Assembly: GCF_037902255.1 (NCBI RefSeq) | Contig: NZ_CP147990.1 | Coordinates: 780,001-812,000, forward strand | DNA length: 32,000 nt | Source of the DNA: Candidatus Electrothrix sp. GW3-4 | GTDB lineage: Bacteria; Desulfobacterota; Desulfobulbia; Desulfobulbales; Desulfobulbaceae | Direction of reading: 5' to 3' | Shown: positions 1 through 32,000 of the stretch, piece after piece | Position numbering within the stretch: the first letter of the stretch is position 1 | Layout of the letters: the number at the start of each line of letters is the position of its first letter | Position numbers and translations under genes: made by a program | The notes under the pieces: model-generated | Told to the model about the DNA's origin: nothing | The model's input: the letters and a program-made list of their open reading frames with translations, nothing else | Database searches by the model: none

Positions 1-1
1 T

Positions 2-409
2 GATTTACGGAACAGTACCTTGCAGGGGGCATCTTGTGATACAGCTGATTTCACGGAAGCTGTTCTTGATAGCGCAAATTTTAAGAATGCATTTTTGTCT
101 TGCTCCTGTTTTCTCCATACCAATGCGCGACAAACCGATTTTTCAGGTGCAAATCTGGAGCGGGCTGAATTTACTTATGCGGATTGCCATGGCTCGAATT
201 TTTCGCATGCCCGGATGAAATACAGCGATTTGTCTCACGCGAACCTGCAAAATTGTGATATGGCAGAAGCGAATCTTCTTCAGTCGGTCATGCATTGCAC
301 TAGGGATGTCGGCACCAATTGGAAAGGAACATCCAGACTGCTTGTAGAGACAACAGACAAAGACCTTGCTGCTGCGGAAAACTGGAAGCCGCCTCGTTCT
401 TCAATCTAA
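2..409 (+). CDS. Pentapeptide-repeat protein, 5'-partial (frame open to window edge)
   Basis: No stop between base 2 and 409. Runs of 5-residue A(D/N)LXX-type repeats (SANFKNAFLSCSCF, FSGANLERAEFTYADCHGSNFSHARMKYSDLSHANLQNCDMAEANL). It sits directly upstream of DUF3540-like and PAAR-like genes, the known T6SS accessory order DUF2169 / pentapeptide / DUF3540 / DUF4150. Confidence 0.75.
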   Translation, partial: DLRNSTLQGASCDTADFTEAVLDSANFKNAFLSCSCFLHTNARQTDFSGANLERAEFTYADCHGSNFSHARMKYSDLSHANLQNCDMAEANLLQSVMHCTRDVGTNWKGTSRLLVETTDKDLAAAENWKPPRSSI

Positions 410-423
410 GCGGGAGATTAGAT

Positions 424-1275
424 ATGACAAAAATTGCTTCACTTTATCCTGTAGACTACACAAAGCGTTTCTCTGCCCAGGAAGCAGAAATAGTTTCTTT
501 TGACCGGGAAAAAAGAACCGCAAAAATACATATTGACACCCTGCCGGAGATACAGGCGATAGATGCCGCTCTGGCCCTGCCTTATGATATTGATTTGAGC
601 TGTGGGGATAAGGTGCTTATTGCCGGTGAGGATATACGCAGTATCTATATCATTGGAGTATTGTCAGCAAAAGCGTTCGCAACAATACGCGCAGATAACG
701 GTGCCTATGCTCGCCTTGATAATGACAGGACATCCCTGCAGATTTTCTCTCCACATAATAAACTTATTATTGAATATGATACAGGAAAAGATACAACTAC
801 AGTGAGTTCTCTTACCGGCAATATGGAATTCAATTCTCCGGAATCTATAACCTTCCAAAGCAACTCAATTGATTTTACGGGCAAAGATAAGATCAAAATG
901 AAGGTGCAGGATGATAGCAAAGGTTCTCTCTCAACATTGTCGTTGGGAAATTACCAAACTAAGCTGAATTGTCCTGATTTGCATGTAACAGCAAAGAATG
1001 GAAATTTATTTGTAGATCAGCTGAAAATTACAGGGCAAAGAGTGCTGACGAATCTGGTGCAGGCAACGCTCAATATAAGCAAGATTGAAACAAAGGCAAA
1101 AACACTTATCCATAAAGCACAGGATATGTATCAGTCAGTTGAATGCCTTTCTCAGCTCAAAACCGGCAGACTGAAAATGCTGATCAAATCAACCTGCCAC
1201 ATTAAGAGCAAGGATACCGTATTAAAAGCCGAAGAAGACTTCAAGGTAAAGGCTGAAGAGATTAATCTGGGGTAA
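424..1275 (+). CDS. DUF3540-like T6SS-associated protein (function unknown)
   Basis: Same frame as track ORF 319..1275. The ATG at 424 follows the stop of the pentapeptide gene (409) and a GGGAGA motif. N-terminal small-barrel-like segment (AEIVSFDREKRTAKIHIDT...SCGDKVLIAGED...IYIIGVLS) followed by a beta-rich repetitive body. The family call rests on remembered family pattern plus synteny, not on a search. Confidence 0.5.
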   Translation: MTKIASLYPVDYTKRFSAQEAEIVSFDREKRTAKIHIDTLPEIQAIDAALALPYDIDLSCGDKVLIAGEDIRSIYIIGVLSAKAFATIRADNGAYARLDNDRTSLQIFSPHNKLIIEYDTGKDTTTVSSLTGNMEFNSPESITFQSNSIDFTGKDKIKMKVQDDSKGSLSTLSLGNYQTKLNCPDLHVTAKNGNLFVDQLKITGQRVLTNLVQATLNISKIETKAKTLIHKAQDMYQSVECLSQLKTGRLKMLIKSTCHIKSKDTVLKAEEDFKVKAEEINLG

Positions 1276-1309
1276 TTTTAACTTTTATGAAATCGATGGA
1301 GAATTTCAC

Positions 1310-1726
1310 ATGGTAGCAATATTTCCAGCGTCTACAAAAGGTGGGGGAAACTGTCTGGGCGCACCGGATGTCTGTCTGACTCCCGCTCCTCCAGCACCCC
1401 CTGTTCCGACACCGTATCCTAATAGCGGCATGGTGAATCAGGCCAAAAAAACTTCCAAGAAGGTAAAATTTGCCGGAAAAGAAGCTGTTACGGTGAGTTC
1501 TGAAATATCCCGTTCTATGGGGGACGAAGCCGGAGTTAATAAAGGCGTGATGTCCGGCATGAATATGAGTAAAATAACATTTAAGAAAGGAAGCTCCAAG
1601 GTCAAGGCGCAGGGAAAGAAATGTGTCCATCTTACATCCGTCACAGGCCATAATGGCAGTAATGCCAATATGCCAGCAGGTGCTCAGATCGCTCCGAGTC
1701 AAACTAAAGTGAAAGTTGCTCCCTAA
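1310..1726 (+). CDS. PAAR-like DUF4150 domain protein (T6SS spike-tip type), stand-alone
   Basis: N-terminal signature GGNCLGAPDVCLTPAPPAPPVPTPYPN is typical of the PAAR-like DUF4150 domain. GGAGA ribosome-binding site upstream of the ATG. 138 aa with no C-terminal toxin extension. Confidence 0.8.
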   Translation: MVAIFPASTKGGGNCLGAPDVCLTPAPPAPPVPTPYPNSGMVNQAKKTSKKVKFAGKEAVTVSSEISRSMGDEAGVNKGVMSGMNMSKITFKKGSSKVKAQGKKCVHLTSVTGHNGSNANMPAGAQIAPSQTKVKVAP

Positions 1727-1767
1727 CTGGCTGCTATAGAGTGTGAATGCAGATGCGATGTTTTTAG

Positions 1768-1967
1768 ATGAGTAGTTCACTCCAAAAGATACAGCCCCCC
1801 CTGCCATTCTGGCCTCAGCCACCTGGCCGGGCGGGCAGTGTGCAGAGCAGCGATTCGTTGACTCCTTCCGTATCGGTCGGGATCCGGCCTGTGCTCTATC
1901 CATATCCCTGATCCGGTGGTCAGTCGGGAGCACGCCGAGGTCGTGCTGCTGGCTGATAGCTGGTGGG
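1768..1967 (+). pseudogene. Degenerate duplicate of the 5' end of the FHA-SLT gene (copy of 6510-6720)
   Basis: 1796-1967 is near-identical by eye to 6551-6720 apart from a 2-nt indel (GTGCTCTATCC vs GTGCTATCC). Weaker similarity extends back to an ATG at 1768 (vs ATG 6510) with an ~11-nt deletion. The copy is frameshifted: reading from 1768 hits TGA near 1909. Confidence 0.8.
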
Positions 1968-3183
1968 CAATCTGTTCCGCGCTAAAGATCGGAACGACCG
2001 CAGATACGGTCCTGCCGGTCAGCTGCTGGAAATGCATTCTCCCGAAGGCACAATCTTTTACAAATATGATGCCGAAGGCAATCTGATTGAAAAGCAGCAG
2101 CCGGACAACGGTACATGGCTGTACATCTGGAATGCGGCCGGAATGCTGGACCATGTGGTCCGACCGGATCAGCAGGTAGTGCGCTTTGCCTATGATGCCC
2201 TGGGACGGCGGGTGAGTAAGGAGTTTCAGGGCAGGATCACCCGTTGGGTCTGGGATGGCAACAATCCGCTCCATGAATGGGTGGAAGCTGCACCCGTTGT
2301 GGAAGGCGGCAGGCAGGATGCCGTGCCAACTCAGGACGAACCAATTCCACAGCAGCAGGAGTTCTACATCGGTCATCCACCCACCGGCCCGCCTGCTGCG
2401 GATGATGCACCGCTGCAACAGGATGCGAATGCAACAGACGACGGCCTGATCACCTGGCTGTTTGAGCCGGAGTCCTTTGCTCCGGTTGCCAAGGTTCAGG
2501 GTGATAAGGTATATTCCATTGTTACAGATTACCTAGGCACGCCGGTGGCGATGGTGGACCAGGACGGCAATAAGGTCTGGTCTGCGGATATTGGTGTGTT
2601 CGGCAAACTGCGCAATGTCGAAGGGCAGCAAATGGACTGCCCGTTCCGCTGGCCTGGGCAGTATGAAGATGCCGAGACTGGGTTGTATTATAATTGGTTC
2701 CGGTATTTTGATCCTGAGATCGGAGAATATGTAAGTCAGGATCCAATTGGGCTAGTTGGTGGAACAAGGCTTTATGGATATGTTGACGATGTTGTGACTA
2801 AGATTGATCCATGGGGTCTGAAAGCAACCATTGATGATAAAGGTTTCTTCGCGAAAAGCCATGAATATGGCCAAGGAAAAAGCCCGTCAGGAAGGGTTCG
2901 TATACCTTATCAGGGGACGAGAGGAAGAGATTTCACAGCAGCTAATAAAGCAGCAGGATTCGATAGTACTCCCGATGGATATACATGGCATCATGCAAAC
3001 TATAACTCAAGAACAGGTTATGGAGACATGCAACTTGTTCGACATGACGTTCATGCGGCCAGATCTCATTCAGGTGGTGTTTCCAGATTCAAAGCCTCTA
3101 CTGGACTTAAGTACGATTCGATAACTGCTGTGAAACATGTGGAGTCAAAAGGGCGCCTAAGAGGTCGTTCTTCTTGTAAATAG
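1963..3183 (+). CDS. Rhs/YD-repeat C-terminal fragment with WHH-type HNH/EndoVII nuclease toxin tip (orphan, N-terminally truncated)
   Basis: YD repeats (YKYDAEGNLIEK, FAYDALGRRVSK). Rhs core end (GQYEDAETGLYYNWFRYFDPEIGEYVSQDPIGLVGG...YGYVDDVVTKIDPWGL, ending at nt 2820). C-terminal ~120 aa contain GYTWHHANY...MQLVRHDVHAARSHSGG, matching the WHH nuclease family as remembered. The frame opens only at 1960 (TAG at 1957-1959), and the GTG 'start' at 1963 lies inside the duplicated FHA segment. The toxin tip is visibly more AT-rich than the core. Confidence 0.8.
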   Translation: MGNLFRAKDRNDRRYGPAGQLLEMHSPEGTIFYKYDAEGNLIEKQQPDNGTWLYIWNAAGMLDHVVRPDQQVVRFAYDALGRRVSKEFQGRITRWVWDGNNPLHEWVEAAPVVEGGRQDAVPTQDEPIPQQQEFYIGHPPTGPPAADDAPLQQDANATDDGLITWLFEPESFAPVAKVQGDKVYSIVTDYLGTPVAMVDQDGNKVWSADIGVFGKLRNVEGQQMDCPFRWPGQYEDAETGLYYNWFRYFDPEIGEYVSQDPIGLVGGTRLYGYVDDVVTKIDPWGLKATIDDKGFFAKSHEYGQGKSPSGRVRIPYQGTRGRDFTAANKAAGFDSTPDGYTWHHANYNSRTGYGDMQLVRHDVHAARSHSGGVSRFKASTGLKYDSITAVKHVESKGRLRGRSSCK

Positions 3184-3211
3184 CTGTATATTATTTCTTA
3201 ACAACAGAGAG

Positions 3212-3697
3212 TTGGCTTTGCCCCAAAAAAAACAAAAAGACACCGAAAGAAGTGTCAATGCTTATAACAATAGATGGATGAAAATTACTCCTGCTTCCAA
3301 GGAAGATATTGCTGCTGCTGAAGCGTATCTTGAGGTAGCATTTCCAGAAGACCTTGTAAAACTTTTTAAGTTATGCTCGGGAGGACGACCAGTTAAGAAT
3401 TACTATATAAGCTATGAAAATGATATCGAAGTAAGTATAGGCTACATACTCCCATTTAAGAAAGAATCAAAACGTTGGGATATACTAACAGAGTACGATT
3501 ATCTTTATACGCGATTTAATTTTCCAGCGGAACTGATTCCTTTTGCTATTGATGAGGGACATGCCAATTATTATTGTCTTAAGATGGAAACTGGTGAGGT
3601 AATTTATTACCTACATGATGAACCCGAAAATCGGGAAAAAAAACTTTCTAATTCCCTTTCAGTTTTTTTGAGGGGCTTAACTGAATGGCCATATTGA
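3212..3697 (+). CDS. SMI1/KNR4 (SUKH-1) family immunity protein
   Basis: Lies immediately downstream of the Rhs toxin tip. SUKH-like N-terminal motif ASKEDIAAAEAYLEVAFPEDLVKLFKLCSGG and C-terminal FAIDEGHANYYCL. AT-rich. The track start at 3212 is TTG; an in-frame ATG at 3278 (MKITPAS...) is an alternative start. Confidence 0.75.
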   Translation: MALPQKKQKDTERSVNAYNNRWMKITPASKEDIAAAEAYLEVAFPEDLVKLFKLCSGGRPVKNYYISYENDIEVSIGYILPFKKESKRWDILTEYDYLYTRFNFPAELIPFAIDEGHANYYCLKMETGEVIYYLHDEPENREKKLSNSLSVFLRGLTEWPY

Positions 3698-4022
3698 TCT
3701 TTGTAAATCAAAAGGGTCATCTATGATAAGTAAAGTCAAGTGGAAAAAGGAGATTCCCTGTGCACCTGACCACCTCGGTGCCTTCTTTTCAGCACGGAGT
3801 TCGGATGGCGGCAGCCTGCGGCGGAGAACCTGTGGATATTCGTAGCCGCAAGGCTGTCGACGACCGGACGAACTTGTTGCTACACGGGCCGAAGCCTGTT
3901 TCCTGACCATTAGCACCCAAAACCAAGAATGTCCACTCACTGAGATCTCTTGACGCTGTGAATAAAATTGAATATTATATATTCATAGATCTTCTTCACC
4001 TCAAAAAAACAGGACGACAAAA

Positions 4023-4259
4023 ATGAAAACAGTGACTATGCGGGTTGATGATGCGGTCTACCGGATGATAAAAACCGCAGCCGATGGGCAGAAGAGGAAC
4101 CTTTCCAACTTCATAGAATTTGCCGTGATGCAGTATCTTTCCTCTGCACAGTATGTCGATAATGATGAAATGGATGAAATACTCCGGGATACCGAGCTGG
4201 TACAGAATTTAAAGAACGGCATCAAAGAGCTTGAACAAGGAGAGTACACGCTTGTTTGA
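4023..4259 (+). CDS. Ribbon-helix-helix (CopG/ParD-like) antitoxin
   Basis: N-terminal RHH pattern MKTVTMRVDDAVYRMIKTAADGQKRNLSNFIEFAVMQYL. The 3' end overlaps the RelE/ParE toxin gene. Confidence 0.7.
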   Translation: MKTVTMRVDDAVYRMIKTAADGQKRNLSNFIEFAVMQYLSSAQYVDNDEMDEILRDTELVQNLKNGIKELEQGEYTLV

Positions 4260-4521
4260 GTTCAGAATTGCAGAGTCCAACAAATTTGAGAAACGCAAAA
4301 AGAAGATTGATCCGTCTCTGTATGCGAAGATAAAGAATATTGTGTATCCTCAGCTTCGAAAAAATCCCTATTTCGGAGCGAATATCAAAAAACTGAAAGG
4401 AGACCTCTCGGGATACTATCGCTTCAGGATTGGGAATTACCGCCTTTTTTATCTTATTGAGGAGGAAAAAGTGATTGTTGTTGTCGTGGATCTCCAGCAG
4501 CGGCAGAATGCCTATAAATAA
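4231..4521 (+). CDS. RelE/ParE family type II toxin
   Basis: IKKLKGDLSGYYRFRIGNYRLFYLIEEEKVIVVVVDLQQRQNAY is the typical RelE/ParE C-terminal core. Overlaps the antitoxin gene. The exact start is uncertain (TTG at 4231 or 4252). Confidence 0.8.
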   Translation: MNKESTRLFEFRIAESNKFEKRKKKIDPSLYAKIKNIVYPQLRKNPYFGANIKKLKGDLSGYYRFRIGNYRLFYLIEEEKVIVVVVDLQQRQNAYK

Positions 4522-4610
4522 TAAGGGACCTATATCAAACTGCAACCTGCCTGTTCTTCTTTTTCCCAAAAAAACGCTTATAATTTTAAACTGTTTAAGA
4601 GCTATCAAAA

Positions 4611-4817
4611 ATGAAAAAGAAGAACAAATCTAAAATATTCACTGAAGAAATGACTGCGACAATAAGAAAGGCCGTGAATAGCGCCCTGCTTCATCACAAG
4701 GCGGTCGGTAATAAAATTGCTTACTGGAGTGAGGGGCAAATCCAAGTCGAGGTGCCTAGGGAAACACAACTTCACATTGTAAAGACATCTCCTCTTCATC
4801 TTGATCGTATCAAATGA
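4611..4817 (+). CDS. Small hypothetical protein (68 aa)
   Basis: ORF only, with no recognisable motif and no clear ribosome-binding site. Its stop overlaps the ATG of the Rpn fragment (ATGA at 4814-4817), suggesting former coupling. Confidence 0.3.
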   Translation: MKKKNKSKIFTEEMTATIRKAVNSALLHHKAVGNKIAYWSEGQIQVEVPRETQLHIVKTSPLHLDRIK

Positions 4818-4915
4818 GAACCCTGCCCGATAAATACATCAACCTGTTTACGGACTTCGGCTTCAAAAAACTCTTCGGCACCGAGTTCAACAAACCGCTG
4901 CTGATCAACTTCCGC
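4814..4915 (+). pseudogene. N-terminal fragment of an Rpn/YhgA-like PD-(D/E)XK recombination-promoting nuclease (putative transposase)
   Basis: MRTLPDKYINLFTDFGFKKLFGTEFNKPLLINF matches the conserved N-terminus of the Rpn family as remembered. Similarity ends after ~33 codons, and the rest of track ORF 4814..5071 runs through the vapBC promoter region. Confidence 0.6.
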
Positions 4916-4957
4916 GCCTTTCCTTTTCCCGTTGATGCCGTATCTTCGGAGCGATCC

Positions 4958-4986
4958 TTGACAAATGCAAAGCCCAGGCATATGCT
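4958..4986 (+). promoter_or_regulatory. Candidate sigma70 promoter for vapBC
   Basis: TTGACA (4958-4963), a 17-nt spacer, then TATGCT (4981-4986), about 50 nt upstream of the vapB ATG at 5037. Confidence 0.35.
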
Positions 4987-5036
4987 TAGGTATATGTCAA
5001 TCACTCCAATTTTGATAAAAACAAAGGGAACTTTAT

Positions 5037-5273
5037 ATGCAGACAGAACGCCATGTCCGCCTGTTCCGTAACGGACGCAATCAGGCAATTCGTATTCCGC
5101 GTGAATTCGAGCTGGAAGGGAATGAGGCTGTTATCCGCAAAGAAGGCGGCAGGCTGATCATAGAACCGGTGATAAAAACGGGCTTAGCCACCCTGCTGGC
5201 CTCCTGGAAGCCGCTTGATGAGGATTTCCCGGAAATAGACGACGCTCCTGTCATACCGGAAGACATTTTCTGA
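5037..5273 (+). CDS. vapB: AbrB/SpoVT-fold antitoxin VapB
   Basis: VRLFRNGRNQAIRIPREFELEGNEAVIRKEGGRLIIEP is a typical SpoVT/AbrB swapped-hairpin antitoxin. It ends 1 nt before the PIN gene. Confidence 0.8.
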   Translation: MQTERHVRLFRNGRNQAIRIPREFELEGNEAVIRKEGGRLIIEPVIKTGLATLLASWKPLDEDFPEIDDAPVIPEDIF

Positions 5274-5274
5274 A

Positions 5275-5685
5275 ATGAGCGAGTACAGATACCTGCTGGA
5301 TACCAATATCCTTTCAGACCTGATAAAAAATCCCGCTGGCCCTGTCGCACAAAAGGTGATCAGTCCTCATATTGAACTGATCTGTTGCACCAATCTGATC
5401 GTCGCTTGTGAGCTGCGCTACGGCGCCTGTAAAAAAGGTTCTCCCCGCCTCACAGCAAGAGTCGAACAGCTTCTGAGCACCTTACCCGTGCTTCCCCTGG
5501 AGGAAGATGTTGCGCATCAGTACGGAGAGATCAGGACCGCCCTGGAGCGTGCCGGTCAGCCCATCGGGGGCAACGACCTGTTGATCGCTGCTCATGCCCT
5601 TACCCTGCGGCTGACTGTTGTCACCGCAAACCTGCGGGAATTTACTCGCGTTCCAGGGCTGGCGGTGGAAAATTGGCTGGAGTGA
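5275..5685 (+). CDS. vapC: PIN-domain toxin VapC
   Basis: N-terminal YLLDTNILSDL, plus later acidic residues (GNDLLIAAHA, VVTANLREF) in a typical PIN layout. Confidence 0.85.
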   Translation: MSEYRYLLDTNILSDLIKNPAGPVAQKVISPHIELICCTNLIVACELRYGACKKGSPRLTARVEQLLSTLPVLPLEEDVAHQYGEIRTALERAGQPIGGNDLLIAAHALTLRLTVVTANLREFTRVPGLAVENWLE

Positions 5686-5856
5686 GAGTCGGATGTATGC
5701 TGCACTGTGATGAAGAGAAAAATGTATTGAACTGGGCAGGGTAGAAATAGCTTAAGCAATGAAGCAGAAAGGGATGGGTTTTCCGTCATTGCAGAAATAA
5801 TCAGCCTGTTTGCTGCTGAAATCGAAAAGCTGTAGCCTCTGCTCCTTACAACTTGA

Positions 5857-6513
5857 ATGCGTTTTATGACCATAGAGGACATCATAACCCAGCACGCCGA
5901 AGATGCCGCCTTTCTCTGGCTCCTTCGTGACAGTGCTGTTTACGAACCCCACTACGACCTCAAGGACTTGGCGGAACTGGACAACCGCGTCGAAGCCCAC
6001 CTGGACGGCCTGCGCATTGCAGGCGACGTAGGCTGGGAAATCTGCAAAGACGCCCTGAGCTACCAAGAACCGGGCGAGGCCTTCTCCATAATCACCGGCC
6101 TGGATCTGGCCTATGAAGACCTGGAAGGCGAATGGCCCGAGGGCTTTGTTGCAGGCCCCAGCGAAGACCCGAAAGATGAAGACGTGGATCTGGACCCGGA
6201 TGAAGACCTGCCCTGGCCTGCACCTACCCTGATTACCCAGTGGTGGGGAGCGAATCAGGGGCGATTTTCCATCGGCACCCGCTATCTGGCAGGTCAACCA
6301 ATCGCTGCCGATCATCTCCGCCAGGTGCTGGTTACCGGTTTTCAACGGCAACGCGTTGCTGCGGCAATGGAACTGGCCCTGCTCAGGCCGGAACAGCCCC
6401 TCTTTGCCGTTCAGGGCACCGGGGTTCCGGCAGCAGGCACTGCTCGGGCTATAAAAAGACTTCTCATGCAATTGAACGAACACCCTTATTCTGATAAGCA
6501 GATCAGCGCATGA
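5857..6513 (+). CDS. TIGR02270-like protein, apparently lacking the central HEAT-repeat region
   Basis: N-terminus IITQHAEDAAFLWLLRDSAVYEPHYDLKDLAELDNRVEAHLDGLRIAGDVGW and C-terminus GTRYLAGQP...GFQRQRVAAAMELALLRPEQPLF resemble the TIGR02270 family from memory. At 218 aa it is much shorter than I recall for the family. Its stop overlaps the FHA gene start (ATGA at 6510-6513). Confidence 0.45.
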   Translation: MRFMTIEDIITQHAEDAAFLWLLRDSAVYEPHYDLKDLAELDNRVEAHLDGLRIAGDVGWEICKDALSYQEPGEAFSIITGLDLAYEDLEGEWPEGFVAGPSEDPKDEDVDLDPDEDLPWPAPTLITQWWGANQGRFSIGTRYLAGQPIAADHLRQVLVTGFQRQRVAAAMELALLRPEQPLFAVQGTGVPAAGTARAIKRLLMQLNEHPYSDKQISA

Positions 6514-8006
6514 CCTCCAGACCACATAAGAGCATACAGCATCCCGCATCTCCCCCTGCCATTCTGGCCTCAGCCACCTGGCCGGGCGGGCAGTGTGCAG
6601 AGCAGCGATTCGTTGACTCCTTCCGTATCGGTCGGGATCCGGCCTGTGCTATCCATATCCCTGATCCGGTGGTCAGTCGGGAGCACGCCGAGGTCGTGCT
6701 GCTGGCTGATAGCTGGTGGGTCCAGGATTGTAACAGCGCCAACGGTATCTGGTTGAACGGTCAGCAGGTGAACCGGGTAGCAATCAGCGAGCAGCTGCGG
6801 ATCGAGCTTGGGCGGGGTGGGCCCGTGCTGACTCTGTCCCCTCAGCAACCTGTTCTCCGGCAGGCAGAGGAGGCCGTCGCCGACACCATGTCCATGACCC
6901 ATTACCGGGAGCATTATTTCAGCGATAAGGACGACGGTGAGGCCGGGGAACACACCATGATGGTTCGACAGGCCTTTGCCCAGGTGAAGAAGAAGCAGCA
7001 GAGAACATACGGGGCCATTATCGCGGTTGTTGTCTGTCTCTTTTTCATGGCCGGTTCTGTGGCGGTGTATAAACATCTTCAGCTGCAAAAACAGCGAGAA
7101 CTCGCTGGTGAGATCTTCTATGCAATGAAGGAGCAGGAGATCGAATTTGCTGACCTCCTGCGGGCGGCCCGGGAAAGCGCAGATCCGGGAACCCGGGCCA
7201 AGGTGGAACAGTATAAACAGCGGGCCAGGGAGCTGGAAAACAGCTACACAGAATTTGTCGATACCCTGGGTATCTATGATAACAATATCAGTCCCCAGGA
7301 ACAGGCCATTCTGCGGACGGCCCGGATCTTCGGGGAATGCGAAGTCCTGGTGCCCGAGGATTTCACTGACGAGGTCATGCGCTATATCAAGAAATGGCAG
7401 TCAAGTCGTCGTTTCATCAAGGCCCTGGAGCGGGCTGAGGCGAATAACTATCCGGCGATTATCGCCCGGGCCCTGCGCCATTATTATCTGCCTCCGCAGT
7501 TTTTTTACCTGGCCCTGCAGGAAAGCAATTTCAACGTCAATGCTGTTGGCCCTGCAACCCGCTGGGGTATTGCCAAGGGGATGTGGCAGTTTATCCCGGA
7601 GACCGGTGCCCGCTACGGTCTCAGGATCGGTCCGCTTAAAGAAAAACGTGAGGTGGACCTTGGGGATGATCGGCATGATTTTGTCCGTTCAAGCGTGGCC
7701 GCAGCAAAGTACCTGCGGGATATCTACGACACCGATGCCCAGGCCTCTGGCCTGCTGGTCATGGCCTCCTATAACTGGGGGGAAAACCGGGTCATTCGTT
7801 TGGTCAAGGCCCTGCCAGCCAATCCCAGGGAACGGAATTTCTGGCAGTTTCTCAAAAAATATCGTAAAAAAATACCCAAGCAGACCTATGATTATGTCTT
7901 TTACATCTTTTCCGCAGCAGTGATCGGCGATAATCCGCGTCTCTTTGGTTTTGATCGTGATAATCCCCTTGATGACTCTGCGTTAATGGAAGAGCAGGGG
8001 CCTTAA
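6510..8006 (+). CDS. FHA domain - transmembrane helix - lytic transglycosylase (SLT) domain protein
   Basis: FHA: FRIGRDPACAIHIPDPVVSREHAEVVLLADSWWVQDCNSANGIWLNGQQV. TM helix: YGAIIAVVVCLFFMAGSVAVY. SLT: YLALQESNFNVNAVGPATRWGIAKGMWQFIPETGARYGL with the catalytic E-S motif, plus ASYNWGENRV. Confidence 0.85.
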   Translation: MTSRPHKSIQHPASPPAILASATWPGGQCAEQRFVDSFRIGRDPACAIHIPDPVVSREHAEVVLLADSWWVQDCNSANGIWLNGQQVNRVAISEQLRIELGRGGPVLTLSPQQPVLRQAEEAVADTMSMTHYREHYFSDKDDGEAGEHTMMVRQAFAQVKKKQQRTYGAIIAVVVCLFFMAGSVAVYKHLQLQKQRELAGEIFYAMKEQEIEFADLLRAARESADPGTRAKVEQYKQRARELENSYTEFVDTLGIYDNNISPQEQAILRTARIFGECEVLVPEDFTDEVMRYIKKWQSSRRFIKALERAEANNYPAIIARALRHYYLPPQFFYLALQESNFNVNAVGPATRWGIAKGMWQFIPETGARYGLRIGPLKEKREVDLGDDRHDFVRSSVAAAKYLRDIYDTDAQASGLLVMASYNWGENRVIRLVKALPANPRERNFWQFLKKYRKKIPKQTYDYVFYIFSAAVIGDNPRLFGFDRDNPLDDSALMEEQGP

Positions 8007-8032
8007 CCTCGGAAAACACCTCGGCAGGAGAT

Positions 8033-8818
8033 ATGGAGAAAAAGATATGGCTCAGCGCAATCGGGGCCAATAAAGAGACTGTGCAGGCGGTTATGGCGAA
8101 ACTGCAGGGCTATGGCCTTGCGGTGGATGGTCATTTTTTCACCGATGACCTGGAAAAAATGGCCTGGGCCGCTCCACGACAGCAGTTGTTGGCCAGTGAT
8201 GTTGCCCTGTGGCTGATCCTGGGCTCGGCAGCAGACCTGGCCCAGCCAACGGTTCGTTACGGACTGAGTATGTTGGCCCTGACGGTCCAGGCGGAGCGGG
8301 GACCGGGCTTTCCACCAATGATCATCCTCCAGGGTGAAGGAGAGGTTGTCTTGCCAGAGTCCCTGCCCTCACCCCTTGCTGATGCCCGGATCCTCTCCCT
8401 TGCCAATGACGCCTATGCCGCCAAGCTGGTTGCTGCCGCCCATACAGCAACGGTTCAGGTGAGTCAGCCCTCATACCGGCTGGATGTGTATGGGATTTCC
8501 CAGATTGGCCAGTGGTTTGAGGTCGGTCCCCGTGATGACGCTTGGCAGGGGGCGATATTCGGGGTCAGTTCGGGAGAGATTAGCCTGCATGCAGTGGGCC
8601 CAGCTGGCCAGCTGCCGGAAAGGTCTGTGCTCAACTATCCCCAGCAGGGCCTGGAGGTCAAATTGGGGGATTGCTGTTTTACGGCCTGGGCTGTCCAGAA
8701 TCCGCTTGATCTCAGCAGCTCCTATTATCTCAAGGTCGAAGGCAGTCCGGAGCGGATCATGTTTTGTCCCTATTCGTCTGAACAAGAGACCGAGGCCTAT
8801 ATCATCAGCCTGCAGTGA
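8033..8818 (+). CDS. Hypothetical protein (261 aa)
   Basis: Good AGGAGA ribosome-binding site, and co-directional with tight spacing after the FHA-SLT gene. No motif I recognise. The N-terminal ~100 aa alternate beta/alpha (KIWLSAIG...VALWLILGS), suggesting a flavodoxin/TIR-like fold; this is speculative. Confidence 0.6.
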   Translation: MEKKIWLSAIGANKETVQAVMAKLQGYGLAVDGHFFTDDLEKMAWAAPRQQLLASDVALWLILGSAADLAQPTVRYGLSMLALTVQAERGPGFPPMIILQGEGEVVLPESLPSPLADARILSLANDAYAAKLVAAAHTATVQVSQPSYRLDVYGISQIGQWFEVGPRDDAWQGAIFGVSSGEISLHAVGPAGQLPERSVLNYPQQGLEVKLGDCCFTAWAVQNPLDLSSSYYLKVEGSPERIMFCPYSSEQETEAYIISLQ

Positions 8819-8943
8819 TGACCTGATGGTCTGATGGCCTGTGGGTGAGGGCAGTTTCGTCGAGTCAGGTCAGCGCGTCCAAGGACGCTGAGCAAGAGTG
8901 GAAGCATTAAGCAAGGTGGAAGCATCAAGCAAGAGAAAGGATT

Positions 8944-9705
8944 ATGAGCGAACTGAACATCCCCCGTACCGATCTGAATAATAAGGAGTTTCTTGAACTC
9001 CGGCAGGCCACGGATAAGATCGCTGGTCTGCTCAGTCAGCGTCTCAAGGGGCAGCTTGCCACCCTGCGTCCGCTCTTTATCCCCCGTAAACTGCTCGGGA
9101 CCTATATAAAGAGCTCTTCGCAGCAGGAGATTAATGGCTCGGACAAGGCCTTTGCTGAATTGCAGGAGCGCTACAGCGCTCTCTGTGAGGCCCCGTTTCA
9201 GCTCCCGAAAAAGCTCCATCCGCCCCTGCCCGCCATAGCCAATGCCCTGGAATGTGTTCCCCTCCAATATGAACTGGCCATCGAGGGGGAGCGCGCTGTT
9301 ACCGTCACCTCACCCACCCGTTTTCTCCTCGCCTATCAATGCGAGTGCCCCCTGGAACGGCTGCGGGGCATGGTCCTGGGCAGGGAAGCGCGTCAGGAAG
9401 AGGAGATGCGTCAGGCCCTGATCTCCCATCTGGCCCTGGTCCTGCTGCTGGAACATTTTCCGGCCCTGAAGACCCTGCTGGAGGACCTGCGCTATCAAGT
9501 GGATACCTACCTGCTTCCCGACCTTGGTAAGCTGCCCGCCGTCATGATCACCGTACCGCTGACCACCTTTCTGCCGCCGGATAGCTTTATCACCGAGGTG
9601 ACCCAGCTCTCCGGCATCCCGGCCTTTCAGGAGATTATCGCCGCTGATGCGGTCAGCAATATCCCGGATCTCTTGCAGCAGGAGCTGGAGGAACTGGTCG
9701 GCTGA
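8944..9705 (+). CDS. Hypothetical protein (253 aa)
   Basis: GAAAGGA ribosome-binding site and an uninterrupted frame with protein-like composition. No recognisable motif. Lies between the 8033 gene and cas6. Confidence 0.6.
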   Translation: MSELNIPRTDLNNKEFLELRQATDKIAGLLSQRLKGQLATLRPLFIPRKLLGTYIKSSSQQEINGSDKAFAELQERYSALCEAPFQLPKKLHPPLPAIANALECVPLQYELAIEGERAVTVTSPTRFLLAYQCECPLERLRGMVLGREARQEEEMRQALISHLALVLLLEHFPALKTLLEDLRYQVDTYLLPDLGKLPAVMITVPLTTFLPPDSFITEVTQLSGIPAFQEIIAADAVSNIPDLLQQELEELVG

Positions 9706-9814
9706 GCGCTGTTAGCAGGTCTCAGGGATATGGGGAGAGGATGGGGTGCTTTGACCATGCCGCCAGGGGCGGGGGCCGTGCAGCAGGCAGAGATGAGCGT
9801 TCTGAGCAGGGGAG

Positions 9815-10783
9815 ATGGGTTCTTCCCCATGCGAGGAAGATCCGATTGATCCGAGAACAGGCCAAGAAATCATGCACAGACTCCAGGGGGATCTCCAGAT
9901 CCTGACCATCGCCAAATATCTCTTTCGTCTCCGGGCGGAAACAACGATCCGGCTGCCGCCGGACAAGGGCAGCGCCTTTCACGGTGCCTTTGGCCACGCC
10001 CTGAAGCGTATCTCCCCCTTTTATTACCAAGAGATCTTTGCACCGGGCCATGACAGGGCCAAGCCCAAACCCTTTGTCCTCCTGCCCCCTCTGGAGAGCA
10101 AGGAACACTATGCTGCTGGCCAGCCGTTGCACTGTGAGCTGACCCTGTTCGGCAGGGCAGGGCAGTTTTTCCCGATCTGTCACGCAGCTGTGGAGTTTCT
10201 TGGCAGGGAGATGGGGCTGGGCCTGAACCGGGGAAAATTTACTGTTGAAGGCGTAGACAAGGCCTGCCCGTCAGGTAGCAATTCATCTGCGGATCCAGCT
10301 GCTCTTACCTGTCTGGAGATTGTGCAAACCTGTCCGATTCCGATCAGAAACGATTCCCTGACCATCCACCTGCCCACCCGCCTGCGCCTCAAAAGCGACG
10401 GCCATCTGCTCTCCCAGCCCCCGGAGTTTCACCTTTTTTTTGCCAGATTGGTCGGGCGGATCAATACCCTGTCCAGCCTGTACGGTGGTGGTAAGATGGT
10501 AGGACCGGAACAACGCCAACAGCTGCTCAGCCAGGCCCAGGAGCGCATCCGCCTGGATGCGCAGAGAACCGATGCCTGCTGGCAGGACCTGCCCCGTTTT
10601 TCCGGGCGCCAGCAGCAATGGATGAAATTCGGCGGCCTGCTCGGGTCTGTGACCTGGCAGGGGACGCCAGAGGACTTCCGGCCCTTTCTGCCCTATCTGG
10701 CCATTGGGGAGTGGATCCATGTGGGCGGCAAGAGCAGTTTTGGTTTGGGGAAGTATCTGGTTGAACGGCAAAGCGAAATTTGA
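9815..10783 (+). CDS. cas6: CRISPR pre-crRNA endoribonuclease Cas6 (RAMP)
   Basis: N-terminal RLPPDKGSAFHGAFGHALK and the C-terminal glycine-rich RAMP loop WIHVGGKSSFGLGKY. Lies directly upstream of the leader and array on the same strand. The true start may be the ATG at 9872 (MHRLQGDLQ...). Confidence 0.75.
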   Translation: MGSSPCEEDPIDPRTGQEIMHRLQGDLQILTIAKYLFRLRAETTIRLPPDKGSAFHGAFGHALKRISPFYYQEIFAPGHDRAKPKPFVLLPPLESKEHYAAGQPLHCELTLFGRAGQFFPICHAAVEFLGREMGLGLNRGKFTVEGVDKACPSGSNSSADPAALTCLEIVQTCPIPIRNDSLTIHLPTRLRLKSDGHLLSQPPEFHLFFARLVGRINTLSSLYGGGKMVGPEQRQQLLSQAQERIRLDAQRTDACWQDLPRFSGRQQQWMKFGGLLGSVTWQGTPEDFRPFLPYLAIGEWIHVGGKSSFGLGKYLVERQSEI

Positions 10784-11029
10784 CCTGTTCTGCGCTGCAA
10801 CGCTGCCTGGAAGGGCTGAAAAAATGCTTGGCAGAGGGCATGTTCCGGTTTACAGTGCAATTTGCGCGAACCTCTTTGGGACAGAAAAAGCCGGGAGGTT
10901 CGCGATGCCCACGGTATGGGGGATAGAGTGGAAAACAGGGGTTTGATGCGGCCTTTGTTGCCTGCTTTTGAGGAGGTTCGCGGAAAATGCGTTTTTTGTA
11001 GTGCGGAAACAGGGGATTGCAGGGCGACA
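10784..11029 (+). promoter_or_regulatory. CRISPR leader
   Basis: Noncoding stretch between cas6 and the first perfect repeat, with the degenerate repeat at the opposite end of the array. Contains GAGGTTCGCG twice in direct orientation (10895-10904, 10973-10982) and once inverted (10865-10874). Confidence 0.5.
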
Positions 11030-11980
11030 GTTGTCTTTTGACCGGTTTTGGAACGGGGTTACGACAGGTTGATACTTGTTAATTCAAGTCACGGTGTGAG
11101 GTTGTCTTTTGACCGGTTTTGGAACGGGGTTACGACCTCGACCATGATGTCCCTACACACCAGTTTGACGTTGTCTTTTGACCGGTTTTGGAACGGGGTT
11201 ACGACCCTTGATAAACATTCTCAATTCTTTAGATAAAGCAGTTGTCTTTTGACCGGTTTTGGAACGGGGTTACGACCCGTTACATATCAGTGCCCTGAGA
11301 GAGTTCTGACGTTGTCTTTTGACCGGTTTTGGAACGGGGTTACGACCCAGGCTCTCCCGCTCAGAGAGGGCCGCCTTACCTAGTTGTCTTTTGACCGGTT
11401 TTGGAACGGGGTTACGACCAGCTTGGCCCGTTGTTCCGAGCCGCCCGCTGTGTGTTGTCTTTTGACCGGTTTTGGAACGGGGTTACGACCCCGCCTCTCT
11501 TGGCGGCGTGATAATGGATACCGTTGTCTTTTGACCGGTTTTGGAACGGGGTTACGACCCAGGCTCTCCCGCTCAGAGAGGGCCGCCTTACCTAGTTGTC
11601 TTTTGACCGGTTTTGGAACGGGGTTACGACCAGCTTGGCCCGTTGTTCCGAGCCGCCCGCTGTGTGTTGTCTTTTGACCGGTTTTGGAACGGGGTTACGA
11701 CCAATAATTGGTTGGTGTTTCCCGATTCCAATAATGTTGTCTTTTGACCGGTTTTGGAACGGGGTTACGACTTTTGTTACCTCTGGATTATTTGCTCATT
11801 TACCGGTTGTCTTTTGACCGGTTTTGGAACGGGGTTACGACGATCGGGCCGATAGTCATAAAGACGTTGATACTAGTTGTCTTTTGACCGGTTTTGGAAC
11901 GGGGTTACGACTCAATACCTTCAAGTTTATCAAGAGCATGCTTTGTTGTCTTTTGACCGGTTTTGGAACGGGGTTATGAG
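11030..11980 (+). CRISPR. CRISPR array: 14 repeats of 36 nt (GTTGTCTTTTGACCGGTTTTGGAACGGGGTTACGAC), 13 spacers of 33-36 nt
   Basis: Repeat starts at 11030, 11101, 11170, 11241, 11311, 11383, 11454, 11523, 11595, 11666, 11736, 11806, 11876 and 11945. Repeats 1-13 are identical. The last repeat (11945-11980) ends TTATGAG instead of TTACGAC. Spacers 5 and 6 recur as spacers 8 and 9. Confidence 0.95.
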
Positions 11981-12061
11981 GTAGGGGCGGTACCTCTGTG
12001 TTCGCCCAATGTGTACCACAATCGAGGTTGTTCCAGGGAAGACACGCAGGTCTTCCCCTAC
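11981..12061 (+). other. Conserved post-repeat block, copy 1 (candidate structured RNA / 5' UTR element)
   Basis: GTAGGGGCGGTACCTCTGTGTTCGCCCAATGTGTACCACAATCGAGGTTGTTCCA-GGGAAGAC-acgcag-GTCTTCCC-CTAC directly abuts the terminal repeat. Near-identical copy at 14383-14463 and a diverged copy at 16723-16797. Confidence 0.6.
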
Positions 12062-12194
12062 ATGGTTTCCCGGATTACAACGGATTGTAGGGGCGATCCT
12101 TTTGATCGCCCATTGTGATCCTCCTTTGTCATCGACCATAATAGGAGGTTGACAGGGCAGGCACAGGGGCCTGCACCCTACAAAGAGAAAAAAT

Positions 12195-13886
12195 ATGAAA
12201 ATTCCTTACGGTATCAGTAATTTCAGATCTCTTATCACCGAGGGATATCTCTATGTCGATAAAACACCTTTCATAGCAACCCTGGAAGAGCAGGGAAAAT
12301 ACAACATCCTGCTCCGTCCCCGCCGTTTCGGCAAAACCCTCTTTCTCTCCACCCTCCGCTCGTATTATGACATCCTGTGCAAGGATGAATTTGAGTCCCT
12401 TTTCGGCCATCTCGTTATCGGTCAAAGGCCCACCCCGCTGAAAAACAGCTATCAGATTCTCGCCTTTGACTTCAGCGGTATTGAAACCAGCAGCGAAGAA
12501 GATATCCGGCGCGGGTTCAACCGCAGAGTGGAAACCGCCCTGAAAAAATTTCTTAGGCGTTATGGCTATCCTTTGGAAACGGATCGGATTATAGAAAAAC
12601 AGACCAGCCCTGCCGATAAAATAGATTATTTTTTCACAGTACTGGAAGAAGCGAATATCTACCTGCTCATTGATGAATACGACCATTTTGCCAACGCCAT
12701 CCTTGGTGAAAGCCTGGAACTGTTCAGCGCAATCGTGGGCAAGGGCGGCTTTGTCCGGGCCTTTTACGAAGTCATCAAGACCGCGACCATGGAGGGTATT
12801 GTTGATCGCCTCCTGATCACCGGGGTGACCTCTATTACTCTGGACAGCATGACCAGCGGTTTTAACATTGGCAAGAATCTTTCCTTTGCCCAGGAACTGA
12901 ATCAGGCAATGGGCTTTACTGCCCAGGAAACTGAAGCAATGGTGCAACCTCTTGTTGAGGTCTGCGGGTTGGATAAGCAGGAAATGATGCAGAACCTGGC
13001 GAATTGGTATAACGGCTACCGCTTCAGTAGTCGCGCCGCCGAGAAGGTGTTTAATCCAGACATGGTTCTGTATTTCCTTGATAGCTTTAATAAGGAGGGA
13101 TGCCTCTGGCCAGAGCAGATGCTGGATGACAACATTGCCTCGGATTACGGTAAGATCATGCGGCTGTTCGGGATCGGGGATCGGGAGAGCAATTTCCAGA
13201 TCCTTGAGGAACTGCTGGTCAACGGTGAAATTGTGGGACGGCATAAGGGCAAATTGGATCTGGATACGCACAAACCCTTTGAGCGTGACGACTTTATCAG
13301 TCTGCTCCTCTACATGGGCTTTATCACCATCAGCGGTACAATGCTTGGCCAGTTGCGTTATGTGGTGCCCAACTATGTGATTCAAAAGCTGTATTACGGC
13401 TATTTCAGGGCAGAAATTGAGCAGCGGGCCCAAATCAGGGTGGAGAAACATACCCTGGAAAATGCTGTGGCCGAACTGGCCCTGCACGATAATATCACTC
13501 CACTGCTTGAAGAGATCCGCAAGGTCCTGACCCTGTTTTCCAACCGTGATTTCATGCGCATGGATGAAAAACACATCAAGACTGTGATCCTGACCCTGCT
13601 GTATCAGTCCGAGGTCTATTTCATCCGCAGCGAGGCTGAAGTGAACAAGCGTTACCCGGATATCCTCCTGCTGGAGCGCAAGCCTATTGCGGTGCGCTAC
13701 CAGTTCCTCTTTGAGCTGAAGTTCAGCAAGAAAAAGGAGGGGGACAAGGGGCTGGAGGCAAAACGGGCCGAGGGGATTGCCCAGATCAGGGCCTATCAGG
13801 AGCTCGCCGATATCAGGCGTCTGCCCAAACTGCAATCCTACCTCCTGCTCACCGATGGCACCGAGATTGAAGCGATTGCAGTGTGA
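12195..13886 (+). CDS. AAA-ATPase-like / PD-(D/E)XK nuclease (PDDEXK_9, DUF1703-type) protein, paralog 1
   Basis: N-terminus MKIPYGISNFRSLITEGYLYVDKTPFI and the P-loop LRPRRFGKTLFLS. Walker B YLLIDEYD. C-terminal nuclease motif YPDILLL...FLFELKFSK (D...ExK). 563 aa. Confidence 0.85.
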   Translation: MKIPYGISNFRSLITEGYLYVDKTPFIATLEEQGKYNILLRPRRFGKTLFLSTLRSYYDILCKDEFESLFGHLVIGQRPTPLKNSYQILAFDFSGIETSSEEDIRRGFNRRVETALKKFLRRYGYPLETDRIIEKQTSPADKIDYFFTVLEEANIYLLIDEYDHFANAILGESLELFSAIVGKGGFVRAFYEVIKTATMEGIVDRLLITGVTSITLDSMTSGFNIGKNLSFAQELNQAMGFTAQETEAMVQPLVEVCGLDKQEMMQNLANWYNGYRFSSRAAEKVFNPDMVLYFLDSFNKEGCLWPEQMLDDNIASDYGKIMRLFGIGDRESNFQILEELLVNGEIVGRHKGKLDLDTHKPFERDDFISLLLYMGFITISGTMLGQLRYVVPNYVIQKLYYGYFRAEIEQRAQIRVEKHTLENAVAELALHDNITPLLEEIRKVLTLFSNRDFMRMDEKHIKTVILTLLYQSEVYFIRSEAEVNKRYPDILLLERKPIAVRYQFLFELKFSKKKEGDKGLEAKRAEGIAQIRAYQELADIRRLPKLQSYLLLTDGTEIEAIAV

Positions 13887-13941
13887 GGGACCAGGCAGCG
13901 TACCCCTTGACCCGGATTTCATCCTGCTGTACGATGAAATT

Positions 13942-14042
13942 TGATGACCTGGTAAAAAGTCAGAAATTAGCAAATCGCTAACGACAACTCAGTAAGTTAC
14001 AATACGAAATATCGCGAAATCGGACTTTTTACGAATCCATCA
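13942..14042 (+). mobile_element. 101-bp MITE-like element with ~20-bp imperfect terminal inverted repeats
   Basis: Ends are TGATGACCTGGTAAAAAGTC ... GACTTTTTACGAATCCATCA. It is absent from the otherwise collinear paralogous site (16318-16330: GATGAAATTTGTCGTTTG). Flanked by AATT/AAATT on both sides. Second copy at 18466-18567. Confidence 0.7.
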
Positions 14043-14345
14043 AATTTGTTGTTTGCAGAGGCGGGCGTTGAAAAACGGCTGAAATGGCGAAAAAATAAAA
14101 GATGAATAAAATCAATAACCACGGCTCGTAAGTAAGAGTGGGGATGAAAAAGGAGGAAAAACAAGGAAAGTATTGTATGTTTAACAGGTTACGCGAAAGT
14201 GGGAGGTCGTTATGGGCCGCACATTGATTTCATTGAGAAAAATGGAATTTTTCAGGGTTTGGAGAGCGTCGGGGAGTCGTCGAAGCGGCATGAGCCGCAA
14301 ATGGCCATCTAGGTATCCGATTTCATTAAGCGAAAAAAGGGTACT

Positions 14346-14382
14346 GTTGTGGACTTGACCGGTTTTGGAACGGGGTTACGAG
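14346..14382 (+). repeat. Solitary degenerate CRISPR repeat (no spacers)
   Basis: GTTGTGGACTTGACCGGTTTTGGAACGGGGTTACGAG compared with the array repeat: the 3' 27 nt are intact except the last base, and the 5' part has CTTT changed to GGACT. It shares the ...GAG end with the degenerate terminal repeat of the array and is followed by the same conserved block. Confidence 0.8.
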
Positions 14383-14463
14383 GTAGGGGCGGTACTTCTG
14401 TGTTCGCCCAATGTGTACCACAATCGAGATTGTTCCAGGGAAGACACGCAGGTCTTCCCCTAC
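14383..14463 (+). other. Conserved post-repeat block, copy 2
   Basis: Near-identical to 11981-12061 with a few substitutions (TACTTCTG vs TACCTCTG; GAGATTG vs GAGGTTG). Same GGGAAGAC/GTCTTCCC hairpin. Confidence 0.6.
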
Positions 14464-14578
14464 ATTATTTCCCGGATTATAACGGTGTTCAGGGGCAACC
14501 TGTATTGAACGAAAAACGAGTCCCCCAAAAGCCCTGAAGGGGCTGTATCTATTAGCGAGGGGTAAGGTCCTGGTTTTC

Positions 14579-16270
14579 ATGAAAATACCGTACGGAGAAA
14601 GCAATTTTAAAAAAATCATCACCCAGGGGTTTCTCTATATTGATAAAACATCTTTCATAGAAACCCTGGAGCAGAACGGCAGCTACAACATCCTGCTCCG
14701 TCCCCGCCGTTTCGGCAAAACCCTCTTTCTCTCTACCCTCCGCTCGTATTACGACATCCGCTGCAAGGATGAATTTGAGTCCCTTTTCGGCCAGCTCGTT
14801 ATCGGTCAAAGGCCCACCCCGCTGAAAAACAGCTATCAGATTCTCGCCTTTGACTTCAGCGGTATTGAAACCAGCAGCGAAGAAGATATCCGGCGCGGGT
14901 TCAACCGCAGAGTGGAAACCGCCCTGAAAAAATTTCTCAGGCGTTATGGCTATCCTTTGGAAACGGATCGGATTATAGAAAAACAGACCAGCCCTGCCGA
15001 TAAAATAGATTATTTTTTCACAGTACTGGAAGAAGCGAATATCTACCTGCTCATTGATGAATACGACCATTTTGCCAACGCCATCCTTGGTGAAAGCCTG
15101 GAGCTCTTCTCTGCTATCGTGGGTAAGGGCGGCTTTGTCCGGGCCTTTTACGAAGTCATCAAGACCGCGACCATGGAGGGCATTGTTGATCGTCTCCTGA
15201 TCACCGGCGTGACCTCCATCACCCTGGACAGTATGACCAGCGGCTTTAACATCGGCGACAACATTACCTATCATCAGGATTTCAATCAGGCAATGGGCTT
15301 TACTGCCCAGGAAACCGAGGAGATGATCCAGCCCTTTGTCGAGGTCTGCGAGCTGAATCAGCAGGAGGTGATGCAGACCCTGGCGAATTGGTATAACGGT
15401 TACCGTTTCAGCAGCCGGGCAGAGGAAAAGATTTTCAATCCTGACATGGTCTTGTATTTTCTCAGATCTTTTGATTCGGTCGAATGCCGTTGGCCAGAGC
15501 GGATGCTGGACGATAATATCGCCTCGGATTACGGCAAGATCATGCGGCTGTTCGGGATCGGGGATCGGGAAGGCAATTTTGCCATCCTTGAAGAGTTACT
15601 GGTCAATGGGGAGATCATCGGGCACCATAAGGGCAGGCTTGATCTGGATACGCACAAACCCTTTGAGCGTGACGATTTTATCAGTCTGCTCCTCTATATG
15701 GGCTTTATCACTATCAATGATACTGTGCTGGCCGATTTGCGCTACCGTGTGCCAAATTATGTGATTGAACAGCTCTATTATCGTTACTTCAAAACAGAAA
15801 TTGAACTTCGATCGCAAGTCACCCTGGATAATGGCCGCCTGAAAGAAGCTGTCAGGCAACTTGCCCTGCACGATAATATCACTCCACTGCTTGAAGAGAT
15901 CCGCAAGGTCCTGGCCCTGTTCTCCAACCGTGACTTCATGCGCATGGATGAAAAGCACATCAAGGCCGTGATCCTGACCCTGCTGTATCAGTCCGAGGTC
16001 TATTTCATCCGCAGCGAGGCTGAAGTGAACAAGCGTTACCCGGATATCCTCCTGCTGGAGCGCAAGCCTATTGCGGTGCGCTACCAGTTCCTCTTTGAGC
16101 TGAAGTTCAGCAAGAAAAAGGAGGGGGACAAGGGGCTGGAGGCAAAACGGGCCGAGGGGATTGCCCAGATCAGGGCCTATCAGGAGCTCGCCGATATCAG
16201 GCGTCTGCCCAAACTGCAATCCTACCTCCTGCTCACCGATGGCATCGAGATTGAAGCGATTGCGGTGTGA
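14579..16270 (+). CDS. AAA-ATPase-like / PD-(D/E)XK nuclease (PDDEXK_9-type) protein, paralog 2
   Basis: Same length (563 aa) and same motifs as paralog 1. Residues ~36-226 and ~441-563 are nearly identical to paralog 1, while residues 1-35 and ~227-440 are diverged. Confidence 0.85.
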   Translation: MKIPYGESNFKKIITQGFLYIDKTSFIETLEQNGSYNILLRPRRFGKTLFLSTLRSYYDIRCKDEFESLFGQLVIGQRPTPLKNSYQILAFDFSGIETSSEEDIRRGFNRRVETALKKFLRRYGYPLETDRIIEKQTSPADKIDYFFTVLEEANIYLLIDEYDHFANAILGESLELFSAIVGKGGFVRAFYEVIKTATMEGIVDRLLITGVTSITLDSMTSGFNIGDNITYHQDFNQAMGFTAQETEEMIQPFVEVCELNQQEVMQTLANWYNGYRFSSRAEEKIFNPDMVLYFLRSFDSVECRWPERMLDDNIASDYGKIMRLFGIGDREGNFAILEELLVNGEIIGHHKGRLDLDTHKPFERDDFISLLLYMGFITINDTVLADLRYRVPNYVIEQLYYRYFKTEIELRSQVTLDNGRLKEAVRQLALHDNITPLLEEIRKVLALFSNRDFMRMDEKHIKAVILTLLYQSEVYFIRSEAEVNKRYPDILLLERKPIAVRYQFLFELKFSKKKEGDKGLEAKRAEGIAQIRAYQELADIRRLPKLQSYLLLTDGIEIEAIAV

Positions 16271-16624
16271 TGGACCAGGCAGCGTACCCCTTGACCCGGA
16301 TTTCATCCTGCTGTACGATGAAATTTGTCGTTTGTACAAGCAGGCGCCGGAAAGTGGTTAAAATGGTCAAAAATAAAAAGCTGAATAATATCAATTACCA
16401 CGGCCCGTCCGGGTAAATGGATTTGAAAAAGGAGGGGAAGTAGGGAAAACAACGTATGTTTAATGTGTTACGCGAATAATGGAGGTCGTTATGGGCCGCA
16501 CATTGATTTCATTGGGAAAAACGGGATTTTTCAGGGTTTGGAACGCGTCGGGGAGTCGTCGAAGCGGCATGGGCCGCAAATGGGTATGTAGGTCTCTGAT
16601 TTCGCTTTGTGAAAAAGGGGTAGA

Positions 16625-16661
16625 GGTGTCGACTTGACCGGTTTTGGAACTGGGTTAGGAC
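16625..16661 (+). repeat. Second solitary, more degenerate CRISPR repeat-like sequence
   Basis: GGTGTCGACTTGACCGGTTTTGGAACTGGGTTAGGAC retains the TTGACCGGTTTTGGAAC core. It is preceded by the same leader-like sequence as the 14346 copy. Confidence 0.6.
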
Positions 16662-16722
16662 GGAGGGGCGACCGGCGGTCGCCCTTTGCCGGTGTACGGA
16701 GGCATGACGATTCCGTGATGTT

Positions 16723-16797
16723 GTAGGCCGGACCTCTGTGTCCGCCCAATATGTACCACAACCGAGGTGATTCAGGGCACGGCACGCCGTTCCCTTA
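16723..16797 (+). other. Conserved post-repeat block, copy 3 (diverged)
   Basis: GTAGGCCGGACCTCTGTGTCCGCCCAATATGTACCACAACCGAGGTGATTCA-GGGCACGG-cacg-CCGTTCCC-TTAC. It is separated from the repeat-like sequence by a 62-nt insertion carrying its own hairpin (GGGCGACCGgcGGTCGCCC). Confidence 0.5.
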
Positions 16798-16988
16798 CGA
16801 GATCCGTCCCTCTGCCCGTTAGATGCACCAGGGTGTTACCCTTTACTGATGTGTATCCCCCCTTTGGGGTTTGGTGCCAGCTCGAACCCGTGGTGCTCTG
16901 TATCAGGCGGAAAACGAAAGAAAAAGCCCCAGAGGGGCTGTATATATCTAGCCCAGGGTAACGCCCTGGATGTCCTAAGGAGGAGACG

Positions 16989-17474
16989 ATGATCGAACTG
17001 GAAACCGGTGACCCTTGGAACGGAGAAAATAAACCCGCTTCTTTCTCCCGATTTCTTCTTCCCTTTTCCTACACCCTGAACCCGGCCAATCCTGCTGCGG
17101 TCAAATCGGATCAGCTCTGCTTTCGGCAAATCCAACCGAAAAAAGACTTTGAGCGGGAACGTCTCCTTTATTTCACCGCAGAAACGGCCAACGTGCTCTT
17201 TCAACGGGCAATCTGGGCCGAGATTGACGCGGATTTCTGGCAGAATGCGGGATTGAGCGGTCCCTTCTCTTTTCAATCTGTTAACCGTAATACTGAACAG
17301 CCGATTAAGGTCGCTCTGACCCCACCCCGGTTAGTCCTCTTTGAAGGATGCTCGGAAAACCCTTCTCTTCATCCGACCCTTTGTCACGGTTTTCTCATTC
17401 TGGATACCTTCTTTCCTGATATTTGTCTTTCAGGTGAGCGTCCCGGCTTGGATGACGTCCGATCAGCGTCATGA
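16989..17474 (+). CDS. Hypothetical protein (161 aa), probably the 3'-truncated N-terminal part of a larger protein
   Basis: Strong ribosome-binding site (AAGGAGGAGACG-ATG) and no recognisable motif. The ORF ends exactly where base composition switches to the AT-rich cassette (~17470). Confidence 0.5.
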   Translation: MIELETGDPWNGENKPASFSRFLLPFSYTLNPANPAAVKSDQLCFRQIQPKKDFERERLLYFTAETANVLFQRAIWAEIDADFWQNAGLSGPFSFQSVNRNTEQPIKVALTPPRLVLFEGCSENPSLHPTLCHGFLILDTFFPDICLSGERPGLDDVRSAS

Positions 17475-17556
17475 TGAGAGTTCAAGTTGCTCAACGCAGT
17501 TTTAATGCTGTTGTGGAAGTAGAGCATTACATAATATGGAATGATATGAGATCAAA

Positions 17557-18399
17557 ATGAAAGAATTTGACAGCTACTATTCCGCACTTTTCAGTCAATC
17601 GAACCGTATTTACTCTGTACGATACACTCTGTTAACCGTCACAATCGCCTGCCTTTTATATTCAGTTGTTGCTCGTGGATATTATTTGTACATAGCAACT
17701 GTTTCCGCTTTGCTGTTTCAAATAATTTCTTGGTATCTGAAAGTAAGAATAGAAAATATTCGATACCTTGCTAATGAGTTTCAAAAGTTTGACATACTGT
17801 ATTGTGCATATGGAAAAATTCCGAGTGAATTTCATCTCTCACATTTAAAAGCAATGGTTAGCGGAAAAATTTTTTCTGACGTTGAGAAAAAAATGAAAAA
17901 TGATGATGTTGGAGGGAAATATTATTCCGATAATATTGACATCCCAAGAGAAAAACTCTTCTCAATGATTCATGAAAACTGTTACTGGAATCATTACCTC
18001 TATAAATACGTCTTCTTTCTATTTGCCACTGGAATTGCTTTGATTTCATCTTGTTTTGTTGTCTCGTCTTTTTTTGCTTTTCCGTTAATAAAAATTGATC
18101 CAGAATATACAGTCCCAAGACTGGCCTTTACCTTTTTGTCGCTTTTCCTCGTGTATGAGCTTCTTGAAAAAGCAAAAAACAGCTATGTTTCTTCCAGGAT
18201 AATGCTTGAAATTGACAATGAACTAACAAGGTCAAGAGGAGATATTTCAGAGGTAAACCTTTTGAAAATATTTAATCAGTATTGCAATGTCAAGGAGTCA
18301 GCACCGGATATTCCCGGTTTTCTTTACAAAAGAAATAAGGGAAAATTGAATGACGGCTGGAAAAGCCGGGTTCTCAAAATGCCTGACGATACCATTTAA
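17557..18399 (+). CDS. Four-TM membrane protein, possibly an S-4TM-type pore-forming effector
   Basis: Two helix pairs (YTLLTVTIACLLYSVVA / YLYIATVSALLFQIISWYL and YVFFLFATGIALISSCFVVSSFFAF / RLAFTFLSLFLVYELL) separated by a ~90-aa soluble linker, plus an ~80-aa soluble tail. Strongly AT-rich relative to its flanks. The S-4TM assignment rests on architecture only. Confidence 0.6.
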   Translation: MKEFDSYYSALFSQSNRIYSVRYTLLTVTIACLLYSVVARGYYLYIATVSALLFQIISWYLKVRIENIRYLANEFQKFDILYCAYGKIPSEFHLSHLKAMVSGKIFSDVEKKMKNDDVGGKYYSDNIDIPREKLFSMIHENCYWNHYLYKYVFFLFATGIALISSCFVVSSFFAFPLIKIDPEYTVPRLAFTFLSLFLVYELLEKAKNSYVSSRIMLEIDNELTRSRGDISEVNLLKIFNQYCNVKESAPDIPGFLYKRNKGKLNDGWKSRVLKMPDDTI

Positions 18400-18465
18400 G
18401 TTTTTGTTGTCTGTGCCGAACAGGAAAACATGTGACGGAGAAAAATAATGGAAAAAAATGAATTT

Positions 18466-18567
18466 TGATGGTTTCGTAAAAAGTCCAATTTTGCGAAAAA
18501 GTCGTATTGTAACTCGTTGAGTTGCCGTTAGCGAATTGCTGTTTTCTGACTTTTTACCAGGTCATCA
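18466..18567 (-). mobile_element. Second copy of the MITE-like element, inverted relative to 13942-14042
   Basis: TGATGGTTTCGTAAAAAGTC ... GACTTTTTACCAGGTCATCA. It aligns end to end with the reverse complement of the first copy with scattered substitutions. AT-rich flanks (AATTT / ATTTT). Confidence 0.7.
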
Positions 18568-18610
18568 ATTTTGGTTTACCCACATGAAACAGCGAGGAGC
18601 CGAAAAATAG

Positions 18611-18871
<261 letters not shown>

Positions 18872-18928
18872 GTTGTTGCAATTTGTTGGCGAGGAGATTT
18901 TGATAGGAGAAGGCGCAGAGAAAAAGTA

Positions 18929-19720
18929 CTATGCGCCATCCTCAATTTCTACCAACCGGCCATTGCCCAGGTATTGAAAATTCGGCCCCTCAGGGCTCAG
19001 GGCCAGACAGATATCCGGCTGCAGGGGTACTGCGGAGGCGATCGGTCGCAGATTGATGGTCAGCAGCTTACGGCCGGTCAGGTCTTCGATCCAATACTGA
19101 TCGTCGCGAAAGAAAACCCGGGCATGACGGGCAAGCAGCGAGGGATGCGCCAGCGTACACTCGCACTCGTCGTCGCTGCCGATAATGACCGGGAGCTGCT
19201 GAAAAGACTGGAGGGTGGCACCGTATTGCACGATCAGACTCTTGGCCACGCTGACAATGGGTTCCTCGGAAACAGGGCTGTCCGCAAAGGAAGGGGCGGG
19301 CGCCCTCGGTGCTACCTGCTCAGCTGAGGGCTGTTTTTCCGGGATACGTCCTTTGGTTTCTTCGGGTTGGGGGGGAATAGGTTCTCTCTCCTCTGCTGAG
19401 ACCGTTGTTGTCAGGAAACTGACCTTGGGCCCATCCTTGCCAGCAAGGATGAGGACATCGCCGTTTTTCAGAAAGACCTCTTTCTGCGGTCTGCCGTTGA
19501 CCAGGATGCCGTTGGTGCTTGTGTCAATCAGCTTGAACCGGTTGCCTTCCCGCCTGATTTCAGCATGTTTACGAGAAACAGCGCTACAGGTTCCGGGAAA
19601 GACGACCTGGCATTCAGGATGGCGGCCAAGAAGGATAACGTCTTGGGAAAACGCATGGATTTTACCTTTTAATGGCCCGTCGATATGAATCAGCTGTATT
19701 TTGATATCCGGAATATTCAT
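18929..19720 (-). CDS. Protein with two FHA domains
   Basis: FHA 1: ILLGRHPECQVVFPGTCSAVSRKHAEIRREGNRFKLIDTSTNGILVNG. FHA 2: VIIGSDDECECTLAHPSLLARHARVFFRDDQYWIEDLTGRKLLTINL. A Pro/Glu-rich linker lies between them. Confidence 0.85.
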   Translation of the reverse strand: MNIPDIKIQLIHIDGPLKGKIHAFSQDVILLGRHPECQVVFPGTCSAVSRKHAEIRREGNRFKLIDTSTNGILVNGRPQKEVFLKNGDVLILAGKDGPKVSFLTTTVSAEEREPIPPQPEETKGRIPEKQPSAEQVAPRAPAPSFADSPVSEEPIVSVAKSLIVQYGATLQSFQQLPVIIGSDDECECTLAHPSLLARHARVFFRDDQYWIEDLTGRKLLTINLRPIASAVPLQPDICLALSPEGPNFQYLGNGRLVEIEDGA

Positions 19721-19825
19721 GGAGTTACATTCTGTGCTAATGTCATGAAAAAATGACGTGGATTGGTGATCTGTTCACAAGAATACCCTGTTTCCTAACA
19801 GGTTTTCAAGAGAGGAGTCAGAAGA

Positions 19826-20563
19826 ATGGGAGAAATCAGACTATCAGCTCATGGTCTGACGGATACAGGGCTTTGTCGGACAAGCAATGAAGACAGTTGG
19901 TTTGTCCGCTGCGAAGCTGGCTGCTTTCTTGTGGCTGATGGGATGGGGGGCGCTGCAGCCGGTGAGATTGCCAGCAGAATTTTTATGCGTATAGCCGAGC
20001 AAGCAGGTGGTCATCCAGCAGAGCGGACCAGGGAAGAGGCCATAACCCAGCTGAAAGAAAGCTTTATCACGGCCAATGCAGCGATCAGAAAACATGTTGC
20101 CAAGCATCCAGACCATCGGGGCATGGGCTGCACTGCTGAACTGCTCCTGGTCCACGAGCGTGGTTTTGTCCTCGGGCATATCGGTGACAGCAGGGTCTAC
20201 CGACTGCGCCAGGGACATCTTGCCCGCCTGACCAAGGACCACTCCCTGGTGCAGGAACAGGTGGACCAGGGCCTGATTTCCCAGGATGAGGCCCGTACTC
20301 ATCGCCTGCGCAATGTGATCATCAGGGCAGTGGGAGTCAATGAACAACTGGAGATTGATATTATCCAGGGCGGCTTGCAGGCCGGGGATCTTTTTTTGCT
20401 CTGTTCTGATGGGTTGACTGATATGGTTGCTGATGATGTGATGCAGGATATACTGTTGAGCCAGGCAGCCTTGCCAGAACAGGCGGCACAGCTCATAGAG
20501 CAGGCCAATACCGGTGGGGGCAGGGATAATATTACGGTCGTGCTGGTGCGGGTGGAACCATGA
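19826..20563 (+). CDS. PP2C-family Ser/Thr phosphatase
   Basis: TDTGLCRTSNEDS, LVADGMGGAAAGEIAS, GHIGDSRVYRL, LLCSDGLTDMV and GGRDNITVVLVRV. Confidence 0.9.
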   Translation: MGEIRLSAHGLTDTGLCRTSNEDSWFVRCEAGCFLVADGMGGAAAGEIASRIFMRIAEQAGGHPAERTREEAITQLKESFITANAAIRKHVAKHPDHRGMGCTAELLLVHERGFVLGHIGDSRVYRLRQGHLARLTKDHSLVQEQVDQGLISQDEARTHRLRNVIIRAVGVNEQLEIDIIQGGLQAGDLFLLCSDGLTDMVADDVMQDILLSQAALPEQAAQLIEQANTGGGRDNITVVLVRVEP

Positions 20564-21513
20564 AGAGATGCATCTACTTGTTCCTGCATGCCGTTTTCCT
20601 GGTGTATCCATACAGCATGCATGCCGCAGAATCCGGGGAGCAACCGTATGCCCTTTCCCGGGCAGCGGCGCGGCAGGCTGTCTGCCAATGGCTGAATGCG
20701 CACGGGTATAGCTATCAGGTCCTGTCTGAACCCGGCGGGGTCCTTCTGTTGCGGAGTGTGAGCCCGGCTGCTGAGCCCTGGCAGCTTGAGCTCCGCCCCC
20801 ATTCCCCTCTCTCCACCGCTGTGACGCTTTCCTCCGCAGGGAGTGGAGAGGAAAGGACCAGGTTTGCAGAGCTCCTTCCCTACCTTAAAGAACGAGCGGC
20901 AGGGGATACAGCGATAACCAGGGGGAAAGAGGGACAACAACAGCGGGATGGCATTCCAGGCCCTGTCCTGGATCAGATCGGCACCGTGGTCTGTGTCCGG
21001 GCTGGCAGCCCTGAGAACACCATCCAGTTTTCCGGTTTTTTTATTGAGAAGGGGCTTGTTCTCTGCACAGCGCACGACCTGGGGGTAACGAGAGAGGTCA
21101 GTATTGTCTCCACTGTGGGCGTGCATTTTAAGGGGGAGATCATCCAGCGTGATCCCCAACGTGATCTGGCCCTGATTCGGATCGAAGATGGACCGGACCA
21201 GGTGGTTTCCCTGGCGCAAGGCCGTAATCTGGTCGGCATGGGCGAAAGGATTTTTTCCATTGGCTGCCCGGTCGCTCTGCGCGGGACCGTCAACGCTGGC
21301 TTTATCAACGGTCCTCCTCGTCGGCTCCATGAGCTGCCCCTGTGGCAGGCTGATATTGCGATTCAGCCTGGCAGCAGTGGCAGTCCGGTTTTTGACAGTA
21401 ACGGCGTCCTGATTGCGGTGGTTAAGGGTCGTCATCGCCTTTCCCCGGGTATTGGCTTTCTGATCCCGCTGGAAGTTATTACAGATTTTCTCCAGGAAAA
21501 AAGCGAACAATGA
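20560..21513 (+). CDS. Secreted trypsin-like (S1-fold) serine protease domain protein
   Basis: N-terminal signal-like segment. Catalytic triad contexts LCTAHDL, RDLALIRIED and IQPGSSGSPVF. Its start overlaps the PP2C stop (ATGA at 20560-20563). Confidence 0.8.
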   Translation: MKRCIYLFLHAVFLVYPYSMHAAESGEQPYALSRAAARQAVCQWLNAHGYSYQVLSEPGGVLLLRSVSPAAEPWQLELRPHSPLSTAVTLSSAGSGEERTRFAELLPYLKERAAGDTAITRGKEGQQQRDGIPGPVLDQIGTVVCVRAGSPENTIQFSGFFIEKGLVLCTAHDLGVTREVSIVSTVGVHFKGEIIQRDPQRDLALIRIEDGPDQVVSLAQGRNLVGMGERIFSIGCPVALRGTVNAGFINGPPRRLHELPLWQADIAIQPGSSGSPVFDSNGVLIAVVKGRHRLSPGIGFLIPLEVITDFLQEKSEQ

Positions 21514-23330
21514 AGTATGGCAGATACGAGGTCCTCTCTGAACTCGGCCGGGGCTCTATGGGTATGGTGTTCCAGGCCCATGATCCCCAGATTGATCGTC
21601 TGATCGCCCTCAAGGTCCTGCGTGAAGACCGGCTGACCTCTGAGGACTATGTGAAGCGTTTCCTGAAAGAGGCAACAGCGGTGGGCCGTCTCTCACATCC
21701 TGGCATCGTTACGGTCTATGATGTGGGCCAGGACCATGGAACGATTTATATCGCCATGGAGTTTCTCCAGGGACAGCCCCTGGATACCTTGAGCAAAAAC
21801 AGGGCCTGCGCTCAGGAGGATATTATCCGGATCGGCATCCAGGCGGCCGAGGCCCTCCATTATGCCCATGAACGGGGGATTGTTCATCGGGACATCAAAC
21901 CGCCCAATATTATCTGCGATCAGGCCATGAGAGTCAAGATCACTGATTTTGGCATTGCCCATATTGATGATCCAGAGGGGCAGCAGATGACCAGGGCGGG
22001 TGAGATACTGGGCACACCTGTCTATATGGCCCCTGAGCAGGTCCTTGGCCAACAGGTGGACGGGCGTTCTGATATCTATTCCTTGGGCGTGATTCTCTAT
22101 GAACTCTCAACCGGCCAACGACCCTTTCAGGGGGAGAGTCTGGCCTCGCTCTTTCAGGCGATCACCCTGAACGACCCTGTTGCTCCAGATCAGCTCAACC
22201 ATGAGCTTCCTTCTTCCCTTTGTCAGGTGATTATGAAGGCCATGGCCAGGGAACCCGAGGGGCGTTTTGCCACAGGTCAGGCGTTGGCCGATCAGCTTGC
22301 TCTTTGCCTTGCCAGGAGGGAACCGGGTCCGTTGTTTGGGCAAAAAACACCAGTACCCCCACGCCAGCGACGTAGCGGGCTGGGGCTTTTTTTGCTTCTT
22401 GCCTTGCTGATCGCTGGAGGAGGGCTGGCTGCCTATCATTACCACTACCTCTGGTGGCCTCTTGTCTCTGAGGTATTTGAGGTGGCTGAGGAAAAGCAAC
22501 AGGCGGATATTTCTGTACCTGCTGTTTTGCCTCCAGAAGGGGAGCAGGAGGGGCTCCCGGCAAGGGGCACAGAAGGGGAACCAGAGGCGGAACAGGAGAC
22601 AGAACCTCCTGACAGCATCAAGGACGCTTTCGATAAACCTCTTGATGAAAGGGAACCACTGCCTGTCTCGGAGCTGCAATTGGAACCGGACACCAGCAGG
22701 GATTCCAATACGATAATCACCGTGCAACCTGATGGGCGTAAAAGACCGGTACAGCGGGCGACAAGGGAGGAACCAGAGGCGTATGACCGACTTCTCGACG
22801 AGATCCTTTCCGAAGAAAAGCCCAAGCCGCTGGATATCCCCCCAGAGGAGGATGCACCTCCTGCTGCGGCAGGGACGACCACAAGAACACCTGTGACACC
22901 CCCTGCCGTTCCCTCAGAAGAGTCTGGCCGGGCTCAGCAGGATGATACCCTGCTTGATGAGATTCTCTCAGAAGATAAACCGAAGCCGCCCAAGCCTGTT
23001 GTCCAACCTGCTGAACAGAAACCGCCGATAACTGAGCAGCCTTCACGGGCACCTGCAAAAGACAGGATGGAGAGTGCTTCCTCCTCTAAGGACAAGAAGG
23101 AAAAAGACCCAGCCAAGAAACGTGCTCTCTTAACAATTAAAAGTCGTCCGGAAAAGGCCAAGCTGTATCTGGACGGGGAGTATAAAGGAGAAACCCCTGT
23201 GGAGCTGAGAGTCTCAGCTGCCAAACATGAGGTCGTCCTGGAGCTGCCAGGCCATCTGGACTGGAAGGCCCAGCTTGACCTGAGCAAGGGGGAGGATCTT
23301 TCGGTCTCCCCCCGTTTAGCCCCGGAATAA
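21510..23330 (+). CDS. Hanks-type Ser/Thr protein kinase with TM helix, acidic low-complexity linker and C-terminal PEGA domain
   Basis: GRGSMGMVF, ALKVL, HRDIKPPNI, DFGIA and GTPVYMAPE. TM helix: GLGLFLLLALLIAGGGLAAY. PEGA-like: LTIKSRPEKAKLYLDGEYKGETPVEL...HEVVLELPGH. Its start overlaps the protease stop (ATGA at 21510-21513). Confidence 0.9.
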   Translation: MKYGRYEVLSELGRGSMGMVFQAHDPQIDRLIALKVLREDRLTSEDYVKRFLKEATAVGRLSHPGIVTVYDVGQDHGTIYIAMEFLQGQPLDTLSKNRACAQEDIIRIGIQAAEALHYAHERGIVHRDIKPPNIICDQAMRVKITDFGIAHIDDPEGQQMTRAGEILGTPVYMAPEQVLGQQVDGRSDIYSLGVILYELSTGQRPFQGESLASLFQAITLNDPVAPDQLNHELPSSLCQVIMKAMAREPEGRFATGQALADQLALCLARREPGPLFGQKTPVPPRQRRSGLGLFLLLALLIAGGGLAAYHYHYLWWPLVSEVFEVAEEKQQADISVPAVLPPEGEQEGLPARGTEGEPEAEQETEPPDSIKDAFDKPLDEREPLPVSELQLEPDTSRDSNTIITVQPDGRKRPVQRATREEPEAYDRLLDEILSEEKPKPLDIPPEEDAPPAAAGTTTRTPVTPPAVPSEESGRAQQDDTLLDEILSEDKPKPPKPVVQPAEQKPPITEQPSRAPAKDRMESASSSKDKKEKDPAKKRALLTIKSRPEKAKLYLDGEYKGETPVELRVSAAKHEVVLELPGHLDWKAQLDLSKGEDLSVSPRLAPE

Positions 23331-23366
23331 TCTTCATCCCTGCCCCTTTGGAGAGGGATAACAACG

Positions 23367-23566
23367 CATGAAAGGTGATCAGACGACTCCAAGGAGCCGT
23401 CGGTACTTTCATATAACGCCCTCCCAGGGACAAGAAAACATGAAAGATGGGAATCCTGGTCGCCTTTGTCAACCACTTTCATATAAACGACCATGAGCTT
23501 GCGCTCATAATAAAAGCATGAAAAGTAACAGATGACTCGTCCGGGTCATCCGTCATTTTTATATAA
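23367..23566 (+). repeat. Three tandem copies of a ~50-nt nested-hairpin element (CATGAAAG-N31-33-CTTTCATATAA)
   Basis: Units at 23367-23416, 23439-23486 and 23517-23566. The outer inverted repeat is ATGAAAG/CTTTCAT. Inner stems include GACGACTCC/GGAGCCGTC (unit 1) and GATGAC/GTCATC (unit 3). A fourth copy in the opposite orientation lies at 28966-29015. Confidence 0.6.
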
Positions 23567-23599
23567 AAATCAACAGCTATGTTTAATAAGGAGGAGTTC

Positions 23600-25552
23600 A
23601 TGCCCCGTTCCCTGCTGCTTTTTTTCGTTGTGATATTGCTTTGTTCATGGTCGACACCATGCCTGAGCCAGTTTGCTCCCGGGGAGCTTGCCCCGGATTT
23701 CACCCTGGAGGATGTGTACGGTCGTCCGTATCAACTGGCGGCTATGAAGGAGAGTTCGCTCATTGTCCTTTATTTCTTTGATACTGCCTCCCCGGCGAGC
23801 CAGGAGGGATTGCTGACCCTGAATCAGCTGCTGAGCAGATTTAAAGAAAAGGATCTGCTGGTCTGGGGGATCACCAAGGCCACGACAAAGAGTATTTCTG
23901 ATTTCCTGACAACGAATAAGGTCAGTTTTCCGGTGATGCACGACCATAAAGGAGTCAGTGCGACCTATCAGGCAGAATCTATCCTGCCGACCATCTATAT
24001 CCTGGGGCCGAAGCGCAAGGTTATTGATTTTTTTCAGGGCGGTGGCCAGAGTACGGAAAAGATGTTGATCTCCTTGGCGGAAAAAGAACTACAGCGCAAT
24101 GAACCCCTGGTTGCCCAGGCGATCAGTCTCAAGGCTCAGGCAAAAAATCCTGCTTCCCTGGAGGCCAAGACTCTCTACGGCTATGCCGCCCTGAAGGCTG
24201 ATAAGGTGGATGAAGCGGAGAACACCTTTCAGAGCTTGGCCCAGGAGTCGGGAGAAGGAGAGATCCTTGGTAAAGAGGGCTTGGCCAAGGTTTATGTCCA
24301 GCAAGGAAAGCTGGATAAGGCCATGGCCGTTGCCACGGAGGTTGAGGCAAAGGCCCCGGACCGGGGTGCTGCCAATGTGATCAAGGGGGGAATTCTCTAT
24401 GCCCAGAATAAAAAAGAGGAGGCCAAGATCGAATATCAGCTGGCTGTGAAGAAACCGGCGGGCAGCGTTATCCAGAAGGCAGAAGCGCATAACCAATTAG
24501 GCCGGCTCTATGCCGATGCGGGCAATCTCAAGCAGGCCCGCATCAATTATGACCAGACTGTCGAGCTGGATCCCTATAATATTGTGGCTATGTCCAATAA
24601 AGGGGTGGCCTATCAGAAAGAAGGGCAGCTCAACAAGGCCCTGGAGATGTTTCAGCAGGCCCTGACCATTAATCAGAACGATCAGTTTTCCGCTGTCCTG
24701 GCCAGGAAGACCCAGGAGATGATGGATCTGCAGCGCAATATCGCGGCAAAGCAACGTATTGATCGACTGGTCAAGGAATTAGCAGCCCGTTTTCGTTCTC
24801 AAAAGGAAACAGCAGCACCAGACAGGGATACCTGGACTTCACGTCCCCTGGTACTTTCCTTTATTGATTTTCAGGAAAAGGGCGGCCTGAATGAGCGGGA
24901 CGGGATGTCCATGGTCCTGACCAGCCAGCTGGGTGATCGTCTGAATCAGTCTGGTCGGGTCCAGGTGGTGGAACGGGTCATCATGGACCGGCTCTTGGAG
25001 GAGTTGAATCTCGGCTCTTCCGAGCTGGCTGACCCGGCCACTGCCCTCCAGCTTGGTCGGGTCTTGGCGGCCAAGCTCATCGCCACCGGGACCCTGCTCC
25101 ATCTTCCAGACCAGAGCCTGCTCAGTCTGCGCCTGATTGATACGGAAACGACTGCTATCCCCCAGGTTTTGACCGAGAAACTGGCCTCGGGTGCCCTGGA
25201 TATTGACCAGGAGCTCGAACGGGTCAACCGGGAGATCCTGCAGACCGTTATGGAGAAGTATCCGCTGCAAGGCTTTATTGTCCAGGTGAACGGGGAGCAG
25301 GCCGTTCTCAATATCGGGGAGCGACAGGGGGTGGTTATGGGAACCTCTTTTGACGTTATTGAGCAGGGAGAGCCCATCGAATACAAGGGCAGGAAATTGC
25401 AGGGGCTGGCCAAAACCGTGGCCCGCCTGGAGGTGGTGCAGGTGCAGCCGGATATGAGTGTGGTCCGCATCCTGGAGAGTGAGCGTCCTCTTCGCCAGGA
25501 TGATAAGGTTGCGGAAAAGATCCAGCCCATGACCAGAGGAGGACGATCATGA
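23600..25552 (+). CDS. Secreted multidomain protein: thioredoxin-fold (redox-inactive) - TPR repeats - CsgG/TolB-N-like module
   Basis: The ATG at 23600 has an AGGAGG ribosome-binding site (the track start at 23579 is less likely). Signal peptide LLLFFVVILLCSW. TlpA/redoxin-like layout with SPAS in place of CxxC. TPR-like helices (aa ~190-390). C-terminal LVLSFIDFQEKGG...QSGRVQVVERVIMDRLLEELNLGSSELAD...LAAKLIATGTL. Confidence 0.75.
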   Translation: MPRSLLLFFVVILLCSWSTPCLSQFAPGELAPDFTLEDVYGRPYQLAAMKESSLIVLYFFDTASPASQEGLLTLNQLLSRFKEKDLLVWGITKATTKSISDFLTTNKVSFPVMHDHKGVSATYQAESILPTIYILGPKRKVIDFFQGGGQSTEKMLISLAEKELQRNEPLVAQAISLKAQAKNPASLEAKTLYGYAALKADKVDEAENTFQSLAQESGEGEILGKEGLAKVYVQQGKLDKAMAVATEVEAKAPDRGAANVIKGGILYAQNKKEEAKIEYQLAVKKPAGSVIQKAEAHNQLGRLYADAGNLKQARINYDQTVELDPYNIVAMSNKGVAYQKEGQLNKALEMFQQALTINQNDQFSAVLARKTQEMMDLQRNIAAKQRIDRLVKELAARFRSQKETAAPDRDTWTSRPLVLSFIDFQEKGGLNERDGMSMVLTSQLGDRLNQSGRVQVVERVIMDRLLEELNLGSSELADPATALQLGRVLAAKLIATGTLLHLPDQSLLSLRLIDTETTAIPQVLTEKLASGALDIDQELERVNREILQTVMEKYPLQGFIVQVNGEQAVLNIGERQGVVMGTSFDVIEQGEPIEYKGRKLQGLAKTVARLEVVQVQPDMSVVRILESERPLRQDDKVAEKIQPMTRGGRS

Positions 25553-26076
25553 GGGCCGGTCGATGGGTTTTTTTCTCTTGGCTGATATTCTTGTTCCTGC
25601 TCGGCGGCTGCGCCCAGCCGCCGAGTCAGATGACATCTGAACCCTATACCCCCAAGAGCTACGGTCCGGGCAGTGTGATCGCAGTCTGGGATCTGGAAAA
25701 TTTCTCCATCACCGAGAATCAGATCCTGGAGGATATGCAGGAGTTCCTGACAGTCAAGGTGACCGAGACCCTCAAGGAGCAAGGGGGCTATGTGGTGATC
25801 GAACGCCAGAAGCTGCTGCTGGCTCTGGAGGAGTTACAGCTCGGGAGTTCCGAGCTTGCTGATGAGAACAGCAGGTTGGAGATCGGCCGCCTGATCGGGG
25901 CCCAGCTTATGGTCTTTGGTGGCTATCAGCAAGTCGGTGAGCAATTGCGCATCGACCTGCGTATGGTGGAGGTTGAATCAGGGGCGGTGCTCCGCACTGC
26001 CGAGCATACCGCGACAGCAGCTGCTCCAGCTGGAGTGTTGGCTACTGCGGAGGCGGTTGCTAAGGAATTATTGTAA
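25549..26076 (+). CDS. Lipoprotein consisting of a single CsgG/TolB-N-like module
   Basis: Lipobox LLGGC. VIAVWDLENFS...QGGYVVIERQKLLLALEELQLGSSELAD...IGAQLMVFGGY. Its start overlaps the upstream stop (ATGA at 25549-25552). Confidence 0.75.
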   Translation: MRAGRWVFFSWLIFLFLLGGCAQPPSQMTSEPYTPKSYGPGSVIAVWDLENFSITENQILEDMQEFLTVKVTETLKEQGGYVVIERQKLLLALEELQLGSSELADENSRLEIGRLIGAQLMVFGGYQQVGEQLRIDLRMVEVESGAVLRTAEHTATAAAPAGVLATAEAVAKELL

Positions 26077-26098
26077 CCCTTCCTGGTAACGGGGTGCT

Positions 26099-27361
26099 TT
26101 ATTCCATATCGTAACTAAAGGTGGTGGTGCCGCTGAGCGTATTTCCCTCAGTGTCCTGGAAATCTGTTAGCATCACAGTTAATGTACAACCACCTTCGCA
26201 GTTAACTGTACACCATCTATAGTTCTGACTCCATGAAAAATAGTAATCTCCATCCCAACCGCCGCTTGCTTCGAAGCCGCTCGGGCTGTTGATATCTACC
26301 TGGCCGACAGATGTATCCATGTCTCTGGAAAATTGGAACCTAATTCCCCCTTGGGCACAACTCAAAGGAGTTGTAAATGGAATATCAGTCACTGTAGGGC
26401 CTTCGGCTGGCGCTTGCTCTGTAGTGTCATCACCTCCATCGTCGTTCAAGAGATAAACTGCCCCGGCGCCAGCAGCAGCCAAGCCCAGCCCTACTCCGAT
26501 AACCGTGCCTGTGGAGATGCCGCCCTGACTCTCAACCGCAGGCTCAGACGGTTCGCCTTGCTCTGCTACCTCTTCGCTGCGAATCAGGCCCATGTCCTTT
26601 AGCTCCTGCAGGGCACTCTTGGCCATGGCCAGAGAGGGATCTTCCGCCAGAGCCTGTTTGTACATCTTGGCCGCCAGATTGTACAGCGCCCGGTCCGAAT
26701 AATCTATCCCCAGGAACAGGGCCAGCAGGGCCGGGGTGCTCTTGGACAGGGGGCGTTTCAGCTCTGCTCTCTTTTGTGGGGAAAGGGTAATCTGCATATA
26801 TTCAACGATATGAAAGAGGATCTCTTTTTCCAGGCGAAAGAGTTCATCCAGGGCCCCAGCTGCTGAGGGCTGACGGGCAAGCTGGTCCAGGGGGATGTCG
26901 AGAATCGAGGAGCTGAGCTCAAGTTCCTGTGCTGTGCCCTCCTGAATGTCGCCACTGGTTACCTTGGCGACACCGAGCAGTTTACCGACCCTGGGTGCGC
27001 TTTCTGTAGCCACCAGACCAGAGGAACCCAGGTCCAGCTCATCCAACAGGGCCTGCATCCTGACCCGCTCCACCACCCGAAGCTGCTCCACCTTGGCCAG
27101 ATCCGTGATCAGCATCACGGCCATTCCCTTTTGCAGTGGTGTGAGTTTGCCCTGTCCTGACCTGTTGTTGAAGTAGAGCACGGCCAGGGAGTTTGGTGCG
27201 CTGGTCACCCCTTGGGTTGTGAGCGTTTGTTCCTGCTCAAGGGCCTGCTTAGCCCAGTCGCGTTCTGTCTGGCTAACGACCTGACCTGCCTGGGCAAGGG
27301 CTGCGCAGTACAGCCAGCTGATGGTGAGTGCAGTGAAGCGAAACATTGTCGTATACTTCAT
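26099..27361 (-). CDS. Paralog A: signal peptide - CsgG/TolB-N-like module - TPR-like helix pair - Gly-rich TM segment - variable Ig-like C-terminal domain
   Basis: The start at 27361 (MKYTTMFRF...) has an AGGAGA ribosome-binding site. LAVLYFNNRSGQGKLTPLQKGMAVMLITDLAKVEQLRVVERVRMQALLDELDLGSSGL. TM segment: GTVIGVGLGLAAAGAGAVYLL. The C-terminus GPTVTDIPF...IRFQFSRDMD resembles SbsA/Big_5-type Ig domains. Confidence 0.75.
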   Translation of the reverse strand: MKYTTMFRFTALTISWLYCAALAQAGQVVSQTERDWAKQALEQEQTLTTQGVTSAPNSLAVLYFNNRSGQGKLTPLQKGMAVMLITDLAKVEQLRVVERVRMQALLDELDLGSSGLVATESAPRVGKLLGVAKVTSGDIQEGTAQELELSSSILDIPLDQLARQPSAAGALDELFRLEKEILFHIVEYMQITLSPQKRAELKRPLSKSTPALLALFLGIDYSDRALYNLAAKMYKQALAEDPSLAMAKSALQELKDMGLIRSEEVAEQGEPSEPAVESQGGISTGTVIGVGLGLAAAGAGAVYLLNDDGGDDTTEQAPAEGPTVTDIPFTTPLSCAQGGIRFQFSRDMDTSVGQVDINSPSGFEASGGWDGDYYFSWSQNYRWCTVNCEGGCTLTVMLTDFQDTEGNTLSGTTTFSYDME

Positions 27362-27557
27362 GATCTTTCTCCTGTGCAAAAATGGCCAATGATGAGAGTT
27401 GCCGGAAGCCGTTCTTCGTGTCGATAGATATTGTTGTCCACACAACAGATGATGTGGAGGCCCTGCCACCAAGTAGCAGAAAAAGCCCCCTGGCAGTATT
27501 GTCTGCTAACCTCCTGTTAACCCTCCTGCTAACCATAGGGGGGCGCGATCACAACTT

Positions 27558-27585
27558 CCCTCAAGATCAAGGATCGTCTTGAGGG
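27558..27585 (-). terminator. Candidate terminator hairpin downstream of paralog B
   Basis: Perfect 9-bp stem CCCTCAAGA / TCTTGAGGG with a 10-nt loop, 13 nt beyond the stop at 27598. No clear U-tract, hence the low confidence. Confidence 0.3.
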
Positions 27586-27597
27586 TGCTTAAGCAGG

Positions 27598-28881
27598 CTA
27601 TAGTTCGGATTGGAGCGCCGTAGAATTTCGAGAAGAATACGTAAAGCTGGTTGGTTCGGCAAGCAGATTCTCTGATGTGTCTTTGAAACCACTCAAGGTC
27701 ACTGTGATGGGGGACAAGTTATTGCATATGCTCTCATCAGCTGACCAATTGACTTCGTAGACCCTGTTCCCCCGCCAGCCCTGCTGTATTATGCCTTCGT
27801 TGGAGAGAAGGGCCTCCCCTGTCTCGGCCATTGCCTCGGAAAAGGAAAAGAGGATATTACCTCCGCTGCAGTCCAGGGCGGTATTTTCTGCCGGATCAGC
27901 CGTGACTGTGGGGGGAGTCGTGTCTTCGGGATCCACTGGAGTCGTTTCGCTCTCATCATCATCCTGCCCGAGTGCAAAGGCCAGACCGCCTCCGACAGCA
28001 GCTACTCCCAGTCCGATGGCAACGATACTTCCTGTTGATAAACCATCATCGGGTGCAGAGGCAGGGAGAGGAGGTTGAGGTCCTCTTTGTTCTCCGCTTA
28101 ACTCTTCAAGGGTCACCAAGCCCATACCCTTCAGCTCTAAGAGGGCATTTTGGGCCATCTTGAGGCTGGGATCTTCAATCAGGGCCTGTTCATACATATT
28201 GGCGGCCCTGAGGTACAGGCCTCTGTCCGAGTAATCAATCCCGGCAAACAGGGCCAGCAGGGCAGCGGTGCTGGTGGACAGGGGACGTTCCAGCTCCGCC
28301 TTTTTTTGCGGAGAAAGCGCTATCTGCATGTGGTCAATAATATGAAACAGGACCTTTTTTTCCAACTTGAAGATCTCGTTTACTGCCCCGGCAGCTGGTT
28401 GCTGGGGAGTAAACTTGTCAAGAGGGACATCAAAGACAGAGGAACTGATTTCAAGCTCCTTACTTGTCCCCTGGAGAATATCTCCTCCGGTTACATAGCT
28501 GGCCCTGAGCAGCAGGCCGACTTCCGGGGCCGTCTCTGCATCCATCAGGCCGGAGGCTCCGAGTTCCATCTCGTCCAGGAGTGCTTGCAGTTTGGTCCGC
28601 TCCACGACCCGGATCTTCTCCACCTTGGCCAGGTCGGTAATCAGCATGACCGCCATCCCTTTTTGCAGCGGGGTCAAGCGCTCGCGGCCGGATCTGTTGT
28701 TGAAATACATGACAGCGATAGCATTTGGGGTGCTTATCGCTCCCAATGTCTTTTCTTGGGTCAGGACTTGTCGGGCCCACGCCCTCTCTTCCTGGGTAAT
28801 GACCTGGCCAGCCTGGGCCACGGCAGTGCAGTACAACCAGATGAGGGTCAGCGAGGTTAAGCGAAGGACTGTGTTGTTCAT
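27598..28881 (-). CDS. Paralog B of the CsgG/TolB-N-like - TM - variable C-terminus family
   Basis: The start at 28881 (MNNTVLRL...) has an AGGAGAGG ribosome-binding site. The N-terminal ~290 aa are collinear with paralogs A and C. TM segment: GSIVAIGLGVAAVGGGLAFAL. The C-terminus PPTVTADPAEN...ILFSFSEAMAE is unrelated in sequence to A and C. Confidence 0.75.
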   Translation of the reverse strand: MNNTVLRLTSLTLIWLYCTAVAQAGQVITQEERAWARQVLTQEKTLGAISTPNAIAVMYFNNRSGRERLTPLQKGMAVMLITDLAKVEKIRVVERTKLQALLDEMELGASGLMDAETAPEVGLLLRASYVTGGDILQGTSKELEISSSVFDVPLDKFTPQQPAAGAVNEIFKLEKKVLFHIIDHMQIALSPQKKAELERPLSTSTAALLALFAGIDYSDRGLYLRAANMYEQALIEDPSLKMAQNALLELKGMGLVTLEELSGEQRGPQPPLPASAPDDGLSTGSIVAIGLGVAAVGGGLAFALGQDDDESETTPVDPEDTTPPTVTADPAENTALDCSGGNILFSFSEAMAETGEALLSNEGIIQQGWRGNRVYEVNWSADESICNNLSPITVTLSGFKDTSENLLAEPTSFTYSSRNSTALQSEL

Positions 28882-28965
28882 ATATCCTCTCCTTGGCGCT
28901 GAATTGTATTCCACGTCAGAAGCGCTAGGTAAAAAAGGTTGATAAAAAATGGTCTTGCTGTGGTT

Positions 28966-29015
28966 TTATATGAAAGTATCGATGACTCCTTGAAGTCGTC
29001 CGGTCACCTTTCATG
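28966..29015 (-). repeat. Fourth copy of the nested-hairpin element, upstream of paralog B
   Basis: Read on the minus strand it is CATGAAAGGTGACCGGACGACTTCAAGGAGTCATCGATACTTTCATATAA, closely matching unit 1 at 23367-23416. It lies ~85 nt upstream of the paralog B start. Confidence 0.6.
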
Positions 29016-29050
29016 CCTTGTTGTCCCTCCCCAGAGGGGGAGGGTGGCCG

Positions 29051-29244
29051 TTACTGACAGCTAATATCGAAAGAAATGAGGGTTGCATCCCCTGGGAGCT
29101 CAAGGGCATTATCGTCAGTATCACGGATATTGCTTACATCAATAGTGATTGACAGGTAATATCGAACGAGATGGGGTTTGCATCCCCTGGGAGCTCAAGG
29201 GCATTATCGTCAGTATCACGGAGATTACTTACATCAATAGTGAT
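29051..29244. repeat. Tandem ~95-99 bp duplication covering the 3' end of paralog C
   Basis: 29051-29149 and 29150-29244 are near-identical, sharing ...GCATCCCCTGGGAGCTCAAGGGCATTATCGTCAGTATCACGGA.ATT.CTTACATCAATAGTGAT. Confidence 0.85.
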
Positions 29245-30393
29245 CGTTAGGGAAGAGGATACTGTCCAGGAGACCTTGAGTGTCTCCGAGCTGGTCCAGG
29301 ACTGAGTTACCTGTGTTGTTATCTCAGAGGGGCTGATAACGGCATAGGCTTCCTTCATAGGCTCGGAAAAGGTTACTGTCATTTCATCGGTGCAGCCAGC
29401 TATATCGGGTTTATCAACATTAACAATAGTTGGCGGAACTCCTTCAATTTCATCTTCAATAGCCTCTACACCATAGTAGACCCCGGCTCCGACAGCGGCC
29501 AGACCCAGCCCGATACCGACAACAGTGCCTGCGGAGATCCCTCCTCCGCTCTCAGCCGCAGGCTCAGACGGTTCGGCCTCCTCTGCTTCCTGCATTTTTT
29601 CACCTTCACTGCGGATCAAGCCCATGCCCTTCAGCTCCTGGAGTGCGTCTTTGGCTATCTCCAGATAGGGATCTTCCGTCAAGGCCTGATTATACATCTT
29701 GGCTGCCAGTTCGTACAGCCCTTGATCGGAGTACTCTATTCCCAGGAACAGGGCCAGCAGGGCCGGAGTGCTGGCAGACAGAGGCTGTTCCAGTTCGGTC
29801 TTTTTTTGCGGGGAAAGGGTAATCTGCAGAGAGTCAATGATATGAAAGAGAATCTCTTTCTCCAGCTGGAAGAGGTCAGCAAGCGCCCCTGCTGCTGTGG
29901 TTTGTCCGGCGATTTTGTCCAAGGGGATATCAAGAACGGATGAACTGATCTCAAGCTTTTCGTCCCGACCTTTGAGGATATCGCCGCTGGTCACCTTGGC
30001 AGCACCGAGCAGCCTGCCGACCTTGGGTACAGTCCCTGCATCCACCAGACCAGAGGAGCCCAGTTCCAGCTCATCCAGCAGGGCCTGCATCCTGACCCGT
30101 TCCACCACCCGGAGCTGCTCCACCTTGGCCAGATCTGTGATCAACATCACAGCCAGGCCTTTTTGCAGCGGTGAGAGTTTGTCTTGTCCTGATTTGTTGT
30201 TGAAGTAGAGCACGGCAAGGGAATTCGATGGGCTGGCCGCACCCTGGGTCGAAAGCGCTTTTTCCTGCTGGATGGCCTGCTTGGCCCAGTCGCGTTCCGT
30301 TTGGGTAACGACCTGGCTGGCCTGGGCAAGGGCTGCGCTGTAGAGCCAGATAAGCGTTGCAGCCGCTCCGCGAAAAAATGGGGTGTAGCTCAT
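29134..30393 (-). CDS. Paralog C of the CsgG/TolB-N-like - TM - variable C-terminus family
   Basis: The start at 30393 (MSYTPFF...) has a GAGGAGG ribosome-binding site. The N-terminal half is very close to paralog A at nucleotide level (for example 30060-30190 vs 27040-27170). TM segment: GTVVGIGLGLAAVGAGVYY. C-terminus: PPTIVNVDKPDIAGCTDEMTVTFSEPMKE. Confidence 0.75.
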   Translation of the reverse strand: MSYTPFFRGAAATLIWLYSAALAQASQVVTQTERDWAKQAIQQEKALSTQGAASPSNSLAVLYFNNKSGQDKLSPLQKGLAVMLITDLAKVEQLRVVERVRMQALLDELELGSSGLVDAGTVPKVGRLLGAAKVTSGDILKGRDEKLEISSSVLDIPLDKIAGQTTAAGALADLFQLEKEILFHIIDSLQITLSPQKKTELEQPLSASTPALLALFLGIEYSDQGLYELAAKMYNQALTEDPYLEIAKDALQELKGMGLIRSEGEKMQEAEEAEPSEPAAESGGGISAGTVVGIGLGLAAVGAGVYYGVEAIEDEIEGVPPTIVNVDKPDIAGCTDEMTVTFSEPMKEAYAVISPSEITTQVTQSWTSSETLKVSWTVSSSLTITIDVSNLRDTDDNALELPGDANPISFDITCQSLLM

Positions 30394-30495
30394 ATATTTC
30401 CTCCTCGATAGAAAAAAACAGGGTGGGTTGATACCGGAAAAGGTGAAACTCCTGCTTGTCTGAATACGCCTGGGTAACCACCTCATGAAAATAAA

Positions 30496-31056
30496 TCAGG
30501 GAAGCCGCTGGAGTGCTCTTGCTGCTAATTCCTTTGCCTGCGGCAAATTTTCTTTTGCAGTACCTGCGGTTATCTTGATGCTGAAATAATATCTTTTGCT
30601 CAGGACGTACAGCTCTCCGGTTGGAGCAGGCAAGCCGACAAGCCAATAGGCCTTTTCGCCAATGCCTTGCACAGGATCGCAGGAATCAAGGAGCGAGATC
30701 GGATTGTTGGGAGATTGCAGGGAAGCGATCAATTCGTTCAATGCCTGCGCTGCCTCTGAGGGATTTTTTTTGTCCTGGAGTTGGATGATCACAGAGCGGT
30801 TATCCTGCTTGCCATCAAGGGCGGCAAAATGACACTGGGTTGTTCCGGCCATGATGGAGCTTCCTGACAGTGCAAACAGATCAGCGAGATTGCCGTCTGT
30901 TACCTGAACGCCCGCTGTATCTTGAACCTCTTTTTTTGTGATTAATCCACAGGCATTCAGCTTGGTTGGCGTGTGAGGAGAGGCCAAGGCAAAGGCTGGG
31001 CAGGACAACCAGATGAGGGTTGCAACTGTGAAATGAAGAATTGGGGGGCGTTGCAT
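30496..31056 (-). CDS. Secreted hypothetical protein
   Basis: The start at 31056 (MQRPPILHF...) is preceded by GGGAGA. Signal peptide ATLIWLSCPAFALA. No recognisable domain. Confidence 0.55.
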   Translation of the reverse strand: MQRPPILHFTVATLIWLSCPAFALASPHTPTKLNACGLITKKEVQDTAGVQVTDGNLADLFALSGSSIMAGTTQCHFAALDGKQDNRSVIIQLQDKKNPSEAAQALNELIASLQSPNNPISLLDSCDPVQGIGEKAYWLVGLPAPTGELYVLSKRYYFSIKITAGTAKENLPQAKELAARALQRLP

Positions 31057-31285
31057 TCTTTTTTCTCCCATAGAGTTTCAAAGATAGTGGCGGGTGTAAA
31101 AAATTGTACAGCATCCTGTTTTTTTATTGTTCTACTCCAACAGGATGAAGGTGTCAATCCCGTCATTTTCATATTTTGTTCTAAGCGCAGGCTCATGGCC
31201 TCTTACCTGAAAGTGGTTGGCGAAGCCGACCAGGTTTCTTCCCTCCTTTATGAGGACGAGGAGAAAAGTGCTTCTCTTGAAGATC

Positions 31286-32000
31286 TTAGGAAGAACTGCC
31301 AAGTGCTTGGATCGGATCCATTGCCGCCGCCTTACGGGCCGGGTAGATCCCGAAGAACAGGCCAGTGAGAAGGGATATGCCCAGAGGAAGGGCGAGCAGG
31401 GGTATGGAAAATCCAATGGGCCAGCCGGTCAGCATACCAAGGCATAAAGAGAGAAGGATGCCGCAGAGAATACCTATAATTCCGCCAATAAGGGTGAGCA
31501 AGATAGCCTCGCCCAGGAATTGGAGGAGGATATGTTCCGGGCGGGCACCTACTGCCCGCCGGAGGCCTATCTCATGGATGCGTTCGGAGATATTGGCGAG
31601 CATGATATTCATAATGCCTATGCCGCCGACAAAGAGGGTGATAGCGCCGATGATGCCGAAGACCAGATTAAAGATGCCCTGGATTTTCCTGGCCTGGGCC
31701 AGCATTTCCAGGGGAATGATGAGCTGAAAGTCATTTACCCCGTTATGGGCCATATGCAGGCTTCGGCGGAGGAGGGCAGCACAGGGTTTGACCTGATCCG
31801 GCTGTTTAACCTCAATAAGGAGCTCGGTCAGGGGGGCTGCCTCCTCGCTGTTGCCTTCCAGGGTGTCCAGGGGAAAGAAGATGCTGTTATTGAGGTTCTG
31901 CATGGTGACCTTGCCTTGTTCCGTATTCAATGCATCCTGCCGGGCAAGGATGCCAATGACCAGGAACAATTGCTCACCAATGCGGATCTCCTGGTTAAGC
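31286..32000 (-). CDS. ABC transporter permease, FtsX/MacB/LolE-type, 5'-partial (N-terminus beyond window)
   Basis: C-terminal FtsX domain: GIGIMNIMLANISERIHEIGLRRAVGARPEHILLQFLGEAILLTLIGGIIGIL...IYPARKAAAMDPIQAL. The frame stays open to base 32000. Confidence 0.85.
   Translation of the reverse strand, partial: LNQEIRIGEQLFLVIGILARQDALNTEQGKVTMQNLNNSIFFPLDTLEGNSEEAAPLTELLIEVKQPDQVKPCAALLRRSLHMAHNGVNDFQLIIPLEMLAQARKIQGIFNLVFGIIGAITLFVGGIGIMNIMLANISERIHEIGLRRAVGARPEHILLQFLGEAILLTLIGGIIGILCGILLSLCLGMLTGWPIGFSIPLLALPLGISLLTGLFFGIYPARKAAAMDPIQALGSSS

Follow-up and report, generated by a model that had tools for sequence, protein, structure and literature searches.

Leader-repeat-REP modules in a CRISPR-Cas locus of Candidatus Electrothrix sp. 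GW3-4 as probable remnants of a second array type

The window analysed here, a stretch of 32,000 nucleotides from Candidatus Electrothrix sp. GW3-4, contains a single intact cas gene, cas6 (9815-10783; Pfam CRISPR_Cas6, 6e-15; PADLOC Cas6, 3e-67; 72% identity to the Cas6 of locus L005). All features given below lie on the plus strand, with one exception that is marked. After cas6 come leader L1 (10784-11029), which is 87% identical to the Cas6-side array leader of Ca. E. aarhusensis (L005, 3966-4181), and CRISPR array 1 (11030-11980), in which 13 spacers separate 14 copies, perfect or nearly so, of the 36-nt repeat GTTGTCTTTTGACCGGTTTTGGAACGGGGTTACGAC. L1 holds a promoter-like TTGGCA-17-TACAGT (10828-10856) that is conserved in L005 and L004 and is a consensus match only; by blastn, L1 matches other L1 copies alone. 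The 3' end of the terminal repeat (11945-11980) is degenerate, reading GTTATGAG in place of GTTACGAC. The 17-nt core TTGACCGGTTTTGGAAC has 16 copies, all on the plus strand: 14 in the array and the others at 14355 and 16634 (chance expectation 0.01). An exact internal duplication is also present in array 1 (11310-11490 = 11522-11702).

The earlier note had described a repeat and a conserved block reiterated in front of three non-cas genes. This architecture is borne out: the array-1 terminal repeat and the solitary repeats B (14346-14382) and C (16625-16661) are each accompanied by a conserved block of ~80 nt, in copy C after an extra segment, and array, solitary repeats, blocks and following genes are all co-oriented, as it had said. 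Two of the three genes are indeed ATPase genes carrying PF09820 and PF08011: ATPase1 (12195-13886; AAA-ATPase_like and PDDEXK_9, Pfam 6e-53 and 1e-11), with an "a-type" N-terminus, and its paralog ATPase2 (14579-16270), with a "b-type" N-terminus and a mosaic of old and gene-converted tracts. The third (16989-17474), taken to be unrelated, is by homology what remains of a CorA-like gene of the type III CRISPR-associated kind, a 5' stub of about 157 codons. A homolog with 82% identity opens the CorA-Cas10-Cas7/Cas5 operon of L203, a metagenomic relative, and P0003 bridges the stub to a CorA-like part.

The blocks themselves are generic GTAG-tagged REP dimers of a REPIN-like kind. Block A (11981-12061; GTAGGGGCG-hairpin ... 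hairpin-CCCCTAC) and block B (14383-14463; 97% identity to the block A core) agree over 67 nt at 97% and over 114 nt at 92%, and block A matches block C (16723-16798) at about 72-79%, after a 61-nt extra segment in copy C. The GTAG tag, the palindromic stems with compensatory variants and the inverted pairs agree with published GTAG-REP elements (PMC3733652). Family members also occupy the argF-argG spacer of L011, L012 and L013 and other non-CRISPR, housekeeping intergenic sites; at least 120 metagenome contigs contain the arm pattern, and the CRISPR core is absent from all 80 of the loci that were fetched. A second REP-dimer-like unit (12087-12181), one arm of which matches a non-CRISPR site in L012 (6398-6426), ends about 14 nt 5' of the ATPase1 start codon. 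In this lineage a GTAG-type dimer stands directly after each terminal repeat, often followed by an AAA-ATPase/PD-(D/E)XK paralog, and block A homologues trail terminal repeats in L005, L004 and L203. Copy C has a short-stem REP (16662-16684) and a spacer ahead of its block (16662-16798 in all). What had been called a 62-nt insertion is better read as an ancestral extra REP unit, lost in A and B, because the GTAGGGGCGACCGGCGGTCGCCC unit also follows the repeat in L004, L005 and L203, where a short-stem REP as in copy C likewise stands after repeats.

Upstream of the solitary repeats, the two ~300-nt stretches (14043-14345 and 16326-16624) are conserved as reported, at 78% identity. Their proposed similarity to the Cas6-side leader is at chance level (67 and 166 of 500 shuffles score equal or better), as is a supposed fourth copy at 18400-18610 (within the shuffled range, 19-280 of 500). 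Homology instead identifies them as L2, the genuine leader of another type of array, not as diverged copies of the Cas6-side leader. L2-B (14055-14345), a member of the RT-Cas1-type array family, matches the leaders of real arrays in L005, L203 (three copies), L004, L205 and L206 (blastn E 1e-6 to 1e-22), and L2-C (16317-16624), whose leader-repeat junction is intact by alignment, matches the L203 copy L2' (7e-45), L004 (1e-41) and L005 (1e-28). The L2 centre (14202-14292) is far better conserved than its flanks, and a promoter-like TTGACC-17-TACGAT, a consensus match only, lies at the boundary with the preceding cas2 stub in both units and in L004. L2 stands upstream of spacer-bearing arrays in L005, where it adjoins RT-Cas1-Cas2-Cas2, in L203 (one array with 14 repeats, two with repeat-spacer-repeat) and in L205 and L206. 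The notion that the array was born from a gene's 5' region is contradicted, with L2 heading real arrays beside RT-Cas1-Cas2 in five other loci. In less decayed relatives the co-oriented arrays are of two kinds: one on the Cas6 side, led by L1, and one or more led by the ~300-nt L2, the latter adjoining RT-Cas1-Cas2-Cas2 and the CorA-Cas10-Cas7/Cas5 effector operon; the two repeat types have their 3' 28 nt in common.

The solitary repeats are most probably zero-spacer remnants of L2 arrays. Repeat C is R2-type, with 2 mismatches to GGTGTCGACTTGACCGGTTTTGGAACGGGGTTACGAC, and it is matched, junction included, at 100% identity by a separate Logan contig (L001). Repeat B is R2-type in its 5' part and ends in ...GAG like the array-1 terminal repeat, and its junction, gggtactGTTGYGGA, resembles that of L205 and L206. 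A direct counterpart that still has a spacer is found in L203 (17656-18116), where L2, repeat-spacer-repeat, REP and ATPase follow one another. Comparison of exact runs between B and C revealed no special conservation of the repeat cores: their 20-nt run is shorter than runs of 34 and 27 nt inside L2, and P for a longest run of at least 20 is 0.43. Mini-arrays close to type III loci have been described as looking like degraded repeats, and repeats as recombinogenic (bioRxiv 10.1101/2023.03.03.530964), a general verdict that agrees with the decayed-array reading here.

The genes that once accompanied these arrays have left only fragments. A cas2 3'-end remnant (13888-13932) is fused just past the ATPase1 stop and aligns to the cas2 3' end of L203 (2802-2863), with window positions 13871-13940 alignable, and a second remnant (16272-16316) follows the ATPase2 stop, the two being 98% identical. 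The 45 nt after each ATPase stop are the 3' end of cas2, and the adaptation genes have therefore been deleted. At the other end, a 5'-truncated WDGH-domain gene (18611-18871), the counterpart of the last gene of the L203 type III operon, is by homology a remnant of that operon. The place of the deleted effector operon is occupied by an S_4TM effector-like gene (17557-18399; Pfam S_4TM 1.4e-5, at 25.0 bits below the 26.9-bit gathering cut-off; PADLOC 4TM effector, 1e-10) and a 118-nt MITE, here an inverted copy on the minus strand (18454-18572). Its pair (13937-14054) is inserted at the start of L2-B and is absent from copy C. The locus now lacks its spacer-acquisition and effector genes. The hairpin said to be common to the sequences before the start codons at 14579 and 16989 is real and corresponds to a dispersed ~40-nt element (GCCC..GGGGCTGTAT...GGGTAA...CCTGG), single at 14527-14570, with copies in L003, L004 and L006. 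A MITE-like inverted pair of it (16811-16986; z -5.7) folds into a long hairpin covering the SD of the 16989 gene, and L004 has the same structure (2619-2766).

Taken together, the window very likely holds a decaying, rearranged type III CRISPR-Cas locus of a cable bacterium. Its module consists of the leader (L2) and the one repeat left over from an array of the second type, with a REP element, a common palindromic repeat, behind them. The likeliest origin of the repetition is recombination between co-oriented arrays, by which the module was copied along with the ATPase gene. Junction B is chimeric: on the left, L2 and the 5' end of the repeat agree with C; on the right, the derived ...GAG repeat end and the block agree with A. 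Another Electrothrix species, L004, has the order Cas6, short L1, one repeat, REP, ATPase_a, cas2 stub, L2, one intact R2, REP, inverted element and ATPase_b, and L007 is laid out similarly, although both are short-read MAG contigs, in which assembly can collapse arrays. From these relationships a plausible order of events can be reconstructed. A deletion between short homologies would have removed RT-Cas1-Cas2 and left the final ~45 nt of cas2 fused to the region of the ATPase stop, and the L2 arrays would have shrunk to a single repeat. Unequal homologous recombination between the repeat and REP after array 1 and those after L2 would then have duplicated [REP - ATPase - cas2 stub - L2] and produced the chimeric junction B, C-like to the left and A-like to the right. 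Both ATPase paralogs, already old, and the sequence flanking them would have been patched by repeated rounds of gene conversion. Loss of the effector operon would have taken out what lay between codon ~157 of CorA and the WDGH gene, where the S_4TM gene and MITE now lie.

Do these modules still do anything? We saw no sign of a selected regulatory device, and it is likely that they serve no dedicated function, leader and REP retaining at most some residual effect as promoter, terminator or stabiliser. Repeat and REP lie upstream of each CRISPR-linked ATPase copy examined (window, L003, L004, L005 and L203); unless an extra element intervenes, the REP stops only ~15-20 nt short of the start codon, and the genes lack an obvious separate promoter, so these copies may depend on array or leader transcription. 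The leader promoters probably still drive transcripts that reach ATPase2 or the CorA stub by way of the repeat and the REP hairpins, and such transcripts may be cut by the intact Cas6. Cas6 processing of array-linked transcripts is possible. At least two or three species (window, L004 and L007) preserve the order L2, single repeat, REP and ATPase, a degree of conservation that exceeds expectation for pure junk.

One could go further and suppose that L2 promoter, single repeat and REP hairpins have been exapted as a 5' expression module of the ATPase paralogs, and formerly of CorA, with Cas6 cleavage releasing or stabilising mRNAs from leader or array transcripts and so coupling the genes to CRISPR expression. 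Co-orientation with an intact cas6, the repeat and REP before CRISPR-linked ATPase starts in four genomes (abutting them where nothing is inserted), the layout preserved across species, purifying selection on both ATPases and the promoter-like motif at both L2 boundaries and in L004 are consistent with this idea. However, ATPase homologs are not generally CRISPR-linked, arrays occurring at 2 of 80 genomic loci (L005 and L049, in the latter with the array 9 kb off), and close paralogs lie behind argG or in tandem with no repeat at all. Repeats B and C, with 2-3 mismatches, are conserved no better than the leader, and the promoter matches rest on consensus only. We consider this reading unlikely.

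The description of a cassette-like hotspot holds descriptively, since the gene that follows an L2/repeat/REP junction differs between genomes (ATPase, CorA, RT-Cas1 and others), but homologous recombination and deletions between repeat-REP copies suffice to explain the varying genes. A stronger version, in which mobile [REP-ATPase-repeat] units enter CRISPR repeats through a RAYT acting on the GTAG REP or a Cas1 integrase acting on repeats, could account for ATPases flanked on both sides by repeat and REP (L203, L005 and L003), for a repeat/GTAG junction that is exact in every case and for an ATPase family that is multicopy in these bacteria. It is very improbable given that all junctions are homologous over long flanks, as expected of homologous recombination and inheritance and unlike independent insertions; transposase and integrase genes are absent within the window, REP copies elsewhere have no consistent repeat-end-like flank, and ATPase tandems without repeats exist.

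We give scarcely more credence than that of a bare conjecture to a crRNA-like regulator of the CreA, scaRNA or mini-array type, in which repeat and block would be processed to a guide that represses a promoter or transcript by partial pairing. A conserved non-spacer sequence does follow repeat-derived sequence, and type I, II and V-A systems offer precedents. Yet nowhere in the 32-kb window do the proposed pseudo-spacers find a better complementary site than shuffled controls do (20-21 matching positions out of 36 versus a shuffle mean of 21), no viral match of block or pseudo-spacers was found, and the pseudo-spacer is a generic REP hairpin present at unrelated sites. The effector genes are gone from the locus, no second (psi) repeat flanks the block, and in type III loci Shmakov et al. 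found mini-arrays to be neither conserved nor targeted. The case is one of intricate yet ordinary locus decay, and a new regulatory device is rejected.

The suggestion of a tandem duplication that captured the terminal repeat came closest to the reading by array recombination, as the chimeric junction B attests, but the duplication was neither plain nor recent. A plain 2.3-2.4 kb duplication, confined to this genome and decaying neutrally, would fit the period of 2279-2402 nt, the chimeric junction and the near-identical tracts. Across successive segments, however, ATPase1 and ATPase2 are 77, 96-100, 73-82 and 95-100% identical, with dS of 0.66, 0.09, 0.86 and 0.06 (dN/dS 0.12-0.31), so that unconverted segments at 0.66-0.86 stand against converted tracts at 0.06-0.09, a pattern that points to an old duplication patched by gene conversion. 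L2-B and L2-C are only 78% identical, and the tandem layout and N-terminal types are common to L004: the types pair across species, ATPase1 with L004a (88% identical at the N-terminus) and ATPase2 with L004b. We therefore rejected a plain recent duplication as highly improbable. Collapse of real arrays into one repeat by the assembler, a frequent fault in metagenomes and conceivable for the MAG contigs L004 and L007, has a negligible probability here, where the sequence comes from a contig of 4.64 Mb, repeats B and C are each degenerate and mutually different, and the independent Logan contig reproduces junction C exactly. The 92-97% identity of blocks A and B would speak against decay, although a gene-conversion tract accounts for it equally well.

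Our analysis suggests a largely ordinary explanation for this locus: a type III/RT-Cas1 locus has decayed, leaving array stubs with zero spacers and REP trailers, and an ATPase gene has been amplified through the arrays. The earlier note gave a good description of a genuine pattern, in which a repeat runs into a conserved block at three sites and a 17-nt repeat core is shared. The cas6 gene (9815–10783; Pfam, 6e-15; PADLOC, 3e-67) is separated by a 246-nt leader, L1 (10784–11029), from array 1 (11030–11980), which consists of 14 repeats of GTTGTCTTTTGACCGGTTTTGGAACGGGGTTACGAC. The core has 16 matches, all on the + strand, 14 of them inside array 1 and the others at 14355 and 16634, where 0.01 would be expected by chance. 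Each copy of the conserved block (11981–12061, 14383–14463 and 16723–16798) abuts a degenerate terminal or solitary repeat: junction A, which ends array 1 (11945–11980), junction B (14346–14382) and junction C (16625–16661). A and B are each followed by a 563-aa AAA-ATPase_like/PDDEXK_9 gene (ATPase1, 12195–13886; ATPase2, 14579–16270) and C by a 161-codon ORF. Within array 1, an exact duplication of 181 nt (11310–11490 = 11522–11702; period 212 nt) leaves two spacers and their repeats present twice, a further sign of repeat-to-repeat recombination. The repeat folds no better than its shuffles (z about 0), so the conserved core does not form a stable Cas6 hairpin, and an Rfam scan of the window at gathering thresholds found nothing.

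Comparison with related loci helps to identify the parts. Queried with ATPase1, species-representative genomes yielded 80 loci, the nearest relatives being from Electrothrix and Desulfobulbaceae (63–81% identity), and the repeat core was found in four of the 80 (L003, L004, L005 and L007); L004, from another Electrothrix species, and L007 come from MAGs, whose contigs may show arrays collapsed by assembly. A metagenomic relative, L203, was found through the homolog of the third gene, and L205 and L206 through RT-Cas1 homologs. The Ca. E. aarhusensis locus (L005) reads cas6, L1 (87% identical to the window copy), array 1, three REP units, ATPase, a partial repeat with REP, RT-Cas1, Cas2, Cas2, a 300-nt leader (L2) and array 2 (repeat GGTGTCGAGTTGACCGGTTTTGGAACGGGGTTACGAC). 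L205 and L206 are more distant Desulfobulbaceae type III-B (Cmr) loci with RT-Cas1, each with two arrays behind L2-type leaders (8150–9000 and 12680–13500 in L205; 8500–9700 and 12700–13057 in L206; repeat GTTGCGGAGTTGACCGGTTTTGGAACGGGGTTAAAAC); in both, the terminal repeats have decayed 3′ ends and lack a REP behind them.

The stretches of ~300 nt before solitary repeats B and C (14055–14345 and 16317–16624) share 78% identity and are homologous to the L2 of L005. Homologs of L2 (L005 9295–9605, three copies in L203 and two each in L205 and L206; blastn E 1e-6 to 7e-45) lie directly upstream of the first repeat in spacer-bearing arrays, beside adaptation genes; in L203, L2 heads 14 repeats once and repeat-spacer-repeat twice. 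By homology, the two window stretches are the leader of a second array type. The proposal that they resemble the true leader L1 did not hold up, as shuffles averaged 18 and peaked at 26–27 against a local alignment score of 19–21, 67–166 of 500 shuffles scored equally or higher, and L1 matched only other copies of L1. Similarity in a supposed partial fourth copy at 18400–18610 also lay within shuffled controls. The solitary repeats are of the array 2 type, R2, whose consensus (GGTGTCGA(C/G)TTGACCGGTTTTGGAACGGGGTTACGAC) forms arrays of at least 4 repeats and of 14 repeats in L005 and L203, and from which B and C differ by three and two mismatches, respectively. Together, the L2 homology and the R2-type repeats indicate that units B and C are L2 arrays cut to zero spacers; L203 17656–18116 (L2, repeat-spacer-repeat, REP, ATPase) is a unit of the same type with one spacer left.

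Neither B nor C is itself an array in the sense of at least two repeats with spacers, since no second repeat lies within 2.2 kb of either. No special conservation of their repeat core was detectable: B and C share an exact run of 20 nt, L2 contains longer ones of 34 and 27 nt, and the probability of a longest run of at least 20 nt is 0.43. In adaptation assays, in E. coli and others, nothing smaller than a leader with one repeat is known to accept spacers. Units B and C resemble such minimal arrays in composition, but the window contains no cas1 or cas2 and the repeats are mutated, which argues that they are relics rather than naive arrays. GW3-4 is also not among the best 120 RT-Cas1 homologs listed, a weak hint that it may lack the RT-Cas1 adaptation module. 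L2 further contains an open frame of 45–48 codons with GGAGG and ATG (14202–14357 and 16481–16636 in the window; also in the L005, L004 and L203 leaders), ending at a TGA inside the first repeat (TTGACC) and open in six of seven L2 copies. Its variable columns favour none of the three codon positions (18/22/19; chi-square p 0.80), and the frame is interrupted in one functional leader, so we rejected it as a gene; it is probably not coding.

The conserved block has the form of a GTAG REP dimer: GTAG with a GGGCG..CGCCC hairpin, a short TTTGCACCACAAYCGAGG-type spacer and an inverted second hairpin ending in CCCCTAC. An unpaired GTAG/GGAG tag stands beside a 20–40-bp imperfect palindrome (for example, GTAGGGGCGGTACCTCTGTGTTCGCCC, GGAGGGGCGACCGGCGGTCGCCC and GTAGGGGAAGACCTGCGTGTCTTCCC (− strand)), all three block copies are inverted REP pairs with a short spacer, as in REPINs, and the stems covary between copies through compensatory differences. 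The family is present in many copies, as counted in related genomes and metagenomes. Members occupy the argF–argG spacer of L011, L012 and L013 and further non-CRISPR sites (L012 6399, L013 14387 and L008 1026), and the arm pattern GTAGGGGCRRACCTNNGTGTYYGCCC matched at least 120 metagenome stretches, with an inverted partner nearby for 27 of 102 arms. The block agrees with how GTAG-tagged REPs have been described, often as inverted dimers (Di Nocera et al. 2013, PMC3733652). Like GTAG REPs and REPINs (PMC3733652; Bertels & Rainey 2011, PMC3116915), it has an unpaired GTAG tag and a 20–27-nt imperfect palindrome, forms inverted dimers able to fold into a long hairpin, and is intergenic and present in many copies at unrelated sites; unlike them, one subfamily here stands exactly where a spacer would follow a terminal CRISPR repeat and moves with these repeats. 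This subfamily starts exactly after the repeat's last base at nine junctions in four genomes (Electrothrix-type loci), which we read as one ancestral junction probably spread by recombination. A general link between the REP family and CRISPR arrays was rejected, with the core in none of 80 fetched metagenome loci and any array in only one, 2 kb off. No RAYT (TnpA-REP) gene is present in the window. The extra 61 nt in copy C, formerly taken for an insertion, are an additional REP unit (GGAGGGGCGACCGGCGGTCGCCC...) that L004, L005 and L203 also have, which indicates instead that it was lost from A and B.

The repeat with its REP stands at all three junctions, and the middle one is chimeric, as expected of a tandem duplication: at B, the leader and the 5′ end of the repeat are of L2/R2 type like C, and the end of the repeat (derived ...GAG) and the block (92–97%) match A. 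Such a chimera is the signature of unequal crossing-over between the repeat and REP behind array 1 and those behind L2. Identity between ATPase1 and ATPase2 is mosaic, with 77% over nt 1–120 (dS 0.66), 96–100% over nt 121–600 (dS 0.09), 73–82% over nt 601–1320 (dS 0.86) and 95–100% from nt 1321 to the end (dS 0.06); dN/dS is 0.12–0.31, and their N-terminal types, "a" and "b", pair with L004a and L004b. Judged from these values, the duplication is old, and the near-identical ATPase tracts, a cas2 stub behind each gene (98%) and blocks A and B would be patches of gene conversion. The direct repeats at the segment ends, the chimeric middle junction and the mosaic identity are familiar from unequal crossing-over with gene conversion, whereas the recombining repeats here are the CRISPR repeat and REP junctions of two different arrays. 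Members of the ATPase family are also found downstream of argG and in tandems that lack a repeat. In a Desulfobulbaceae MAG (L006 9700–10003), two paralogs stand in tandem ~70 nt apart with no CRISPR repeat between them, so tandem amplification of the family does not need such a module. A general link between the ATPase family and CRISPR was rejected, since an array is present in only 2 of 80 genomic loci (L005 and L049).

Deletion has also shaped the locus. The 3′ end of L203's second cas2 aligns with the ~45 nt that follow each ATPase stop (13888–13932 and 16272–16316), in which the TAA stop codon has become TAC. This remnant indicates that RT-Cas1-Cas2-Cas2 was deleted, and the deletion would have run between short homology just past the ATPase stop (GGACC...) and cas2. 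The ATPase/cas2-remnant junction is common to L004 and L007; L003, L005 and L203 instead have a nearly full or partial R2 with REP directly 3′ of the ATPase stop. A 118-nt MITE with internal terminal inverted repeats (13937–14054; flanks AAATTTG/AATTTTG) splits the boundary between the cas2 stub and the L2 of unit B, and a second, inverted copy lies at 18454–18572. What the earlier note saw as a shared hairpin before two start codons is a separate dispersed element of ~40 nt (GCCCC..GGGGCTGTATATA..CAGGGTAACACCCTG), single in B (14527–14570), an inverted pair in C (16811–16986) and L004 (2619–2766), present in L003 (85–126) and found twice at non-CRISPR sites of L006 (3870–3915 and 4796–4847). 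The inverted pair in C forms a long hairpin (z −5.7) in which the Shine-Dalgarno region of the gene downstream is paired.

That third gene (16989–17474) is 82% identical to L203 8434–8883, which overlaps the next ORF (PADLOC CorA, 1e-37), suggesting that the two were one original gene; P0003, a homolog of the product, bridges the window protein (residues 1–157, 76% identical) and the CorA-like ORF. Its membership in CorA concerns the N-terminal part only, as the window gene is truncated at about codon 157 and has no direct profile match. After the CorA ORF, the L203 operon continues with Cas10 (1e-26), several Cas7/Csm3/Csm4-like III-D-type proteins and a WDGH-domain protein. Like type III CRISPR-associated CorA (Chi et al. 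2023, PMC10600005), the L203 homolog heads a Cas10/Cas7/Cas5 operon; unlike it, the window keeps only the first ~157 codons, and no activity is expected of this stub. Window 18611–18871 is a WDGH gene minus its first ~17 codons. Together with the CorA stub, it implies that ~8.5 kb of effector genes were lost between CorA codon ~157 and WDGH. Their place is now filled by a low-GC S_4TM-type gene for a four-TM effector-like protein (17557–18399; Pfam 1.4e-5 at 25.0 bits, under the gathering cut-off of 26.9 bits; PADLOC 4TM effector, 1e-10), with no cyclase or partner gene seen beside it, and by the second MITE copy, which lies between this gene and the WDGH remnant. In L203, PDDEXK_2 fragments (7975–8434) lie directly upstream of CorA, and a YhgA/Rpn-like PD-(D/E)XK protein (4317–5303; Pfam Transposase_31 weak at 3.4e-4, 20.7 bits, gathering cut-off 21 bits) is inserted between the array 2 trailer and the next L2 leader.

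We therefore consider it likely that recombination and decay account for the structure, in an order of events reconstructed from the comparisons. Promoter-like consensus matches exist in L1 (10828–10856) and, conserved, at the cas2-stub/L2 boundary (TTGACC-17-TACGAT). Transcription from the leader promoters could still run past the repeat and REP and reach the genes behind them, and the intact Cas6 might trim these transcripts. REPs elsewhere act as terminators or stabilisers (PMC3733652, and as generally known), and by analogy the hairpins might do so here. An alternative, which we regard as improbable, is that the leader, single repeat and REP dimer have a selected role in cable bacteria as a portable 5′ module for expression and processing, with the ATPase paralogs (and CorA) transcribed from the leader promoter and their transcripts released or stabilised when Cas6 cuts in the solitary repeat. 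Were the module real, the ATPase would be a lineage-specific accessory with its dosage set by array-mediated amplification.

The suggestion of a crRNA-like regulator of the CreA or mini-array kind is unsupported. No target of the pseudo-spacer was found within the window, where the best ungapped complementarity (20–21/36) equals that of shuffled queries; the block pattern had no match among viral contigs, no repeat-like sequence closes the block in A, B or C, and no effector genes are left in the window. As in CreA/CreTA and tracr-L/scaRNA, a CRISPR locus here contains an RNA element that derives from a repeat and carries a non-spacer "guide", but the partially complementary target, toxin partner, psi-repeat and effector of those systems are absent. 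This accords with a survey in which the mini-arrays flanking type III loci appeared degraded (Shmakov et al. 2023, bioRxiv 10.1101/2023.03.03.530964). Like those standalone repeats and mini-arrays, explained by degradation and recombinogenic repeats, ours lie outside but near an array and have no detectable target; unlike them, the solitary repeats keep a full ~300-nt leader at a position common to at least two species, and the units are amplified together with a protein-coding gene. Nor does an integron-like cassette array fit, with no integrase or recombinase among the scanned window ORFs.

Read as recombination and decay, the locus is a worked example of how an apparently designed 5′ module can arise when two co-oriented CRISPR arrays recombine, adaptation and effector genes are deleted and REP elements hitch-hike. 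For annotators, leader-plus-one-repeat stubs, the 45-nt cas2 remnant and the CorA stub are easily misread as new regulatory elements or genes. For cable-bacterium biology, the locus presents a multicopy ATPase/nuclease family embedded in arrays and amplified with them. The REP dimer at the spacer position in several Electrothrix-type loci could be a terminator or stabiliser of pre-crRNA. The REP-trailer and ATPase points would be more interesting if functional, although the present results do not require function.

Two further features of the window lie apart from the CRISPR locus. At 1963–3697, an RHS-repeat protein carrying a WHH/colicin-DNase nuclease at its C-terminus is followed by a SUKH-1 immunity gene, and nearby are DUF3540 (319–1275), ParE-like (4231–4521), PIN (5275–5685), TIGR02270-family (5857–6513) and FHA-SLT (6510–8006) proteins. 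At 29055–29244, a 95-nt unit is present in two tandem copies (92% identity), overlapping the 3′ end of an ORF on the − strand (29134–30486).

What the first reader, a model, noticed from the sequence alone, without database searches (positions are those of the whole stretch)
11981..16797. Post-repeat block contains a hairpin with compensatory base changes between copies
Copies 1 and 2 have GGGAAGAC-acgcag-GTCTTCCC (12036-12057). Copy 3 has GGGCACGG-cacg-CCGTTCCC (16775-16794). Several stem positions differ on both arms yet pairing is kept, with one mismatch. That pattern is expected for a selected RNA or DNA structure and not for drift.

The 5' part (GGGCGG...CGCCC vs GGCCGGA...TCCGCCC) can also pair in all copies, and the linear segment CCCAAT(G/A)TGTACCACAA(T/C)CGAGG is conserved. 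This argues that the block is functional, for example as a structured 5' UTR, a small RNA, or a protein or recombinase binding site.
Basis: seen in the sequence. Interest (0 to 1): 0.6.

Follow-up and report, generated by a model that had tools for sequence, protein, structure and literature searches.

The report
REP-like hairpin pair capping CRISPR arrays
The "post-repeat block" is a pair of small palindromic repeat elements (GTAG-tagged REP type) that is scattered through cable-bacteria genomes and sits directly after the last repeat of their CRISPR arrays; its stems do co-vary, but as a property of the whole repeat family, not of a dedicated regulatory RNA.

Summary
The hairpins are at the stated coordinates and pairing is kept between different stem sequences.

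The block is not a locus-specific RNA. It is a head-to-head dimer of GTAG-tagged, REP-like hairpins: GTAG-hairpin A, a 28-nt linker, then hairpin B-CTAC.
- A covariance model of the dimer finds about 40 further sites in this genome.
- It gives 26-105 or more matches in each of 13 other Candidatus Electrothrix genomes.
- It gives 0-7 matches in the other genera searched.

Across 96 distinct copies, 96.6% of stem cells pair and 12 of 16 pairs show changes on both sides. Copy 3's hairpin B is an exact member of another subfamily (a module swap). Copies 1 and 2 carry one genuine in-place C-G to A-T change.

The three copies are the trailers of three CRISPR units: one 14-repeat array and two "empty" arrays (conserved leader plus a single repeat). 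They belong to a decayed type III locus.

The less ordinary point is position. In 44 of 47 distinct cases in the genus, such a hairpin starts within 4 nt of the terminal or solitary repeat. The same holds for a second, unrelated repeat family. I infer a structured cap on the leftover "tag plus trailer" RNA. This is untested.

Earlier notes of this scan report similar hairpin caps on other DNA.

The parts
9815..10783 (+). cas6 gene directly upstream of the array
   Evidence: Pfam CRISPR_Cas6 PF10040, E 6e-15. Orthologue in G009.
10784..11029 (+). Leader type 1 of the array
   Evidence: Conserved upstream of the first repeat of the cas6-proximal arrays in G010, G005 and G009.
11030..11980 (+). 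CRISPR array of 14 repeats of 36 nt; the last repeat (11945-11980) is degenerate at its 3' end
   Evidence: Repeat family D1. The repeat core occurs only in this locus of the genome.
11981..12061 (+). Block copy 1, a head-to-head GTAG-REP dimer: hairpin A 11985-12007, linker 12008-12035, hairpin B 12036-12057, CTAC 12058-12061
   Evidence: Model R1 gives 102.5 bits. Fold -34.3 kcal/mol, z -3.4.
12087..12181 (+). Second, more diverged GTAG dimer in trailer 1. Its 3' hairpin GGGCAGGC..GCCTGCACCC-TAC is a dispersed repeat.
   Evidence: R1 hit with E 0.003. BLAST hits to 12152-12184 at seven other genome sites. Fold z -4.2.
12195..13886 (+). Cargo gene 1: AAA-ATPase_like plus PDDEXK_9 protein, 563 aa
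   Evidence: Pfam PF09820 and PF08011. 88% identical to gene 2.
14200..14345 (+). Leader type 2 in front of solitary repeat 1
   Evidence: Nearly identical to the leaders of real multi-spacer arrays in G009, and similar to those of G010 and G005.
14346..14382 (+). Solitary CRISPR repeat 1 (subtype 2), that is, an array reduced to one repeat
14383..14463 (+). Block copy 2 (hairpin B at 14438-14459)
   Evidence: 97% identical to copy 1 over the 67-nt core and 93% over 142 nt. R1 gives 99.9 bits.
14579..16270 (+). Cargo gene 2: AAA-ATPase_like plus PDDEXK_9 protein, 563 aa
16480..16625 (+). Leader type 2 in front of solitary repeat 2
16626..16661 (+). Solitary CRISPR repeat 2, with two substitutions in the conserved 3' part
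16662..16684 (+). Junction hairpin of copy 3: degenerate tag GGAG plus GGGCGACC-GGC-GGTCGCCC, the commonest junction hairpin in the genus
   Evidence: Fold -19.1 kcal/mol, z -3.6.
16723..16798 (+). Block copy 3 (hairpin A 16726-16747, hairpin B 16775-16794, tag decayed to TTAC)
   Evidence: 79% identical to copy 1. R1 gives 75.8 bits.
16989..17474 (+). Truncated remnant (161 aa) of the first gene of the type III effector operon
   Evidence: 74% identical over 157 aa to the N-terminus of a 540-aa protein that heads the Cas10/RAMP operon in G009.

Best explanation
The block is a head-to-head dimer of GTAG-tagged REP-like palindromes. It consists of GTAG plus a GC-rich 8-bp hairpin, a roughly 28-nt linker, and a second hairpin of the same kind in inverted orientation ending in CTAC.

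It belongs to a repeat family that has expanded in the genus Candidatus Electrothrix. The stems co-vary because every member of the family must keep its hairpin, while the distal stem base pairs are free to differ between subfamilies. Hairpin modules are exchanged between copies.

In this window the three copies are the trailers of three CRISPR units of a decayed type III locus. These are one array with 13 spacers and two empty arrays, each a conserved leader plus a single repeat.

Shown: the family membership, the covariation, the leader-repeat-trailer anatomy, and the tight junction with the last repeat.

Inferred:
- The element spreads or is homogenised as a hairpin in single-stranded DNA, in the manner of REPs. 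No enzyme was identified.
- When the array is transcribed and Cas6 cuts the final repeat, hairpin A folds directly behind the 8-nt tag. The leftover 'tag plus trailer' RNA would then be structured and unfit as a guide, and the 3' side of the precursor would be capped.
For: Family membership:
- Model R1, built from 7 copies, finds about 40 further distinct sites in the own genome. They have the same GTAG...CTAC architecture but varied stems and linkers.
- It gives 26-105 or more matches in each of 13 other Electrothrix genomes, with only 114 candidates scored per genome. It gives 0-7 matches in the other genera searched.
- 7.5% of GTAGGG sites are followed by a hairpin, against about 1.2% for control hexamers.
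- 24 of 39 dimers lie outside a crude ORF mask that covers 84% of the genome. Flanking genes are mostly co-directional or convergent. This matches the published description of GTAG REPs and their head-to-head heterodimers with conserved spacers (PMC3733652).

Covariation:
- 96.6% of cells paired, 12 of 16 pairs with changes on both sides, 0 of 500 shuffles as high.

Module swap:
- Copy 3's hairpin B occurs letter for letter in G003, G005, G006 and G010.

Trailer anatomy:
- The sequence upstream of both solitary repeats matches the leaders of real arrays in G009 and G010.
- Sister loci carry Cas6, a Cas10 palm domain, RAMP proteins and RT-Cas1.

Junction:
- 44 of 47 distinct flanks after terminal or solitary repeats carry a GTAG-like tag within 4 nt (38 at 0 nt), with 16 different hairpin sequences. 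Only 1 of 124 internal spacers does.
- Tag plus 37 nt folds at a mean of -17.6 kcal/mol, against -6.0 for real spacers.
- The same abutment occurs for an unrelated repeat family, with 17 sites in 7 of 14 genomes.
Against: - None of the 8 Y1-transposase genes of this genome has a GTAGGG hairpin within 500 bp.
- The single-copy RAYT-like gene of the genus is flanked by a different palindrome family. The defining REP-RAYT link is therefore missing.
- The hairpins in this window are partly decayed: a bulge and a G.T in copies 1 and 2, mismatches and a lost tag in copy 3, whose fold z-score is only -0.9. The cognate effector operon is truncated here. Any RNA-level role is probably no longer exercised in this genome.
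- There are no expression data. The Cas6 cut site is assumed from general knowledge of Cas6 systems.
- The covariation alignment was fitted to the structure and contains related rows.
Confidence: 0.75

Rival explanations
1. Selected cap. This rival is not exclusive with the REP identity. The hairpin is kept at the first positions after the last repeat because it neutralises the extraneous crRNA of a class 1 array (8-nt tag plus trailer as a false guide), and/or blocks 3'-to-5' exonucleases at the end of the pre-crRNA. REP-type hairpins would simply be the raw material that gets recruited.
For: - The position is kept while the sequence turns over: 16 different hairpins at offsets 0, 1 or 3 nt.
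- It occurs independently in two unrelated repeat families.
- The would-be guide is far more structured than real spacers.
- No insertion-target consensus exists in the 5' flanks of the dispersed copies, so sequence-targeted insertion is unlikely.
- For class 1 systems the extraneous crRNA is expected from the last repeat (PMC13187072).
- A hairpin that sequesters the guide of that RNA was shown to work in type II-C (PMC12080349).
Against: - No RNA or binding data exist.
- The junction could have arisen only twice and been copied along with array duplications, with gene conversion among REPs changing the hairpin.
- Some arrays of the second family lack the cap (666259 and 3771917).
- REPs in general accumulate at the 3' ends of transcription units.
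Confidence: 0.35
2. The block is a dedicated cis-regulatory RNA or structured 5' UTR (or a small RNA) controlling the downstream AAA-ATPase or effector genes.
For: - All three copies lie upstream of and co-directional with a gene.
- In relatives, the last hairpin ends about 13 nt before the ATG of AAA-ATPase genes.
Against: - The same dimers occur at about 40 unrelated intergenic sites, in both orientations.
- Only 4 of about 14 AAA-ATPase paralogues have them upstream, and those 4 all follow CRISPR repeats.
- Downstream genes differ between sites: ATPase, effector operon, ParE-like toxin, DUF4160.
- No Rfam family matches.
Confidence: 0.07
3. The block is a recombination boundary. Repeat plus hairpin acts like an integron attC-type site, letting gene cassettes move in and out of array ends.
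For: - In relatives, slots bounded by a CRISPR repeat plus GTAG hairpin hold varied cargo: AAA-ATPase/PDDEXK_9, a ParE-like toxin pair, DUF4160/DUF2442, and a YhgA-like nuclease.
- The window looks like the G010 locus with the segment between two repeat-plus-block units deleted.
Against: - No integrase or dedicated recombinase was found next to the sites.
- The two units in the window share their whole length, including the 3' flank, at 79-93% identity. This fits tandem duplication or homologous exchange between repeats better than site-specific cassette insertion.
Confidence: 0.1
4. The block is a crRNA-like regulator (CreA/CreR type). The solitary repeat plus conserved 'pseudo-spacer' would guide the effector to a cellular target.
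For: A solitary repeat with its own leader followed by conserved sequence resembles mini-arrays. This resemblance is from my own knowledge of CreTA/CreR systems and was not tested.
Against: - The 'pseudo-spacer' is a strongly folded palindrome.
- It is present at dozens of genomic sites, so it would be self-targeting.
- The cognate effector operon is truncated in this genome.
Confidence: 0.03

Closest known systems
GTAG-tagged REPs and their head-to-head dimers (BIME/REPIN-type elements; Di Nocera et al. 2013, PMC3733652; Nunvar et al. 2010, PMC2817692)
   Same: - A 20-30-nt GC-rich imperfect palindrome with an unpaired GTAG at one end.
- Dimers with the GTAG tags on the outside and a 10-45-nt, partly conserved spacer.
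- Heterodimers whose partners have different stems.
- Tens to hundreds of dispersed, mostly extragenic copies, lying between co-directional or convergent genes.
   Different: - No RAYT gene flanked by these hairpins was found.
- The genus's single-copy Y1 transposase is flanked by another palindrome family.
- The striking placement exactly at the 3' edge of the last CRISPR repeat is not in the GTAG/CGTC REP paper I read (PMC3733652), and a three-term paper search for REPs with CRISPR array trailers found none.
Hairpins that suppress extraneous crRNA (type II-A and VI-B leader-repeat hairpins; type II-C guide-sequestering hairpin; PMC13187072, PMC12080349)
   Same: A stable hairpin occupies the guide portion next to the one repeat of the array that has no spacer of its own.
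   Different: - Here the array is class 1 (type III), so the extra repeat is the last one and the hairpin lies in the trailer.
- The hairpin is a member of a mobile-type repeat family.
- No functional test exists.
Stand-alone repeat units and mini-arrays near cas genes (CreR/CreA-type elements)
   Same: Single CRISPR repeats with a leader-like upstream sequence lie in front of cas or accessory genes.
   Different: - The sequence after the repeat is a dispersed palindrome, not a partial match to a promoter.
- Sister species have ordinary multi-spacer arrays at the same places, so these are collapsed or unfilled arrays.

Membership tests
GTAG-tagged REP / BIME / REPIN | Short (20-40 nt) GC-rich palindrome able to form a stem-loop | tested here: met
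   8-bp stems with 3-6-nt loops in all three copies. The family alignment is 96.6% paired.
GTAG-tagged REP / BIME / REPIN | Unpaired GTAG tag at one end of the palindrome | tested here: met
   GTAG at 11981, 14383 and 16723. CTAC at 12058 and 14460. The tag is decayed to TTAC at 16795. The dispersed copies carry the same tags.
GTAG-tagged REP / BIME / REPIN | Many dispersed copies in the genome | tested here: met
   About 40 distinct dimer sites and about 45 single palindromes in the own genome. 26-105 or more matches per Electrothrix genome.
GTAG-tagged REP / BIME / REPIN | Dimers in inverted orientation (tags outside) with a 20-100-nt spacer | tested here: met
   All listed sites read GTAG-hairpin-linker-hairpin-CTAC.
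GTAG-tagged REP / BIME / REPIN | Predominantly extragenic, between co-directional or convergent genes | tested here: met
   24 of 39 sites lie outside a crude ORF mask that covers 84% of the genome. Flanking genes: 30 co-directional, 6 convergent, 3 divergent. The mask is rough.
GTAG-tagged REP / BIME / REPIN | A cognate RAYT (Y1 transposase) gene flanked by the same REPs | tested here: not met
   8 Y1_Tnp genes in the own genome, none with GTAGGG or CCCTAC within 500 bp. Across the genus, the conserved single-copy Y1 gene is flanked by CCCAGGGTT..AACCCTGGG and GTCCC..GGGAC palindromes instead.
CRISPR array trailer | Lies directly 3' of the last repeat, on the side opposite a conserved leader | tested here: met
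   Leaders are conserved across arrays and species on the 5' side. The degenerate last repeat faces the block. The 3' 27 nt of the repeat, including the presumed 8-nt tag, are conserved between repeat subtypes.
Extraneous-crRNA-suppressing hairpin | Stable structure within the guide portion next to the spacer-less repeat | tested here: met
   Mean MFE -17.6 against -6.0 kcal/mol, with 76% of trailers below the 1st percentile of spacers. 39 of 47 have a hairpin starting within 12 nt.
Extraneous-crRNA-suppressing hairpin | Disrupting the hairpin increases formation, loading or activity of the extraneous crRNA | not testable with these tools
   Needs expression and binding experiments.
crRNA-like regulator (CreA/CreR type) | A cognate effector is present and the pseudo-spacer is partly complementary to a regulated target | tested here: not met
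   The effector operon behind copy 3 is truncated to 161 aa. RAMP genes elsewhere in the genome sit among arrays of the other repeat family. The pseudo-spacer is a dispersed palindrome. A specific target was not searched for.
Any Rfam RNA family | Match at the family's gathering score | tested here: not met
   No match in the 32-kb window.

The most novel reading that the evidence does not exclude
In cable bacteria, REP-type hairpins have been recruited as a standard 'end cap' of class 1 CRISPR arrays. The hairpin sits at guide position +1 after the last repeat, where it would neutralise the extraneous crRNA and close the pre-crRNA. Together with the repeat it would mark the borders of slots in which nuclease and toxin-antitoxin genes are exchanged. 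This would be the first trailer-side counterpart, in a type III system, of the leader-repeat hairpins known from types II and VI.
Probability: 0.3. Interest if true: 0.6.

Novelty: new member of a known kind. Interest (0 to 1): 0.4.

Why it matters
The finding shows how apparent covariation between a few local copies can come from a repeat family and not from a dedicated RNA.

The rule found along the way is more useful. A palindromic repeat element abuts the last CRISPR repeat in two unrelated repeat families across a genus. This gives a concrete, testable case for how class 1 arrays may deal with the spacer-less last repeat. Published work on extraneous crRNAs has addressed only types II and VI.

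It also helps annotation of cable-bacteria genomes. Solitary repeats with leaders are empty arrays, and the CRISPR unit includes a recognisable trailer.

Tried and rejected
- An Rfam scan of the window found nothing.
- BLAST of the block against the own genome found only the three local copies for the core. This first suggested a locus-specific element, until the structure-aware model showed the dispersed family (against 45).
- A MAFFT alignment of mixed hairpin subfamilies put the stems out of register. I therefore built the model from 7 homogeneous copies and let Infernal realign the rest.
- I looked for a RAYT flanked by GTAG hairpins in the own genome and in 13 relatives and found none. 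The Y1 gene has other palindromes around it.
- I looked for a target-site consensus 5' of the dispersed copies, such as the GAC that ends both CRISPR repeats. There is none beyond a pyrimidine bias, so I dropped sequence-targeted insertion.
- I tested whether the dimer is the generic 5' end of AAA-ATPase/PDDEXK_9 genes. It is not: 10 of about 14 paralogues lack it.
- The promoter and terminator consensus scan was uninformative. The hairpins lack T tracts.
- My first guess that the repeat was a Cas13b-type repeat was dropped once cas6 and the type III genes were seen.
- I considered G.U against A.C asymmetry to separate RNA-level from DNA-level selection. There were too few informative mismatches, and both strands are mixed in the alignment.
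Full report
**What is there**

The window holds cas6 (9815-10783; Pfam PF10040). It is followed by a CRISPR array of fourteen 36-nt repeats (11030-11980).

Two further single repeats lie at 14346-14382 and about 16626-16661.

- GGGAAGAC/GTCTTCCC at 12036-12057 and 14438-14459.
- GGGCACGG/CCGTTCCC at 16775-16794, with one C.T mismatch.

The 5' hairpin pairs in all copies, but imperfectly. The linear segment occurs only three times in the 4.64-Mb genome.

**Anatomy of the block**

Each copy reads GTAG, then hairpin A (GGGCGG..CCGCCC type), a 28-nt linker, hairpin B, then CTAC. The copies lie at 11981-12061, 14383-14463 and 16723-16798.

Read on the other strand, hairpin B has the same format as hairpin A. 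The block is therefore two inverted palindromes with their GTAG tags on the outside. In copies 1 and 2 the two halves can even pair with each other into one long hairpin (-34.3 kcal/mol, z -3.4).

Copy 1 is followed by a second, more diverged dimer (12087-12181). Copy 3 is preceded by an extra junction hairpin (16662-16684).

**It is a dispersed repeat family**

BLAST found only the three local copies of the core. A covariance model built from seven copies gave a different picture:
- About 40 further distinct sites in the own genome. All have the GTAG...CTAC layout, with stems such as GGGCGAAC, GGGCAGGC, GGGCAGAC, GGGCAAAC and GGGTAGAC and linkers of 10-45 nt.
- 26 to more than 100 matches in every one of 13 other genomes of the genus. 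These are lower bounds, because only 114 candidates per genome were scored.
- 0-7 matches in the other genera searched.

Contig titles identify the genus as Candidatus Electrothrix.

Other evidence for the family in the own genome:
- 7.5% of GTAGGG sites are followed by a hairpin, against about 1.2% for control hexamers.
- About 45 sites are single perfect palindromes of the type GTAG-GGG(G/A)CACGGC..GCCGTG(C/T)CCC-TAC.
- The dimers are depleted from ORFs: 24 of 39 lie outside a crude mask that covers 84% of the genome.
- They lie mostly between co-directional or convergent genes.

All of this matches the published description of GTAG-tagged REPs. That description includes head-to-head heterodimers with conserved spacers (Di Nocera et al. 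2013, PMC3733652).

One defining link is missing. No Y1 transposase gene is flanked by these hairpins. The conserved single-copy Y1 gene of the genus is flanked by a different palindrome family.

**Covariation**

The alignment came from 128 model hits (96 distinct rows). On it:
- 96.6% of stem cells form standard pairs, against 83.2% in shuffles.
- 12 of 16 pairs show changes on both sides.
- 214 cells carry double changes, against 58 expected.
- No shuffle of 500 reaches these values.
- Sliding the 3' partner by 1-3 columns collapses pairing to 34-58%.

There are caveats. The alignment was fitted to the structure, many sites enter on both strands, and the rows are related. The conclusion is nevertheless robust: the family keeps its hairpins while the distal stem pairs vary.

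- Copy 3's hairpin B is an exact member of a subfamily that recurs, mismatch included, in G003, G005, G006 and G010. It has a 4-nt loop instead of a 6-nt loop. It is a swapped module, not a set of substitutions.
- Copies 1 and 2 differ from the GGGCAGAC/GTCTGCCC consensus of their own subfamily by C-G to A-T at stem position 4. That variant was not seen among the other copies listed. It is a plausible true compensatory event.

**What the three copies are**

The 150 nt upstream of both single repeats are almost identical to the leaders of genuine multi-spacer arrays in G009. They are also similar to those in G010 and G005.

The single repeats are therefore arrays reduced to, or never grown beyond, one repeat. 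The block is the array trailer.

Three observations give the direction of transcription:
- The leaders lie on the 5' side.
- The degenerate last repeat faces the block.
- The 3' 27 nt of the repeat are the part conserved between repeat subtypes.

Sister loci read: cas6, array, trailer, AAA-ATPase, array, RT-Cas1, array, toxin-antitoxin, single repeat, Cas10/RAMP operon, single repeat, AAA-ATPase, and so on.

In the window, the ORF behind copy 3 (16989-17474) is the first 161 aa of the 540-aa protein that heads that operon (74% identity). This locus is a decayed type III system. That fits the substitutions seen in its single repeats and hairpins.

**The unusual part: position**

In the genomes sampled there are 47 distinct sequences that follow a terminal or single repeat.
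- 44 of them have a GTAG-like tag within 4 nt (38 at 0 nt).
- 39 have a hairpin starting within 12 nt.
- These involve 16 different hairpin sequences.
- Only 1 of 124 internal spacers starts that way.

The 8-nt tag plus 37 nt folds at a mean of -17.6 kcal/mol, against -6.0 for real spacers (Mann-Whitney p 7e-20).

The same abutment occurs behind an unrelated repeat family (..GAAGAGGGTATTRAGAC) with its own AT-rich leader. It is seen at four exact-junction sites in this genome (a fifth array end, at 3761822, has a degenerate repeat) and at 17 sites in 7 of 14 genomes.

The dispersed copies have no common 5' flank. Sequence-targeted insertion is therefore unlikely. The alternatives are that the junction is inherited with array duplications, or that it is selected.

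Published work places the extraneous crRNA of class 1 arrays at the last repeat (PMC13187072). It also shows that a hairpin sequestering the guide neutralises such an RNA in type II-C (PMC12080349).

From this I infer, at about 0.35, that the hairpin serves as a cap of that kind. No experiment or expression data bear on it.

**Verdict**

The block is a new member of a known kind of element, the GTAG-REP dimers, sitting in CRISPR trailers. The inference of a dedicated RNA or UTR is not supported.

Earlier notes of this scan on the same genome and on other genomes describe repeat-bounded cargo slots and hairpin elements capping arrays. I used them as leads only.

Noticed in passing
window 16989-17474: The 161-aa ORF is the N-terminal remnant of the first gene of a type III (Cas10/RAMP) effector operon that is intact in sister species. 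The rest of the operon is gone here, so the cas6-linked array has no cognate effector nearby.
   Followed up: yes
window 14200-14382 and 16480-16661: Both solitary repeats carry a full array leader that is about 95% identical to the leaders of multi-spacer arrays in a sister species. They are empty or collapsed arrays, not stray repeat fragments.
   Followed up: yes
window 12195-13886 and 14579-16270; own genome 3795381 and 3800582: AAA-ATPase_like/PDDEXK_9 genes sit directly behind a CRISPR repeat plus GTAG hairpin in two unrelated CRISPR repeat families (4 of about 14 paralogues). In relatives the same slots hold a ParE-like toxin pair, DUF4160/DUF2442 and a YhgA-like nuclease.
   Followed up: partly
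window 16828-16844, 16950-16969, 14553-14572: Copies of a second palindrome family (CCAGGGT..ACCCTGG type) lie in the trailers. The same family flanks the single-copy RAYT-like Y1 transposase gene of the genus (own genome 398923-399264), so that is probably the true REP-RAYT pair of these genomes.
   Followed up: partly
window 11310-11490 and 11522-11702: A 181-bp stretch of the array covering three repeats, two whole spacers and parts of two more is duplicated exactly 212 bp downstream. This is evidence of recombination between repeats.
   Followed up: no
own genome 3141440, 3761822, 3792119, 3797227, 3802153: Arrays and solitary repeats of a second repeat family end in the same kind of GTAG hairpin. 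Some arrays (666259, 3771917) do not.
   Followed up: partly
window 13937-14047 and 18456-18577: Inverted-repeat element of about 100 bp, present after gene 1, absent at the matching site after gene 2, and present again inverted at about 18.5 kb. It looks MITE-like.
   Followed up: no
L051:6731-8947 (G009): The sister species encodes an RT-Cas1 fusion (738 aa) inside the same locus, so the system probably acquires spacers from RNA.
   Followed up: no
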